Origin: Chloroflexota bacterium
GTDB taxonomy: Bacteria > Chloroflexota > UBA11872 > VXOZ01
Reading direction: 5' to 3'
Length of the DNA: 64,000 bases
Assembly (NCBI GenBank): GCA_963663275.1
Contig: OY760183.1
Coordinates: forward strand, 352,001-416,000
The translations under genes and the position numbers were made by a program. The notes beneath the pieces were generated by a model. The model ran no database searches and was not told the origin of the DNA. It saw only the letters and a program-made list of their open reading frames with translations. Below are positions 1 through 64,000 of this stretch, in pieces. Within the stretch, counting starts at the first letter, position 1. Each line of letters starts with the position of its first letter.

Positions 1-101
1 GCAAGAGTCCCTCAAATGAGAGAGGGCACTTCTCGCCTCTCAGCGCGGGGTCGCGGCGGTCTCCCACAGGCAGGGCCTGGCCGGTTTGGCGCGCCCGTTA
101 C

Positions 102-130
102 TTGACACCGCAGGTGTGGTATTCTATGTT
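102..130 (+). promoter_or_regulatory. Putative sigma70-type promoter of the first solute-binding protein gene
   Basis: TTGACA (102-107), 17-nt spacer, TATGTT (125-130); AGGAGGT RBS before ATG 178. Confidence 0.6.
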
Positions 131-177
131 GACCGTGACTCAATAGGTTGGTTGGTAGTGCGTAGGAGGTATACGCA

Positions 178-1566
178 ATGAGACGAACAGGACGGATGAG
201 TCGACGTTCCCTGCTCGGCTGGAGCGGCGTAGTAGGCGGCGGCGCCTTGCTGGCGGCCTGCGGCGCGCAGACCGGCGCCATGGAAGAGGCCGAGCCCGAA
301 GCCAAGGCCGAGGAAGAAGCCCCCAAGGCCGAAACGGCCGACACGAAAGAGATGGAGCCCCGTCTCATCGTGCACACCGACTGGTGGCGGCCCGGCGGCG
401 CGCCCACCATTCAGGAGTACTTCGACGGCATCAAGGGCGACTTCATGGAGCTCAATCCCGGCGTGACCGTCGAGTCGGTCCACGTGCGCGGGACCCTCGG
501 CTTGCAGGACCAGGTGACCACGATGATTGCCGCCGGCGAGCAGGTGGACTCCTCGCAAGTCTCGGTGGCCTTCATCCTCAATTGGTTGCTGAAAGACTTT
601 CTGCAGCCGCTCGACCCGTTCCAGGCCAAGGATCCCGATACGGCGCCGGACAAGTTCGTGGATTCCGGCCGCTTCTTCAACGTGCACAACGGCCAGACCT
701 ACGGCATCCCGTACGACGGCCCCTCGACCGTTGTGATGGGGATTAACACGCGCTTGTTGACGGACGCCGGCCTCGACACCGATCGCGAAGTTACTTGGAA
801 TTGGGATTGGGACCAGTTCCTGGAATATGCGCAGAAGGTGCACGAGACGGATGGAGAGAATATTACGCGCATGGGCTATCGCACCAGCGGCTTCAGCCTG
901 TCTGGCATCGGGCGGTGGCTCTATCCCAACGGCGCTACCCTGTATACTGAGGACAATAAGGCAGCGGCCTTCGATTCCGCACAGGGCATTGCCGCGGGAC
1001 AGTTCAAGGAGGACTTGAAGATAAAGCACAAGTTCGACCCCTTGCCGGAAGGCGCGACCTTCGTCAACGAGCAAGTCGTCATTGCCCAACAGGGTTCCTG
1101 GAGTGTCGGCTACATCTTCGGCAACAATGAGACCCTTGAGTTTGACTTTGCGCCCATACCCAAGGGTCCCGACGGCACGACGCCGGGTAGCATGACCTGG
1201 ACGAACCAGTGGTGCCTCTTCAGTGTCTCCCCGGACCCCGAATTGGCGTGGAGCTGGATGAGTTGGGTCAATAGCGAGGCCACCTTGGAGAAGTACTTCG
1301 CCGGCATCCTCTCCCGCAATGCCGGGCGCAAGGAGTTCTACCAGAGCGAAGCCTGGAAGGCGCGCACTGACGAGCGGCCGGTGCTGAAGGACCTGGAGCT
1401 AATCGCCGACAATTCCGGCCCGTACCCGTGGCTCCACACGTCCGCGGGCAACGAAGCCACCAAGCCGGTGTGGGATGCCCTGAATAACCAGGAACTCACC
1501 GTGCAAGAGGCCTTCCCGCAGGCCGCCGAACTGCTCAATGGCGTTTTGGAGGAGTTGGGCACCTAA
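178..1566 (+). CDS. ABC transporter extracellular solute-binding lipoprotein (family 1, sugar-type), Tat signal
   Basis: SRRSLL twin-arginine motif, LAAC lipobox, GQTYGIPYD and WDWDQFLEYAQK motifs typical of family-1 SBPs; 462 aa. Confidence 0.88.
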   Translation: MRRTGRMSRRSLLGWSGVVGGGALLAACGAQTGAMEEAEPEAKAEEEAPKAETADTKEMEPRLIVHTDWWRPGGAPTIQEYFDGIKGDFMELNPGVTVESVHVRGTLGLQDQVTTMIAAGEQVDSSQVSVAFILNWLLKDFLQPLDPFQAKDPDTAPDKFVDSGRFFNVHNGQTYGIPYDGPSTVVMGINTRLLTDAGLDTDREVTWNWDWDQFLEYAQKVHETDGENITRMGYRTSGFSLSGIGRWLYPNGATLYTEDNKAAAFDSAQGIAAGQFKEDLKIKHKFDPLPEGATFVNEQVVIAQQGSWSVGYIFGNNETLEFDFAPIPKGPDGTTPGSMTWTNQWCLFSVSPDPELAWSWMSWVNSEATLEKYFAGILSRNAGRKEFYQSEAWKARTDERPVLKDLELIADNSGPYPWLHTSAGNEATKPVWDALNNQELTVQEAFPQAAELLNGVLEELGT

Positions 1567-1597
1567 GCAAGCTCATTCCTCTGCTGTCTAGCAGGTC

Positions 1598-1640
1598 AAA
1601 GAAGACTGGGCGGGTTGCACAACCCGCCCAGTCTTCTTTT
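1598..1640 (+). terminator. Intrinsic terminator, likely bidirectional
   Basis: AAAGAAGACTGGGCGGGTT-GCAC-AACCCGCCCAGTCTTCTTTT perfect stem with A and T tails. Confidence 0.85.
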
Positions 1641-1725
1641 GCTATGACTGCTCCCTACATGCTCTCGAAGGGGAGAGTGGTACTTCATGTTAAGAACCAT
1701 CGCAAAGCAGAGTCTTGTCAGCTTG

Positions 1726-1754
1726 TTGACAGCAAAATGGCAACCTAGTACCGT
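1726..1754 (+). promoter_or_regulatory. Putative promoter of the second SBP gene, paralogous to the rny promoter
   Basis: TTGACA-N17-TACCGT; the same GTTGACAGC...TAGTACCGTTAG context recurs at 3368-3400. Confidence 0.55.
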
Positions 1755-1830
1755 TAGGGCAGCGGCTGCGTTCTCCTTACGAACGCGCCGAGAGTCGGTA
1801 GGAAGGTAGTGCTCAGGAGGTTTTCATACC

Positions 1831-3219
1831 ATGAGAAGCACAGGACGGCTCAGCAGACGTTCCCTGCTCGGTTGGAGCGGTGTAGTTGGCGGCGGCGTAC
1901 TGCTCGCGGCCTGCGGCGCGCAGACCGGCGCCATGGAAGAGGCCGAGCCCGAAGCCAAGGCCGAGGAAGAAGCGCCCAAGGCCGAGACGGCCGACACCAA
2001 AGAGATGGAGCCCCGTCTCATCGTGCACACCGACTGGTGGCGGCCCGGCGGCGCGCCCACCATTCAGGAGTACTTCGACGGCATCAAGGGCGACTTCATG
2101 GAGCTCAACCCCGGCATCACCGTGGAGTCCGTGCACGTGCGCGGCACCATCGGCTTGCAGGACCACGTGACCACCATGATTGCCGCCGGCGAGCAGGTAG
2201 ACTCCTCGCAGGTTTCGGTAGCCTTCATCCTGAACTGGCTGCTGAAAGACTTCTTGGCGCCGCTGGACCCGTATCAGGCCGCGGATCCCTCCATGGCGCC
2301 CGACAAGTTCGTGGACTCCGGCCGGTTCTTCAACCAGCACGGCGGCATGACCTACGGCATCCCGTATGACGGCCCCTCCACCACTGTGGTTGGGATCAAC
2401 ACGCGGCTGCTCACGGACGCCGGCTTGGATCCCGATCGCGAGGTCACTTGGAATTGGGATTGGGACACGTTCCTGGAGTACGCGCAGCAGGCGCACGAAG
2501 TGTCTGGCGACAACATCGTACGCATGGGCTACAGGCCGGGCAGTTTCTCCATTTACCATCTCGGGCGGTGGGTCTACGTCAATGGCGGCAGGCTCTATAG
2601 CGATGATAATTCGGAGGCCGTCTTCGATTCGCCGCAGGCCATCGCCGGGGGCGAGTTCATGCAAGATCTCAAGATCAAGCACAAGTTCGACCCCGTGCCG
2701 GAAGGCGCGACCTTCCAGAACGAGCAGCTAGTGATGGACATCCAAGGCTCGTGGCGAGTCGGGTACCTCCTTGGCGAGAATCCCGACCTGGAGTTCGACT
2801 TTACGCCGTATCCCCAGGGACCCGATGGCGCGTCGCCGGGCAGCTTGACCTGGACGAACCAGTGGTGCCTCTTCGGCGTCTCGCCGGATCCCGACCTCGC
2901 CTGGTCGTGGATTGCCTGGGTGAACAGCGAAGCCACGCTGGAGAAGTACTTCGCCGGTATCCTTTCCCGCAACGCCGGCCGCAAGGAGTTCTACCAGAGC
3001 GAGCCGTGGCAGAAGATCGTTGCGGATCGTCCGGTGCTGAAGGACATCGAAACGATCGCCGATACGTCCGGCCCGTACCCGTGGATCCATACGTCCGCGG
3101 GCAACGAAGCCACCAAGCCGGTGTGGGACGCCCTGAACAAGCAGGAGCTCACCGTGCAGGAGGCTCTCCCTCAGGCCGTGAAACTGCTCAACGGCGTCTT
3201 GGCGGAGATGGGCACCTAA
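1831..3219 (+). CDS. ABC transporter solute-binding lipoprotein, tandem paralog of 178-1566
   Basis: Same length (462 aa), near-identical N-terminal half, Tat motif and lipobox. Confidence 0.88.
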   Translation: MRSTGRLSRRSLLGWSGVVGGGVLLAACGAQTGAMEEAEPEAKAEEEAPKAETADTKEMEPRLIVHTDWWRPGGAPTIQEYFDGIKGDFMELNPGITVESVHVRGTIGLQDHVTTMIAAGEQVDSSQVSVAFILNWLLKDFLAPLDPYQAADPSMAPDKFVDSGRFFNQHGGMTYGIPYDGPSTTVVGINTRLLTDAGLDPDREVTWNWDWDTFLEYAQQAHEVSGDNIVRMGYRPGSFSIYHLGRWVYVNGGRLYSDDNSEAVFDSPQAIAGGEFMQDLKIKHKFDPVPEGATFQNEQLVMDIQGSWRVGYLLGENPDLEFDFTPYPQGPDGASPGSLTWTNQWCLFGVSPDPDLAWSWIAWVNSEATLEKYFAGILSRNAGRKEFYQSEPWQKIVADRPVLKDIETIADTSGPYPWIHTSAGNEATKPVWDALNKQELTVQEALPQAVKLLNGVLAEMGT

Positions 3220-3250
3220 GCGGCTCAGCCGTTTGCCGCCGGATACAGCG

Positions 3251-3291
3251 AAAGAACCGGGCGGGCCTTGCGGCCCGCCCGGTCTTTCTTT
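3251..3291 (+). terminator. Intrinsic terminator
   Basis: ACCGGGCGGGCC-TTGC-GGCCCGCCCGGT stem followed by CTTTCTTT. Confidence 0.8.
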
Positions 3292-3368
3292 ACCCAACCA
3301 AACCTCTCTCTCCGCGCTTCTCTCCGGTAGTTCCGCTCACTCTCGCACGCAAATGCCCTATGCGCGCG

Positions 3369-3397
3369 TTGACAGCGGAACGCTGAATTAGTACCGT
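3369..3397 (+). promoter_or_regulatory. Putative rny promoter
   Basis: TTGACA-N17-TACCGT upstream of rny. Confidence 0.55.
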
Positions 3398-3519
3398 TAG
3401 TGTGGGCGAGTAGTTACGCTAGCGGTAGCCATTCGCCGGCATGAAGACGTGATTGCCACCAGTGGTGATTGACATGTACCGACTGCTTGCAAAGTATCGC
3501 GGAGAGGAAGGCAAAGGGC

Positions 3520-5049
3520 ATGGAGCTATGGATGCTTATCGTGCCTCTGCTTGTCCTAATCCCTGGAGCTTTTGGGGTAGGTTTTTGGGCGCAACGGCTA
3601 ATCCAGCATCGGAATACCCAGGCGGCGGCGGCTGAAGCGCAGAGGCTCTTGGAGGATGCAGAGACCACACGAAAACGCATGGCGGTGGAGGCCAAAGATG
3701 AGGCGCTAAGGCTGAAGACCAAAGCGGAGGAGGAAATCGGGCGCTGGCGCGGCGAACTCAGCCGCACCGAGCGCCGCCTGCAACAGCGTGAAGAAACGCT
3801 AGAGCAACGCGCTACGCAGGCCGAACGGCGCGACAAGAAGATCGGCGAACACGAAAAGCGGGTCGAACGCGAGCGCAATGCCGTGGACGAACTGCGGCAA
3901 CAGCAAATCAGCGAACTCGAGCGCATCGCCCAGATGACGGCCGGCGAGGCCAAAGTGGTGCTTACCCAGAGCATCGAGGAAGAAGTGCGCGAAGAGTGCA
4001 CCCGCATGATCAAGCAGCTTGAAGCCTCGGCCCGCGAGGAATCCGAGCGCAGCGCGCGCCGCGTCATCGCCACCGCCATCCAACGCCTGGCCGCCGACCA
4101 TACCGTGGAATCCACGGTCTCGGTCGTCACCCTGCCCAACGAGGAGATGAAAGGCCGCATCATCGGCCGCGAAGGGCGCAACATCCGCGCCCTGGAACTC
4201 CTCACCGGCGTGGACCTCATCATCGACGATACGCCCGAGGCCGTGGTGCTTTCGGCCCACGACCCGGTGCGGCGCGAGGTGGCGCGCGTGGCCCTCACCC
4301 GCCTCATCCAGGACGGCCGCATCCACCCGGCCCGCATCGAGGAGATGGTGGGCAAGGCCGATAAGGAGATCGAAGACACGATCTGGGAAGAAGGCGAACA
4401 GGCGGCGGACCTGGCCCAGGTGCGCGGCCTGCCCGCCGAACTGGTGCGCCTCATCGGGCGGCTCCGCTACCGCTCCAGCTACGGCCAGAACGTGCTGGCC
4501 CACAGCGTGGAAGTGGCCCAGTTGGCCGCCAGCATGGCCGCGGAAATCGGCGCCGACGTGAACGTCGGCCGCCGCGCCGGCCTGCTGCACGACGTGGGCA
4601 AGGCCGTGGACGCCGACATGGAAGGCCCCCACGCCCTGGTGGGCGCGGAAATGACCCGCCGCTACAACCAGTCGCCGAAAGTCGTGCACGCCATCGCCGC
4701 CCACCACAACGATGAAGAACCGCGCACGGTGGAGGCTTTCGTCGTCTCCGCGGCGGACGCCATCTCGGCCTCGCGGCCGGGGGCGCGCCGGGACTCGATC
4801 GAACGCTACATGCAGCGGCTGCGGGCGCTGGAATCCGTGGCCAACTCGTTCTCCGGCGTGGAGAAATCATACGCCATCCAGGCCGGACGCGAAGTGCGCA
4901 TCATGGTGCGGCCCGACGAAATCGACGAACTGGGCGCCGTGCGCCTCTCCCGCGACATCTGCAAACGCATCGAGGAATCGCTGGAATACCCGGGCCAGGT
5001 AAAGGTCACCCTGATCCGGGAAACGCGCGTGGTAGACTACGCCAGGTAA
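3520..5049 (+). CDS. rny: Ribonuclease Y
   Basis: N-terminal TM helix, coiled coil, KH domain ([13 protein letters not shown]), HD domain (LLHDVGK), C-terminal [14 protein letters not shown]; start moved to ATG 3520. Confidence 0.96.
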
Positions 5050-5057
5050 CGCAAATC

Positions 5058-5221
5058 GCGCGTTCGTCCCTCTCCCACGGGAGAAGGACCGGCGCGTCCC
5101 TCTACAGGGGATTAGGACAAGCGCGTCCCTCTCCGAGAGGTAAAGACTGGCGCGTCCCTGCCGGGGAGAAAGGGGCGTATCTTGTCCCCTCTCCCTGAGG
5201 GAGAGGTTTAGGGTGAGGGTG
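5058..5221. repeat. Degenerate ~29-bp tandem units ending in a CCCCTCTCCCTGAGGGAGAGG(G/T)TTAGGGTGAGGG palindromic repeat (class G)
   Basis: Repeated GCGCGTCCCTCT; class G also occurs near 6561, 10624, 33685/34967, 43383 and 43646. Confidence 0.7.
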
Positions 5222-5331
5222 AAACAACAAGGGAAACCGCGTTGAAAACGCGCCAAACGGACAGAGACTGCTCGCTGTGGGCCGCCTGAGCGGCAATCCA
5301 CGCACTCAACATTGAAGCTGGAGGGGAGCAG

Positions 5332-5592
5332 ATGGAGATCCTCAAGGTAGCGTCGCAATCCAAGCCGACGGCCGTGGCCGGCGCCATTGCCGGCGTGATG
5401 CGGGAAAGCGGCCGCGCCGAAGTCCAGGCGATCGGCGCGGGCGCCGTAAACCAGGCCGTCAAGTCGGTGGTCATCGCGCGCGGCTACCTGGCCCCGGGCG
5501 GCATCGACCTCATCTGCATCCCCGCCTTCATCGAGGTCACCGTCGAAAGCGGCGAACGCACCGCGATCAAGTTCATCCTCGAAGCGCGCTAA
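5332..5592 (+). CDS. spoVS: Stage V sporulation protein S (Alba-like)
   Basis: MEILKVAS...AVAGAIAG...AIGAGAVNQAVK...CIPAF signature; located downstream of rny. Confidence 0.95.
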   Translation: MEILKVASQSKPTAVAGAIAGVMRESGRAEVQAIGAGAVNQAVKSVVIARGYLAPGGIDLICIPAFIEVTVESGERTAIKFILEAR

Positions 5593-5617
5593 CCGGCGAT
5601 TGCCCAGGAGACCTTCC

Positions 5618-6526
5618 ATGTACCCAAACGGAGCGGATTTCGCCCTCAGCCTCACGTTCGACGTGGAGATGTGCAGCAATTTCCCCTACTGGACCTCAGT
5701 CTGGGACCACCGCAAAGGCGCGATCGATGAGGATAGCAAACTCTACATGGGCAAGATGCTGGACGTGGCGGCCCGATACGGCGTCAAGCTCCAGTTCTTC
5801 CTGGTGGGCCGCGCGCTGGAAGACCCCAACGTCGATTACCTCAAGCGCATGGCCGCCGAGGGCCACGCCGTGGATAACCACACCTACAACCACGTGAACG
5901 TGAAGGCCCAGGAGATACCGCAGTTACAACCGGTCTACGCCAACGCGCCTTGGCGCGCCGCCGGCCTGGACGCCCTGGAGTGCATCCGGCGCGAGGTGCG
6001 GCAGACCTCCACGGCCATCACCGAGAAACTCGGCGTCGCGCCCACCGGCTTCCGCACCCCCGGCGGCTTCAACAACGGCCTGGACGACGTGCCCGACGTG
6101 CAGGACGTCCTGCGCGAGGAAGGCATGGAATACGCTTCCGCCCGGTACTATTTTCCGGTGGATCCCAGCAAGAAACGCCCCCCGGCGGACGCGCTGAACC
6201 GGGCGATGGAGGCCAGCATCGACGCGCTCCAGCCCTCGCGCTATCCCAACGGCCTGCCGGAACTGCCGCTGGCGGGCATTACGGACATCTGGGCGTTCCG
6301 CGTGCTGGATCTGGACCGCTGGGAGTTCATCGACGTGCTCAAGCGCGGCATCGACCACACCCACGCCCATAAGCAGGCGCTGAGCCTCTGCTTCCATCCG
6401 CCGGTGCTCGCCGTCCGCGATCCCCACTGCGACATGCTGGACGGCATCCTGCGCTACGCCCTGGCAAAACCCGGCGGCTGCTGGATTGCCACAAACCAAG
6501 AAATGGCGGCGCATACGCTCAACTAA
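5618..6526 (+). CDS. Polysaccharide deacetylase (CE4/NodB-like) family protein
   Basis: LTFDVE, NHTYNH metal motif, GFRTPGG, CFHP; AGGAG RBS before ATG 5618. Confidence 0.85.
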   Translation: MYPNGADFALSLTFDVEMCSNFPYWTSVWDHRKGAIDEDSKLYMGKMLDVAARYGVKLQFFLVGRALEDPNVDYLKRMAAEGHAVDNHTYNHVNVKAQEIPQLQPVYANAPWRAAGLDALECIRREVRQTSTAITEKLGVAPTGFRTPGGFNNGLDDVPDVQDVLREEGMEYASARYYFPVDPSKKRPPADALNRAMEASIDALQPSRYPNGLPELPLAGITDIWAFRVLDLDRWEFIDVLKRGIDHTHAHKQALSLCFHPPVLAVRDPHCDMLDGILRYALAKPGGCWIATNQEMAAHTLN

Positions 6527-6671
6527 CACCCGGCAGTATCGGCAAATTCCCCGCTCCTGTCCCCTCTCCCTGAGGGAGAGGGCTAGGGTGAGGGTGAATC
6601 ACCGGAGCACAGTCACGTTGACTGGGCAAGTAGCGCAAACTCTGAGCGATTGAACACCAAAGGAATTACCC

Positions 6672-7580
6672 ATGTTCCCAAACGGCGCCGGCTTCTCCCT
6701 CAGCCTCACCTTCGACATCGAGATGACCCCTAACTTCCCCTACTGGACCTCCGCCTGGAACCATCGCAAGGGGCAAATCGACGAGGGCACCAAGCTCTAC
6801 CTGCGCAGGATGAGCGAAATCGCCAAGGGCTACGGGGTCAAGCTGCAATTCTTCCTGGTGGGCAGCGCGTTGGAAGACCCGGACATCGACTATCTGAAGC
6901 AACTCGTCGACGACGGCCACGCCATCGACAACCACACCTACACCCACGTGAACGTCAAGGCCAAGGACGTCGCCGGCTTGCAGGAAATCTACGCCAACGC
7001 GCCCTGGAAGGTTGCGGGTCAGACGCCGCTGGAAGTCATTCGCCAGGAAATCCGCCAGACGAACGCGGCAATCGAGGAGAAGCTGGGTGAAAAGCCCCAG
7101 GGTTTCCGTACGCCGGGCGGTTTCGAAGGCGGGCTGGACGACGTGCCGGACGTGCAGGACGTGCTGCGGTACGAGGGCTTTCGCTTTGCCTCCGCCAACT
7201 ACCACTACCCGGTAGACCCCACGGTGCGCCACCAGCCGACGGCGACGCTGGAAGCGGCATTCCACGCCAGCTTGAATACACTGCAACCTTACCGCTATCC
7301 CAACGGCCTGCTGGAAATCCCCCTGATGGGCATCACCTCCATCTGGGCGTTCCGGCACATGGATTTGGACCGCTGGGAGTTCATCGACCTCATCAAGGCC
7401 GGCGTGGACCACGCGCACGAGCACAAGCAGATCTTCAGCCTGTGCTGCCATCCGTCGGACATCGCCGCGCGCGACCCGCACTGCGATATGGTGGATGCCG
7501 TGCTGCGCCACGCGCTGGATAAACCCGGCGGCTGCTGGGCAACGACCAACCGCGAAATCGCGGATTACCTGAATGGCTGA
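6672..7580 (+). CDS. Polysaccharide deacetylase family protein, tandem paralog
   Basis: LTFDIE, NHTYTH, GFRTPGG, CCHP; colinear with the upstream gene. Confidence 0.85.
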   Translation: MFPNGAGFSLSLTFDIEMTPNFPYWTSAWNHRKGQIDEGTKLYLRRMSEIAKGYGVKLQFFLVGSALEDPDIDYLKQLVDDGHAIDNHTYTHVNVKAKDVAGLQEIYANAPWKVAGQTPLEVIRQEIRQTNAAIEEKLGEKPQGFRTPGGFEGGLDDVPDVQDVLRYEGFRFASANYHYPVDPTVRHQPTATLEAAFHASLNTLQPYRYPNGLLEIPLMGITSIWAFRHMDLDRWEFIDLIKAGVDHAHEHKQIFSLCCHPSDIAARDPHCDMVDAVLRHALDKPGGCWATTNREIADYLNG

Positions 7581-7649
7581 GGGCGGGCGCGCGTGTTTCC
7601 CGGCCAGCGTAACCCGTCGCGTGACGTCGATCGGAAACGGGAAGGCCGC

Positions 7650-7980
7650 GTAGGGACGGTTCGCGAACCGCCCCTACCACGACGCCTCATGCGGGGGACA
7701 AGCCCCCGCGCTACGGTGCGAGGTACGGTTCGAGGGTTAGCGGGCTCCGGTAGCGTAGGTTCGCAACCTGCGCCGGCCGTGTCCGGTAGCGTAGGTTTGT
7801 AACCTGCGCAGCCTGCCGCCTTGCCGACGCAAACGAGATTCCGGAGGCGGGGGACAAGCCCCCGCGCTACGGTGCGAGGATTAGCGGGCTCCGGTAGCGT
7901 AGGTTTGTAACCTGCGTAGCCTGCCGCCTTGCCAACGCAAACGAGATTCCGGAGGCGGGGGACAAGCCCCCGCGCTACGG
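7650..7980. repeat. Composite REP cluster (BIME-like)
   Basis: One GTAGGGACGGTTCGCGAACCGCCCCTAC (class D), three inverted GTAGCGCGGGGGCTTGTCCCC(C)GC (class A), three GGTAGCGTAGGTT..AACCTGCG (class B); internal duplication. Confidence 0.85.
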
Positions 7981-8009
7981 TGTAGCCATCTGGAAACAAC
8001 GGAGGAATC

Positions 8010-9128
8010 ATGGAAACCGCGGACGTCGTCGTCATTGGCGGCGGCATTGTCGGCACCACCATCACCTATCACCTCGCCAAGGCCGGCGCCGGCAAGGTGG
8101 TGCTCTGCGAGCGCAAGACCATCGGCTCCGGCACCAGTTCCATGTCCGGCGCCATGTGCGGCCAGCAGGCGGAAATGACCGACACCATTGCCAAACTGGC
8201 CGTGCGCGCCCGCGACATCTACGACAACTTCGGCGACGTCATCGGCGGCGACTGCGGTTTCTTCAAGTATGGCATCCTGAACCTCTACGCCACGATGGAA
8301 GTCGCTGAACAGGCGGCCGCCAGGGCCCGCAAGAACGGCTCCGCCGCCCGGGCGATCACACTTGACGAAGCCAAGGACTACTACCCGGAAGCCAACCTGG
8401 AGGGCGCGGGCGCGGCGCTGCTCTACGGCGAGACCGGCAACGTGGACGCCTATCGCACCATGCAGTCCTACGTGGCCGGGGCGCGGGCGCACGGCGCGGA
8501 GATACGGGAGTTCACGCCGGTCACCCACATCCACGCCACAAACGGGCGGATTGAACGCTTAGAGACCCCCGGCGGGTCTATCGCGCCGGGCAAGGTCGTG
8601 CTCGCCTGCGGCCCGTGGAGCCACAAAGTGGCCCGTTCCGCCGGCTTGCGCCTGCCGATCCAGCCCTCGCAGGTCGGCGTCTCGTTCTACCGCCAGCCGC
8701 CCGATTTCTACGACCGGCCGCCGGTCTTCAGCGTGGAACTTGCCATCATCCCCTGGCACAACAAGCACTTCCGCGTCCTGTGCGACCGCCGCGACCCGCT
8801 GGTGAAGATCGAACCGGATCCCACCAACGCCGTGCCGCCGCAGTGGATGGTGGACTGGACGACGGAAGTGATCCAGCGGCGGCTGCCCAAGATGAAGCGC
8901 GGCCGCTTCCAGGGCGCGTACCAGACCTGCTACGACGACACGCCCGACCTGAAACCGCTCTTGGGCTACGTCGCGGGCTACGAGAACCTCTTTCTCGATT
9001 GCGGCTGGAGCGGCCGCGGCTTCAAGTTCTCCGTGGCCCTCGGCGAGTACAACGCCAAGTGGATCATGGAAGGCAAGACCGAACTCGACCTGGCGCCCTG
9101 GCTGGCCAGCCGCTTCCTGGGCGCGTGA
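8010..9128 (+). CDS. FAD-dependent oxidoreductase (DAO / sarcosine oxidase beta-like)
   Basis: VVIGGGIVG Rossmann motif, YDDTPD..P.LG, GWSGRGFK. Confidence 0.85.
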   Translation: METADVVVIGGGIVGTTITYHLAKAGAGKVVLCERKTIGSGTSSMSGAMCGQQAEMTDTIAKLAVRARDIYDNFGDVIGGDCGFFKYGILNLYATMEVAEQAAARARKNGSAARAITLDEAKDYYPEANLEGAGAALLYGETGNVDAYRTMQSYVAGARAHGAEIREFTPVTHIHATNGRIERLETPGGSIAPGKVVLACGPWSHKVARSAGLRLPIQPSQVGVSFYRQPPDFYDRPPVFSVELAIIPWHNKHFRVLCDRRDPLVKIEPDPTNAVPPQWMVDWTTEVIQRRLPKMKRGRFQGAYQTCYDDTPDLKPLLGYVAGYENLFLDCGWSGRGFKFSVALGEYNAKWIMEGKTELDLAPWLASRFLGA

Positions 9129-9152
9129 ACCGATGCAGCAAGGATAGTGTGT

Positions 9153-10403
9153 ATGGCGCGTAAGCGCATCGTCGTCACCGGCATGGGCGCGGTAACCCCG
9201 GTGGGGAATACCGCCGCCGCCGCCTGGCGCGCCGTCTGCGACGGCACGCCGGGCATCACCCGCATCAGCCGGTTCGATACGGAAGGTTTCGCCGCGCAGA
9301 TTGCCGGTGAGGTCAAGGACTTCGACGCCCGGCAGTACGTGGACGCCCGCGAGGCGCGGCGCATGGACCGCTTCACCCAGTACGCGGTCGCGGCGGCGCA
9401 GGAGGCGATGGACGACTCCGGCGTGCCCATCACCGCGCAAAACGCCGGCCGCATCGGCGTCTTCGTCGGTTCCGGCATTGGCGGCATCGAGTCGTTGGAG
9501 GCGCAATTCGCGGTCATGGCCGCGCGCGGGCCGAGCCGCCTGAGCCCGTTTCTCATTCCCATGCTGCTCACGGATACGGCGGCGGGCGCGATTTCCATTC
9601 GCTTTGGCTTGCGCGGCCCGAACCTGGCGGTGGTTTCCGCCTGCGCCACCGGCGCGCACGCCGTGGGTGAAGGCGCGGCGGCGATCCGGCGCGGCGACGC
9701 CGACGTGATGGTCTGCGGCAGCAGCGAGGCTGCGGTGACCCCCATGACCATCGCCGGTTTTGCCGCCATGCGCGCGCTCTCCACCCGCAACGACGACCCG
9801 GCCGCGGCCTCGCGTCCATTCGAGAAACACCGCGACGGCTTCGTGGTCGGCGAGGGCGCGGGCGTGCTGGTGCTGGAAAGCCTGGAACACGCCCTGGACC
9901 GCGGCGCGCGCGTCTACGGAGAAGTGGCCGGCTACGGCGCGACCGCGGACGCCAGCCACATTACCGCCCCGCCGGATGACGGCGAGGGCGCGGCCCGCGC
10001 CATGCAAGCCGCCCTGGAGCAGGCGCAAGTCAGACCGGCAGACGTGCAGTATATCAACGCCCACGGCACCTCCACGCCGCTCAACGACCGGGCCGAAACC
10101 CAAGCCATCAAGACGGTGTTCGGCGACCATGCCGCAAAGCTGGCCGTGAGTTCCACCAAGTCCATGACCGGCCATCTGCTCGGCGGCGCCGGCGGCGTGG
10201 AATCCGTCTTTTGCCTGAAAGCCATCGAGGACAACCTGATACCGCCTACGCTAAACTATGAGGAACCCGATCCGGACTGCGACCTGGACTACGTGCCCAA
10301 CGGCCCGCGCCGGACGGCGGTCAACGCGGCCATGAACAACAGCTTCGGCTTCGGCGGCCACAACGCCAGCCTGCTCTTCACGCGCTTCGATTCCTCTCCC
10401 TGA
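9153..10403 (+). CDS. fabF: 3-oxoacyl-ACP synthase II
   Basis: [14 protein letters not shown] catalytic Cys, [25 protein letters not shown]. Confidence 0.96.
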
Positions 10404-10404
10404 C

Positions 10405-10544
10405 GAGACCTTTGCGTAACCCCTTCCCCATTGGGGGGAAGGTTGGGATGGGGGGTGAAATGGCTTGAAATCATGCAATCTTTAGGTGTAACACCGCTCT
10501 GGATTCCGGTTTTCACCGGAATGACGGAGTTATGCAAAGGTCTC
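10405..10544. mobile_element. MITE family B (140 bp), IS5-like ends
   Basis: TIRs GAGACCTTTGCGTAAC / GTTATGCAAAGGTCTC; 5-bp target duplication CTGAC on both sides; two internal palindromic repeats. Confidence 0.85.
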
Positions 10545-10659
10545 CTGACGGACAGGCCAAGACCACGTTCCGGTCCTGTCCCCTCTCCCTGAGGGAGAGG
10601 CCAGCGCCACGTTCCGGTCTTGTCCCCTCTCCCTGAGGGAGAGGGTTAGGGTGAGGGTT

Positions 10660-10836
10660 CAATGCTGTCGCGTAAACGTAGCGCGGGGGCTTGTCCCCCG
10701 CCTGAACAAGTAAAATGAGAACGAAATCGATTGACCCGACGGCAGACGCAGGTTACGCGCACTTCCCGTGCGAACCCGCGCTACCGGAGCAACGAGTGTA
10801 GTTTTCATTCTCATTGCGCTTAATGCGACACCATTA
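10660..10836. mobile_element. MITE family A (177 bp), IS4-type ends, inserted into a class G repeat
   Basis: TIRs CAATGCTGTCGCGTAAA / TTAATGCGACACCATTA; flanking duplication GGGTGAGGGT; carries REP-A and REP-B. Confidence 0.85.
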
Positions 10837-10905
10837 GGGTGAGGGTGAGACCTCAGCGCGAAGTGCCGCGAAATCAAATAGAAGAAACACGAGGAAACAC
10901 ATACG

Positions 10906-11382
10906 GTGGCGTCCACGCGGCAATCCGACGCAACAACGAGCGCAGAGAGCGCCGCCTGGCTGGACGGCCTGCGCGGCCTCATCGCCGCCGTGCGGGACAC
11001 GCCGGTGCACGAGGTAGAGCTTCGCTTTGGCGATACGGCGGTCTTTCTCCGCCGCCGCCTGGGGGTCGTGCGCCGCGCGCCGCCGGAGGCCGCCCGCGCG
11101 CCAGCGGAGCCGCAGGCAAGCCGCGCGGCCGTCCGCGCGCCCCTGAACGGCATCTACTACGACCGGTCCAGCCCGGAAGCCGAGCCGTTCGTGCAGGTGG
11201 GCGACCGCGTCGAGACCGGCCAGGTGGTTGCCTTGATAGAGGCCATGAAGGTTTTCAACGAGGTGCACGCCGAACAGCCCGGCCAGGTAGCCGCGTTGCT
11301 GGTAGAATCGGGTGACATGGTGCAAAGCGGCCAAGACCTCATCGCCCTGGAGGCGGAATCCGCCGATACTAACGAACCGTAG
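10906..11382 (+). CDS. accB: Biotin carboxyl carrier protein of acetyl-CoA carboxylase
   Basis: EAMKV biotinylation motif, PFVQVGD.V..GQ; the stop codon is the TAG of a REP. Confidence 0.88.
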   Translation: MASTRQSDATTSAESAAWLDGLRGLIAAVRDTPVHEVELRFGDTAVFLRRRLGVVRRAPPEAARAPAEPQASRAAVRAPLNGIYYDRSSPEAEPFVQVGDRVETGQVVALIEAMKVFNEVHAEQPGQVAALLVESGDMVQSGQDLIALEAESADTNEP

Positions 11383-11780
11383 CGCGGGGGCTTGTCCCCC
11401 GCCATTGCGAGGCATTCAATGCGTAGCGCGGGGGCTCGTCCCCCGCTAGGAATATCGCCGACAACACAGTAACCGGCACGTAGCGCGGGGGCTTGTCCCC
11501 CGCTGAGGGGCTGACAGGGGTAGGCAATCTAGAATCGGCTTAACGTGTCATTCCGAACGGAGCGCAGCGCAGAGAGGAATCTAGAGCACAGCCCCGTTCA
11601 ATCAACATCCTTAGATTCCTCGCCGCGCTCGGAATGACGTTTACGTATCCTTGTCCCCCGCCGGGGTCAACACCGACAATACAAAATGCCACACGTAGCG
11701 CGGGGGTTCGTCCCCCGCCAGGAACATCGCCGACACCGCAAAATGACACACGTAGCGCGGGGGCTCGTCCCCCGCCGGAG
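11379..11780 (+). repeat. REP-A tandem array (~57-bp period) interrupted by a MITE
   Basis: GTAGCGCGGGGG(C/T)T(C/T)GTCCCCCGC at about 11379, 11423, 11480, 11695 and 11752, with related spacers. Confidence 0.85.
11509..11655. mobile_element. MITE family D (GGCTGACAGGG end) carrying an inverted GTCATTCCGA..GAGGAATCT pair
   Basis: Reverse-complement homolog of 43457-43600; only one end is well preserved. Confidence 0.6.
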
Positions 11781-11822
11781 AAGTCACCGACACCGCACGT
11801 ACACACACAAGGAGTTGCCTAG

Positions 11823-12416
11823 ATGACGGCACGAGAGACGATACTCAGCGGCGACCGCGCCCGCGGCGCGCTCACGGCAATTGCCGTCGCCACCTTTGCG
11901 GCCGCGCTGGTCGCCTTGTCGGCGCGAGCGGAAATGCATCTGTGGTTCACGCCGGTGCCTATTACCTTGCAGGTCTTGGCCGTCCTGCTCATCGGCCTCA
12001 GCCTCTCGCCGCGCATGTCGTTTCTCGCCCTGGCCGAGTATATCGGCGCCGGCATCGTCGGCTTGCCGGTCTTTTCCGGCGGCGGTTCCGGCATCGCCTG
12101 GTTGCTGGGTCCCACCGGCGGCTTCATCTGGGGTTTTCTGGTTGCCGCGCCGCTGGTCGGCATACTGGCGCATTGGCTCGGACCGCGATGGTCGATCGTA
12201 GCGGCGTTGGCGGGCATCGCCGTCATCTACCTCCTCGGTTGGTATCACCTGGCGCAGTGGTACTATCTGGTAAAGGAAGAACTCAGCCCATGGCTGCTGG
12301 CCTACCACAACGGCGTGGCGCCGTTCGTGTTGATCGACGTTGCCAAGGCCGCCGTCGCCGTGGGGCTGGTGTATGGCGGCGCGCGCCTGGGCCTGCCCGT
12401 GGGCAAGCGGGAGTGA
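11823..12416 (+). CDS. bioY: Biotin transporter BioY
   Basis: PVPITLQ, GLPVFSGG, LLGPTGGFIWGF motifs; adjacent to accB. Confidence 0.93.
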   Translation: MTARETILSGDRARGALTAIAVATFAAALVALSARAEMHLWFTPVPITLQVLAVLLIGLSLSPRMSFLALAEYIGAGIVGLPVFSGGGSGIAWLLGPTGGFIWGFLVAAPLVGILAHWLGPRWSIVAALAGIAVIYLLGWYHLAQWYYLVKEELSPWLLAYHNGVAPFVLIDVAKAAVAVGLVYGGARLGLPVGKRE

Positions 12417-12523
12417 GCGGACGCGGCCACTTCCTAAATGGGCGCGAGTGGTAATATACTTGATACGGAGCTTTGGCGTCCTATTGTAGGATTCCGATTG
12501 TACAACGTGTAGAGGAGCACGGA

Positions 12524-12763
12524 ATGAGCGACACACTGGAGCAGGTAAAGGCGGTAGTGGCGGACAAACTGGGCGCGGACGCGGCCGAGATTACGGAGGA
12601 TACCCGCTTCCAGGAAGACTTGGAAGCGGACTCGCTCGATCTCGTCGAACTCATCATGGCGCTGGAGGATGAGTACAGCATTCAGATCTCGGACGAAGAG
12701 GCCCAGGAGATCCGCAGCATCAAGGACGCCGTAGCCTACATCGAGCAGCAGACGTCCGGCTAG
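12524..12763 (+). CDS. acpP: Acyl carrier protein
   Basis: DLEADSLDLVEL phosphopantetheine site; GAGGAG RBS; start at ATG 12524. Confidence 0.95.
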   Translation: MSDTLEQVKAVVADKLGADAAEITEDTRFQEDLEADSLDLVELIMALEDEYSIQISDEEAQEIRSIKDAVAYIEQQTSG

Positions 12764-12778
12764 CGGGCAGCCCGCGCA

Positions 12779-13549
12779 ATGGATCTCGCGCTTGACGGAC
12801 ACGTAGCCTTGGTCACCGGCGCCAGCCGCGGCATTGGCAAAGGAATCGCCGCCGCCCTGGCGCAGGAAGGCTGCAAACTCGTCATCTGCGCCCGCGGCGC
12901 GGAGACGCTGGCAGAGACGGCGGAGGAACTGCGCGCCGGCGGCGCGGCGGTGCGCGCCCTTGCCCGGGACGTGACCGAACCGGACGCGGCGGCGCAAATC
13001 GTCGGCGCCGCGGTCGAGGCGTACGGCAAGCTGAACATTCTCGTGAACAACGTCGGCGGCAATAATCGCACGCCGTTTGGGCAGCAGAGCGACGCGGAGT
13101 GGGAAGAGGTCATCGGCTTGAACCTGCTGGCGGGCGTGCGCATGACCCGCGCCGCGCTGCCCCACCTGGCCGCGGCGGAGAACGGCGCCGTGGTGTTCGT
13201 CTCCTCGCTCTGGGGCCGCGAACTTGGCGGCCCGCCGGTGTACGTCAGCACGAAAGCCGCCGCCATCGGCCTGGCCTCCAGCCTGGCCCGTGAACTCGCG
13301 CCCCAAGGCATCCGCGTGAACAGCGTCGCGCCCGGTTCCATTCGCTTCCCCGGCGGTAGCTGGGACCGGCGCGTCCAGGACGACCCGGACGGCATGGCGG
13401 ACTTCGTGGCGCGCGAGATACCCGGCGGACGCTTCGGCACGGTGGCGGAGGTGGCCAACGTGGTCGCCTTCCTCGCCTCGCCCCGCGCCGCCTGGGTGAA
13501 CGGCGCCTGCGTCCCGGTGGACGGCTGCCAGTCCCGCTCGCTGCTATAG
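12779..13549 (+). CDS. SDR family oxidoreductase (FabG-like)
   Basis: TGASRGIG, LVNNVG, YVSTK catalytic motif, VNSVAPG. Confidence 0.88.
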   Translation: MDLALDGHVALVTGASRGIGKGIAAALAQEGCKLVICARGAETLAETAEELRAGGAAVRALARDVTEPDAAAQIVGAAVEAYGKLNILVNNVGGNNRTPFGQQSDAEWEEVIGLNLLAGVRMTRAALPHLAAAENGAVVFVSSLWGRELGGPPVYVSTKAAAIGLASSLARELAPQGIRVNSVAPGSIRFPGGSWDRRVQDDPDGMADFVAREIPGGRFGTVAEVANVVAFLASPRAAWVNGACVPVDGCQSRSLL

Positions 13550-13632
13550 GCAAGGATGATTCCGCATCACGCCCACCTCTGTCCGTTTCGTCTCACTCGC
13601 ATGACATTCGCGACTTGCATGGTATTCGCGAC

Positions 13633-13890
13633 TGTCATTCCGAGCGCAGCGAGGAATCTAATGCCGTAGCGCGGGGGCTTGTCCCCCGCCAATGCGTGGA
13701 ACCCAGGCCGTAGCGCGGGGGCTTGTCCCCCGCAATTGCACCCGGAACGACGGCTAATGCGGCGCTGGCAGGCGTGCCGCCAGCAATGCCGCTGACAGAA
13801 ACGGGCGCGCAAGGACGTGATCCTCACATGCGCGCAGGTTTCAAACCTACGCTACCGGAGAGAGCGTAGCGCGGGGGCTTGTCCCCCGCC
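13633..13890. repeat. Mixed REP cluster (classes F, A and B)
   Basis: TGTCATTCCGAGCGCAGCGAGGAATCT, three REP-A copies, one inverted REP-B. Confidence 0.8.
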
Positions 13891-13929
13891 ATCGCGAGAA
13901 CCGTAGAACGTGGCCCGGAGGCTTATCCT

Positions 13930-14105
13930 TAATGTCGTCACATTAGGCGGAATGAGAATGAAAACTACGCTCGTTTCTCCGGTAGCGCAGGTTCGCACGG
14001 GAAATGCGCGTAACCTGCGTCTTCCGTAGGGTCAAATCATTCCGTTCTCATTTTCTTGTTCCGGCGGGGGACAAGCCCCCGCGCTACGTTAACGCGACAG
14101 CATTG
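13930..14105. mobile_element. MITE family A (176 bp), opposite orientation, within a degenerate REP-A
   Basis: Reverse-complement homolog of 10660-10836; ends TAATGTCGTCACATTA / TTAACGCGACAGCATTG; target duplication eroded. Confidence 0.8.
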
Positions 14106-14198
14106 GAGACAATCCCCCGCCGGGCGTAGGGCGCGTTTGCGAGAAGAAGATGGATTGCCGCTTGCGCGGCAATGACGGAGGCGGGCGTAACCCTAACG

Positions 14199-14425
14199 CG
14201 CGCGCAGGTTACAAACCGACGCTACCGGATGCAGAACAAACCCGCGCCGCCGGAGACAATCCAATCCCGCGCCACCGTTTCATGCGCGCAGGTTACAAAC
14301 CGACGCTACCGGATACTGAACAGACCTACGCCGCCGGAGACAATCCAATCCCACGCCCCCGTTTTCCACGCGCAGGTTACAAACCTGCGCTACCGGATAC
14401 ACTACAAACCCCCGCTGACGGAGAC
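14199..14425 (-). repeat. 84-bp tandem repeat (~2.7 copies) anchored on inverted REP-B
   Basis: CGCAGGTTACAAACC..CGCTACCGGAT at 14203, 14287 and 14371. Confidence 0.85.
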
Positions 14426-14435
14426 TCTGACGTGA

Positions 14436-15191
14436 ATGGAGCGCCCCGTGCCGGTTGACAATACTGCCGACGGTCTTGACGAACTCCGCCGCGCTCTTGG
14501 CGTGCCCGGCATGGATTCGCCTCTCCTGACGCAAGCCCTCACGCACCGGTCGTATGCCCACGAGCACGGCCTCTCCAATTTGGACAGCAACGAACGGCTC
14601 GAATTTCTCGGCGACGCCATCATTGGCGCGGTCGCCGCCGAGTTCCTCTTTCGCCGCTTTCCCCACAGAACCGAAGGCGAACTCTCGCGCCTGCGCGCCG
14701 CGCTGGTGCGCAAGGAGCGTCTGTGCCTGCTGGCGCGGGACGCCGGCCTGGGCCCGCTGCTCCGCCTGGGCAAGGGAGAAGAGGCGAATCATGGGCGCGA
14801 GCGCGACTCCATCCTGGCCAGCAGTTTCGAAGCGGTGATCGGCGCGCTCTTCCTGGAGACCTCCTTCGCGCACGTGCGGCAGTATCTCCTGCCGCGGCTC
14901 GAAGAAGCGGCGGCGCAGATCCTGCGCACGGCCGCCGACCGCAACGCCAAGACCGAACTGCAAGAGCGCCTCCAAGCGGAGCGCAACCTCACGCCGACCT
15001 ATCGGGTGCTGCGCGCCAGCGGCGCCGACCACGCCAAACGCTTCGTCGTCGGCGTCTACCTGCAGAAGACCCTGCTCGCCACCGGCGAGGGCACGAACAC
15101 CCAGAAAGCCGAGCAAGCGGCCGCCGCCCGCGCCTTGGCCCAGATCGAAACGGAGCGCCCGCTGCCGGCGGAACACGCCGCGCCCGCCTAG
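14436..15191 (+). CDS. rnc: Ribonuclease III
   Basis: ALTHRSY, NERLEFLGDA signature, C-terminal dsRBD (KTELQE...AEQAAA). Confidence 0.95.
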   Translation: MERPVPVDNTADGLDELRRALGVPGMDSPLLTQALTHRSYAHEHGLSNLDSNERLEFLGDAIIGAVAAEFLFRRFPHRTEGELSRLRAALVRKERLCLLARDAGLGPLLRLGKGEEANHGRERDSILASSFEAVIGALFLETSFAHVRQYLLPRLEEAAAQILRTAADRNAKTELQERLQAERNLTPTYRVLRASGADHAKRFVVGVYLQKTLLATGEGTNTQKAEQAAAARALAQIETERPLPAEHAAPA

Positions 15192-15196
15192 CGCCT

Positions 15197-18100
15197 ATGT
15201 ACCTCACACAGCTCGAAATCCACGGCTTCAAGACTTTTCCCGCCCGCGCCACGTTGGCCTTTCCCCGGGGCATCAGCGCCATCGTGGGGCCGAACGGCAG
15301 CGGCAAGAGCAATCTGGCCGACGCCATCCGCTGGGCCCTGGGCGAACAGAGCATGCTGGCCCTGCGGGGACGCAAGAGCGAGGACGTGGTCTTTGCCGGC
15401 ACGCCGCGCCGCGCCCGCGCCGGCATGACCGAAGTCACGCTCACGTTCGACAACGAGGACGGCGCCTTTCCCCTGGATCGCGCCGAAGTCAGCATCGCCC
15501 GGCGGGCGTACCGTTCCGGCGAGAACGAGTATCTCCTCAACGGCAATCGCGTGCGCCTGCGCGACATCCAGCAACTCCTGGCGGAAGCCGGCATCGGCCA
15601 CGGCCTGATGATCGGGCAAGGGCTGGTGGACCAGGTGCTGGCGCAACGGCCGGAGGAGCGCCGCAGCCTCCTGGAAGAAGCCGCCGGCGTGCGCGCGCTC
15701 TACATGCAAGAACACGAGGCGGAGAACAAACTCCGGCGCGTGCACGACAACATGAACCGCGTGCGCGACATCCTGCTGGAGCTGGAACCCCGCCTGGCCA
15801 CCCTGGAAACCCAGGCCAAAGAAGCCCAAAAAGCGGATGCGCTCCAGCAAGAACTCTCTCAGGCCCTGCACGATTGGTACGCGGCGCAATTGGCAAACCT
15901 GGTGGCTGAAGAAGCGGAGGCGGCGAGCGCTTTGGAAAAGGCGCAAGCGGCCCAGGACGACCTGGCCGCGCAGATCGCCGGCCACGCGCGCGAGCGCCAG
16001 CGTCTGGAACAGGAATCCCGCGAACACGAGCAGTCCCTGCACCGCGCCGGGGCGCGCCTGGCGGGCCTGCGCAACCGCCAACGCGACCTGGCGCAGCGCC
16101 AGGCCGTGCGGCAGGAGCGCCAGACCCACCTGCAGCGCAACGTGGAAGACGCCGCCGCCCGCGAAGCGGAACTGGCGGAGCGCCAGGCCGCCGCCGCCGC
16201 GCGCCTGCCGCAACAGGAAGCCGCCCTGGCGGAAACCACCGAGACCCTCAGCGGGAACCAAGCGGAGTGGCAAGCGGCGAAGGACGCCATCGCCAGCCAC
16301 GAGCACGCGCGCCGGCAGACGGAAGCGGCCCTCCAGGAACTGCGGCGGGAAGGCGTGGCCGTTACCACCCGGCTGAGCAGCCTGAACGCCGTCATCGACG
16401 ACGCGAAGCGCCAGCGCGAAGCGGCGCTGACACGCGCCGCGGAAGCGGCGGAACAACTGCAACTCGTCCGCAAACAGCAACGCGACCGCGCCGCCGCCCT
16501 GACGACCCTGCGGGAACGGGCGGACACGCTCCAAACCCAGGCGGATGCGGCCCATGCCGCCCGCGAAGCCGCCGACGCGACGCTGGCCGAAGTGGAACAA
16601 GCGGTGCGCGGCCTGGAAAGCGAGCGCCAAGCGCCGCTGCGCCAACGCGCCGATCTGGAAGGCCGCGCCGCCGCGTTGCGCGCGCTGCTGGCGGGCGCGT
16701 CCGCCGGCGAGGAATCCGAGCCGGAGGCGGTGGCGGCCCGGGCTGGCGTGCCCTTGCTGCCCACCCTCGCCGGAGTTGACCTGCCGGAGAACGTCGCCAC
16801 CGCGCTGGCGGCGGCGCTGCCCAGCGAGGCGTTCCTCACCGCCAACCGGCGGGACGCGGCGAAACTGGTGGCGCACGCGGTGAGCAATGCCGCCGCCAAC
16901 GCCACCGTGCTGGCCGCCGACCTCTTGGCCGCGGCCACGCCCGCCGTTCCCGCGCTCCCCGGCGTGCTCGGACACGCCGCCGACCTGGCGCCTCTGCCGC
17001 CGGAGAGCGCGGCCTTGGAGCCGGCGCTGCGCGCAATTCTGGTGGTGGAAGACGTGGACGCCATGCTCGCGGTGGCCGCCCGCCATCCCTGGCCGTTGAT
17101 CGTAAGCGTGGACGGCGTGGTCTACGGCGGCGGCGTCTTTCGCTACGCCTCAGCCGCCGCGCAACGCGGCCAACAGCACGCCCAGTATACGCGCCTCACC
17201 GCCCGCCTGGACGACGTCCGCCGCCGCTGCGAGGAACTGGAGGAACAAGAGGCCGCGCTGCGCGTCCGGCAGACCCAGGCACGCGAAGAGGCCCGCGCCG
17301 CCGCCCGCGCGCACACCCAGCGCCTCGACGCGGCCCGCGCCGCCGCCGGCGCCTTGCAGCGGCACACGCACGAACATGACGAATCGACCCGCCAGCGCGC
17401 CTGGTGGGAGCAGGTGGAAGAGGAAGCCCGCGCCCAGCGTGAGGAACTGGAAGACACCATCGCCGCCCGCGAGCGTGAAGCGCCGCTGGCCGTGGCCGCC
17501 AGGGAGCGCCTGGCGCGGGAAATCGGCGAACGCGAGCGCGCCGGCAATGCCCTGCAACAGGAGGTAGAGGCGCGCCGCGCCGCCGTGAGCGCCTTGCAGA
17601 CCCAGCTTGCCGTCCAGCAGCAACGCAAGGAGCACCTGACGCGCACCATCGCCCAGGCGCGCGCCGAGCGGCGCGGGCTGGAGCGCGAGCGCGCCCAACT
17701 CGCGCACACCCGCGCCGAACGGGAAGAGACGCTGCGCGCGCTGCAAAGCGAACTGGCGGACGGCGCGGATGCCGCCGCACAAACCGCCGCGCACGTGGAA
17801 GAAGCCGCCGCGGAGAGCAAGCGGCAGCAGGACCTGCTGGAGCGGTCGCGCGCGCGGCTGGCCGCGTGCGCCCGGGCCGGCGCCAATTTGGAAGGGCGCC
17901 TGGCCGCCCGCGAACGGGACTGCGACCTGGCCGAGCAGGCCCTGGCCGGCGCGCGGCAGCGGCGCGAGGATACGGTGGTGCGCTGGCTGAGCGACGAGCC
18001 GGACGCCGAGCCGCTGCCCAAGCCGTCCGCCGAGCCCGTGGAAGCCCTGCAACGCCGCGTCGCGTCCCTGCGCAACCGCTTGCGCCGCATCGGCCCGGTG

Positions 18101-18715
18101 AATCCACTGGCCGTGGAAGAGTTCGGCCTGCTGCGGGAACGCGCCACCTTCCTCCGCGAGCAGACCGCGGATCTGGAAGCCGCCGAGCGCGACCTGGACG
18201 AAGTCAAGCGCCAACTGCGCCGCGCGATTCGCGCCGACTTCACGGCCACCTTCCAGCAGGTGGCGGCGGACTTCTCCGCCATGGTCCAAACGCTCTTCGC
18301 CGGCGGCGACGCCGCATTGAGCCTGACGGATCCCCATAATCCCGCCGAAACCGGCATCGAGATTACCGTGCGCCTCCCGGGCAAGCGGCGGCAGGCGCTC
18401 TCCCTCCTCTCCGGCGGCGAACGCGCCCTGGTGGCGCTGGCCCTGCTCTTTGCCCTGCTCAGCGCCCGCGCCGCGCCGCTCTGCGTGCTGGACGAGGCGG
18501 ACGCGATGCTGGATGAGACCAACACCGTCCGCTTCTGCCGCCTGCTCCGCGACTACGGCAGCCGCACCCAATTCTTGGTAATCACGCACAATCGTGGCAC
18601 TATGGAGATGGCGGACGCGCTCTTTGGTGTTAGCATGGTAGAGGAAGGCGTGTCCCAGGTGCTCTCCCTCCGCCTGGAAGAATTGCGCGAACAGGTGCTC
18701 GCGTCCGCGGGCTAG
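15197..18715 (+). CDS. smc: Chromosome segregation protein SMC
   Basis: GFKTF, Walker A GPNGSGKSN, long coiled coils, LSGGE signature, LDEAD Walker B, ITHN; true start ATG 15197; follows rnc. Confidence 0.95.
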   Translation: MYLTQLEIHGFKTFPARATLAFPRGISAIVGPNGSGKSNLADAIRWALGEQSMLALRGRKSEDVVFAGTPRRARAGMTEVTLTFDNEDGAFPLDRAEVSIARRAYRSGENEYLLNGNRVRLRDIQQLLAEAGIGHGLMIGQGLVDQVLAQRPEERRSLLEEAAGVRALYMQEHEAENKLRRVHDNMNRVRDILLELEPRLATLETQAKEAQKADALQQELSQALHDWYAAQLANLVAEEAEAASALEKAQAAQDDLAAQIAGHARERQRLEQESREHEQSLHRAGARLAGLRNRQRDLAQRQAVRQERQTHLQRNVEDAAAREAELAERQAAAAARLPQQEAALAETTETLSGNQAEWQAAKDAIASHEHARRQTEAALQELRREGVAVTTRLSSLNAVIDDAKRQREAALTRAAEAAEQLQLVRKQQRDRAAALTTLRERADTLQTQADAAHAAREAADATLAEVEQAVRGLESERQAPLRQRADLEGRAAALRALLAGASAGEESEPEAVAARAGVPLLPTLAGVDLPENVATALAAALPSEAFLTANRRDAAKLVAHAVSNAAANATVLAADLLAAATPAVPALPGVLGHAADLAPLPPESAALEPALRAILVVEDVDAMLAVAARHPWPLIVSVDGVVYGGGVFRYASAAAQRGQQHAQYTRLTARLDDVRRRCEELEEQEAALRVRQTQAREEARAAARAHTQRLDAARAAAGALQRHTHEHDESTRQRAWWEQVEEEARAQREELEDTIAAREREAPLAVAARERLAREIGERERAGNALQQEVEARRAAVSALQTQLAVQQQRKEHLTRTIAQARAERRGLERERAQLAHTRAEREETLRALQSELADGADAAAQTAAHVEEAAAESKRQQDLLERSRARLAACARAGANLEGRLAARERDCDLAEQALAGARQRREDTVVRWLSDEPDAEPLPKPSAEPVEALQRRVASLRNRLRRIGPVNPLAVEEFGLLRERATFLREQTADLEAAERDLDEVKRQLRRAIRADFTATFQQVAADFSAMVQTLFAGGDAALSLTDPHNPAETGIEITVRLPGKRRQALSLLSGGERALVALALLFALLSARAAPLCVLDEADAMLDETNTVRFCRLLRDYGSRTQFLVITHNRGTMEMADALFGVSMVEEGVSQVLSLRLEELREQVLASAG

Positions 18716-18757
18716 AGGCCCCGCGCGTTCTTTCAACGAGTCGCTTGACACCCACAG

Positions 18758-18917
18758 AAGACCTTTGCATAACCCCTTCCCCATCGAGGGGGAAGGTTGG
18801 GATGGGGGTGAAGTGAATTGACATCATGCTATCTTCAGTTGCAAAAGCACCCTGGATTCTGCGTCCCCCGCGCGGGGGAGGGCTTCCGCCGGAATGACGG
18901 AGTCTTGCAAGGGTCTC
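18758..18917. mobile_element. MITE family B (160 bp, with a 20-bp hairpin insertion)
   Basis: AAGACCTTTGCATAAC / GTCTTGCAAGGGTCTC; 5-bp target duplication CACAG. Confidence 0.85.
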
Positions 18918-18966
18918 CACAGGAACGGCGGCGTAGACAGTTCGCAGGAAGCGGCGGCGAGGTGCC

Positions 18967-19914
18967 ATGACCGAGCGAGAGTTGCCGGACAATCGAGGAG
19001 TTTCGCGCCCCGGACCTGGCGGCGCCCCGGGTGGAAACACCCCGGGGCCGGACGCCCGCTGGGGCATACCGCTGATCTTCCTGGCCGTCATTGCCGCCTT
19101 GTGGCTCAGTTTTCGCCTGGTGCCCGACCTGGGCGCGCTGGTGGACGATCTCCCGCTTCTTTCCGATTCCGCCACTCCAACCCTGACCATCGCCGCCGTT
19201 GCCGACTCCACCCCGACGCCGGGCGTCAGCCGGCCGCAACCCTCCACGCCCGCGCCGGCGTCCAACGGCCAGGCCGCGCCGGCGTCAACCGCCCGCACCA
19301 CGTTCGTGCCCAACCTCCTCCAGTCCGGCCAGGAGCGCGCGGTCGAATCGCTCAAGCAACATCAACTCATAGCCGAAATCGAGGAAGTCTTCGACGACAC
19401 AGTGGCTCGCGGCCTGGTTGTCAGCCATGCGCCGGAGGCGAATACCGTCGTGCAGGTTGGCTCAACCGTCATCATCCGCATCAGCAAAGGCCCGGAAAAT
19501 CCCACCATGCCCGACGTGGTCGGCATGACGGTGGATAACGCCCGCGAGCAGTTGGGGTTGCTCAGCGTCACCATCGAGGAGTTGGAGCAGCCCAACGACA
19601 CGGTGGCGGCCGGCATCGTGGTGGCCCAGGAGCCGCCGGCCGGCACGCAGGTGGAAGCGGAGAGCACCGTGCGCATCATCGTCAGCACCGGCGTGGATCG
19701 GATACCCGTGCCGGACGTGCGCAACAAGTACTTTGCGTTCGCCCAGCAGGAGTTGGCCGGCAGCGGCCTGCGGGGCGTCAAAGGTATCGAACTGACCAAC
19801 GATCCCGGCAAGTGCGGCACCATCGCCAGCCAGAACCCGGAGCCCGGCACACCCGTCCCCCTGAACACCAGCATCTACCTCAACATCCGCGGCGGCTCCG
19901 GCTGCACTCCCTAG
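18967..19914 (+). CDS. Membrane-anchored PASTA-domain protein (about 3 PASTA repeats, no kinase domain)
   Basis: TM helix, Pro/Thr linker, VPNLL / MPDVVG / VPDVRN repeats with V..Q.P..G..V motifs. Confidence 0.85.
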   Translation: MTERELPDNRGVSRPGPGGAPGGNTPGPDARWGIPLIFLAVIAALWLSFRLVPDLGALVDDLPLLSDSATPTLTIAAVADSTPTPGVSRPQPSTPAPASNGQAAPASTARTTFVPNLLQSGQERAVESLKQHQLIAEIEEVFDDTVARGLVVSHAPEANTVVQVGSTVIIRISKGPENPTMPDVVGMTVDNAREQLGLLSVTIEELEQPNDTVAAGIVVAQEPPAGTQVEAESTVRIIVSTGVDRIPVPDVRNKYFAFAQQELAGSGLRGVKGIELTNDPGKCGTIASQNPEPGTPVPLNTSIYLNIRGGSGCTP

Positions 19915-19992
19915 GGAAAGCGAACCGCGGGCATCCATCACCCGGTGTGTGCAATTAGAAAAGGTGTAGGGGTTATTGGCAGAGGTGCAGGG

Positions 19993-20050
19993 GCAATTAG
20001 AAAAGGTGTAGGGGCACGACATGTCGTGCCCCTACACCTTTTTCAATTGC
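19993..20050. repeat. Extended REP-C palindrome between convergent genes, likely acting as a terminator
   Basis: AAAAGGTGTAGGGGCACGACATGTCGTGCCCCTACACCTTTT perfect core; left arm duplicated at 19951. Confidence 0.75.
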
Positions 20051-20087
20051 GTTTCGCGGCTGGTTGCCGCGCCTTTACAGGTTACCT

Positions 20088-21704
20088 TTACAGGTTATGG
20101 CACACCGGGTAGTCCGGGACGTCCTGCGTGCCGCTGCGCGGCAGCGCGTCGCCCGCCGACACGCGGTCGAAGAACCCCGCGTCCGCCGACGTCACATCGC
20201 ACCAGTAGAACTTATGGTACTGGAACGTCATGATATCGGGAATCCAGCGCCATGCGCCGCCGAAGAACACGAAGATGCGCTCATCGCCGCTGTAGCGCGC
20301 CAGTTGGTTAGCCGCGGGCGACGTCTCATCCAACGGAATGGCCTCCACCACCGCGGTCGCGAACGTGTAATTGGGTATCACGGCCCTCCAGTCGATGAGA
20401 CTGAGGTAGGGGCTGTCGGGCGAGATCCAGACGCGCACGATCTTGCCGTCGGACCGGCGCTCCACCACCGCGTAGGTCTGGCCGCCGCGGCCCTGGTTTT
20501 CCGCCTCGCGGATGTAGCCGCGCGCGTTGTAAGAGCGTGCCGCGCCGTCGGCGGCGACCCAGCCGTGGCGCAGGTAGGCCATCGAGCCGTCCGCCAATGC
20601 AAGGTCGATGCGGTCCCCGGGGCCGCGCGTCACCGTCACCGCGTCGTTCTGGCCGATGGGCGGCACGGGCGTCGGCGCCGGCTCAACCTCCTTGACAATC
20701 GTCAGCACTTCCCCTTCCAGGTCGACCACCTTCTGTTCGGAGTACTCGGTGCCGTCGACCATCCAAATATTGGAGTCCTTACTGATGTCGTTGGCGTAAT
20801 AGCTATCGTTCACAAAGGTGAAGAGGTTGGACTCGTTAATCGTGAGCAAATAGGTGAACACCAGTTTCCCGCCATCGTTGATCGCATCGGCCTCCGACAC
20901 AAGCAACTTATACTCCTGCTGCGAAGACGCCAGTTCTTCGCTTACCGCCTCGGTCTGGAGCATTGGAATCTTGAACACGGCTACCGGAAGCGTATTGCCA
21001 ACCTTGGCGCCGTCAGCGTCATACAACTGCTTGCTGATAGTCAGGGGTTTACCCGGTGTAGGAGTCGGCGTGGCGTTTTCGCCGGGGGTTTCAGCGTTAT
21101 CCGCAAGAATGTACTTGCCCGTGGATACCGTCAGCTTGAAGGCAACCGTCTCGCCCCCGGCGATCTTGGCGGGCGCGGAAGATCCGGAGAAGTCCAGACC
21201 GACTTCCGGTGTGCTCGCGTCCGGAGGGGGCCGCTTCGTCACGTACAGGTTTATCGTGAAAGTCTTATCGACGGCTGTGTGACTGACGCCGGTTGGATTA
21301 CCATCGGTGCCAACACCATCCACCGGTGTGAGATTGACTCTCCACTTAAGGGGAACGGTCCGCCTGACGGCATCGCCCAGATCGGAAGGCTGGACCCGGT
21401 ACCCCACCTCGATTATCTTGTATGGCTGCCCATCATGCAGGTTGAAGAGCAAGTCGGCGTTATTGGTAGGGTCGATTACCGCGGCGTTGTGAACGGCATG
21501 CAGTCCAATCCGCTCGACGACGACCGAGTACTTCACTACATCTTCAGGATGCACCGCCTCCAAATCGTCAATGCGGGTGAACGTGACCCAGACAACGTCA
21601 TCGAACGCGGGGTCGTCGCCGCTATGGGCCGACAGCGTCCCCAGCGACGCGGCCGCCAGCGCGAGCGCCAGGAAGACGCTCGCCAAACGCGACAGTGTTC
21701 TCAC
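20088..21704 (-). CDS. Secreted hypothetical protein (beta-rich middle, Trp/Cys-containing C-terminal domain)
   Basis: Signal peptide, 538 aa, Pro/Thr linkers, purine-rich RBS; no family recognised. Confidence 0.75.
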   Translation of the reverse strand: MRTLSRLASVFLALALAAASLGTLSAHSGDDPAFDDVVWVTFTRIDDLEAVHPEDVVKYSVVVERIGLHAVHNAAVIDPTNNADLLFNLHDGQPYKIIEVGYRVQPSDLGDAVRRTVPLKWRVNLTPVDGVGTDGNPTGVSHTAVDKTFTINLYVTKRPPPDASTPEVGLDFSGSSAPAKIAGGETVAFKLTVSTGKYILADNAETPGENATPTPTPGKPLTISKQLYDADGAKVGNTLPVAVFKIPMLQTEAVSEELASSQQEYKLLVSEADAINDGGKLVFTYLLTINESNLFTFVNDSYYANDISKDSNIWMVDGTEYSEQKVVDLEGEVLTIVKEVEPAPTPVPPIGQNDAVTVTRGPGDRIDLALADGSMAYLRHGWVAADGAARSYNARGYIREAENQGRGGQTYAVVERRSDGKIVRVWISPDSPYLSLIDWRAVIPNYTFATAVVEAIPLDETSPAANQLARYSGDERIFVFFGGAWRWIPDIMTFQYHKFYWCDVTSADAGFFDRVSAGDALPRSGTQDVPDYPVCHNL

Positions 21705-21723
21705 GGCCTTTCCCTTTCACTAG

Positions 21724-21863
21724 GAGACCCTTGCATAACCCCTTCCCCCTCGAGGGGGAAGGTTGGGATGGGGGTGGAACGGGTTGAAACCATGCTGTTT
21801 GTAGTTGTAAGAGCGCTCTGGATTCCGGCTATCGCCGGAATGGCGGAGTTGTGCCAAAGTCTT
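21724..21863. mobile_element. MITE family B (140 bp, degenerate right end)
   Basis: GAGACCCTTGCATAAC / GTTGTGCCAAAGTCTT; colinear with 10405-10544; no clean target duplication. Confidence 0.75.
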
Positions 21864-21989
21864 AATGGGACGTTTCCGCGCCCACGGTTTCTTCTTGCTT
21901 CGCGCGGGCGCGCGCCTACCAGATTGCCATTATAACAGAGCGCCGCGCCCTCCATCGCCCTTTGAACACGCGCATCTCCCGCCGTCGCG

Positions 21990-22979
21990 TTACTGCGGGC
22001 GCAATTTGGAGACGAAACGCTCCTCGCCCAGGATGCCTTTGGGGCGGAAGAGCAGCATCAGCACCAGCAGCGCCGCCATGAGCAGGAAGCGGAAGTAAGG
22101 CGCGCGGGCGCTCAAGTCGGCCGGCACCAGCGCGTCGGTGGCAAACTGCGTCCCCGCCCAGATCGCCCAGAAGGCGAACGCGCCCAGGATCACGCCTTTC
22201 GTGTTGCCGCTGCCGCCCAGGATCAGCATCACCCAGATGATGAACGTGCCGTGCAGCGGATCGAAGACGCTGGGGCTGATGGCGCCGGCGTTGTGGGCGT
22301 AGAGCGCGCCGCCGACGCCCATCACCATCGCGCCCAGCGCCAGCGCCTGGAGCTTGAAACCGAACACGTTCTTGCCGTAGGCCGCGGCCACCACCTCGTC
22401 CTCCCGGATCGCCCGCAGCACCCGCCCCCACGGCGACCGGATCATCCGCTCCAGCAGCACCGCCACCACCAGCAGCACGAGCGCCACGATGCCCAGGTAG
22501 ACGAAGTTGTAGTACGCCGGCGGCACGAGGTCGTAGAGCGGTCGCGGGATGCCCACCAGCCCCTTAGAGCCGTTGGCCAGCCACTGCTCGTTGTTCAAGG
22601 CCAGCCGGATGCTCTCCGCGATGCCGATGGTGGCGATTGCCAGATAGTCCTCGCGCAGGCGCAGGGTGGGAATGCCGATGAGCACGGCCACCACGCCGCA
22701 GACCAGCGCGGCGGCAATCACGCCCACCAGAAACGGCTGCTCCAGGCCGAACGCCTGCTGCGTGTAGCGGGCCAGTTCGCCGGTGGGCAGCGGCTTGGTG
22801 ACCAGCGCCGCCGTGTACGCGCCAATGGCGAAGAACCCGGCCACGCCGAAATTGATCAGGCCCGTGTCGCCAAAGTGCACGTTCAGCCCCATCGTCAACA
22901 GGGCGTAGACGCTGGCGACGATCAGAAACCCGATCAGATAGTTCAGAATGCCGGAACTCAGAATGGTCTCGAGTGCCAT
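21990..22979 (-). CDS. livM: Branched-chain amino acid-type ABC transporter permease (LivM-like)
   Basis: LRLREDYLAIATIG, RSPWGRVLRAIREDE, ILGGSGN, RPKGILGE. Confidence 0.88.
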   Translation of the reverse strand: MALETILSSGILNYLIGFLIVASVYALLTMGLNVHFGDTGLINFGVAGFFAIGAYTAALVTKPLPTGELARYTQQAFGLEQPFLVGVIAAALVCGVVAVLIGIPTLRLREDYLAIATIGIAESIRLALNNEQWLANGSKGLVGIPRPLYDLVPPAYYNFVYLGIVALVLLVVAVLLERMIRSPWGRVLRAIREDEVVAAAYGKNVFGFKLQALALGAMVMGVGGALYAHNAGAISPSVFDPLHGTFIIWVMLILGGSGNTKGVILGAFAFWAIWAGTQFATDALVPADLSARAPYFRFLLMAALLVLMLLFRPKGILGEERFVSKLRPQ

Positions 22980-23239
22980 GTTTCCGTTTGCGCTCCCGGC
23001 GCGCCGCGTCAATAGACACTAGGTCGATATACACCAACTGCACGTATCACGAGCATACACGCGCATGCAGAATTCGCAACGCGCTATGCATGCGCTTTCT
23101 GAGATAAACGTGTAGTTCTGTGGTATGCTGACGTTAGAATTGTAACACGCGAGAGGCTTTGGGGCTGTGGGAAAACTGAATTCAGTATGATTGAAGAGTT
23201 GTGGCGCGCACCCCCTAAGCAAAGTGAGTGAACGGTCCC

Positions 23240-23521
23240 ATGAATCTGTTTCTGATCACATTTCAGGAGCCCATTGAGCCGGGCGTCAAAAAGAGAGTGG
23301 AGGTTGCCTTTTCCAACGAGGTGTTTACCTTGTCGGATCGCCTTCTACTGGTGCGAACCTCCATCGAAAACACCAAGGACTTGAGTTCCTTCTTCGACCT
23401 CGCCGGCGAAGGAGAAGACCCAACAACCGGTGTGATCTTCAAGCTAAACGGCTCGTACTACGGATACCACTCCTCAAGTCTTTGGGATTGGCTAGCAAAG
23501 GGCAGAGAAAGTAGTGACTGA
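23240..23521 (+). CDS. Small hypothetical protein, possible ferredoxin-like (Cas2/VapD-like) fold
   Basis: MNLFLITF...GSYYGYHSSSLWDWL; lower GC than flanks; start could be 23228; fold assignment is a recalled resemblance only. Confidence 0.6.
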   Translation: MNLFLITFQEPIEPGVKKRVEVAFSNEVFTLSDRLLLVRTSIENTKDLSSFFDLAGEGEDPTTGVIFKLNGSYYGYHSSSLWDWLAKGRESSD

Positions 23522-23768
23522 TCGTAATGGAGATCGCCGACCGGCCGGCTATGATCTGGGACGGTTCGATGACGCTCGAGACAGGGAGCTCAAGCTAGAG
23601 TCCAGAGTTGAAGAGCTTGTCAAGGCTCTGGCCACGCGCGAGGATCTTGCCAGAGTAGAAGCGGAAATCGCGAAAGCGAAGTATGCGATTCTGGTAGTCA
23701 TCTTAGGAGCGCTGACTGCGGTCGGCAACATCGGTTTCATTGCGTATAGAATATTTCTCGGCAGCTAG
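23514..23768 (+). CDS. Small coiled-coil protein with a C-terminal TM helix (CCDC90/DUF1640-like)
   Basis: LATREDL motif, heptads, hydrophobic C-terminus; overlaps the upstream ORF by 8 nt. Confidence 0.65.
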   Translation: MTDRNGDRRPAGYDLGRFDDARDRELKLESRVEELVKALATREDLARVEAEIAKAKYAILVVILGALTAVGNIGFIAYRIFLGS

Positions 23769-23778
23769 CCTGCCCTAA

Positions 23779-23951
23779 GAGCCTGTTTACGATCTTTCTG
23801 TCTGCACGAGGAACGTTCGCCCTGAGCCGCGTCGAAGGGTGAACGGAACCACCGCAAGGTTGCATATAGCCGTTCATGCTTCGACAGGCTCAGCACGAAC
23901 GGTCTTTATCGGCTTTGCTAACTCCCTCATAAGCAGATAGTAAACAGGTTC
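23779..23951. mobile_element. MITE family C (173 bp), IS5-like
   Basis: TIRs GAGCCTGTTTAC / GTAAACAGGTTC; TAA duplication on both sides; internal CGTTCGCCCTGAGC..GTCGAAGG / CTTCGACAGGCTCAGCACGAACG pair. Confidence 0.82.
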
Positions 23952-24132
23952 TAAGACGCGCACCCCGCAGCGTCCTTAGAATGGCCTCTTGTGCCCGCGT
24001 TGGCTACCGCCAGGCGCGGGCCTTCGCTTTTGTCCAACAACGTGTGTAGACTCCCCAGTCCCATACCAATCGAAGTATGCGTCCTCGCTGCGTATGGCTT
24101 TGACGGCGCGGCGCTTCCAAAGCTATCTCAAC

Positions 24133-25050
24133 CTAGAACCTCCGCTGCTCGCTGCCCAAGATCCCCTGCGGCCGGATCAGCAGCACCAAGATCAGGATGA
24201 TGAACGCCACGGCCGGCTTGTAGGTGGGTAGGATGAAAGCCGTGGACACCTGTTGCGCGATGCCGATCACCATGCCGCCGATCAACGCGCCGTAGGGATT
24301 GCCGATGCCGCCGAGAATGGCCGCGGCAAAGAGCGGCAGCAGCAAGTTCCAGCCCATCTCCGGCCGCAGTTGCGAATCGACGCCCAGCAGGATGCCCGCG
24401 GTAGCCGCCATTGCCGCCCCGATGCCCCAGGTCCACAGCATCATGCGCTCCGTATCGATGCCGCTGATCCGCGCCAGGTCCGGGTTGTCCGCCGTGGCCC
24501 GCAGCGCCTTGCCGATGCGCGAACGCCGCAAGAAGAGGTACAGACCCGCCACCATGGCCAGGCAGGCGCACAGGATGAAGATCTGGTCGGGCTTAATGCG
24601 AATCTCGAACGGCAGTTGCAGCGCCGGCCGCAGCGCCTGGGTATAGAAGTGGAATTCCGGCCCCCAGATGATGAAGAGCAGCGCCCGCAGCGCAAACGCC
24701 ACCGCCAACGAACCGATGACGAACATCACCGGCGCGTACCGGCGCCGCCGCATGGGACGGAACACGATGCGGTCCACGCTCACGGCCACGCCCGCCGCGG
24801 CCAGCATGGCGACCGGCAGCGCCAGCGCCAGCGGCCACCCGAACGAGAGCGGCCCGAACGTGCCGCCGGCAATGCCCAGCGCGGCAAAGACCGTGTTCAC
24901 CATGAAGAACGCCACGTACGCGCCGATAGCCATCAGGTCGCCGTGGGCGAAGTTGGCAAAGCGCACGATGCCGTACACCAGCGTCAGGCTCACCGCCCCC
25001 AGCGAGAGGATGCTGCCCAGGATGATGCCGTCCACCACCAGCGCGATCAT
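24133..25050 (-). CDS. livH: Branched-chain amino acid-type ABC permease (LivH-like)
   Basis: FANFAHGD, GKALRATADNPDLARISGI, AAILGGIG. Confidence 0.9.
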   Translation of the reverse strand: MIALVVDGIILGSILSLGAVSLTLVYGIVRFANFAHGDLMAIGAYVAFFMVNTVFAALGIAGGTFGPLSFGWPLALALPVAMLAAAGVAVSVDRIVFRPMRRRRYAPVMFVIGSLAVAFALRALLFIIWGPEFHFYTQALRPALQLPFEIRIKPDQIFILCACLAMVAGLYLFLRRSRIGKALRATADNPDLARISGIDTERMMLWTWGIGAAMAATAGILLGVDSQLRPEMGWNLLLPLFAAAILGGIGNPYGALIGGMVIGIAQQVSTAFILPTYKPAVAFIILILVLLIRPQGILGSEQRRF

Positions 25051-25757
25051 GCCGCCCCTCCCAGGTAGAGCCGCGCCACTTCCTCGTTCTCCAGCAGCGC
25101 GGCGCTGGCGTCGGTGAAGCGGTTCTCGCCGCTGGCCAGCACGTAGCCGCGTTGGGAATGCTCCAGCGCCATGCGCGCGTTCTGCTCCACCATCAGCACG
25201 GCGATGCCCTGGGCGTTCACGTGGGCGATCTGCCGGAATACCGTTTCCACGAAGACCGGCGCCAGGCCCGCCGTCGGTTCGTCCAGCAGCAGCAGTCGCG
25301 GTTCCAGCATCAGCGCCCGCGCCATTGCCACCATCTGCCGCTGGCCGCCGCTCAGCGCCGCGACTTTCGTGTGGCGGCGTTCCGTGAGATCGGGAAAGAG
25401 GTCGTAGACCATTTCCGCCTGCCGCGCGTAGCCGTCCCTGCGCAGAAAAGCGCCCATCGCCAGGTTCTCCTCCACCGTCAGGCTCAGGAACGTATTGTCC
25501 GCCTGGGGCACGTAGCTCAAGCCCTGGCAGACCACTTCATGCGGCGGCATGCCGGTGATGTCCGTCTCCTGAAACGCGACCGTGCCCTGGGTGGGCTCCA
25601 GCAGGCCGAAGATCGTCTTCATCAGCGTGGACTTGCCGCAGCCGTTGGGCCCGATGATGGCCACCACTTCACCCGCGCCGACGTTCAGCGAAACGCCGTG
25701 CAGGATTTCGATCTCGCCGTAGCCGGAGACGATGCCGGAAGCCGCGAGCAGATTCAC
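25047..25757 (-). CDS. livF: ABC ATP-binding protein (LivF-like)
   Basis: GPNGCGKST, LSGGQRQM, LLDEPTAGLAP, VEQN. Confidence 0.9.
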   Translation of the reverse strand: MNLLAASGIVSGYGEIEILHGVSLNVGAGEVVAIIGPNGCGKSTLMKTIFGLLEPTQGTVAFQETDITGMPPHEVVCQGLSYVPQADNTFLSLTVEENLAMGAFLRRDGYARQAEMVYDLFPDLTERRHTKVAALSGGQRQMVAMARALMLEPRLLLLDEPTAGLAPVFVETVFRQIAHVNAQGIAVLMVEQNARMALEHSQRGYVLASGENRFTDASAALLENEEVARLYLGGAA

Positions 25758-26539
25758 CGGTTCTGGCCTCCCAGGTAGGCGGCGAGCACCTGCTCGTTCC
25801 GCTGGATTTCCGCCGGCGTGCCCTCGGCCAGCTTTTCGCCGTTGCTCATCACGATTACCGGGTCGCAGAGGCCCATCACCACCGCCATGTTGTGCTCGAT
25901 GAGCAGCACGGTGATGCCCCGTTCGGCCACCAGCCGCTCGATCTGCGCCATCAGGCTGCGCAGCAGGGTGGGATTCACGCCGGCGCCGGGTTCATCCAGC
26001 ATGATGAGTTGCGGGTCCGTCATCATGGCGCGGGCCAGTTCCAGCAGTTTCTTCTGGCCGGTGGAGAGATTGGCGGCGTATTCGGCGCGCAGATGCGCCA
26101 GGCTCACGAACTCCAGCACGTCCAGCGCCTTATCGTAGGCTTCCCGTTCCTGCCGGCGCACGCGCCACGGCAGCAGCCACGCCGCCCCCAGCACCTCGCC
26201 GGCTTGGCCCCCGGGTACCAGCATCAGGTTCTCCAGCACGGTCATCTGCTTGAGTTCTTTGGGAACCTGGAACGTGCGGCAGAGGCCGTGGCGAAAGACC
26301 CGGTGCGGCGGCAGCCCGTCGATGCGCCGTCCCTGGAAGACGATGCGGCCCGCGTCCGGCGCGTAGAAGCCGGAAATCAGGTTGAACAGCGTCGTCTTGC
26401 CGGCGCCGTTCGGCCCGATCAGGCCCGTGATCGTGCCGCGCCGCACCCGCAGCGAGCAGTTTTGCACCGCCTGCAAGCCCCCAAACGACTTGCCGACGTT
26501 CGCGATCTCCAGGAGCGCGTCCGCTGTGTCCGCAGCCAC
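25754..26539 (-). CDS. livG: ABC ATP-binding protein (LivG-like)
   Basis: GPNGAGKTT, RTFQ, LDEPGAG, IEHNM, V..AYLG. Confidence 0.9.
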   Translation of the reverse strand: MAADTADALLEIANVGKSFGGLQAVQNCSLRVRRGTITGLIGPNGAGKTTLFNLISGFYAPDAGRIVFQGRRIDGLPPHRVFRHGLCRTFQVPKELKQMTVLENLMLVPGGQAGEVLGAAWLLPWRVRRQEREAYDKALDVLEFVSLAHLRAEYAANLSTGQKKLLELARAMMTDPQLIMLDEPGAGVNPTLLRSLMAQIERLVAERGITVLLIEHNMAVVMGLCDPVIVMSNGEKLAEGTPAEIQRNEQVLAAYLGGQNR

Positions 26540-26649
26540 GGCCTTCTTCCTCTGTTACCCTATGCGGGTATCGTGCGCGCCCCGCTCTCGTCCGCGCCAG
26601 GGCGGGAACGCATCTCTATGATAATCTAAACGGTGAGCGCGTGACGCCG

Positions 26650-26880
26650 GTAGGGGCACGACAGGCGTGGCGGCACGACATGTCGTGCCCCTACCGCGAT
26701 AGGACGCGCGAGACGTACGACAGGTGTGGCGGCACGACATGTCGTGTCTCCGCCGCGATAGGATGAGCAGGACGTACGACAGGCGTGGCGGCACGACATG
26801 TCATGTCTCCGCCGCGATAGGACGCGCGAGACGTACGCCAACGCACGGAAGGCACGACGTGTCGCGCCCCTACCGCGAGA
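26650..26880. repeat. ~60-bp tandem array built on the REP-C core GGCACGACATGTCGTG
   Basis: Four related units ending in CCGCGA(TAGGA). Confidence 0.8.
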
Positions 26881-26944
26881 CGATTCTCGCACGGCCCTTG
26901 TGCGAAAACCCATTGCAGAACCGGCACAGCAGCGAGGCGCAATC

Positions 26945-28378
26945 ATGAACCTTCTCTTCATCACCGCCGACCAGCAGCGTTGGGACAGCCTGCCCTGCTA
27001 CGGTCTGGACTTCCTGCGGACGCCCCATCTCGACCGCCTGGCGCGGGAGGGCATGGTCTTCGAGCGTTGCTACGTGCCCGCGCCGTTGTGCGTGCCCACC
27101 CGCGCCGCCTTGCTGGGCGGGCAGTGGCCGTCCGCCACCGGCGTGCTCGGCAATGCGCACTGGCTGGACGAAGGCAAGATTCCAACCTGGCCCGAAGAAC
27201 TGACCGGCGCGGGCTACAACACCGCCGCCATCGGCAAGATGCACTTCTTTCCCTGGGACGCGCGCAACGGTTTCCAGGAACGTATCAGCGCGGAGGACAA
27301 GCGGCACACGTACCTGCCCGACGACTTCAGCAAGTTCCTGCGCGCCCACGGCCACCAACGCGCGCATCCCACCCAGAATCCCGGCTACTTCGACACCCTG
27401 AACGCCTCCGTCACCCCGCTTCCCAAGCGCTTCCACGTGGACGGCTTCATTGGCGACCAGGCCGCCGACTGGCTGGCGCGCAATGGCAACGAGCCGTTCG
27501 CCGTTTGGGTGAGCTTTGCCGGGCCCCACGACCCGTACGATCCCCCGGCAGAGATGGCCGATATGTACTACGATGCGCCCATTCCCGCGCCCGTCGGCTC
27601 GCGGGCGGAACTGGCGGACAAGCCAAAGGCCCAACGGATGGCCGGCAAAGAAAACGTCAAGAACTCCATGTACCGCATGAACCCCGCCGAGGCCGCGCCG
27701 GAGCAGCACCGCGCGTGGCGCGCCCACTACTACGCCAACATCAGCCTGATCGACGAGGGCGTCGGCAAGATGCTGGCCGCGCTGGAGGCCAACGGCGCGC
27801 TGGATGAGACGCTTATCATCTACACCGCCGACCACGGCGACGCCCTCGGCGACCACGGCCTGCCCTACAAGGGCTTCTACTACGAGTCTATGGCCCACGT
27901 GCCCCTGCTCATGCGCGGGCCGGGCGTTGCCGCCGGGGCGCGTTGCGCGGCGCTGGTGAGTTCCCTGGATTACGTGCCGCTCTTCTACACCGCCTGCGGC
28001 CTGGCGCCGCCGGACACCCTGCAAGGCAAGAGCCTGGAACCGCTCCTCACCGCGCCGTTGCTCCCCCACCGCGAAACGGTCTTCAGCGAGAACATGGGCA
28101 GCCAGATGGTGCGGGACGCGCGCTTCAAGTACGCCCACTACGCCACCGGCGAGAGCGAACTCTACGACCTGGAAACCGATCCCAACGAAATCCGCAACCT
28201 GGCCCACAGCCGCGAGCACGCCGGCGTCATCGCCCGCCTGCGCGGCCTGCTCGTGGAGCACAACCTCCACAACCACGCCCACCAAAGCGCCGCCGTCTCC
28301 CGCCCCCAGGAACCCTTCCGCGCAAAGCTGGAAGCGGCGTATAGCGTGGAGCAAGCCTTCACGGTAGCGAACTGGTAG
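26945..28378 (+). CDS. Sulfatase (formylglycine-dependent)
   Basis: LFITADQQR, CVPTR (CxPxR), IGKMH, PHDPYD, ADHGD; start ATG 26945. Confidence 0.92.
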   Translation: MNLLFITADQQRWDSLPCYGLDFLRTPHLDRLAREGMVFERCYVPAPLCVPTRAALLGGQWPSATGVLGNAHWLDEGKIPTWPEELTGAGYNTAAIGKMHFFPWDARNGFQERISAEDKRHTYLPDDFSKFLRAHGHQRAHPTQNPGYFDTLNASVTPLPKRFHVDGFIGDQAADWLARNGNEPFAVWVSFAGPHDPYDPPAEMADMYYDAPIPAPVGSRAELADKPKAQRMAGKENVKNSMYRMNPAEAAPEQHRAWRAHYYANISLIDEGVGKMLAALEANGALDETLIIYTADHGDALGDHGLPYKGFYYESMAHVPLLMRGPGVAAGARCAALVSSLDYVPLFYTACGLAPPDTLQGKSLEPLLTAPLLPHRETVFSENMGSQMVRDARFKYAHYATGESELYDLETDPNEIRNLAHSREHAGVIARLRGLLVEHNLHNHAHQSAAVSRPQEPFRAKLEAAYSVEQAFTVANW

Positions 28379-28486
28379 GGGCGGTTCGCTACTTGGTAGG
28401 GGCGGTTCGCTACTTGGTAGGGGCGGTTCGCTACTTGGTAGGGGCGGTTCGCTACTTGGTAGGGGCGGTTCGCGAACCGCCCCTAC
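28373..28486 (+). repeat. Four perfect 21-bp half-REP units followed by a full REP-D
   Basis: (TGGTAGGGGCGGTTCGCTACT)x4 then TGGTAGGGGCGGTTCGCGAACCGCCCCTAC; similar run at 28633-28704. Confidence 0.92.
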
Positions 28487-28753
28487 GCCGTTGTACTGTT
28501 ACTTGCCCGGCCATTACAACCTACGAATGACGGCGCGCCCCGCCTTTCTCCGCCACTGTCTGCATTACGCTGCCGGACGTTACCACACACGTCCGCTGCT
28601 ACTATAATGGTGCATAGTTCTCATCGAACACCTGATAGGGGCGGTTCGCTGCCTGGTAGGGGCGGTTCGCCGCTTGGTAGGGGCGGTTCGCGAACCGCCC
28701 CTACGCGGATGCATTATCGCTCAGACCGCAAACAAACGAGGGGAGAAACAACC

Positions 28754-29602
28754 GTGGCGGACATTCGCGTTGGCTATCATACGATCACGTGGGGCATGGA
28801 GGGTTTCGAACAGGCGCTGGACGAGGTTGCCGCGCTGGGCTTTACCGGGTTCGAGACCTTTGCCGCGGTGGTGGACACCTACGGCGACAAGGTCAGCGAA
28901 TTCCAGGACCTCATCGCCCAGCGGGGGTTGCGGCTTGTCACCGTCTACGGCGGCGGCCCCATGAACGAGGCCCACCGCATGGACGAAATGATCGAACGCA
29001 ACGTCGGCTTTGCCAAGTTCCTGCACGCCCACGGCGCGGACCGTCTGGTGCTGGGCGGCGGTTCGCGCGCGCCGGGCGGCCCGACGCCCGACGACCTCCG
29101 TAACCAGGCGCACTGCATGAACGAAATCGGCCGCCGCTGCCTGGACTACGGCGTGCTGGCCTGCTACCACCCCCACTACGCCACCACGGTGGAGACCGAA
29201 GAAGAAATCGCCTTCATGATGGACTACACCGACCCGCGCTACGTCTTCCTCTGCCCGGACACGGCGCACCTGCGCAAAGGCGGCGGCGACGAACTGGCGG
29301 TGGTGCGCGCCTACGCCGAGCGGGTGAAGTACGTCCATCTGAAAGATTGGGACCCCCAGGCGTTTGCCGACTCCCAGGCGGCCCCGGCCCAGGGCGCGGA
29401 CGCCGCCACCGCCATCCTGCCCGACTTCGTGGAACTCGGCAGCGGCGTGGTGCGGGTGAAGGAGTGCGTCCAGGCGCTCCAGGCCAGCGGCTACACCGGC
29501 TGGCTCATGATCGAACTCGACCGCTCCCGCTCCACCCCCCAGGCCAGCGCCGCCACCAACAAAGCCTACGTGGAGCAAGAACTCGGCCTAACAGTAGGTT
29601 AA
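28754..29602 (+). CDS. Sugar phosphate isomerase/epimerase TIM-barrel protein (IolE-like)
   Basis: ITWG, YHPH, PDTAH, YVHLKD, GYTGWLMIE; GTG start after GGGAG. Confidence 0.85.
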   Translation: MADIRVGYHTITWGMEGFEQALDEVAALGFTGFETFAAVVDTYGDKVSEFQDLIAQRGLRLVTVYGGGPMNEAHRMDEMIERNVGFAKFLHAHGADRLVLGGGSRAPGGPTPDDLRNQAHCMNEIGRRCLDYGVLACYHPHYATTVETEEEIAFMMDYTDPRYVFLCPDTAHLRKGGGDELAVVRAYAERVKYVHLKDWDPQAFADSQAAPAQGADAATAILPDFVELGSGVVRVKECVQALQASGYTGWLMIELDRSRSTPQASAATNKAYVEQELGLTVG

Positions 29603-29633
29603 ACCGTTGCACCGTAGCGCGGGGGCTCGTCCC

Positions 29634-30827
29634 CAATGTTGTCGCATTAAAGTGAAGGGGCTACTTTAGTAAGGTAATGAGCGATATATCTTACAAAGGA
29701 GCCTTGGCTAATGGTAGCACAGACGGTAGGAGTAGGACGGCGGCTATGGCGTGAGTTGGAGCCGGCGCTGACGGCGGCAGCACGGGTGAGGGGAGCGGAT
29801 CGCTATCGCAAGCATTTTTCGGTGCGAGCGCATGTGGGGATGCTGCTTGGACACGTGCTGAGTGGGAGTGGGAGCCTGCGGCAAAGCCATGGGCTGCAGA
29901 TGGGTGATGTGGTGTGGCGACGGCGGTTGGGTTTAGCGTCGGGCATAAGTTACAGTCAGTTGGCACGTTCATCCCAGACGCGGCCGTTGGCGTGTTTTAC
30001 GGCGGCGTGGGAGGTGTTGGCGCGGCAGGTGCAAGCACGTGGGCCGGCGCACGTACGGCGGGTGGTGGCGGTGGACGGCAGTTTTCTGGCGCTGAGCGCG
30101 GCGTGTAGTCCGTGGAGCGTGCACCAAGGACATGAGGCGGGAGTACGGCTGCAGATGGCATATGCCGTGGACACACAGGTGCCGACGCGGTTACAGGTGA
30201 CGTTGGCGGACGCGAATGACGTGACGGCGTTCAAGCGTTGGGATCTGGCGCGGTGGCAGGGCTGGACGCTCTTGCTAGACTTGGGCTACTACGCGCATCG
30301 GGTCTTTGCGCAGATGCGGGAGGCAGGTGTGCACTTCGTGACGCGCCTGCACCCGCAGGCTGCCTACTGCGTGGTGCGCGAGCGTGCCGTGACCGGCGCG
30401 CGCACGCCGGCAGGAGACGTGGTGGTGCGGGACGCGGTGATCGTGCTGGGCAGCGCCAACAACCGCAACGGCGCGGTCTTAGCAGAGATGCGCCTGGTGG
30501 TCAGCCGCACGGCGCAGGGGAAAACGCACCACTTCATCACCGACCGTCACGACCTGAGCGCTCCAGAGGTGGTGTGGCTCTACCGCAAACGCTGGCAGAT
30601 CGAGTTGTTCTTTCGCTGGCTGAAGCATGTGTTGGGCGCAATCCGCCCCATTGGATACAGCCGTGCCGCCGTCTGGCTCACCTTGGTGGTCGCCAGCATC
30701 GTGGCCGTGCTCGCACAGCTCTTGGAGGAACTACGTCCAGCTAGCAGCACTCGCGTCTCCTGGCTGCGCACGCTTGCCGCTTCCTTGCCCCGCGCACTCC
30801 GCTTCAGCGGTTAATGCGACAGCATTG
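29634..30827 (+). mobile_element. Complete IS4-family insertion sequence inserted into a REP-A
   Basis: 17-bp TIRs CAATGTTGTCGCATTAA / TTAATGCGACAGCATTG; 11-bp target duplication GGGCTCGTCCC. Confidence 0.93.
29711..30814 (+). CDS. IS4-family DDE transposase
   Basis: AVDGS, LLDLGYY, YRKRWQIELFFRWLK (YREK signature); stop lies in the right TIR. Confidence 0.93.
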   Translation: MVAQTVGVGRRLWRELEPALTAAARVRGADRYRKHFSVRAHVGMLLGHVLSGSGSLRQSHGLQMGDVVWRRRLGLASGISYSQLARSSQTRPLACFTAAWEVLARQVQARGPAHVRRVVAVDGSFLALSAACSPWSVHQGHEAGVRLQMAYAVDTQVPTRLQVTLADANDVTAFKRWDLARWQGWTLLLDLGYYAHRVFAQMREAGVHFVTRLHPQAAYCVVRERAVTGARTPAGDVVVRDAVIVLGSANNRNGAVLAEMRLVVSRTAQGKTHHFITDRHDLSAPEVVWLYRKRWQIELFFRWLKHVLGAIRPIGYSRAAVWLTLVVASIVAVLAQLLEELRPASSTRVSWLRTLAASLPRALRFSG

Positions 30828-30947
30828 GGGCTCGTCCCCCGCCGTCTGGCCGACGCACCGTAGCGCGGGGGCTCGTCCTCCGCCGTCTGGCCGACGCACC
30901 GTAGCGCGGGAGCTCGCCCCCCGCAAGCCTGCAAGAACGGGAACGAC

Positions 30948-31439
30948 ATGGCTACAAAAACCAACACGCATCAACGCTACCACAGGCGCATTCGCCTAGA
31001 CCGCAAGCTCTATGGCCAATTGGGCGCGATATGCTCGGTGACTGCTGGTACGCGAGCACGGCGCGCGATCTTTGCAGACCCAGGCGCGGCGCATGCGGCG
31101 AGGCACGTGTTGCACGCACATGCTCAAAAGACCGGCGTGCCAGTTTACGGCTACTGCCTGATGCCTGATCACGCCCACCTGGTTATCGGACCGTCTCCGA
31201 CTTGCGATATCATAGACTTCACTGGCCAATTTAAGAATGTCGCGCAGCGCGCCGTTTGGAAGCAAGGGGTGACCGGTCGCATCTGGCAAGTGAGTTTTTG
31301 GGACCACTTCTTGCGGAAAGAAGAGAGTCTTGAGGAAGTAGTGCGATACGTACTCAACAACCCAGTTCGAAAAGGAATGGTGCGGAAGTGGCAAGACTAT
31401 CCATTCTCCGGCTCACTGGAGCTGACGTTGGAAGACTAA
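30948..31439 (+). CDS. REP-associated tyrosine transposase (RAYT, Y1/HUH family)
   Basis: MPDHAHL HUH motif, WQ.SFWDH, RYVLNNP catalytic Tyr, W.DYPFS; flanked by inverted REP-A copies. Confidence 0.92.
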   Translation: MATKTNTHQRYHRRIRLDRKLYGQLGAICSVTAGTRARRAIFADPGAAHAARHVLHAHAQKTGVPVYGYCLMPDHAHLVIGPSPTCDIIDFTGQFKNVAQRAVWKQGVTGRIWQVSFWDHFLRKEESLEEVVRYVLNNPVRKGMVRKWQDYPFSGSLELTLED

Positions 31440-31865
31440 GGTAAAATGTGGTTTCCCTGCGGCTAAGAGGCGGGGGACGAGCCCCCGCGCTACGGGTTGG
31501 CCAAGTTGCGAGGGAACAAGCGATTCGTTCTCACACTCACTGGTACTGACGTTGGAAGAGTAGGGTGAAATGTGGTCTCCCTGCGGCTAAGAGGCGGGGG
31601 ACAAGCCCCCGCGCTACGGGTTGGAAGAGATGCAGGGGGACAAACAACTCCTCTCTAAGCTCACTGGATCTGATGTTGCAGGAGCAGGGCGCAATGCCGC
31701 TCCCCAGCCCCTAAGAGGCGGGGGACGAGCCCCCGCGCTACGGGTAGGAAGAGATGCAGGGGGACAAACAACTCCTCTCTAAGCTCACTGGATCAGATGT
31801 TGCAGAAGCAGGGCGCAATGCCATCCCCCAGCCCCAAAGAGGCGGGGGACAAGCCCCCGCGCTAC
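31370..31865 (-). repeat. Four 124-bp units, each ending in an inverted REP-A
   Basis: REPs at 31470, 31594, 31718 and 31842; CTCACTGG at 31412, 31536, 31660 and 31784. Confidence 0.9.
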
Positions 31866-31998
31866 GGGTCGGTCAGGAAGCGAGCGGGTTGGCCAAGAAC
31901 CGTGGAGACAAGCACGCGCGATTAGTGCGACGCTACCAGTGAGCGAGAAGATACTCTATGCTAAGCAAAGCCGGGGACAAACTGAAGGACATTGAACC

Positions 31999-33009
31999 AT
32001 GAAACGTGTTGGCATCATCGGCTGCGGCCAGATTGCCGCCAGAGGGCACCAGAGCGGCTACGGCGAACTAGCGGACCGCATCAGCGTCGCCGCGGTAGCG
32101 GATCCGGCGGCGGAGCGGCGCGGCCTGTTGGGCGACCGGTTTCAGATTCCGGACGCGGCGCGCTACGACGACTATCGCGACCTGCTCGCCCGTGACGACC
32201 TGGACTTCGTGGACATCTGTCTGCCGCACCACCTGCACCATCCGGCCACGCTCGCCGCGGCCGCGGCCGGACACAACATCCTGCTGGAAAAGCCCATCGC
32301 CGCCCGTGAAGACGAGGCGCTGGAGATGATCGCCGCCGTCGAGCAGGCCGGCATCGTCTTCTCGCTGATCCACAACTACTCGCGCCAGCCCGTGCCCGCC
32401 CGCATTCTGGAACTGGTGCACGGCGGCGCCATTGGCTCTCCCTACCTGGTGCGCTACGAAGGCTTTGGCAACTATCACTATTTGGGCACCGCGGCCTACG
32501 ACCCGGCCTGGCGGGCCGAAGCCGGACGCGGCGGCGGCGGCGCGCTGCTGGACAACGGCTACCACAGCATCTACCTGGCGCGCTACGTGATGCAGTCCGA
32601 GGTGCGGGAGGTCTTTGGCGCGGTGGGCACCTTTGCCCGCGACTTCGAGGTGGAAGACACCGCCCTGGCGCTGCTGCGCCACGAAAACGGCGCAATCACC
32701 TCCATCCAAAACGGCTGGGGCGCGGACCGGAGCATGCCGGCCCGCGAAATCCAGGGTTCCACCGGGTCGATTCTGCTCCGGGGCAACGCGGAACGTCCCA
32801 TCGAGCTATGGAACGGCGACCGCTGCGAGTATCCCGCGCCCATGCCCGCCCAGCCCAGCGACTACGCGCAAATCTTCAGCGCCTACTGCGACGCGCTGGA
32901 CGGCGCCGGCCCCGTGCCCACCACCGCCGCCGACGGCCTGATGAACCTGCGCATCATCCTGGCCGCCTACGAAGCCAGCCGCGCGGGCCGCGTGGTGACG
33001 CTCCCGTAG
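31999..33009 (+). CDS. Gfo/Idh/MocA family oxidoreductase
   Basis: GIIGCG, LLEKP, GGGALLDNGYH, VEDTA. Confidence 0.92.
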   Translation: MKRVGIIGCGQIAARGHQSGYGELADRISVAAVADPAAERRGLLGDRFQIPDAARYDDYRDLLARDDLDFVDICLPHHLHHPATLAAAAAGHNILLEKPIAAREDEALEMIAAVEQAGIVFSLIHNYSRQPVPARILELVHGGAIGSPYLVRYEGFGNYHYLGTAAYDPAWRAEAGRGGGGALLDNGYHSIYLARYVMQSEVREVFGAVGTFARDFEVEDTALALLRHENGAITSIQNGWGADRSMPAREIQGSTGSILLRGNAERPIELWNGDRCEYPAPMPAQPSDYAQIFSAYCDALDGAGPVPTTAADGLMNLRIILAAYEASRAGRVVTLP

Positions 33010-33161
33010 TTCATAACCGTCAAATGGAGTTGTGTCGCGCGGCAGCGTGTAGTACACTCACACGTCAAGAGAATTGCACGTTGCTTCTAACATTCCGCTG
33101 CCTCAAACTCGAATCGGACACGAATTCAGCCATTCGTTTGGATATATGAAAGGTCTCCTCT

Positions 33162-33545
33162 ATGAACGCGGAAGAGCAAGTGCAGCAAGAGCAGGAAGAG
33201 CAGGAGCGGGTAGAACCGTCCAGCGACAGGCAGTTGCGCCGGGTAGTGCAGGCCATGGTAGAGGTGAATCCGGAGCTTAGCGAGCGCTATGGGGAAGAGT
33301 TGGCCCGCTCGTTCGTCGAGCGCCTCCACACCGTCATCGACCAGCGTATCGAGGCGAGATTTGGGATGCCGGGAAGCCGCCCGTACTCGCTGCTGCTGCC
33401 CCTCGTTTCGCTCGTGATCGGCCTCTTGGGAATGGCCATTATCGGCGTCACCGGCGGCCCCTTCGTGGGCTTCGGCACGATCCTCTCCCCCTGGATCCCC
33501 ATCGTCGCCATCAACATCATCTACGCAATCCGCACGAGCAACTGA
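33162..33545 (+). CDS. Hypothetical membrane protein (helical N-terminus, 2 TM helices)
   Basis: EL...F.ERL...ID.R.EAR motif shared with 35084-35446. Confidence 0.7.
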   Translation: MNAEEQVQQEQEEQERVEPSSDRQLRRVVQAMVEVNPELSERYGEELARSFVERLHTVIDQRIEARFGMPGSRPYSLLLPLVSLVIGLLGMAIIGVTGGPFVGFGTILSPWIPIVAINIIYAIRTSN

Positions 33546-33582
33546 GGCCGCGCCGCAGTAGCCGCCCCAGCAGGCGACTCAA

Positions 33583-33700
33583 TCCCTCTCCCTGGGCAGA
33601 GCACACGCGCAAAAACTCCCTCTCCCTGGAGAGAGCACACGCGCAAAAACCCCCTCTCCCTGGAGAGAGCACGCGCGCAAAGACCCCCTCTCCCTGGGAG
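33583..33700 (+). repeat. ~33-bp tandem of class G half-repeats preceding the IS481
   Basis: CCCTCTCCCTGG..AGAGCAC.CGCGCAAA repeated 3-4 times. Confidence 0.8.
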
Positions 33701-34966
33701 TGTAGAGCCCGGGGACATAGGTAACACATTTTCAGGGACATAGGTTACACCATAAGGCATGGGAATTCGTCACTAGAGGAGGACGACCATGTCGTGGAAA
33801 GTGAGTACACCTATGTCTGAGCGGGAAGAGTTTATAGCCGTGATGCTGACGGGTGAGGTGAGCATGAGCGCACTGTGCAAGCGTATGGGCATCAGCCGCA
33901 AGACCGGCTACAAGTGGCGCACGCGCTACAGGCAGGGCGGGATGGAGAACCTGGGGGACCGGTCGCGGCGTCCGCACACCAGCCCACAGCGCACGCGTCC
34001 AGAGATGGAGCGGCACATCATCGCCTTGCGCCTGGCACATCCGGGGAAGGGCGCGGACGCGCTGGGCCGGATGCTGCGGAACCGCGGCTACGCCGACGTG
34101 CCCGCCAGGAGCACCATCAACGCCATTCTCAAGCGCCACGGGTTGATCGACCCGGCCGAGAGCGCCAAGCGCATGCCCTTCATTCGCTTTGAGCGCCCGC
34201 TGCCCAACGAACTCTGGCAGATGGACTTCAAGGGGCATTTCGCCATGTCTCGCGACCGCTGCCATCCGCTCACCGTGCTCGACGACCATTCCCGCTACAA
34301 CCTGGCTGTGGAGGCCTGCGCCGACGAGCGGGGTCAGACCGTCCAGGAGCGCCTCACCCGCGTCTTTCGGCGCTACGGCCTGCCTGCGGCCATGCTCATG
34401 GACAACGGCGCCCCCTGGGGCAACGACAGCGCCCATCCCTTCACGCCGCTCACCGTCTGGCTCATGCGCCTGGGCATCAAGGTGCTTCACAGCCGTCCCT
34501 ACCATCCCCAGACCCTCGGCAAGCTGGAACGCTTCCACCGCTCCCTGAAAAGCGAAGTCCTGGCCGGTCGCACCTTCACCAACCTGGAGCACTGCCAGCG
34601 CGCCTTCGACGCTTGGCGGCACTTCTACAACCGGGAACGCCCGCACCACGCCCTCACGCTCAACACGCCCGTCAGCCGGTACACGCCCAGTCCACAGCCC
34701 TTTCCCGAAACGCTGCCCCCCATCACCTACGCTCCCGACGACCAGGTGCGCGCCGTCGACGTCAGCGGCCGCATCTCGTTCCAGGGCAAGACCCTCCGCG
34801 TGGGGCGAGCTTTCGCCCACACCCGCGTCGCCCTGCGACCCACGCAAACCGACGGCGTCTGGAACGTATACTTCGCTGTCAATCCGATAAGAACGGTAGA
34901 CCTCAGTGAACAAAATGTGTAACCTATCTCCCTGAATAACTGTTACCCATGTCCCCGGACTGTACA
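33701..34966 (+). mobile_element. Complete IS481-family insertion sequence inserted into a class G repeat
   Basis: TGT...ACA ends, TIR TGTAGAGCCCGGGGACATAGGTAACA / TGTTACCCATGTCCCCGGACTGTACA, subterminal repeats, GGGAG duplication. Confidence 0.92.
33789..34922 (+). CDS. IS481-family transposase
   Basis: HTH (GISRKTGYKW), WQMDFKG, DDHSR, DNG, GKLERFH integrase-core motifs. Confidence 0.95.
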   Translation: MSWKVSTPMSEREEFIAVMLTGEVSMSALCKRMGISRKTGYKWRTRYRQGGMENLGDRSRRPHTSPQRTRPEMERHIIALRLAHPGKGADALGRMLRNRGYADVPARSTINAILKRHGLIDPAESAKRMPFIRFERPLPNELWQMDFKGHFAMSRDRCHPLTVLDDHSRYNLAVEACADERGQTVQERLTRVFRRYGLPAAMLMDNGAPWGNDSAHPFTPLTVWLMRLGIKVLHSRPYHPQTLGKLERFHRSLKSEVLAGRTFTNLEHCQRAFDAWRHFYNRERPHHALTLNTPVSRYTPSPQPFPETLPPITYAPDDQVRAVDVSGRISFQGKTLRVGRAFAHTRVALRPTQTDGVWNVYFAVNPIRTVDLSEQNV

Positions 34967-35083
34967 GGGAGAGGGCCGGGGTGAGGGGAAAAGCGCGAAG
35001 CCGTCCGCGCCCGGCATCAGGCGCGATTTCGCCCGGGCGCGCGAGTGAACGACACCGGAGCAGACGCGCGGAGGACAAAGCGC

Positions 35084-35446
35084 ATGAGCAGCAACTCGCC
35101 GGAGCAAGACAAGGAAAAACAACGGGAAGCCGACCGCAACCGCGATGAGTTGCACGCCATCCTCTCGGCCCGGCAGGAACTCGGCGCGGAGTACAACGAC
35201 GAACTGGCCGACATGCTCATGGAGCGCCTGGATGCCGTAATCGACCGCCGGGTGGAAGCGCGCCTGCAGAACGTCTCCAAGAGTTCTCTCTCGCCGGCCG
35301 TGCCGATTTGCTCGTTTATCTTTGCCATTCCGCTGACCGCGATCGCGGCCACTTTGGTCGGACCCGTGGGCGTGGCTATCGTCTGGGTCGCATTGATAGT
35401 AGTCAACATCCTCTACTCCGGCAAGAAGATCAGCGACATCTTCTAG
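35084..35446 (+). CDS. Hypothetical membrane protein, paralog of 33162-33545
   Basis: ARQELGAEYNDELAD..MERLDAVIDRRVEARL plus 2 TM helices; GGAGGA RBS before ATG 35084. Confidence 0.72.
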   Translation: MSSNSPEQDKEKQREADRNRDELHAILSARQELGAEYNDELADMLMERLDAVIDRRVEARLQNVSKSSLSPAVPICSFIFAIPLTAIAATLVGPVGVAIVWVALIVVNILYSGKKISDIF

Positions 35447-35507
35447 CAGGTCCCGGTAGCACTTCCCGGCATGTTTGTGACACCATCTGGATGGAGGACA
35501 AGAAGAG

Positions 35508-35744
35508 ATGGAGAACTACGAGTTCTGGGCCACCATCGCCACCGTCGTGCTGGCCGCGATCGCGGTTGCCGCGTTTGTTACACACGGGCAGAATAACCTG
35601 CGCAACGAACTCCGCTCAGAAATACGCGAACTAACTACACGCGTTTCCAGTCTTGAGCAGCGCGTAGCCCGCCTGGAAGGGTTGTTCGAGGACATACGCG
35701 CGCTCTTCCGGCGCGGGGAAGCGACCAAAGAAGAACATTCGTGA
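35508..35744 (+). CDS. Small protein with an N-terminal TM helix and coiled coil
   Basis: GGAGGA RBS; hydrophobic N-terminus; LRNELRSEIREL..RVSSLEQRVARLEG heptads. Confidence 0.7.
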   Translation: MENYEFWATIATVVLAAIAVAAFVTHGQNNLRNELRSEIRELTTRVSSLEQRVARLEGLFEDIRALFRRGEATKEEHS

Positions 35745-35755
35745 ATCGCCCCTGC

Positions 35756-35851
35756 GAACGGCTATACGCCACCTTGCGCGGTTCTTTTCACCCTTCGACG
35801 CGGCTCAGGGCGAACGTCCCTCGTGCAGACTAGAAGATTGTAAACAGGCTC
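35756..35851. mobile_element. Truncated MITE family C
   Basis: Reverse complement of about the first 96 bp of 23779-23951; ends GTAAACAGGCTC-TAA. Confidence 0.75.
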
Positions 35852-36807
35852 TAAGACACGGTTGAGTCCGTTATCCGTACCGCGTAATGGAAGACCTCGT
35901 TGAGGAATGCAATCCATTCCGCGCCGTCATGGGCCAAGTCGTCCAGCAAGAATACCTTGACAACGCCCATGTCATCGAGCCTGGCTTTCATTTCCGGTGT
36001 AACGACGCCCGCGACCAGGAAGTTAACGCAATTCGGCGGCGTCGCTTCAAAGCTCTTCTGCATCGCGCCCAGACGTTCGAGCGCGCCGGCCGGGTCTTTG
36101 CCCCCCTTTATCTCAATCGTTGCGACCAGCCTCTCATCACCCCCGGTGTCTTGTCGAAACAGGATGTCCGGCTCGGAGCCAAAGCGCATCCGGTAGCCAT
36201 TTGGCAACCGGAACTCCGTTTCTTCTTCATCCTGAGCCAACACCAACCGCCGGCTTTCCAGCCAGTTCCTGATCCGAGTCTTTACCAGGTTTTCGGCGTC
36301 GCGGCCGATAATGTTGCGAAACGTCCCATCCAGCCCTATGCCCATGTTGGCGATGATGTTCCGATAGCCGTTCTCTAGGCTCCAATTCGTCGTGCCCTCG
36401 ATAATTGAGGAAATCACGGCATTGTAGAGCCGGGCTACGCGCAGGCTCTGCTCGTCTCCGATGGGCGCTTTGCGCGAGCCGTCTTCCCAAGAGGACACGG
36501 GCACGGCAATGTCCGCCACCCGCTTCTGCGGCAGCAACGCTATCCCACGGTAGTATTGCGAGGTTCGAGGATGTTCTCGGAGAAGCAGGGGATGGGCGAA
36601 CACCAGCTTGGGATCTATACCGGAAACCGCAACGCACTCCCACGCCTGCTCGCTGATCATCAGTTCGTCCAATGGCCCGAAATCCAGCTCTCCCCTGAAA
36701 CTCTCGATCAACGTTCTCAGGTCTTGATCCGTCCGTTGCCGGATTCGCTCCGCCATCAGCGTTGACCTGAGCCGCGCGTCGTCCAGGCCGTTCACGTCCG
36801 CACCCAC
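35851..36807 (-). CDS. Type II restriction endonuclease, PD-(D/E)xK fold, XcyI-like
   Basis: SEPDILF...IEIKGGKD, VFAHP..L, YYRG, G.FRN.IG; overlaps the end of the methyltransferase gene. Confidence 0.75.
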   Translation of the reverse strand: MGADVNGLDDARLRSTLMAERIRQRTDQDLRTLIESFRGELDFGPLDELMISEQAWECVAVSGIDPKLVFAHPLLLREHPRTSQYYRGIALLPQKRVADIAVPVSSWEDGSRKAPIGDEQSLRVARLYNAVISSIIEGTTNWSLENGYRNIIANMGIGLDGTFRNIIGRDAENLVKTRIRNWLESRRLVLAQDEEETEFRLPNGYRMRFGSEPDILFRQDTGGDERLVATIEIKGGKDPAGALERLGAMQKSFEATPPNCVNFLVAGVVTPEMKARLDDMGVVKVFLLDDLAHDGAEWIAFLNEVFHYAVRITDSTVS

Positions 36808-38183
36808 CTATAGACGCATTTTCTGATCTCGCGCCTCCCAAAGCGGCCCATTTGCTGGCTGGAGTTGCCCTTGCCCCGGGGCAGCATCCAGATATTCTCG
36901 CAGACGAATCCCGACTGCTCCGCAAAGTCGGACAGGATAAGGTCTACCGGCGCTTCTTCGCCGTGGTACTGGACGTTGTCGTTCACCATGATTACGGCGC
37001 CGCCCGGGCGGATTACCCGGCCCAACTCCGCGACAACGAGCGCCATCTCCTGAAAGTACCCTTCCAGCAGCCTGATCACGTGCCTGTTGCTCAACTCGCT
37101 TACGTGCTCTTCGAGTATCCCGAGCACCTCGTGGATGGCTGCCTGATTCCGGTACATTGCCAGCGCGCCATCCAGCAGGCCGGGATTCCCACTGTATACC
37201 TGGCGCAGCCACGAGAGTTTCGACTTGCTCTCCACGGTTGCGGACAACATCCGCTGCCGCAGGTCGCTGAAGCCTTTCTGATCGAAGCCAAGCCAGGCGA
37301 GTTCCAGCGCGTACGTGCGCGTGTAGTCATATCTGTTGGCGTAGGGAGGCGAGGTCAGCGCCATGTCGAACTGCGCGTCCTCCAACGCTTGCATCGAGTC
37401 CAGACACGACCCGGTGATCAACCTCGGACTGCCGCCTCCGTACTCTTGCTTGAGTATCTCTATGTCCTGGGACATCTCGAACAACCGCGCTCCCAGCGCC
37501 TGCTCGAACGAGAGAATAGGCCCCTTGTGCACCTTCGCCCTCAGGTTTCGACCGGACCGGTAGTCCCAGCGCAGGTACTGGCCGTCCTTGCGCGTATAGC
37601 TCACGTCTTCGAGGACTGTCATGCATGCCACGTTCAGCAGCGTTTGCAGCACACGATCATCAATGGAAGCAATGAACTGCCGGGCCTTGGCAATGGCAAT
37701 CTCCGTCGTCTCCGGAAAGGCCGCCTGCGTGATGGCGACGTGGGGGAACGCAAATCCCGCGGGCGCCGGTTCATCGGACGAGATTCTGCCAATCAGTTCG
37801 CTGCCCACGGCTTCGAGTTCCGTCTTGGCTACCCCGTTAGCGGCATGGGCGATCGCATTGCCTACCAACACGCCAACGGGCATTATCTCGATCCCCGTCG
37901 CCGCGCTCCCCTTGCTCGCGGCAATCAATGGCGTGGTGCCGATGCCGGCGAAGGGATCGAGCACGGCCGCCGGTTGGTGTTCGTCGATGAACCGCTCCAC
38001 GAGACCGCTGGAAAAGCCCTCCTTGTACTTCATCCACCGCAGACCGGGAACCTGACGGTTTCCCTGATAGGAAACTGCTTTGCGGCTGAAGCCGGCGTTG
38101 ACGGATATGCGATCCCCGAAGCGATCGTTAAGCGCCTGGCGGCCCGCAACGCTGCCTCCATTGGGAGAAATCAGCGGCTCCAT
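36792..38183 (-). CDS. DNA amino-methyltransferase, likely N4-cytosine
   Basis: Motif I VLDPFAGIGTT precedes motif IV TSPPY; AGGAG RBS. Confidence 0.88.
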   Translation of the reverse strand: MEPLISPNGGSVAGRQALNDRFGDRISVNAGFSRKAVSYQGNRQVPGLRWMKYKEGFSSGLVERFIDEHQPAAVLDPFAGIGTTPLIAASKGSAATGIEIMPVGVLVGNAIAHAANGVAKTELEAVGSELIGRISSDEPAPAGFAFPHVAITQAAFPETTEIAIAKARQFIASIDDRVLQTLLNVACMTVLEDVSYTRKDGQYLRWDYRSGRNLRAKVHKGPILSFEQALGARLFEMSQDIEILKQEYGGGSPRLITGSCLDSMQALEDAQFDMALTSPPYANRYDYTRTYALELAWLGFDQKGFSDLRQRMLSATVESKSKLSWLRQVYSGNPGLLDGALAMYRNQAAIHEVLGILEEHVSELSNRHVIRLLEGYFQEMALVVAELGRVIRPGGAVIMVNDNVQYHGEEAPVDLILSDFAEQSGFVCENIWMLPRGKGNSSQQMGRFGRREIRKCVYRWVRT

Positions 38184-38402
38184 CTATGTGGACTCCTGTC
38201 AATGGTGGGACTATGTCCGTTTACTGCTAGGCGTGTGGACGCGGCCGTAGTTCTCTATGACAGTATACGCGAGAGCCGCGCCGCCATCCCGTAGCGCGGG
38301 GGCTTGTCCCCCGCCTCTTTGGGGGGGACTGACGCCTTGGGCCGCGGCGGAACGCGGGAATCCGCGCCGCCGTTGCCCATCGCCGCAACCGGGGTTGGGC
38401 CG

Positions 38403-40028
38403 TTATCTTTGCCCGTCGCTGATGCCGCTGATGCGGGTGTTGATGGTATGCCAGCCGGAAGCGCCGTTGGGGGCCGGCGCAAGTTTCGTTTCGTCCTGGA
38501 GTTCGCCGTCGCCGTCGGTAGCGCGCACCCGGATCGTGTAGCCGGCCGCCACCGGCGGTTCCCACGTAGTCTTCCATTGCACCCACGAAAACGGGGCCAG
38601 CGCCTTGCCGAGTTGCGCCACCTGCCAGTTATCGCCCTCGTCGATGCTGACCTCCACCTTGCTGATGCCGCGACTGCCCGCAAAGGCAATGCCGCCAATC
38701 AAGACCTCCCGTTCCACCTTGGCGCTCACCGTAGCGCCGTCGCGGGGCGCGTCGATGCGGGACATGGTTTTGATGATGGCCTCGTCGCTCCAGCCGCGCT
38801 GTTGCCAGAAGCCCTTGAAATCGTGGTCCACCGGCTCGATGCGCGTCAGCCACTTCACGTTCTTCATACCGTAGATATTCGGCACCACGAGGCGCACCGG
38901 GAAGCCGTGGTTGTTGGGCAAAGTCGCGCCGTTCATGCGGAACGCCGCGATCACGTTTGGATCCTGCGCCTTCTCCAGCGGGATACTCTCCTGGTAGCCG
39001 TCCGCCGCGTGCAGCACGATGTCTTTCACGCCCGGCTGGATGCCGGCCTGTTGCAGCAGGTCCCACAGCGGCACGCCTTCCCAGAACGCGTTGCCGATCA
39101 GATCGCCGCCGACCTCGTTGCTGATGCACTGGAGCGTGCAGTACTGCTGCTGGGTGGGCATGGCCGTAAACGTCTCGTAATCCAGCGTCATCCGGTTATC
39201 CACCATGCCGGTGATGGTCAGGTTCCAGTCGTTTACGTCAACCGTGGGGTCGATCATGTTCTTGGAGATGACGTAGAACTCATCGTTGGGGGTCACCAGC
39301 GGCTCCAGGCCCTCGAAGCCTTGCTGGAAGATGGGAGTTTCCTCGCCGCTGGGAGAGGTGGTGGTAGTTATCACCGGCTCGGCCAACGTCGCCTGGGACT
39401 GCGCGCCCAGCGCGCGGTTCAGCGCGTACGCCCCGCCCACGGCCAGGCCGGACGCCGCCAACGGCGCCAGCGAGCGGCGGGAGAGCATGTTCTCAGAGCC
39501 GGTGGCCAGCGCCTCGGCCGTGAACGGCTGCCGCACGAACGCCAGCGTCAGGCCGAACGCCAGGAAAGCGATCACGTCGGTGGCCGCGGCGGCGTACGCC
39601 GGCGCGGAGGCGTCCAGGCCAAAGAACCCGCGCAACACGAACGGCGACATAGTCACCGCGTACACCAGCCACAGCGCCAGGCCGTAGCCAAGGCCGTAAA
39701 GCAGCGTCGCAGACGTGCGTTCGCTGCCGCCGCCGTCGGGGCTGAGCCGGGCGAGGAGCCGCCCGTAGAGCAGCCCCAGGAGGCCGCCCGCGCCCACGAT
39801 GGCGATGAGTATGGCATAGAAGTTGAGCTTCTTGGCCAGCGTGCCCAGCACCTGCACCACCGCCTCGAAGAGCGCCGGCGGCACGAAACTCAGGATGCGT
39901 TCCGCCACCGCCTCCGGCAAGGCGGGAACCTGCCAGATGAAACGCGCCACGAAGTATATCGCCAGAAAGACCGCGGCGGCAATCGCGCCGGACAGAAACT
40001 CTCTGCGCCAGGATGCGGTCGAGTCCAT
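38403..40028 (-). CDS. Membrane-bound molybdopterin oxidoreductase, sulfite-oxidase family
   Basis: TPNDEFY, TLQCISN Mo-ligating Cys, HGFPVRLVVP.IYGMKNVKW, GFWQQRGW, dimerisation domain; about 5 N-terminal TM helices. Confidence 0.9.
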   Translation of the reverse strand: MDSTASWRREFLSGAIAAAVFLAIYFVARFIWQVPALPEAVAERILSFVPPALFEAVVQVLGTLAKKLNFYAILIAIVGAGGLLGLLYGRLLARLSPDGGGSERTSATLLYGLGYGLALWLVYAVTMSPFVLRGFFGLDASAPAYAAAATDVIAFLAFGLTLAFVRQPFTAEALATGSENMLSRRSLAPLAASGLAVGGAYALNRALGAQSQATLAEPVITTTTSPSGEETPIFQQGFEGLEPLVTPNDEFYVISKNMIDPTVDVNDWNLTITGMVDNRMTLDYETFTAMPTQQQYCTLQCISNEVGGDLIGNAFWEGVPLWDLLQQAGIQPGVKDIVLHAADGYQESIPLEKAQDPNVIAAFRMNGATLPNNHGFPVRLVVPNIYGMKNVKWLTRIEPVDHDFKGFWQQRGWSDEAIIKTMSRIDAPRDGATVSAKVEREVLIGGIAFAGSRGISKVEVSIDEGDNWQVAQLGKALAPFSWVQWKTTWEPPVAAGYTIRVRATDGDGELQDETKLAPAPNGASGWHTINTRISGISDGQR

Positions 40029-40302
40029 AGGTACCTTCCCCCATTGCTATGGTATGATGACTTGACTTCATCGTATCACAGAGATATTGGATAAGTATCC
40101 TCTCCACCTAAGAACTTCCTGAGAGAAGTTTGCCCCAAAACGTCCCAGGCAGTAGAGTCTGTGGGTAGCGAAACTTTAGCGAAGAGCGTAGACTGGTTAG
40201 CCATAGGTAGAGTATGCTCATTGCCGAAGCAACCCTCGCCATTTGCAGCAGCATCGTATGCGCGGCGCAAGCAGCGCCTTGCAGGACGGAGGTAACCGCA
40301 TT

Positions 40303-41736
40303 ATGAACGAAAAGACTATCCAATCCGGCCGCTCGCGGCGCAGTGTGCTCCGCAGCATGGGCGCGCTTGGCCTGGGCGCGGCCGCCGCCGCGCTCGGTTC
40401 GGCGTGCAGCGGCCTCAACCGCCGCCGGTGCGACGGCCCGTGCGTCCCCACGCCCACGCCCATCATCCCGATCACGCCGACGCCGGTGCAGGGGCCCATA
40501 CCCATCATTCGCCGGCCCGGCCTCGTCACCTTCTGGACCTGGGCCGCCGGGCCCACCCGGCAGTGGCTCACGGACGTCCACGACCTGTTCGCCGCCCGCA
40601 CGGGCAACACGCTGGAACCGGTCTTCCTGGGCAGCCAGCGCGCGGTGGAAAGCAGGCTGGCGCAGGCCACGGCCGCGGGCGACGGCGCGCCGGACGCCGT
40701 GCACGTGCCCATGGGCGCGCTGCCGCGCTGGGCGGAAGCCTCGCTGGTGCAAGACCTCACGCCCAACCTGAACTGGCCGCGCACGGTGAACCTGGCGCAG
40801 TTCGCGAAGGGCGTCCTGCCCTACGCTTCCGTGGACGAAAAGACCTACGCGATTCCCTACGACGACCCGCAGGCCATCGGGCTGGCGCTCAACGCCAAGC
40901 ACATGGATGAAGCGGGCGTTACCGTGGACGTGGAAGCCTTCAAGCAATGGGGCTGGGATAACCTGCGGGAAACCGCCCAGGCCCTCACCCAACGGCAGGG
41001 TGACCGCATCCAGCGCCCGGGCATGCACGTCAGTTCGAACTGGCTCCAGGTCCTCACCTGGCTCTACAGCAACGACACCGGCTTCTTCCAGAATAACGCC
41101 GACGGCGGCAACGTGGTGGTGAATAACCCGGACGCCCAGGCTACGCTCCAGTTCCTGGCCGACATGGTGACCGAGGATAAGGTGAGCGGCGAGCCGTCGC
41201 CCTACGTGGACTCCGCCAGCGTCTTCGTGCGCGGCGGCGCCTCCATGGCGGTGGTGAACGCCGACGCGATCAACCACGCCGTGCGCGTGCACTCGGAGCA
41301 ACAAGCCGCCACGCCGGAACTGCCATTCCACTGGCTGCCCCTGCCCACAGGGCCCAGCGGCAGCGCGCCCGCCACCCAGGTCTGGTCGCACCAGATCGCC
41401 ATTCCGGCCGCGGCCGGCAATCCAACCTCCGGCTGGGACCTGCTCACGTTCCTCTATACGCGGGAAACGCTGCAAGACTACCTGGGCAGCACCGGCATGA
41501 CGCTGCCGTTCAAGCCGCAATGGAAGTATCCCATGGCGAAGCTGGTGACCACTTTCACCCCTACCTACATGGAGTACCTGGACCTGCTGGACCAGGAAAG
41601 CCCCTCGCCGGTGCTGGGCCGCGACGCCTTGGCCCGCAACCTGGCCCAACCGCTGCGCCAAGCCATCTCCGGCGAACGACCGGTGGCGGACATGATGCCG
41701 GAAATCGAACGCGCCGTGCGCACCGCAGTCTCCTAG
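40303..41736 (+). CDS. ABC transporter solute-binding lipoprotein (family 1), Tat signal
   Basis: SRRSVL, GSAC lipobox, TYAIPYD, WGWDNL, LPTGPSG; GGAGGT RBS. Confidence 0.82.
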   Translation: MNEKTIQSGRSRRSVLRSMGALGLGAAAAALGSACSGLNRRRCDGPCVPTPTPIIPITPTPVQGPIPIIRRPGLVTFWTWAAGPTRQWLTDVHDLFAARTGNTLEPVFLGSQRAVESRLAQATAAGDGAPDAVHVPMGALPRWAEASLVQDLTPNLNWPRTVNLAQFAKGVLPYASVDEKTYAIPYDDPQAIGLALNAKHMDEAGVTVDVEAFKQWGWDNLRETAQALTQRQGDRIQRPGMHVSSNWLQVLTWLYSNDTGFFQNNADGGNVVVNNPDAQATLQFLADMVTEDKVSGEPSPYVDSASVFVRGGASMAVVNADAINHAVRVHSEQQAATPELPFHWLPLPTGPSGSAPATQVWSHQIAIPAAAGNPTSGWDLLTFLYTRETLQDYLGSTGMTLPFKPQWKYPMAKLVTTFTPTYMEYLDLLDQESPSPVLGRDALARNLAQPLRQAISGERPVADMMPEIERAVRTAVS

Positions 41737-41780
41737 AGCATACCAGCGGCCCGACACACCCGCCCCGCCGGACAAGCGCC

Positions 41781-41950
41781 CCGGTAGCGCAGGTTTGTAA
41801 CCTGCGTATTCGCCTAGGTAGCGTAGGTTTCCAACCTGCGCCCGCCTCTTCATGCACTCCGGAAGCGCAGGTTTCCAACCTGCGCCCGCCTCTTCATGCG
41901 CTCCGGTAGCGCAGGTTTGTAACCTGCGTCTTCACTCCGGTAGCGCAGCT
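41781..41950 (+). repeat. REP-B tandem cluster
   Basis: Four to five copies of GGTAGCG(C/T)AGGTTT..AACCTGCG with duplicated spacers. Confidence 0.85.
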
Positions 41951-41986
41951 TTCACTCCTATCGGCCGTAGCGCGGGGGCTTGTCCC

Positions 41987-42148
41987 CAATACTGTCGCAT
42001 TAACGTAGCGCGGGGGCTTGTCCCCCGCCGGAATAAGAGAAATGCTAACGAAATGGATTGACCCTACGGAAGACGCAGGTTACAAACCTGCGCTACCGGA
42101 GAAACGAGCGTTGTTTTCACTCTCATTGTGTTTAATGCGACAGCATTG
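41987..42148. mobile_element. MITE family A (162 bp) inserted into the centre of a REP-A
   Basis: TIRs CAATACTGTCGCATTAA / TTAATGCGACAGCATTG (right end identical to the IS4); perfect 11-bp duplication GGGCTTGTCCC. Confidence 0.92.
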
Positions 42149-42408
42149 GGGCTTGTCCCCCGCCTCTTGGCGCACGCTCCCCCGTAGGGGCAACCCTTGT
42201 GGTTGCCCTCTTGTTTGCGCTTGCCCTCCTGCTTATGGTTCCCCCATGCCGTTCTACCTACGGCGCCCTTCTCGGATCCCGGGTTGCGCGTGCCCGCACT
42301 CCAGGCCACAAACATGGCCGCCCTGCCTTCCTGGGCGACCACCAGGGTCGCCCCTACCGCCTAGCCCACACGGCCCCAGGCAAGGCGCACAGTTGCGATA
42401 AACTTAAC

Positions 42409-42452
42409 AAAAGAGAACGGCGCCAACGCAGCGGTTGACGCCGTTCTCTCTT
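42409..42452 (-). terminator. Intrinsic terminator downstream of the tRNA-Ser genes
   Basis: Minus strand AGAGAACGGCGTCAAC...GTTGGCGCCGTTCTCTTTT. Confidence 0.75.
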
Positions 42453-42462
42453 GCATAACCTT

Positions 42463-42556
42463 TGGCGGAGGGGGAGGGATTCGAACCCTCGGTGGAGCTA
42501 CTAACCCCACAATCGCTTAGCAGGCGACCGCACTAGACCATCTATGCGACCCCTCC
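42463..42556 (-). tRNA. tRNA-Ser (anticodon GCT)
   Basis: GGAGGGG acceptor stem, GTCGC-CT-GCT-AA-GCGAT anticodon arm, long variable arm, GGTTCGAATCC, encoded CCA. Confidence 0.96.
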
Positions 42557-42742
42557 ATAAACGCATCCCACGGCTCCCCACACACCGGATTTGCCGTCTC
42601 CCGTCGCTCGCGGGACACAGTTAGATTGTAACACATCGAGTCCAGCGGCCTCCTGGGCCGCTCGCGCCGCGCCGGCAGCGCACACTGCCGCTGCCGCCGT
42701 CAGGCCGGCGCCGGACAGCGGCCACATTCCTAGCCGAGACTC

Positions 42743-42828
42743 TGGCGGAGGGGGAGGGATTCGAACCCCCGGACCTTTCGGTCAATGGTTTTCAAGACCA
42801 TCTCCATAAACCACTCGGACACCCCTCC
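42743..42828 (-). tRNA. tRNA-Ser (anticodon TGA)
   Basis: ATGGT-CT-TGA-AA-ACCAT anticodon arm, variable arm, T-loop, encoded CCA. Confidence 0.96.
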
Positions 42829-42980
42829 ATGCCTTAAATGATACCAGGAGCGCGCGGCCTAGAGCGCGGACTCAGCGCGAAAACGCGGGAAGATTGCGAC
42901 AAGCGCCGGCGCGGTCCAGCATTCTCACCCTTGACCCATGCCAGTGCGCGCGGGGCATCGACGCCCAACAGGCAGGTCCG

Positions 42981-43280
42981 TCACGCCTCGGCGGCGTCCG
43001 TCTCCGCAGCCTCCGGCTTGCCGAGGTTGAAGCCGCCTTCTTCCGAGAAGCTCAAGACAACGCCGTCCAGGGTGCGCAGGCTGAGCTTATCCACCAGCAC
43101 CTTGAGGCCGTGCTGTTCGCTGACCGCGTCGTTCTTGCCGGGCTGCTCCTCGCTGGACATGCCGAACTGCATGCCCTCCGCGCCGGGACGCACGAACACG
43201 CGCAGGTACATTTCGCCCTCGCCTTCCGCTTCCATCTGCGACTTGATGAGGCGCGCGGCGGCTTCCGTTATCGTGAACAT
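42981..43280 (-). CDS. HesB/IscA-like protein lacking cysteines
   Basis: ITEAAA...LRVFV...D.V....G.KVLVD..S...LDG..L pattern; GGAG RBS. Confidence 0.75.
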   Translation of the reverse strand: MFTITEAAARLIKSQMEAEGEGEMYLRVFVRPGAEGMQFGMSSEEQPGKNDAVSEQHGLKVLVDKLSLRTLDGVVLSFSEEGGFNLGKPEAAETDAAEA

Positions 43281-43456
43281 GCTTTCTCTCCTCGCTGTGG
43301 GACTCCAGGGGGCTTGTGAGTCCAGCGTTCAGCGTAGCACGCGGCCTAGCCGCCGTAAACAGCGCGAATCCGCCGCTTGACCCCCCTCACCCTAACCCTC
43401 TCCCCCAGCGGGAGAGGGGACAAGAGCAACTGCCCGCCTCCGGTTCCCTCTCGCCC

Positions 43457-43600
43457 GGCTGACAGGGATATGCAGGTGTCATTCCGAGCGGAGCGAGGAA
43501 TCTAGAACCGACGTTTTTGCAGCGAAAGCCTTAGATTCCTCTCTCCGCTGCGCTCCGTTCGGAATGACACGTGAAATCGGATGTAGAATGCACACCCCTC
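43457..43600. mobile_element. MITE family D between two inverted class G repeats
   Basis: Begins GGCTGACAGGG; carries the TGTCATTCCGAGCGGAGCGAGGAATCT / AGATTCCTC..CGGAATGACA pair; homolog of 11509-11655. Confidence 0.6.
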
Positions 43601-43961
43601 CCTCGCTCAGGCTGTGACAATTGAGGCGGCTGGATGGCTCCGGTTCCCTCTCCTGGGGGAGAGGGTTAGGGTGAGGGGGCAGTAGCCGCGAGGCGGGCGT
43701 TTGGGTATGCTGGACGGAGACGGGCGCAAGGGCACGCGGGCACCCGCAACGAGGACACATCGCGTCCAATGGCATGACGCCCGCAACAAGGGCGCATTGC
43801 CTTCAACAACATGGTGTCCGCCGTTTGGTAGTTTGGTAGGGGCACGACATGTCGTGCCCCTACCAAACGCAATAGGAACAATCGAGCGCCGCCGCCAGCC
43901 GAGCGCCGCCGGCAATCGACCGCACCGGCAATCGACCGCGCCGCCAACGGGAGCAACGCAC

Positions 43962-44687
43962 GTGGGGCAAGAGAGCATCGAACCGCGTTTAGACCCCTCG
44001 CAGATCACCGAGGCCGACATCGCGTATCAGCGCAGCCACAGCAACAAGCGGAACTGGTTCTGGTACTTCATCGTTGGCGGCCTGGTGCTGCTGCCGCTCT
44101 TCCATCTCTATCTGGGGTTGCGCGTCAGGGGCGCCAAACCGCCGCGCACCGGGCCGTTGCTCATCATCTGCAATCACCGCAACAACCTCGACCCGTTTGC
44201 CGTGGGCGTGGCCTGCCCGCACCGGGCGCTCTCCTTCATGGCCAAGGTGGAACTCTTCCGCATTTGGCTGTTGCGCGTGCTGCTGCCCCGCTGGAGCACC
44301 TATCCCATCATCCGGCAGACCAACGACGTGCGCAGCGTGCGCCTGCTGATGCAGTTGCTCAAGCAAGGCGAGGCGGTGGTGCTCTTCCCGGAAGGCACCC
44401 GCAGCCGCAGCGGCGCGGTCGGCCCGTTCAACGCCGGTTTCGTGCGCATCGCCGTGCGCCAACGGATACCGATCGTGCTTGGCGCCATCCGCAACACCGA
44501 GAAGGCGCTGCCGCGCGGCAGCAAGTTCCCCCGTCCGCGGGTGGACATCAGCGTCACCTTCGACGAACCGCTGGAACTTGACGAGCACTACGGCAAGAAA
44601 CTCACCGGCGAGGAAGCGGACGCAATCGCGGAATCCCTGCGGCAGCGCGTCGTCGCCCTGCTGGATGAGGGGAACGCGCCCGCCTGA
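43962..44687 (+). CDS. plsC: 1-acyl-sn-glycerol-3-phosphate acyltransferase
   Basis: NHRNNLD (NHxxxxD), FMAKVELF, FPEGTRS; GTG start after GGGAG. Confidence 0.85.
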   Translation: MGQESIEPRLDPSQITEADIAYQRSHSNKRNWFWYFIVGGLVLLPLFHLYLGLRVRGAKPPRTGPLLIICNHRNNLDPFAVGVACPHRALSFMAKVELFRIWLLRVLLPRWSTYPIIRQTNDVRSVRLLMQLLKQGEAVVLFPEGTRSRSGAVGPFNAGFVRIAVRQRIPIVLGAIRNTEKALPRGSKFPRPRVDISVTFDEPLELDEHYGKKLTGEEADAIAESLRQRVVALLDEGNAPA

Positions 44688-44808
44688 GCTAACCCCTGAG
44701 TCCCTTGTAACGCCGGTCTTGCGCTTCCCCGGCGGGCCGCCCCGTTGTTCCCGCCGCCGCGCGTCCGGTACAATGAGAGTGGACGCGGCGCGGAGCGGAA
44801 AGGCTGCA

Positions 44809-45669
44809 ATGAACATCATCCTGGCGCAAGAGATGGGCTTTTGCTACGGCGTCAAGCGCGCGATCGAGATGACCCAAGAGGCGGCGAAAGAAAAGGGCGC
44901 GCTCTACACGCTGGGACAACTCGTGCACAACCCGTCCGTGATCGAGCGCCTTGGGCAGGACGGCATCGAGGTGGTGGCGGACATGGAGAGCATTCCCAAG
45001 GACGGCACTGCCACCATCACCGCCCATGGCGCCGGCAAGGCGGTCACGGAAGCAATCGCCGATCACAACCTGGCGCTTATGGACGCCACCTGCCCGATCG
45101 TCTCCAAAGTGCATCGCATCGTGCAGGAACACGCCGAGCGCGGCTATCAGATTCTGATCTTCGGCGACCCCACCCACAAAGAGGTGCGCGGCATTCTGGG
45201 CTGGTCCGCCGGCCGCGGCGTGGCCGTGGCCAGCGCCGCAGAACTGGACTCCGTGCGCTTGCGCCGCAAGATCTGCCTGGTCTCGCAGACCACGCAGACC
45301 GTAGAACGCTTCCGGGCGGTGGCCCGCCGCCTCATGGACCTGGCGCTGGAGGACGCGCTGGAGGTGCACGTGGTCAACACGCTCTGCTTCGCCACCACCA
45401 AACAACAGGCCGCCGCGCGCGACATTCTGCCGCAGGTGGACGTGATGATCGTGGTGGGCGGCCGCAACAGCGCCAACACGACCCACCTGGCGGAGATTTC
45501 GCACGAGGCGAACACGCCCACCTACCACATCGAATCCGCCGCCGAACTCGATCCCGCCTGGTTTGCGCATACGGAAAACGTGGGCATCACCGCCGGCGCT
45601 TCCACGCCGGATTGGTCGGTGCACGAGGTGGTGGACTGGCTCAAGGAACTGGACGCGGTCTCTTCCTGA
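44809..45669 (+). CDS. ispH: 4-hydroxy-3-methylbut-2-enyl diphosphate reductase
   Basis: GFCYGV.RA, VHN, AHG, DATCP, HKEV, TLC.AT..Q, SANT, GITAGASTP. Confidence 0.96.
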   Translation: MNIILAQEMGFCYGVKRAIEMTQEAAKEKGALYTLGQLVHNPSVIERLGQDGIEVVADMESIPKDGTATITAHGAGKAVTEAIADHNLALMDATCPIVSKVHRIVQEHAERGYQILIFGDPTHKEVRGILGWSAGRGVAVASAAELDSVRLRRKICLVSQTTQTVERFRAVARRLMDLALEDALEVHVVNTLCFATTKQQAAARDILPQVDVMIVVGGRNSANTTHLAEISHEANTPTYHIESAAELDPAWFAHTENVGITAGASTPDWSVHEVVDWLKELDAVSS

Positions 45670-45729
45670 GCGCCTTTCCCCCGATTGCGTTCTACAGCCG
45701 CGCGCAGCCTGGCTCCTTCCACGCAACCC

Positions 45730-46460
45730 GTAGCGCGGGGGTTTGTCCCCCGCCGGGGCACTCCGCACCGCAAACCAGGACGCAGGTTACAAACCTGCCC
45801 TACCGGACCGGGGACATTCCCTATTGGTGTCGCTCTTACGTAGCGCGAGGGCTTGTCCCCCGCCGGGACACTCTACACCGCAAACCAGGACGCAGGTTAC
45901 AAACCTGCGCTACCGGACTGGGGGCGATCCCTAATTGGTGTCACATCAATGTAGCGCGGCGGCTCGTCAACGCGGTGTAGGGGCACGACATGTCGTGCCC
46001 CTACACCGCGTTGACGACAGGTCAAACATATTAACAGCGCGGTTTCGCCGTGGTTGCCTAAGTCAGAAGTTAATGCAACAGCATTGGGGCTTGTCCCCCG
46101 CCTGGGTTCTCCGCACCGCAAACCAGGACGCAGGTTACAAACCTGCGCTACCGGAGCGGGGACATTCCCTTTTGCCGTCACATCAACGTAGCGCGGGGGC
46201 TCGTCAACGCGGTGTAGGGGCACGACATGTCGTGCCCCTACACCGCGTTGACGACAGGTCAAGCATATTAACAGCGCGGGTTCGCCGTGTTTGCCTAAGT
46301 CAGAAGTTAATGCAACAGCATTGGGGCTTGTCCCCCGCCCGGCGCTCCACACCGCAAACCAGGACGCAGGTTACAATCCTGCGCTACCGGAGCGAAGACG
46401 CGGGTTGCTATCCTGCGCTACCGGAGCGAAGACGCGGGTTGCTATCCTGCGCTACCGGCG
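45730..46460. repeat. Nested repeat block: REP-A/REP-B pairs, a 237-bp tandem duplication with IS4-type ends, and two perfect 54-bp palindromes
   Basis: TTAATGCAACAGCATTG-GGGCTTGTCCC at 46070 and 46307; palindromes at 45964-46017 and 46201-46254; 34-bp tandem at 46377-46458. Confidence 0.85.
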
Positions 46461-46749
46461 TTGCGGTACTCTGAATGCTCCCTACTCCCTGCCAGGAAAC
46501 CGAACGCGCCATCACCGGGGAAGAACTCTCACGCCGCGGCCTTCGCTTGCTCGCGATAATCACGTCATCCATCCTAGCTGACGCGCGCGCGGCGCCATCT
46601 TCTCCCCAAAACGCCCCGCGCAGTGTACAACCACCGCGCTTCTGGAGTACCGTAGAGCCAGCAGGCAAGCATAGCGCGCGGTTGCGGCTCTGTCGCGGCG
46701 GCGGCGGGGCGCAGCGCGCGGAATCGTACAGCCAGCGCAGGGCAATTCT

Positions 46750-48108
46750 ATGAGCGCGACATCCGAACAGCCGGACGTTGAGGCATCGCCGGAGGACGCC
46801 ATTGCCGCGCCCAGCGGCATCGTCGCCCTCATCGGGCGGCCGAACGTAGGCAAGTCGAGCCTCTTCAACCGACTGCTGGGGCGGCGCCAGGCCGTAGTGG
46901 AGGACGTCCCCGGCACCACCCGCGACCGCGTCTACGGCGTGGTGGAGTGGCAAGACCGCGCCTTTTCCCTCACCGACACCGGCGGCATTGCCGAAGAGCG
47001 CGACGAACTGGCCGAATCCGTGTACGGGCAGGTGCAAGCGGCCATCGCGGAGGCCAACGTCATCGTCTTGGTGGTGGATACGCCCGCCGGCATCACGCCG
47101 CAGGACGAGGAGATCGCCGCGCTCCTGCGCAACACGCGCAAGCCCGTGGTCGTCGCCGCCAACAAAGCCGACAACCGGCAGACGCATCTGCAAACCTACG
47201 AGTTCTACGCACTGGGCGTCGGCGACGTGGTCTCGCTCTCGGCGCTGCACGGCCTGGGCACCGGGGATCTGCTGGACGCCGTCTGCGCCCACCTGCCGCA
47301 AGCGGCAGCGGCGGACGCCACCGAGGCGCTGCCCCAGTTCGCGATCGTCGGCAGGCCGAACGTCGGCAAGTCGGCCCTGCTCAACGCCATGCTCGGCGAC
47401 GAACGCACGATCGTCAGCGACGTGCCCGGCACCACCCGGGACGCCATCGACACCGTGGTGACCTACGACGACGAGACCGCCGTCCTCATCGACACGGCCG
47501 GCATCCGGCGGCGGGGCAAAGTGCAGCGGGGCGTGGAATCCCATAGCGTGCTGCGCACCCTGCGCGCGCTCGACCGCTGCAACGTGGCCCTGCTGGTGGT
47601 GGACGCCGCCGAGGGGCTGACGGCGCAGGACGTGCACATCGCCGGATACGTCAATGAAGCCTACAAGGGATTGGTGGTGGCGATCAACAAGTGGGATCTG
47701 GTCTCCGGGGACGCCGGCGAGGCGCAGCGCCTGGTGCGGCAGCGGCTCCGCTGGATGCCGCACGCGCCGTCGGTCGTCATCTCCGCCAAGACCGGCTTCC
47801 ACCTGGGGCGGGTGTTGCCCGCTGCCTTGCAGGTCTACGCCGAGCGCGGACGCCGCATTGCCACCGGCGCGCTCAACCGCGCGCTGCGCGCCTGGCTGGC
47901 CGACCGCACGCTCTCGTCCAGGCGGCGGCGGCTGAGCATCTACTACGCTACCCAGGCGAGCACCCATCCCCCGACCTTCGTCTTTTCCGTCAACGATCCC
48001 GCGCTGGCGCACTTTTCCCACCGCCGCTTCCTGGAGAACAACATCCGGCGGAGTTTCGGTTTCGACGGCACACCGCTCCGGCTGCTCTTCCACGACCATC
48101 ATGGCTGA
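46750..48108 (+). CDS. der: Ribosome biogenesis GTPase Der (EngA)
   Basis: Two GRPNVGKS / PGTTRD GTPase domains, C-terminal KH-like domain (PPTF...F.GTP). Confidence 0.97.
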   Translation: MSATSEQPDVEASPEDAIAAPSGIVALIGRPNVGKSSLFNRLLGRRQAVVEDVPGTTRDRVYGVVEWQDRAFSLTDTGGIAEERDELAESVYGQVQAAIAEANVIVLVVDTPAGITPQDEEIAALLRNTRKPVVVAANKADNRQTHLQTYEFYALGVGDVVSLSALHGLGTGDLLDAVCAHLPQAAAADATEALPQFAIVGRPNVGKSALLNAMLGDERTIVSDVPGTTRDAIDTVVTYDDETAVLIDTAGIRRRGKVQRGVESHSVLRTLRALDRCNVALLVVDAAEGLTAQDVHIAGYVNEAYKGLVVAINKWDLVSGDAGEAQRLVRQRLRWMPHAPSVVISAKTGFHLGRVLPAALQVYAERGRRIATGALNRALRAWLADRTLSSRRRRLSIYYATQASTHPPTFVFSVNDPALAHFSHRRFLENNIRRSFGFDGTPLRLLFHDHHG

Positions 48109-48727
48109 TCTGCTCTGGTACGCGCTCTTCATCGTCATCGGCTACCTGGCCGGGTCCATTCCCAGCGGGTGGCTGGTGGCGCGCGTCTTCCACCGCGCGG
48201 ACATCCGCGAGCACGGCAGCGGGCGCACCGGCTCCACCAACGTGTGGCGCACGTTCGGCGTGGCGGCCGGCATTGCGTCGTTCGTCGGCGATACGCTGAA
48301 AGTCATCCTGCCGCTGGTCGCCCTGCGGCTGGCGCTGCCCGGCAATCCGACCGGAGAGGTCATCACGGCGCTGGCGGCGATCCTGGGCCACAACTGGCCC
48401 GTGTTCATTGGCTTTCGCGGCGGCCGGGGAATCGTGCCGGGCGCGGCGGGCCTGGCCTTCATGGCGCCGCCGCTCATCGCCGTGCTGTGGGTGGTCTTCC
48501 TGCCGGTTATGTTCATCAGCCGCTACGTCTCCCTGGCGTCGCTCACCACCGTCGCCGCGGCCCCGGTTCTGATTGCCCTCGCCATGCTTTGGTTCCAGGT
48601 GCCCGTGGCGTATTTGGTCTACGCCGTGGTCGGCGGCGCGGTCATATTCGTGCAGCACCGCGACAACATTGCCCGGCTCATGGCGGGCACCGAGCGCCGC
48701 ATTTCGTTGAGCCGGAAGAACACGTAG
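48101..48727 (+). CDS. plsY: Glycerol-3-phosphate acyltransferase PlsY
   Basis: GYLAGSIP, DIREHGSG..G.TN, GHNWPVF.GFRGGRG, HRDNI.RL..GTE. Confidence 0.94.
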   Translation: MADLLWYALFIVIGYLAGSIPSGWLVARVFHRADIREHGSGRTGSTNVWRTFGVAAGIASFVGDTLKVILPLVALRLALPGNPTGEVITALAAILGHNWPVFIGFRGGRGIVPGAAGLAFMAPPLIAVLWVVFLPVMFISRYVSLASLTTVAAAPVLIALAMLWFQVPVAYLVYAVVGGAVIFVQHRDNIARLMAGTERRISLSRKNT

Positions 48728-48764
48728 CCGCCTATTGCCTTTTCGCCGCTGAGGAAGAGGAGCC

Positions 48765-49562
48765 GTGCCGCCAGCAAACGACCGCGCCGCAACGCCTGAG
48801 CAAGGTGACGACCGGCCGGGCGCATGGGAGGCCTCCGCCGCGGAGGTCACGATCACCGCGCTCCGGCCACGGGGCGCGAAGGCGCACTCCTTTACGGTGG
48901 AACTGAGCAATGGCGAAGACCTGCGCCTGCGGGCGGAGACCGTGGCCGCGCGCGGGCTCAACGTGGGGGATTCTGTGGACACCGCCGCCGTGGCCGCCTG
49001 GCAACGGGACGACGACAACCGGCGCGCCGTGGAAGCCGGCCTCACTTTCATCTCCTACCGGCCCCGCAGCGCCAAGGAAATCACCGACCACCTGCGCAAG
49101 AAAGCCTTCGACGACGACGCCCGCGACCATGCGATCCAACGTCTCACGGCGTTAGGCTACGTGGACGACGCGGCGTTCGCCCGCTTCTGGGTGGAAAGCC
49201 GCGACACGCACAGGCCCAAGGGACGGCGGGCGCTGGCGTGGGAACTGCGCCAAAAGGGCGTGGCCGACGCGCTTATCGAAGACGCGCTGGCGCGCTTCGG
49301 CGGCGACGAGGCGGCGCTGGCGGAAAAAGTCGCCCGCAAGCGCGCGGCAACGCTGAAGACCGCTGATCCGTTCACGTTTCGCCGGCAGCTTGGCGCGTTT
49401 CTCGCCCGCCGGGGCTTCGGCTACGAGATTACCGAGCAGGTGGTGAACGAGATCTGGGAGGAACGGCGCGCCGGCCTTGAGCAAGCAGGCTTCGCGGAAG
49501 CAAGCGACGCGCAAGCCGACGGCGCTCCCTACGATGACGATGACGCTTTGCATAGGGTTTGA
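48765..49562 (+). CDS. recX: Regulatory protein RecX
   Basis: YRPRS..E, GYVDD..FA..WV, ELRQKG, FLARRGF. Confidence 0.9.
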   Translation: MPPANDRAATPEQGDDRPGAWEASAAEVTITALRPRGAKAHSFTVELSNGEDLRLRAETVAARGLNVGDSVDTAAVAAWQRDDDNRRAVEAGLTFISYRPRSAKEITDHLRKKAFDDDARDHAIQRLTALGYVDDAAFARFWVESRDTHRPKGRRALAWELRQKGVADALIEDALARFGGDEAALAEKVARKRAATLKTADPFTFRRQLGAFLARRGFGYEITEQVVNEIWEERRAGLEQAGFAEASDAQADGAPYDDDDALHRV

Positions 49563-49623
49563 AGTGCGACCCCGCAACCTCGTATGATGGGTACAACCGG
49601 AGCCGCAGCAAAGGAGAGCGGAC

Positions 49624-50172
49624 ATGGCAAGTTCAGCGCCCACAGTCAAACTGACGTATGCGGACTACTGCAAAACGCCGGACGACGAGCGCTACGAGTT
49701 GTTGGATGGAGAGTTATTCGTGACCCCAGCGCCCAGAGAAGTCCATCAAAGAGTTTCGCGAAACCTAACCGCTCTGCTTTGGCAGTTGGCTAAAGAGTCC
49801 GGCGCGGGCGAAATCTATGCCGCTCCTTTCGACATCGTGCTGTCAGACACCAACGTCGTGCAGCCCGATCTGACATTCGTCTCCAGCGAGCGCGCCCACA
49901 TCATTACCGAGGCGAACGTGCAGGGCGCTCCCGACCTCGTGATCGAAATTCTCTCTCCCTCCACCGCCGACCGGGATATCACCGTCAAGCGCGAGATCTA
50001 CGCCAGGCACGGCGTGAAGGAGTACTGGATCGTGGACACCGACGCCAAGACGGTGACGGTGCTCTTGCGGGATTCCCAGGAGTTTGCGCTGGTAGGCGTG
50101 TGCGGCGAAGGCCAAACCCTGGATTCACCGACGCTTAGGGGATTTACGATCGACCCAGGTGAGATCTTCTAG
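49624..50172 (+). CDS. Uma2-family (DUF820) endonuclease, copy 1
   Basis: RYELLDG, P.P...HQ, QPDL, GAPDLVIEILSPST, GVKEYWIVD; 182 aa. Confidence 0.92.
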   Translation: MASSAPTVKLTYADYCKTPDDERYELLDGELFVTPAPREVHQRVSRNLTALLWQLAKESGAGEIYAAPFDIVLSDTNVVQPDLTFVSSERAHIITEANVQGAPDLVIEILSPSTADRDITVKREIYARHGVKEYWIVDTDAKTVTVLLRDSQEFALVGVCGEGQTLDSPTLRGFTIDPGEIF

Positions 50173-50246
50173 CGCGTACACACTTCCACTACTACTGAGG
50201 CGACCCGCGCGCGCAGTGCGGCCGGCGCCGCAAGAGGACGGCAACC

Positions 50247-50795
50247 ATGGCTACCCCTACACCCGCTGTCAAGCTCACGTACGAGGATTACTGCAATACC
50301 CCGGACGACGAGCGTTATGAGCTATTGGGTGGAGACCTCGTCATGACCCCAGCGCCCGGAATGGCACATCAAAGAGTCTTGGTGAACCTTACCATTCTGC
50401 TAGGGCTGTCGGTTAGACGTACCGGTGTCGGCCACGTCTATATTGCGCCCTTCGACGTGGTACTTTCGGATACGAACGTGGTGCAGCCCGATCTGCTGTT
50501 CGTTTCCAACGAGCGCGCGCACATCATCACCGAGGCAAACGTGCAGGGCGCGCCAGACCTCGTGATCGAAATCCTCTCTCCCTCCACCGCCGACCGGGAC
50601 CTTACCGTCAAACGCGCGCTCTACGCCAAGCACGGCGTCCAGGAGTACTGGATTGTAGACATCGACGCCAGGACGGTGACGGTGCTGCTGCGGGATTCCC
50701 AGGAGTTTGCGCTGGTAGGCGTGTGCGGCGAAGGCCAAACCCTGGATTCACCGACGCTTAGGGGATTTACGATCGACCCAGGTGAGATCTTCTAG
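50247..50795 (+). CDS. Uma2-family endonuclease, copy 2
   Basis: Same motifs; 182 aa. Confidence 0.92.
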   Translation: MATPTPAVKLTYEDYCNTPDDERYELLGGDLVMTPAPGMAHQRVLVNLTILLGLSVRRTGVGHVYIAPFDVVLSDTNVVQPDLLFVSNERAHIITEANVQGAPDLVIEILSPSTADRDLTVKRALYAKHGVQEYWIVDIDARTVTVLLRDSQEFALVGVCGEGQTLDSPTLRGFTIDPGEIF

Positions 50796-50872
50796 CGCGT
50801 ACACACTTCCACTCTTGGGGACTGGAGCAGTCCTCTTGTAGAATGCGGTTGGCGATAGAAAGGGTGTCAACC

Positions 50873-51421
50873 ATGGCTAGCTCTACACCTGCTGTCAAGC
50901 TCACGTACGAGGACTACTGCAATACCCCGGACGACGAGCGCTATGAGCTATTGGATGGAGACCTTGTCATGACCCCAGCGCCCAGAGAGGTTCACCAAAG
51001 GGTCTTGATGAACTTCTCCTACCTGCTCTTTCAGGCCGTAACGCAAGCCAAGTCGGGCCGCGTCTACGCCGCGCCCTTCGATGTCGTGCTATCGGAAACG
51101 GACGTCGTGCAGCCGGACTTGCTATTCATCTCCAACGAGCGGGCACACGTCATTACCGAAGACAACGTCCAAGGCGCGCCGGACCTCGTGGTCGAAATCC
51201 TCTCTCCCTCCACCGCCGACCGGGATCTCACCGTCAAGCGCGAGATATACGCCAGGCACGGCGTCAAGGAGTACTGGATCGTGGACACCGACGCCAGGAC
51301 GGTGACAGTGCTGCTGCGGGATGCCGCAGGCTTTATCGAGATAGGCGTGTGCGCAAAAGGCCAAACCCTGGATTCACCAACCCTTAGTGAGTTTACGATC
51401 AACCCGGACGAAATCTTCTAG
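50873..51421 (+). CDS. Uma2-family endonuclease, copy 3
   Basis: Same motifs; 182 aa from ATG 50873. Confidence 0.92.
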   Translation: MASSTPAVKLTYEDYCNTPDDERYELLDGDLVMTPAPREVHQRVLMNFSYLLFQAVTQAKSGRVYAAPFDVVLSETDVVQPDLLFISNERAHVITEDNVQGAPDLVVEILSPSTADRDLTVKREIYARHGVKEYWIVDTDARTVTVLLRDAAGFIEIGVCAKGQTLDSPTLSEFTINPDEIF

Positions 51422-51492
51422 CGCGTGGACGTTTCCACTACCGAGGCGGCCCACTCACAGCCTGCTGCTTGCGCCGCGAGAGGACGACAACC

Positions 51493-52041
51493 ATGGCTAC
51501 CCCTTCACAAGCTATCAAGCTCACGTACGAGGACTACTGCAACACCCCGGACGACGAGCGCTACGAACTCCTGGATGGAGACCTGTTTATGACCCCTGCG
51601 CCGCGCGTAAGCCACCAGAAAGCGGTAATCAAGCTGGGCGCGCGCCTCTACTACTTTGTGGAGGAACGCGAACTGGGTGTCGTCTTGTCGTCTCCCTGCG
51701 ACGTAGTGCTGTCGGATACGGACGTTGTGCAACCGGACTTGCTGTTCGTCTCTAATGAGCGAGCACACATCATGACTGAGGAAAACTTCCAAGGCGCGCC
51801 CGATCTCGTCGTCGAGGTTCTTTCACCCTCCACCGCCGACCGGGATCTCACAGTCAAACGCGCGCTCTACGCCAAACACGGCGTCAAGGAGTACTGGATT
51901 GTAGACACCGACGCCAGGACGGTGACAGTGCTGCTGCGGGATTCCGCAGGCTTAATCGAGATAGGCGTGTGCGGTGCGGGCCAAACCCTGGATTCACCGA
52001 CACTTAGTGAGTTTACGATTAACCCGGACGAGATCTTCTAG
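51493..52041 (+). CDS. Uma2-family endonuclease, copy 4
   Basis: Same motifs; 182 aa from ATG 51493. Confidence 0.92.
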   Translation: MATPSQAIKLTYEDYCNTPDDERYELLDGDLFMTPAPRVSHQKAVIKLGARLYYFVEERELGVVLSSPCDVVLSDTDVVQPDLLFVSNERAHIMTEENFQGAPDLVVEVLSPSTADRDLTVKRALYAKHGVKEYWIVDTDARTVTVLLRDSAGLIEIGVCGAGQTLDSPTLSEFTINPDEIF

Positions 52042-52112
52042 CGCGTGGACGCTTTCACTACCGAGGCGGCCCACTTACAGCCTGCTGCCTGCGCCGCGAG
52101 AGGACGACAACC

Positions 52113-52661
52113 ATGGCTACCCCTTCACAAGCTATCAAGCTCACGTACGAGGACTACTGCAATACCCCGGACGATGAGCGCTATGAGTTGTTGGATGGAG
52201 AGTTATTCATGACGCCAGCGCCGCGCGTGCGCCACCAGAGAGCAATCAGAAAGCTGAGCGGGCAGCTTGACCTCTTTGTGGAGGAGCACACATTGGGGGA
52301 GATCTTCTTCTCTCCTTGCGACGTAGTGCTCTCAGAAACTGACGTCGTGCAACCCGACCTGCTGTTCGTCTCCAATGAGCGCGCGCACATCGTCACCGAA
52401 GACAACGTCCAAGGCGCGCCCGACCTCACGATCGAAGTCCTATCTCCCGCCACCGCCGACCGCGATCTCACCGGCAAACGCGCGCTCTACGCCAAACACG
52501 GCATCCAGGAGTACTGGATCGTGGACACCGACGCCAGGACAGTGACGGTCCTCTTGCTGGATGGCGCAAGCTTTGCGGAGATAGGCGTGTGCGCAGAAGG
52601 CCAAACCCTGGCCTCACCCACCCTGGCAGGATTCACAATCGACCCGGACACGATCTTCTAG
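52113..52661 (+). CDS. Uma2-family endonuclease, copy 5
   Basis: Same motifs; 182 aa. Confidence 0.92.
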   Translation: MATPSQAIKLTYEDYCNTPDDERYELLDGELFMTPAPRVRHQRAIRKLSGQLDLFVEEHTLGEIFFSPCDVVLSETDVVQPDLLFVSNERAHIVTEDNVQGAPDLTIEVLSPATADRDLTGKRALYAKHGIQEYWIVDTDARTVTVLLLDGASFAEIGVCAEGQTLASPTLAGFTIDPDTIF

Positions 52662-52720
52662 CGTCAACGCCCCGCGGCTTGATGTCCATCGTGTGCGCCC
52701 CGTCGTGAGCAATGCCCGGT

Positions 52721-54235
52721 CTACGCTTCTCCCGCCGCCGCGGAACCGTCATCCGGCAGAGCGCCTTTCAAGGCCGGATACACGGCCAAAAACACCTCGC
52801 ATTGCCGCTCGTACACAGCGGCCAGGCTTTCATCCGGCGCGTAGGTCGCTTGGATTGGCGGCCGCCACGCGGCAAGCCGGTTCAGATCCGCCTTCCCGGC
52901 GGCAACGAACGCCAGCATAGCCGCCCCTTGCGCCGCGCCGTCGCCGCTCTCGCTGACGGCTAAGGAACGCCGCAGCACGTTCGCGAGCGTCTGCGCAACC
53001 GGCGGGAACGCCGCGCCGCCGGTGACCGTAAGCGGGGAAATCTCCACGCCCAGGCGCGTCTCCATCTCCCCAACCACGTTGCGCAGCGCGAACGCGATAC
53101 CCTCCACCACCGCCCGCGCCAGTTCGGGACGCCCGGCGTCCAGGTTCAAACCGGAGAAGGCCCCCCGCGCCTCGCGGTCCCACAGCGGCGCGCGCTCGCC
53201 CATCAGGTACGGCAGAAAGACCGCGCCGCCCGCCCCCGGGGCGCTCTCGCCGGCCAGTTTCACCAGTTCTTCAACAGAATCCAGCCCCAGGAGCGCCGCC
53301 GCCCAGCGCAGGGTCGCGCCGCCGGTCAACGTCGGCGCCACGTGCAGGTAGCGGCCCGGCAAGACGTGGCGGCGCGTATAGAAACGCGGGTCAGCCACCG
53401 GGCGCTCCGTGCAGACCGTAAACACGCCGGTTGTGCCCAGCGAGAGCAATCCCGCCCGCGGCGTTGACAGGCCCGCGCCCACCGCCGCCGCCTGCGCGTC
53501 CGCGCCGCCCATGGCGACGGGCGCGCCCGCCGGCACGCCCAACTCCGCCGCGGTCGCCGGGAGAACCTCACCAATTCTGGCCTCGCACGGTAGGTGCGGC
53601 GGCAGTTTCTCCGGTGGGATGCCCACCCGCCGGCACCAATCGTCCAGCCAGCGCGGCGGCTCGTCCAGCGCGAAAAGTCCCGTAAGCTGAGCGTTGGCCC
53701 AATCGATCCCAAAGGCGCCGGTGAGCCGGTGCGCCAGGTAGGTCGTCAGGGAGCCAAGATAGGCGCAGGCCGCCACCAGTTCGGGCCGCTGCTCCACCAG
53801 CCACGCCATGCTGCTCAGCGTCGTGCTGCCGCTCTCGACGCGCATGCCGGTGCGCTTGACGATGCTCGACTGGCTCTCGCCCGCCAGAATGCGCTCCACC
53901 TGCGGAACGCTGCGCTTATCTTCATAGATGATGCCGTTGCAGAGCGGCGTCCCGTCCGCCGCCAGCGGCGCCACCGACGGCGCGAGCGAGGTGAGGCCGA
54001 TACCCACAATGCGCCGGCGCGCGGCAGCGCCGGGCAGCGATGAAAGCGCCGCCTGGCAGGCGGCGGCCGCGCCTTCCCAGCAGCGGTAGAAGTCAATCTC
54101 CGCCCAGCCGGGCCGCGGGCGTTTGATTCGCGTGGGCGCGCTGCCCCGCGCCGCGACGCTCCCCGCGCGGTCGCAGAGGACTACCTTGGTCGCGGTGCTG
54201 CCGACGTCGATGCCAATGGCGTATTCAGGAGACAT
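52721..54235 (-). CDS. FGGY-family carbohydrate kinase (xylulokinase-like)
   Basis: IGIDVGSTATK, GGADAQ, SLGTTG, FLPYLMGERAP.WD, RAVVEG. Confidence 0.9.
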   Translation of the reverse strand: MSPEYAIGIDVGSTATKVVLCDRAGSVAARGSAPTRIKRPRPGWAEIDFYRCWEGAAAACQAALSSLPGAAARRRIVGIGLTSLAPSVAPLAADGTPLCNGIIYEDKRSVPQVERILAGESQSSIVKRTGMRVESGSTTLSSMAWLVEQRPELVAACAYLGSLTTYLAHRLTGAFGIDWANAQLTGLFALDEPPRWLDDWCRRVGIPPEKLPPHLPCEARIGEVLPATAAELGVPAGAPVAMGGADAQAAAVGAGLSTPRAGLLSLGTTGVFTVCTERPVADPRFYTRRHVLPGRYLHVAPTLTGGATLRWAAALLGLDSVEELVKLAGESAPGAGGAVFLPYLMGERAPLWDREARGAFSGLNLDAGRPELARAVVEGIAFALRNVVGEMETRLGVEISPLTVTGGAAFPPVAQTLANVLRRSLAVSESGDGAAQGAAMLAFVAAGKADLNRLAAWRPPIQATYAPDESLAAVYERQCEVFLAVYPALKGALPDDGSAAAGEA

Positions 54236-54374
54236 AACCACCACCAGCGGGGGTCGCTAAAGACACCACAGAAGACGAAGATGGATTCCGGCCTGCGCCG
54301 GTAAGACGGAGTCCGGCGGGCCATGCCCATGGCAATCACCCTGGCCTTGCCAGGCGGCGCCGCATCGTCAGACG

Positions 54375-55457
54375 CTAGCGCCGGATGCGCGCCGAGCCGC
54401 CGGCCGCGAACGCGCGCACGTCGTCCACCGTTGCCATCGTGGTATCGCCGGGGAACGTCGTGATCAGCGCGCCGTGGGCCCAGCCCAGTTTCACGGCCTC
54501 CGCCGGTTCTTCACCGGTGATTATTCCGTAGATAAGCCCCGACGCGAAGCCGTCGCCGCCGCCGACGCGGTCGTACACGTCCAGTTCGGCGGTGGGCGCC
54601 AGGTGGGTCTCGCCGTTGATCCAGGCCACCGCGCTCCAGCTATGCCGGTTCGTCGAGTGCACCTCGCGCAGTGTGGTCGCCACGATCTTCACCTGCGGAA
54701 ACTGGGCCACCACCTGGCCGATCATGGCGCTGAACGCGCTGGGGTCCAGCTTGGAGGCCGCGGCCACCTCCGGGCCGGGTATGCCCAGACCCGTCTGCAG
54801 GTCTTCCTCATTGCCCACCAGCACGTCCACGTTCTCCACGATGCGCCGGTTCACCGCGCCGGCCTGGTCTTCACCGCCCCAGATCTCCCAGAGTTTGGCG
54901 CGAAAATTGAGGTCGTAGGAGACGATCGCGCCGGCCGCTTTGGCCGCCCGCATCCCCTCGATGATCACCTCCGACGTGGTGGGCGAGAGCGCCGCAAAGA
55001 TGCCGCCGCTGTGGAACCAGCGCACGCCGCCGGCGAAGATCGCCTCCCAATCGAAGTCGCCGGGCTTAAGTTGCGCCGCCGCCTCGTTGCAGCGGTTGTA
55101 GAAGACCACCGGCGCGCGCACGCCCTGGCCCCGGTCGCTGTAGACCGTCGCCATGTTCGGCCCGTTCACGCCGTTGTGTTCGAAGTGCTTGTAGAAGGGC
55201 GTGACCCCCATCGCCCGCACGCGCTCGGCAATCAGGTGGCCGATGGGATAATCGGCCATGGCGCTGACCACGCCGGTGTCCAGGCCGAAGCAATTGGCCA
55301 GGTTGGCCGCCGTATTGAATTCACCGCCGCTGACGTGAATCGCGCACGTGTTCGCTTTGCGGAAGGGAATGATCCCCGGATCGAGCCGGTGCACCAGCGC
55401 CCCCAGCGAAACGAAGTCGCGCTCCGCGTCCGCGTTGACTGTCAATCCGTAACCCAT
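54375..55457 (-). CDS. PfkB-family sugar kinase (2-keto-3-deoxygluconate kinase-like)
   Basis: GGEFN.A, SYDLNFR.KLW, GNEED, DRVGGGDGF. Confidence 0.88.
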   Translation of the reverse strand: MGYGLTVNADAERDFVSLGALVHRLDPGIIPFRKANTCAIHVSGGEFNTAANLANCFGLDTGVVSAMADYPIGHLIAERVRAMGVTPFYKHFEHNGVNGPNMATVYSDRGQGVRAPVVFYNRCNEAAAQLKPGDFDWEAIFAGGVRWFHSGGIFAALSPTTSEVIIEGMRAAKAAGAIVSYDLNFRAKLWEIWGGEDQAGAVNRRIVENVDVLVGNEEDLQTGLGIPGPEVAAASKLDPSAFSAMIGQVVAQFPQVKIVATTLREVHSTNRHSWSAVAWINGETHLAPTAELDVYDRVGGGDGFASGLIYGIITGEEPAEAVKLGWAHGALITTFPGDTTMATVDDVRAFAAGGSARIRR

Positions 55458-55637
55458 CTCGCGCTCCTTTCCCTGCTATCGTCCCTCGATGACCGGCGCC
55501 GTATCCCGCAACCCCCGCAGTCCCACAACTCCGGTTGACCTACTACTACTCCCGTAGTCCTACTACTCCGGTAGTCCCTCAAGTCCGGTTCTCCTTCAAG
55601 TCCGATTTTGCCAAAACTCCGGTTGTCCCTCATATCC

Positions 55638-55872
55638 GGTAGCGCAGGTTTGCAACCTGCGTCCGCCACCGGCCCGGCCGCAATTTCGCGCCCTCCGGCG
55701 GGCGGAAAAGCCCCCAAAGCTGCCGCTCAAAACCCATGAGCACTGTACTACCCGTTCGTGCTGAGCCTGTCGAAGTATGAACGGGTAGCGCAGGTTTGCA
55801 ACCTGCGTCTTCCTCCGGCCCGGCCGCACTTCCCTGTCTTCCGGTAACGCAGGTTTGTAACCTGCGTCTTCC
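55638..55872 (+). repeat. REP-B copies plus a class H repeat
   Basis: Three GGTA(G/A)CGCAGGTTTG.AACCTGCG copies; CCGTTCGTGCTGAGCCTGTCGAAG. Confidence 0.8.
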
Positions 55873-55890
55873 CCCGGCGTCACCAAAGCC

Positions 55891-56952
55891 TCACAGGCGG
55901 CCCGAAAGCGAAGGTATCCCCAAAGTCTCCGCCATAGCGTCCAGGTCTTCCACGATTTCGGTCGCGAAGGCGATGCCGTCACGCAGGAAGTTTGCTTTGC
56001 GCTCCAGTTCGATCTCGCCGGGCAGGTAGATGCGCTCCACCCCTTTGGCCTTATCGGCATGGCGCATCTGGCGGATTTGCGTATCCATGCGCCGTTTGAA
56101 CTCGTCCACGTCCATCATGTGGCCCACGTCCAGCGCCATGAAGAGTTGGCCCATAGCCTGCGGCGTATTGGGAATGCCGCCCCGGCGCACGTCCTGGCCG
56201 AAGAGCGCGCCCGTCAGCACGCCGCAGAGCGCGTCCAGCACCACCGCCAGGCCGTAGCCTTTCGGCCCGCCCACTGGCGCCATGAGCGTAGCGATGCTTG
56301 GGTCCGTCGTCGGTTCGCCGGTGTCCGTGAACGCCCAATCGGCGGGTATCGACTCGCCTTTGCGTTTAGCCAGCGCCACCTTGCCCGCCGCCACCACGCT
56401 CACCGCCATGTCCAGCATCAGCGGGCGTTCTTCATTTGCGGGAATGGCGTATGCGATCGGGGTGTTGCTCAAGCTGGGCGTCACGCCGCCCCAGGGCGCC
56501 ATCACCTGGATGCCATTAGTGGAGCAAAAGCCGATGGCGTCGTGGTCCAGCGCCCGCAGCGTGTAGAAGGCGGCCGCGCCAAAGTGGTTGCTCTCGCGCA
56601 CGCCCACCGCGCCGATGCCGAACTGCTTGGCTTTCGCGATTGCCAGGTCCATGGCCTGCGCGCCCGCCACCTGCCCCATGGCGTTGCGCGCGCTGATGAG
56701 CGCAATGGCCCCGCTGTCGCTCACCACTTCCGGCGCGGCGGTGGGGTCGATCGAACCCACCTGAATCCAGTTGGCGTAGAGCGGCAGAAAGTTGCTGCCG
56801 TGGGTAAACACGCCCGTCAGGTCGGCGTGCACCAACGACTCCGCCACCAACGCCGCGTCCGCCGGCCCCATGCCGACGCTGCCCAGCGCCTCAGCATCGA
56901 AAGCCTCCATCACCCCGGCCGGCACGCGCACGATTCCAGCTTCGTCCGACAT
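55891..56952 (-). CDS. Ldh_2-family (malate/L-lactate/sulfolactate/ureidoglycolate) dehydrogenase
   Basis: ADL.G..THG, SNHFG, LDMA.S, GGPKGYGL, YLPGE.E; AAGGGAG RBS before ATG 56952. Confidence 0.9.
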   Translation of the reverse strand: MSDEAGIVRVPAGVMEAFDAEALGSVGMGPADAALVAESLVHADLTGVFTHGSNFLPLYANWIQVGSIDPTAAPEVVSDSGAIALISARNAMGQVAGAQAMDLAIAKAKQFGIGAVGVRESNHFGAAAFYTLRALDHDAIGFCSTNGIQVMAPWGGVTPSLSNTPIAYAIPANEERPLMLDMAVSVVAAGKVALAKRKGESIPADWAFTDTGEPTTDPSIATLMAPVGGPKGYGLAVVLDALCGVLTGALFGQDVRRGGIPNTPQAMGQLFMALDVGHMMDVDEFKRRMDTQIRQMRHADKAKGVERIYLPGEIELERKANFLRDGIAFATEIVEDLDAMAETLGIPSLSGRL

Positions 56953-56969
56953 CGATTGGTCTCCCTTAA

Positions 56970-57072
56970 GTGCGTTCAACGCGATTGTTCAGCCCGGTTG
57001 TTCCGCGCAATAGTTCAGCCTGATCGTTCAGCACAACTGTCCAGCGCAATTGTCCGGTGTGATTGTTCAGCC
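56970..57072. repeat. Degenerate ~13-bp tandem repeat (about 7-8 copies)
   Basis: Consensus GCGATTGTTCAGC, directly upstream of the Ldh_2 gene. Confidence 0.65.
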
Positions 57073-57515
57073 GCAAGGCATACTCCTCATCCGTTCGCCC
57101 TGAGCGTGTCGAAGGGCGCCCGTATGCCGCGGCAGTAGCCGCAATGCGTATTGAAGCCGTCGGTAGCCGGCAACCGTTCTTGCCGCATGGCAATTGCAAG
57201 CCTCAGCCTACGCGCCAACTTGGGGCGCACGCCCTGCCAGTATAGCACCCGCGCCGCCGCGAGGCGGATTCGGCTGGGTTCTGCGCGCGGGTCACGCGCT
57301 CCGCAAGCTGTGCCGGTCGTTCTGCGCACAGCAAGGGGTATGAAACGCGCTGCCTGAGCATTCCGGTTCTCAAAGCATTCTCCACTTGCCCGCCGCCCCG
57401 AGACACCGCTTACGCGAGCGGATGCTAGCCAAACAAAGGGGATTCCCTATAGCGGCATACCTGACAAGTCTGAGAGAATTCATACAGCCCACGTGCTCCG
57501 TTACCGGAAACTACC

Positions 57516-57544
57516 TTGACGTGCTCGATCACGTTGTCTAGCGT
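57516..57544 (+). promoter_or_regulatory. Putative promoter of the secreted repeat protein gene
   Basis: TTGACG-N17-TAGCGT. Confidence 0.4.
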
Positions 57545-57603
57545 AGAGGGCATAGCGGGCAGCGCGGCATCGTCAATTGCGCAAAGGGCCGGAGGGATAC
57601 GCC

Positions 57604-60102
57604 ATGAAACGTCTTGCGGTACTCATCGGCTTTGCCTTGTTCCTGTTCATGCCGGCTTCCCTCTCGGCGGCGGAGTGCCAGTTCGTCCTCGGCTTTGCGA
57701 CCCTCCGCGACCTCATCGGCCACGACTTCGTCGGCGAGTGCCTGGAAGACGAGCACTACAACGCCACCGGCGACAGCGTGCAGCAGACCACCGGCGGCCT
57801 CCTGGTCTGGCGCAAAGCCGACAACTGGACCGCCTTCACCGACGGCTACCGCACCTGGATCAACGGCCCCAACGGCCTGGAACAACGCCTGAATACCGAA
57901 CGCTTCCCCTGGGAACCCGACTACGCCCCCGGCGGCGGCATCGCCACGCCCACACCCGCGCCGACACCTCCGCCCGCGCCGACACCTCCGCCCGCGCCAA
58001 CACCTCCACCCGCGCCGACACCCCCGCCCACGCCAACGCCCCCGCCTGACCCGGAGACGATTCACAGTGCCAAGCGGGCCTTAGCGGCCCTCTGGTGGGT
58101 ACAGGATGGATTGACGAACCTGGAGGAACGCGCGGTATCTTCCTTGCAAAGGCTGGCGCAAGAGCATCCCCGGGCCTTGCTGGCGCTTGTAGGAAAGCCA
58201 AAGGCGTGGCTGCCGCCGCGCTTCCAGGCGGATCTGTCAATTTACAGACCACTGTTGGCCCTTAGCGCCATAGATGAATCTGTGGTGGCGGAGTTCAGCG
58301 ACGTGCCCATGCTCAGGGAGAATGTCGCATTCACACGGGAAGCCCTCTCTATGCTGGCCTCGGTGTCGCAATCTAACCCGTCGTTTGTGCGAGAGGCTTT
58401 CTCTCATCCCCCGTTGCACGATACCTATGTGGCCGATGATGCGGTACGGCTCATGTTGTTCATTCTCAAAGCGGAAGACCCGGAGGCGGCTGCGATGATC
58501 GAGGCCCTGCCTTGGATCCGGGACGGAATAAACGCTCCTCCGTACTTGGATAGGAGTTCGGATGACGATCCGTCCGTGTTCGAGCGGTCTCATGCGCACA
58601 ACTTGGTGCTCTTGGCGCGCAACTCCCGGCAGACGTTCATCGAATTGATGAGCAAGGCCTGGATTCAGGACGGCCTGACGCAAACCGAGCATCAAGTGCT
58701 CTTCAACATCTTCGACCTGGTAGGAAACGACGTGGCATCGGCGCGCAAACTCGTCGCGATGCCCTTCCTGGAGACCATCGACGGCGGCGAAATCGTCATC
58801 CTGCAGTCAATGTCGGAGTGGACTTGGACCATAGACTACGTCCACGAGCGGTTTCTCGCCCATCCGGCGTTGTCCGGCGGCATAACCGACGAACACAAGG
58901 CAGCTATGGTCCTGGTTGGCTTGGAACTCGCCTACCCGGAAGAAGCGGCGATCATTGCCGCGCTGCCATGGGTCCAGGACGGCGTCACCGAAGAAGAGTT
59001 CGACGCTTTCCACCAGTTCCAGTGGATTGCCCTGGAATCCCAGGCACTGTTGCGCGCGCTAATCCAGAAGACTTGGGTTCAGGACGGCCTCACCACGGAC
59101 GAGCATTACGTGCTCTTCTATTTCTGGCGTTTCGCCAGTCTGCTCGATGACGAGGCGGCCTTGCTGCGTATCCTCGAGATGCCGTTCCTGGATGCTGTTG
59201 ACGGCGTCGACGCCGCGGCGCTCGGCTCTCTGTTCAGTTTGGGCATTTCGCGCGGCCAGACCTACCTATGGGAAGTCTTGTCTCACCCCACGCTGCGCGG
59301 CGGCATCAGGGATGAACACGCGGCCATCGTTGCGGTGCTCAGCGCCGTGGACTCTGTCGCGCCGGATTTGGTGAGTCCTATGCTCCATTCCGGGCAGGCC
59401 ATCGTCGAGCGGCGCGTACTCTCGTTGCCCAATCTTGGCCAGATAACGCTGGCAGTCATCCCCGCAAGCCAGCAGACGCCCAGCACGACAATGCAATGGC
59501 TGGAGCACGCGGTCCGCAGCCACGTGGAGTTCATGGGCACGCCCTCCCCCAGGAGCCACTTTGCCCTTTGGGTCCACGATAGAGCCGGCGTCAGCAGAGG
59601 GCCAACGGGGATTTACGGAATCCGCAACGTGGATAGCGCTAGCGAAATCGCCTATAGAACAGCGGGCGCCTACTGGCGCGCTGCGCCGCGGTGGCTTGCC
59701 GAAGGCACCGCGATCCTGCTGGAGAAAGTCTCGGAGCAGGCGCGCACTGGCACACCCATCACGCCGCGTGGAAGCGGCGAGTGCGCTCAAGCCAGGAATA
59801 TCGCCCACCTCGACCGGCTGACCTCTGACTCGCGCGACACAGGGAATTGTCCGTTCAACCTGGGGTCGGGCCTGTTCGTGGATTTGTACCACAGCCTGGG
59901 GGTTGAGGCGTTCCGGCAGGACTTCCGCAGCTTGAACCTGAAGTTGAGGAATTCCGAGCACTACGATGAGTGCGTCGGTATCGAGCGCGGCGTCTGCTAC
60001 GTGAAAGCCGCCTTTGTGACCGATGCGCCTCCGGCCCATGCGGCAATCGCAGAGCCAATCATCAACCGCTGGTACTACGGCTCGGCGCGTAGAGCCAATT
60101 AG
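57604..60102 (+). CDS. Secreted protein: conserved N-terminal module, Pro/Thr linker, LPW-x-QDG helical repeats, degenerate gluzincin-like C-terminal domain
   Basis: Signal peptide; (PTPPPA)n linker; recurring LPW..DG / MPFL / HP.L.GGI.D; IAYRTAGAYW...WLAEG. Confidence 0.8.
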   Translation: MKRLAVLIGFALFLFMPASLSAAECQFVLGFATLRDLIGHDFVGECLEDEHYNATGDSVQQTTGGLLVWRKADNWTAFTDGYRTWINGPNGLEQRLNTERFPWEPDYAPGGGIATPTPAPTPPPAPTPPPAPTPPPAPTPPPTPTPPPDPETIHSAKRALAALWWVQDGLTNLEERAVSSLQRLAQEHPRALLALVGKPKAWLPPRFQADLSIYRPLLALSAIDESVVAEFSDVPMLRENVAFTREALSMLASVSQSNPSFVREAFSHPPLHDTYVADDAVRLMLFILKAEDPEAAAMIEALPWIRDGINAPPYLDRSSDDDPSVFERSHAHNLVLLARNSRQTFIELMSKAWIQDGLTQTEHQVLFNIFDLVGNDVASARKLVAMPFLETIDGGEIVILQSMSEWTWTIDYVHERFLAHPALSGGITDEHKAAMVLVGLELAYPEEAAIIAALPWVQDGVTEEEFDAFHQFQWIALESQALLRALIQKTWVQDGLTTDEHYVLFYFWRFASLLDDEAALLRILEMPFLDAVDGVDAAALGSLFSLGISRGQTYLWEVLSHPTLRGGIRDEHAAIVAVLSAVDSVAPDLVSPMLHSGQAIVERRVLSLPNLGQITLAVIPASQQTPSTTMQWLEHAVRSHVEFMGTPSPRSHFALWVHDRAGVSRGPTGIYGIRNVDSASEIAYRTAGAYWRAAPRWLAEGTAILLEKVSEQARTGTPITPRGSGECAQARNIAHLDRLTSDSRDTGNCPFNLGSGLFVDLYHSLGVEAFRQDFRSLNLKLRNSEHYDECVGIERGVCYVKAAFVTDAPPAHAAIAEPIINRWYYGSARRAN

Positions 60103-60162
60103 ATTAACCCATCAGGCCCGCTGGCGGGGCGCATCCCGGAAATCCCCCCGCGTCCGCTCGGG

Positions 60163-61221
60163 TCAGGGGCCCGCCTCGTCGGGAGCCGGTTTGCGCCAGA
60201 CCGCCCGCAGCAGCAGGCCCGCGATCAACAGGCAGATCGCCCCGGACACGCCCAGCAGCAGGAACGCCGCCACCGTATCCAGGAAGTGCAGGCGGCTCAC
60301 GCTTTCGGACAACTCTTTCAGCGCCACGGCCGCGCCGCCGCTGAGCACGGTCACGCCGAACAGACCGCGAATGCGCCCGGGAACCACGAAGCGGGTTGCC
60401 GTGGCCCCCACCTGCGCGCCCGCCGAGGCTGCGGTCAGCATGATGATAGCCATGAGCAGGTCCACGTGGTTGCCCAGGGCGTAGATGAACGTCCCCACCG
60501 AGCCGGTGATGATGATCTGAAAGAGGTCGGTGCCGATGGCGATCACGGTGGGCACGCCCAGCACGTAGACCAGTAGGGGCATCAGGATGAACCCGCCGCC
60601 CGCCCCCAGCAGCCCGGCCATGAAGCCCACGCCGAAACCGACGCTGAACGGCACGAATACGGAGATGCTCTGAATCTCCGACAGGGGCAAGGCTACCCGG
60701 GTGGGCGTGCGCCCCCGTCCCGGCAGCCAGACGGCATGGGGCGGGATGCGCAGCGACTGCACCGTGCGCGCCAGGCTTGCGGTGGAAACCGCGTCGCCGG
60801 CCGCGTCCGCGCGCCGCCGCACCTTGAAGTAGTCGTAGACGATGAACGACCCCAGGGCGCCCAGAAAGACGACGTACACGTACCGGATCACCGGGCCGAT
60901 GATGCCCGCCTCCAGCAAGGCCACGTTCAGCCGCTCCGCCAGAATCTCGCCGGGCACCGTGCCGCAGACCATCAGCAGCCCCAGCCGGAAGTCCACGTGG
61001 CCCAGGCCCTTGTGCTTCAGCATGTTGATGATGGAGGAACCCATCACCAGGGTGAGGCCGGTGCCCACCGCGAAGATGGGCGGCACGCCGAAGACCAGCA
61101 ACCCCCCGGTAATCAGGAACCCGCCGCCGACGCCGAAGAAGCCGCCCAAGGTGCCCACGATCAACCCCAGCATCACCAGGAGTACCGGGTCCACCGCCAC
61201 GCCGGCATTGGGAAAGAACAT
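60163..61221 (-). CDS. Sulfite exporter TauE/SafE family membrane protein
   Basis: Duplicated G..G.GGGF...(P)...AVGT/AIGT halves; multiple TM helices. Confidence 0.9.
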   Translation of the reverse strand: MFFPNAGVAVDPVLLVMLGLIVGTLGGFFGVGGGFLITGGLLVFGVPPIFAVGTGLTLVMGSSIINMLKHKGLGHVDFRLGLLMVCGTVPGEILAERLNVALLEAGIIGPVIRYVYVVFLGALGSFIVYDYFKVRRRADAAGDAVSTASLARTVQSLRIPPHAVWLPGRGRTPTRVALPLSEIQSISVFVPFSVGFGVGFMAGLLGAGGGFILMPLLVYVLGVPTVIAIGTDLFQIIITGSVGTFIYALGNHVDLLMAIIMLTAASAGAQVGATATRFVVPGRIRGLFGVTVLSGGAAVALKELSESVSRLHFLDTVAAFLLLGVSGAICLLIAGLLLRAVWRKPAPDEAGP

Positions 61222-61224
61222 CGC

Positions 61225-61443
61225 CTACCCCCGCCCGTTGGTCCGGGCGCGACTCCCGGCCCAGGCCGATACGACCCACCGCAGGACCATTTCCCAGAGG
61301 ACGTAGAGGCCCAGTCCGGTACCCGCCACCACCGCCATGACCGACAAGGCCCACAGCAACGGCCACCGGCTGCTGAAATCTTGCAGAAAGTCCGTCAGCG
61401 CATCGTACATGCCACCCAGTATAGCCAATGGCGCCTTGCCCAT
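61225..61443 (-). CDS. Small single-TM protein cotranscribed with the TauE gene
   Basis: Stop 3 nt before the TauE start; hydrophobic helix; start uncertain (61443 or 61410). Confidence 0.55.
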   Translation of the reverse strand: MGKAPLAILGGMYDALTDFLQDFSSRWPLLWALSVMAVVAGTGLGLYVLWEMVLRWVVSAWAGSRARTNGRG

Positions 61444-61664
61444 GTCGGCGCGGGATTCCCGCATCGATGCGACGGCGCGCGCGGAGATGCGCCTGCGGAG
61501 CCGCCGCCTGCGTGATATACACTCGCCCGGAAGAAGCCGCGATTGCCGGTCCATTCACTTGTCAGTAGTATTATGCCCAAGTACACTGAGCGCATCGGCA
61601 GGGAAGCCTGCATAAAGACGTCTGTAATCTCGATGGCGGTGCGCGAGAGACCGGAGAGACGCCC

Positions 61665-64000
61665 ATGAAACGCCTCGCTCTACTCTTCGCCTTTGCCCTC
61701 TTCTTGTTGTTGCCCACGTCCGTTCCCGCGGCGGAGTGCCAATTCGTCCTCGGTTTCGCGACGCTGCGCGACCTCATCGGCCACGATATCGTCGGCGATT
61801 GCCTGGAAGGCGAGCATTACAACGCCACCGGCGACAGCGTGCAACAGACCACCGGCGGCCTGCTGGTCTGGCGCAAGGCCGACAACTGGACCGCCTTCAC
61901 CGACGGCTACCGCACCTGGATCAACGGCCCCAACGGCCTGGCGCAGCGGCTCAATACCGAAGTCTTCGACTGGGAGTTGGCGCACGCTCTGGAGTCATTG
62001 CCCTGGATACAGGATGGATTGAACGACAATCAGGAGCGATTTGTATCCGATACGCTCCACGGATGGGTTGATCAATTCCCTCTCGTAGCTTGGGAACTCG
62101 CTCAGACACCGTGGATGCGGTCCAGCCAATTGAATATTCCCCGCGTGCACTACTATTGGATGATTCAGTACATCGATACAGTTGTTCGGATCGATGAAGC
62201 AGCCGCGTTAAGGCTAATCAGGATGCCGTTCACGCAGAGCGTTGCTTTCGGCTCTACCAGCGCGTGGAGAACCCTGGCTCAAATAGTCGCCGCTGATCCT
62301 GAGGGCTTCGCTGCGCTCCTCGCCGATCCCAGGCTGGCTGACGGCATTCGCAGCGATCAGGCGGCGGAAGTCTCCGCGATCTATCTGGAAATGCTCGACC
62401 CTCCGGCGGCCGCCGCGATCAGGGGAATGGCATGGACGTATGAAGACCCATGGCGCGCCCATGAATTGAGAATCCTGGCTCAGATGTCGCCCCCTGTTTT
62501 CTGGGCTTGGATTGCCCAATGTCGTTCCTACCACGACCGCTGCCCCGGTACTTTGACGTCCATTACCGAATTGGCCCAGGCCGATGAGGAATCGGCATTG
62601 CGGATCATTAAGATGCCCTTCTTGAGCACCTGGAATCAGGGCAGCGACCAAGCGGTGCTAACGTATGCCGCGCACCTGGCCGAGGAAGACCCGGCCAGCC
62701 TCCGGCAAGTCCTATCCCACCCGAAACTGCGCGGCGGCATTACGGACGACCACATTACAACCTTCGCCCTGCTCGTCCTGGGAGTGGAGCGCCCGGAAGC
62801 GGCGGCCGCGATTATGGCCTTGCCGTGGGTCCGCGACGGCGTGCAACGGCCCGTAAGAGCATATGAGGTACACGCTGGAGATCCAGCGCAGTGGGAAGAA
62901 GACGTGGCGTTGAGCCTGGTGAGTATTGCCTGGAACTCTCCGGAAGCGGCGCTGGCGCTGGTGGGGAGGCATTGGCTGCGCGACGGCGTAAGTTGGGACG
63001 AACAACAGGTGATGAGTCAACTCCCCTGGCTGGTTGGGCCTGATCCGGCAACAGCCCTGCGACTTGTAGAAATGCCTTTCCTCGCGGTGTCCGCGTCAAA
63101 AGACGATTCCAGCATCATAGGCAATCTGATGGACATGGTGACGTATAGCCCAAACCCGGATAAGCCGGCGGTCCTGCGCGAGGTGCTCGACCACCCGTGG
63201 CTGCAAGGCGGCATCCGGGACGGCTACCGTCATGTCGTGGAGTTGCTGGCTGTCAGCAGGCAAAACCCTGAGATAGCGGCAGCCATCGAATCCTTGCCCT
63301 GGATCCAGGACGGCATCGACGCCTCTGAATTGCAAGCCATGACCGTCCTCTATGGGGTAGCCCTGCAAGCGCCGCATTATATCCCAATCCTGGTTTCACA
63401 TCCTTGGGCGCAAGACGGTCTCGACGCGGCCGATCAAAACAGGGTGCGCAGAGTTGTGGCAGAAAGATTCGGGCCCCAGCCCACACCCACGCCGTCCGTA
63501 CCACCGGCGGTCATCGCGGCGCAACGGGCGATAGCCGCCCTGCCTTGGGTGGAGGACGACGTCGAGAAACCTCCGGACTGGGGAACAGCCAGGGTGAGCA
63601 CACTCGAGCGTCTGCGCCGAGCACATGACAATTTGCAGCAAATCGCCGAGCATGCTCCGGAAGCGGCGATGGCTCTCGTTGGCAAGCGTTGGCTGCGCGA
63701 CGGCGTGACATCGTGGGAAGAGGAAGCGCTTCGCTACCTTGCCGAAATCGCTGAGTTTGACGCGGCATCGGCTCTGCAGATCGTGGAAATGTCCTTCCTC
63801 GCAGCGTCGGTAACGCGTGAGGATGCTAGCATTCTGGACACTCTGAGAATCATGACGTACTACAGTCCAAACTTGAACAAGCGAGAGGTCCTGCAAGAGG
63901 CGCTCACGCATCCCCTGCTGCGCGGCGGCATCTGGGACGGCTACCGTACTCGCGTGGAGTTCGTGGCGATTGGCATACAGTCTCCTGGGGTTGGGGCGGC
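61665..64000 (+). CDS. Secreted repeat protein, paralog of 57604-60102; partial, runs off the window
   Basis: Absent from the ORF track, consistent with having no stop in the window; manual translation gives MKRLALLFAFALFLLLPTSVPAAECQFVLGF..., then LPW..DG / MPFL / HP.L.GGI.D repeats. Confidence 0.85.
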   Translation, partial: MKRLALLFAFALFLLLPTSVPAAECQFVLGFATLRDLIGHDIVGDCLEGEHYNATGDSVQQTTGGLLVWRKADNWTAFTDGYRTWINGPNGLAQRLNTEVFDWELAHALESLPWIQDGLNDNQERFVSDTLHGWVDQFPLVAWELAQTPWMRSSQLNIPRVHYYWMIQYIDTVVRIDEAAALRLIRMPFTQSVAFGSTSAWRTLAQIVAADPEGFAALLADPRLADGIRSDQAAEVSAIYLEMLDPPAAAAIRGMAWTYEDPWRAHELRILAQMSPPVFWAWIAQCRSYHDRCPGTLTSITELAQADEESALRIIKMPFLSTWNQGSDQAVLTYAAHLAEEDPASLRQVLSHPKLRGGITDDHITTFALLVLGVERPEAAAAIMALPWVRDGVQRPVRAYEVHAGDPAQWEEDVALSLVSIAWNSPEAALALVGRHWLRDGVSWDEQQVMSQLPWLVGPDPATALRLVEMPFLAVSASKDDSSIIGNLMDMVTYSPNPDKPAVLREVLDHPWLQGGIRDGYRHVVELLAVSRQNPEIAAAIESLPWIQDGIDASELQAMTVLYGVALQAPHYIPILVSHPWAQDGLDAADQNRVRRVVAERFGPQPTPTPSVPPAVIAAQRAIAALPWVEDDVEKPPDWGTARVSTLERLRRAHDNLQQIAEHAPEAAMALVGKRWLRDGVTSWEEEALRYLAEIAEFDAASALQIVEMSFLAASVTREDASILDTLRIMTYYSPNLNKREVLQEALTHPLLRGGIWDGYRTRVEFVAIGIQSPGVGA

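Follow-up and report, generated by a model that had tools for sequence, protein, structure and literature searches.

The RAYT locus of a Chloroflexota bacterium, at which a REP is split by an insertion sequence, raises the question of whether REPs are also exploited, and possibly spread, by a DDE transposase. REPs rank among the most abundant repeats of bacteria, and it is usually RAYTs (REP-associated tyrosine transposases) alone that are held responsible for their turnover. A sequence-only reading of the 64,000-nucleotide stretch containing this locus (hereafter the window) had suggested that RAYT and REP, an IS4-type element and a MITE form a three-part system in which every MITE insertion disrupts one REP and delivers a fresh one. 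All three players are indeed present in the window (Table 1; positions are those of the window unless marked as genome positions).

The repeat in question, REP-A, is a GTAG-headed hairpin (GTAGC GCGGGGG CTTGT CCCCCGC) with a 7-bp stem, a 5-nt loop and a predicted energy of -14.9 kcal/mol. The genome contains 362 exact copies, and 567 copies at three or fewer mismatches. Only one locus of the genome exceeds the RAYT cutoff. Its product scores 95.9 bits against NF047646 (cutoff 80) and has E=4e-11 against Y1_Tnp, and REP-A is the cognate REP of this single RAYT. The REP-A arrays on both sides of the gene exemplify the free copies, that is, those with no adjoining TIR (466 of 567), which mostly form tandem arrays of the same orientation with periods of 30-60 nt. 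We examined the locus in nine relatives; in two of them the RAYT anchor was missing from the fetched stretch. In all seven with both anchors aligned, the upstream gene, the direct REP-A array and the RAYT gene follow in the same order; the RAYT is inherited vertically at a fixed locus across the genus. In the same seven relatives the REP-A array is uninterrupted and the IS is absent; thus the IS insertion at the RAYT locus is the derived state, and the comparison of empty and filled sites that had been proposed shows an empty orthologous site for the IS.

Table 1. Features of the REP-A, RAYT, IS and MITE system in the window
Feature	Position	Strand	Details
Candidate IS4-family insertion sequence, 1,194 bp	29634..30827	+	TIRs 29634-29650 and 30811-30827
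Head half of the split REP-A	29614..29633	+	final 11 nt (29623-29633) are the left duplication GGGCTCGTCCC
Right duplication and tail of the split REP-A	30828..30842	+	duplication 30828-30838
Transposase ORF, 367 aa	29711..30814	+	Pfam DDE_Tnp_1, NCBIfam transpos_IS4_1
Two direct REP-A copies upstream of RAYT	30860..30924	+	30860-30883, 30901-30924
RAYT, 163 aa	30948..31439	+	NF047646, Y1_Tnp
Three inverted REP-A copies downstream of RAYT	31470..31741	-	31470-31493, 31594-31617, 31718-31741
MITE-1, 162 bp (41987-42148), with duplications	41976..42159	+	TIR-L 41987-42003, TIR-R 42132-42148
Cargo of the 41987 MITE			REP-A 42005-42028; inverted REP-B 42073-42095
MITE-1 variant, 177 bp (10660-10836)	10649..10847	+	cargo: REP-A, long REP-B variant
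MITE-1 variant, 176 bp, inverted	13930..14105	-	right TIR with 1 mismatch
MITE-2, left-truncated, tandemly duplicated	45950..46323	+	237-bp period; right TIRs 46070-46086, 46307-46323

The insertion sequence has 17-bp TIRs identical at 16 positions and is flanked on both sides by a perfect 11-bp target-site duplication, GGGCTCGTCCC, as had been read from the sequence. Once the flanks are rejoined, the split hairpin reads GTAGCGCGGGGGCTCGTCCCCCGC. The transposase matches DDE_Tnp_1 (PF01609; E=7e-23, 81.8 bits, cutoff 23) and transpos_IS4_1 (NF033592; 156.9 bits, cutoff 115). IS4-family transposases have, following their third catalytic residue, the signature Y-(2)-R-(3)-E-(6)-K, which was read in the ORF translation as YRKRWQIELFFRWLK. 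The profile score, the signature, the TIRs and the fixed-length duplication all fit, and the element probably belongs to the IS4 family. Four copies, with 3-8 differences over 1,194 positions, are present in the genome, all of them inside REP-A, which is broken at the same point with a perfect 11-bp duplication. The IS interior contains no REP-A. Contigs from four public runs (X1, X2, X5, X6) were compared with positions 28500-43500, and none of the 15 joints listed (there are 150 more) skips the IS or the MITE at 41987; the contigs break at repeats. Record 17 of X5, possibly the sample from which this genome came, bridges 28721-30843 and represents the filled IS site, and record 1 of X1 spans 29622-30830 with seven differences.

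The 162-bp element at 41987 was also read correctly: its right TIR is identical to that of the IS, and it occupies the same position in another REP-A, where the perfect duplication GGGCTTGTCCC spans 41976-41986 and 42149-42159. Eight copies in the genome, including this one, are 100% identical; together with the four near-identical IS copies they suggest recent activity of both the IS and the MITEs. The two further copies that had been listed are both real, but neither is a clean insertion into REP-A. The one at 10660 sits at a secondary target with the duplication GGGTGAGGGT(T/G), adjoining a different hairpin. The one at 13930 has a degenerate left TIR (12 of 17 positions by eye, outside the list of TIRs with at most three mismatches), and its flanks are decayed REP-A-like halves with no clean duplication. 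Two more TIRs, absent from the earlier list, were observed at 46070 and 46307; these are the right TIRs of MITE-2, and both adjoin REP-A tail halves. The window contains nine TIRs with at most three mismatches against 0.12 expected, and none of 100 shuffles reached nine, which excludes chance. A scan of positions 9000-47000 against Rfam at gathering thresholds found no RNA families in the MITEs, the only matches being two tRNAs.

Genome-wide, 193 TIR ends were tabulated, and 60 elements had both ends paired, four IS copies and 56 others. The enrichment of REP-A among the targets holds at this scale: 42 of the 60 paired elements lie inside REP-A, 40 of them at the identical offset +9, and a REP-A half adjoins 117 of the 193 ends (62 head halves and 55 tail halves). 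Perfect 11-bp duplications flank 35 of the 60; among the 162-bp copies, 29 of 32 are in REP-A and 28 of 32 have a perfect duplication. The 56 non-IS elements are non-coding, 162-193 bp long, and have TIRs within three mismatches of the IS TIR. With common TIRs, the 11-bp duplication and the offset +9, they appear to be MITEs partnered with the IS. All four IS copies break the REP at one point, and 40 of the 60 paired elements share the identical offset, which fits the REP-targeting, type 1 association of Tobes & Pareja 2006. The orientation of the elements relative to the REP is unbiased (20 same and 14 opposite among elements with cargo). The 18 paired elements with no recognisable REP-A are a mixture, some old or decayed, some at the secondary target GGGTGAGGG, and one in another hairpin. 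The shared ends, duplication length and target suggest that the IS transposase mobilises the MITEs in trans. The insertion sites may be intergenic "safe havens".

The exact 11-mer occurs outside REP-A in only 20 of 520 cases, and thus recognition of the sequence and recognition of the hairpin are inseparable in this genome. IS relatives with 37-57% identity retain the TIR core and occupy palindromes other than REP-A. Perfect 11-bp duplications flank L071, which sits in another GTAG hairpin, and L073, whereas that of L076 is 10 bp long (by eye); L070 and L069 are located in hairpins, and L075 lies between palindrome arms. The same TIR core in different palindromes points towards recognition of geometry.

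In MITE-1, the TIRs surround a doublet of REP-A and inverted REP-B separated by about 44 nt, plus a second spacer, so that an intact REP-A sits one base inside one TIR. This was observed in 47 of the 56 paired non-IS elements, and all 32 copies of 162 bp have REP-A at the same position. Therefore the statement that each MITE carries REP-A is true of most copies; a second family, MITE-2, has the same TIRs and no REP-A. As two MITE-2 copies (genome 2092928 and 1297267) have perfect duplications in REP-A, the cargo is dispensable for mobility. MITE-1 has about 100 copies versus four of the IS, and the 17-bp TIRs are all that the two have in common.

The carried REP-A is itself a target. Another TIR directly follows seven of the 62 head-half ends, three of the 55 tail-half ends run on into the MITE-1 interior, and the IS copy at genome 3018017 has a nested junction on either side, being a full IS within a MITE-borne REP-A. 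Hits on the carried REP-A result in nested insertions and TIR arrays with a 38-bp period. MITE-borne copies make up 101 of the 567 REP-As, and by eye their use is roughly proportional to their abundance (11% versus 18%). Hence, for MITE-1, the suggestion that an insertion disrupts one target and delivers a fresh one holds, and the fresh one is hit again. However, the REP-A lost in an on-target insertion is made good by the one brought to that very locus, and the net change is zero. Off-target insertions alone seed new REP-A loci; those at 10660, genome 1928525 and genome 2729029, for example, brought REP-A and REP-B to new loci. Only eight of the 466 free REP-As resemble a decayed MITE interior, and with 101 of 567 copies MITE-borne, the proposed spread of REPs through a DDE transposase was overstated.

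The doublet may have existed before the MITE. The tail-to-tail arrangement is the commonest one of REP-A and REP-B among free REP-As (126 of 475), with a peak of spacing at 30-49 nt (53 of 126) against 44 nt in the MITE, and in 14 TIR-less doublets homology ends sharply at the REP heads. The first spacer of most free doublets is weakly similar to that of the MITE (mean 0.43). Compared with the definition of a REPIN, the two REPs of the free doublets differ, and there are several spacer families. A tree of MITE interiors and free doublets was constructed from 99 alignment columns, after three split rows had been dropped and identical rows collapsed from 97 to 80; 39 of its 77 inner branches are unresolved, and the labels of TIR status cluster (none of 500 shuffles was as low). 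It is plausible that the MITE interior derives from the capture of a REP doublet.

The same junction is found in other species. In a second species, G011, the TIRs, the 11-bp duplication and the insertion point at the REP-A dyad recur, and all 21 paired MITEs carry REP-A, invariably separated from the TIR by one base. G003, G009, G012 and G015 contain other MITE variants of 179-326 bp with the same TIR and REP-A junction and the same REP-A targets, and in G012 all three contig starts examined fall inside such an element. In total, at least seven species have MITE families, of differing structure, in which a single base separates REP-A from a TIR. REP-A was found in all 17 genomes of the genus and the IS protein in only one of 16 relatives. 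No genome but this one has an intact IS; in many same-genus genomes with MITE variants, some of them fragmented assemblies, the transposase was undetected with the IS query. REP-A counts are 478 and 464 in the two genomes that contain the IS or remnants of it and 59-205 in the 15 others. The intergenic region of the MITE at 41987 is too variable between species for its sites to count as strictly orthologous; an uninterrupted REP-A was observed there only in G011, and one of the nine loci compared gave no anchors.

Taken as a whole, these observations are best explained by an IS4-family transposase that cuts at the REP-A dyad and moves REP-A-renewing MITEs in trans; we give this reading a probability of roughly 0.75. 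The transposase would make 11-bp-staggered cuts symmetric about the dyad. It, or its close relatives, would act in trans on the non-autonomous MITEs with the same TIRs, which would land at the same point as the IS with the same 11-bp duplication. An insertion of MITE-1 would destroy one REP-A and deposit an intact one about 20 bp away. The replaced copy would keep constant the target pool and any host role of the REP, and would permit nesting, which may be the selective advantage of the cargo. MITE-1 would do so with no noticeable spread of REP-A, most copies being RAYT-type arrays and doublets. The conserved boundaries of the MITEs are the IS TIRs, and their duplications equal those of the IS in length and position. 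Elements of the IS200/IS605 type, which transpose as single strands by HUH chemistry, are not known to generate target duplications. Thus, although the outward-facing GTAG-headed REPs inside the MITE are REPIN-like, it is barely conceivable that the RAYT, with its HUH/Y1 chemistry, moves the MITEs instead.

One could also regard the MITE as a major vehicle of REP-A multiplication to new loci, making the DDE transposase, next to the RAYT, a second driver of REP spread. The MITE-borne fraction, the off-target insertions and the two highest REP-A counts (478 and 464) agree with this, but the two genomes concerned are related, and more targets could equally permit more IS and MITE copies. Moreover, on-target insertions leave both the number and the loci of REP-A unchanged, the free copies rarely resemble MITE interiors, and their arrays are unlike MITE products. 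As REP-A is also present throughout the genus and the IS protein in a single relative, this seems quite improbable. Somewhat less improbable, yet still unlikely, is that the cargo REP-A is a part required for MITE mobility, a site of transposase binding or synapsis, with nesting as a side effect. The junction recurs in different MITE families, and MITE-1, identical to the IS only in the TIRs, may need another handle. An alignment of 38 distinct copies, drawn from two species, has mean column identities of 99.5% in REP-A, 96% in REP-B, 91-92% in the TIRs and 73% in the spacers, so REP-A is better conserved than the TIRs. On the other hand, this conservation could reflect homogenisation with the genomic REP pool, as REP-B is also well conserved, and both MITE-2 and the IS interior lack REP-A. 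The same identities, with REPs much closer to the genomic consensus than the spacers are, and the abundance of free doublets of the same layout would also be expected if REPs had entered pre-existing MITEs via the RAYT or gene conversion, possibly repeatedly. However, the constant position of REP-A in the 162-bp copies and in G011 fits one ancestral event per family better, and a single ancestral invasion is indistinguishable from doublet capture; entry of this kind is also quite improbable.

The preferred reading, cleavage at the dyad with renewal of REP-A by the MITE, can be extended more tentatively. MITE-1 could be a chimera of both kinds of bacterial non-autonomous element, a RAYT-type REP doublet within DDE-type TIRs, that succeeds by repairing the REP-A it breaks; and its transposase could belong to a clade that reads the geometry of palindromes instead of a fixed sequence. 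The three parts together are possible rather than probable. If they are true, MITE-1 insertions would be close to neutral for the host, targets would never run short and nests could grow without limit; recognition of geometry would explain the relatives with the same TIR core in different hairpins.

REP-targeting ISs, including one of the IS4 family, have already been published. According to the available text of Tobes & Pareja 2006 (PMC1525189), all copies of ISRm22 of Sinorhizobium meliloti, also an IS4-family element, are in REPs, at the palindrome axis and with direct repeats, as here. The direct repeat is 6 bp rather than 11 bp, the host belongs to another phylum, the REP has another sequence, and that text names no MITE partner (the word MITE has zero occurrences). 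Other REP-specific elements, IS1397 and ISKpn1 of the IS3 family and IS621, ISPpu9, ISPpu10 and ISPa11 of the IS110 family, are likewise described as highly specific for a single point in a REP or BIME (PMC3184786, PMC1525189, PMC12288879), but have other transposase chemistry, and TIRs are absent from the IS110 group. ISPpu9 contains, in its own A box, a palindrome resembling the REP target, and is accompanied by a MITE-like partner, MITEPpu9 (eight copies); in the available parts of these papers, however, MITEPpu9 carries an sRNA gene where an intact REP might have been expected by analogy, and no insertions nested in carried REPs are described. The small non-coding MITE Nezha has the TIRs and duplication length of ISNpu3 and outnumbers it (Delihas 2011, PMC3184786), whereas REP targeting or carriage of its own target is not reported in the sections available. 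The REPIN/RAYT systems, as presented in the accessible portions of Bertels & Rainey 2011 (PMC3116915), Nunvar 2010 (PMC2817692) and Di Nocera 2013 (PMC3733652), also comprise hundreds of GTAG-headed REPs, a single vertically inherited RAYT flanked by its REPs, and common inverted doublets with a short spacer. In contrast, the doublet considered here joins different REPs, A and B, and in the MITE is enclosed by DDE-type TIRs and an 11-bp duplication. A MITE carrying its REP target or nesting into it was not found in the literature searched, partly available in full and covering few subscription journals.

The elements described here would thus constitute a second transposition system, unrelated to the RAYT, that lives wholly within the REP population, the IS consuming REPs and the MITE replacing the consumed REP. 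Such a system may serve as a natural case of the choice of a "safe haven" by mobile elements and of a non-autonomous element that spares its targets, and as one in which to ask what an IS4-type transpososome recognises, the sequence of a palindrome or its hairpin or cruciform form. Elements of this kind break short-read assemblies and should be labelled IS or MITE instead of being left as anonymous repeats.

The genome containing the window is a single contig of 3.53 Mb with a G+C content of 64%. For the ORF of the IS element, Pfam gives DDE_Tnp_1 at E 7e-23, and the curated IS4-family model of NCBIfam scores 156.9 bits (cutoff 115); the ORF also contains YRKRWQIELFFRWLK, which fits the Y-(2)-R-(3)-E-(6)-K signature of the IS4 family. 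Perfect 11-bp duplications GGGCTCGTCCC flank the element, and removal of the IS with one duplication copy rejoins GTAGCGCGGGGGCTCGTCCCCCGC. This is REP-A, the GTAG-headed hairpin repeat (7-bp stem, 5-nt loop, predicted -14.9 kcal/mol) cognate to the REP-associated tyrosine transposase (RAYT). The sequence-only reading was thus correct in that the IS splits a REP-A, and also in that a 162-bp MITE (family MITE-1) shares the IS TIR and splits another REP-A identically. The interior of this MITE contains an intact REP-A one base inside the left TIR and, deeper in, an inverted copy of REP-B, the second REP. Two further copies noted in that reading, at 10660 and 13930, are real, but the former is inserted into a secondary motif and the latter has a degenerate left TIR. 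The genome holds four IS copies differing at 3-8 positions and eight identical MITEs, the window copy counted; this near-identity indicates recent activity.

Coordinates and properties of the elements, their targets and the loci of IS relatives (positions in the window unless marked as genome)
Feature	Position	Size or duplication	Details
IS	29634-30827	1,194 bp	17-bp TIRs, 16/17 positions matching; one 367-aa ORF
RAYT	30948-31439		next ORF after the IS, starting 121 nt downstream of it; NF047646, 95.9 bits (cutoff 80)
MITE-1	41987-42148	162 bp; perfect duplication GGGCTTGTCCC	IS TIRs; same REP-A position as the IS
MITE-2, window	45950-46323	237-bp period	left-truncated tandem duplicate; each right TIR adjoins a REP-A tail half
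MITE-2, genome copies	149746, 173427, 189488, 495503, 1297267, 2092928
Secondary target	10560-10860
Insertion into another hairpin	genome 2729029		one of 18 exceptions
L071		perfect 11 bp, CGGGCTTGCCC	another GTAG hairpin
L073		perfect 11 bp	GGGAGAGGG/GGGTGAGGG motif
L076		10 bp (manual reading)	GGGAGAGGG/GGGTGAGGG motif, as L073
L070		10 bp, 1 mismatch	hairpin
L069		11 bp, 3 mismatches	GTAG hairpin
L075		not resolved	between arms of GTAG palindrome
L072		perfect 9 bp	no clear palindrome
L068		unclear	unclear
L074			truncated copy

Nine TIRs were observed in the window against 0.12 expected, and 193 in the genome at up to three mismatches. Pairing of left and right ends yielded 63 elements (32 of 162 bp, 21 of 170-193 bp, six of odd lengths and four of 1,194 bp), reduced to 60 by dropping three pairs that enclosed another left end. 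The reconstructed empty site is within three mismatches of REP-A in 42 of the 60, with identical offset in 40 of these. All four IS copies and 29 of the 32 162-bp copies are in REP-A, and 28 of the 32 have a perfect duplication; among the 60 elements, the 11-bp duplication is perfect in 35 and has no more than one mismatch in 39. Orientation relative to the REP is unbiased. Without pairing, a REP-A half adjoins 117 of the 193 ends (up to two mismatches in 15 nt). REP-A has 362 exact copies and 567 at up to three mismatches, and the chance expectation for the exact position is about 2 in 10,000 genomic positions. The genome-wide search with tabulated flanks that had been proposed thus confirms insertion into REPs.

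Of the 18 elements outside recognisable REP-A, some are old and have decayed flanks, others are insertions into the secondary target, and one is an insertion into another hairpin. The secondary target, GGGTGAGGG(G/T) adjoining a CCCTCTCCC...GGGAGAGGG hairpin repeat, was found at the 10660 copy and at genome position 1928525; insertions at genome 256771 and 689013 are similar. The motif is also used by IS relatives with 37-49% identity in other genomes (L073, L076) and by a MITE of a same-genus relative, G012 (L055).

An intact REP-A next to one TIR, ascribed to each MITE by the sequence-only reading, is present in 47 of the 56 paired non-IS elements but not in all. The second family, MITE-2, has about six full copies of 170-175 bp with IS TIRs and no REP-A; its core is a central palindrome with a GTAG head on both strands, similar to the palindrome hosting a distant IS relative (L075). 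Seven of 62 REP-A head-half ends run directly into another TIR, three of 55 tail-half ends continue into the MITE-1 interior, and the IS at genome 3018017-3019210 lies within a MITE-borne REP-A, nested on both sides. By these junctions, the REP-A inside the MITEs does function as a target. Same-orientation nesting explains the TIR arrays of 38-bp period (17 nt of TIR and 21 nt of half REP). MITE-borne copies make up 101 of the 567 REP-As and, as a rough comparison, receive hits in proportion to their number (11% of hits on 18% of sites).

The REP-A-to-REP-B region of the window MITE has 97 BLAST copies in the genome, of which 55 have both TIRs, 18 a single one and 24 neither. Among these 24, three start at query 26-27, at least two of them being halves split by nesting. 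In 14 TIR-less copies the identity to the MITE is 0.99 in REP-A and 0.94 in REP-B, 0.43 in spacer 1, and 0.22-0.33 in both TIRs and spacer 2; thus the similarity ends sharply at the REP heads. Clear homology in spacer 1 is limited to a few of the TIR-less copies, e.g. genome 1064467-1064559 (91%) and 2296651-2296749 (87%). The former, the closest TIR-less doublet, is about 110 bp from an IS copy (1063162-1064355), possibly by coincidence. Among 475 free REP-As, 126 are followed by a tail-to-tail inverted REP-B, most often at a distance of 30-49 nt (53 cases), 31 by one in the same direction and 63 by one head-to-head; the spacing in the MITE is 44 nt. A tree, although poorly resolved, shows the interiors with TIRs as a shallow radiation, and the doublets without TIRs branch more deeply. 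This undirected comparison suggests that MITE-1 consists of IS4 TIRs around the standard REP doublet of the genome. REP-B itself (GTAGCGCAGGTTTGTAACCTGCG and loop variants) has about 200-360 copies at 2-3 mismatches and forms its own arrays (window 41780-41960, 13830-13860); the 177-bp MITE subfamily carries a long variant, in which the hairpin is extended.

A second species, G011, has 21 paired MITEs in 20 fetched loci, all carrying REP-A. Nine are in recognisable REP-A, with perfect duplications in seven and at most one mismatch in 12; nested-end arrays are present, and both IS remnants adjoin REP-A halves. Over 38 distinct MITE-1 sequences from the two genomes, mean column identity is 99.5% in REP-A, 96% in REP-B, 91-92% in TIRs and 73% in spacers; the REP-A filter removed no copy, and the TIR value, being ascertained, can only be inflated. 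Ten loci from five other relatives (G003, G006, G009, G012, G015) were selected by a TIR plus REP-A match, so that the junction is present by construction. Complete MITE-like elements of 179-326 bp, differing in their interiors from MITE-1, are present at five of the ten; at seven, one end or both lie in a REP-A half, and at one, from G015, the duplication GGGCTTGTCCC is perfect.

The transposase was found in one of the 16 same-genus relatives (G011), as frameshifted remnants with 77-79% identity, and not in 24 genomes from other genera of the class. However, all three short-read contigs of G012 examined (C1, C14, C33; L056, L057, L058) start inside a MITE-like element. Such repeats therefore interrupt the assembly, and failure to find the IS in fragmented genomes carries little weight.

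RAYT/REP, IS4 and MITE do occur together in the window, as had been stated. The RAYT is the sole genomic locus above the model cutoff, with direct REP-As upstream and three inverted ones downstream. The first REP-A of this array is the IS landing site, and transposase and RAYT are co-oriented; the IS might change RAYT expression. Two Y1-transposase-like loci, at genome 192639-193226 (minus) and 681959-682408 (plus), match the RAYT model below the cutoff (22.6-40.8 bits), each in two pieces; they could be further genes of RAYT or IS200 type, serving the other REP families. The order of upstream gene, REP-A array and RAYT is syntenic across the genus. Nine orthologous loci were examined to see whether the IS insertion is derived; the RAYT anchor was missing from the fetched stretch in two, and in all seven with both anchors aligned the array is unbroken and the IS absent, the insertion in the window being the derived state. 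The repeat-rich spacer holding the 41987 MITE is too variable for strict orthology. Just downstream of it are two minus-strand tRNA genes (42466-42556 and 42746-42828; Rfam RF00005, 55 and 55.9 bits), the second overlapping stretches of about 85 nt that are 97-100% identical genus-wide.

The suggestion that REPs spread through a DDE transposase is supported in part, as regards REP targeting and target carriage, but the MITE spreads REPs only marginally. An on-target insertion splits one REP-A and brings another about 20 bp away, leaving count and locus unchanged and adding one REP-B. No TIR adjoins 466 of the 567 REP-As, and only eight of these resemble the MITE interior. Free REP-As form mainly same-orientation arrays with 30-60-nt periods, like those beside RAYT in every species. 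REP-A is present in all 17 genomes of the genus; at up to one mismatch, the genome under study has 478 copies and G011 464, against 59-205 in the other 15. No other genome of the genus has the IS or remnants of it, but these two are related, and the MITE-borne REP-As are too small a share to explain the excess. It is at least as likely that causation is reversed, more REP-A targets having led to more IS and MITE insertions.

A genome-contig scan yielded IS relatives at 12 loci, in Chloroflexota-titled records save one from Rubrobacteraceae. Near-complete ones have 37-57% identity, except one with 80%, and retain the TIR core CAAYGNTGTCGCA, while the host palindromes differ in sequence. Palindrome-centre insertion with a duplication of about 11 bp is thus a trait of the clade, the palindrome itself being variable. 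This variability suggests that symmetry or structure is what is recognised. In the present genome almost all occurrences of the 11-mer belong to REP-A (440 in intact REP-A, 60 duplication copies, 20 others), so sequence and structure recognition are inseparable there.

MITEs whose TIRs and duplication length match those of an IS are a textbook phenomenon. REPs are well documented as specific targets of the IS3, IS110, IS4, IS256 and IS5 families (PMC1525189, PMC3184786, PMC3733652). ISRm22, likewise of the IS4 family, is described as inserting at the palindrome axis, but with 6-bp repeats (PMC1525189) rather than the 11 bp observed here. For ISPpu9 (IS110 family), a partner resembling a MITE is described, as is a palindrome similar to a REP within the end of the IS itself (PMC12288879). 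Neither a MITE carrying its intact target REP with nested reuse nor one built around a RAYT-type doublet was found in a full-text search, which most subscription journals lie outside; this is a lead rather than proof of novelty. The system offers a clean, testable case of the interplay of HUH and DDE systems and of target choice at palindrome centres.
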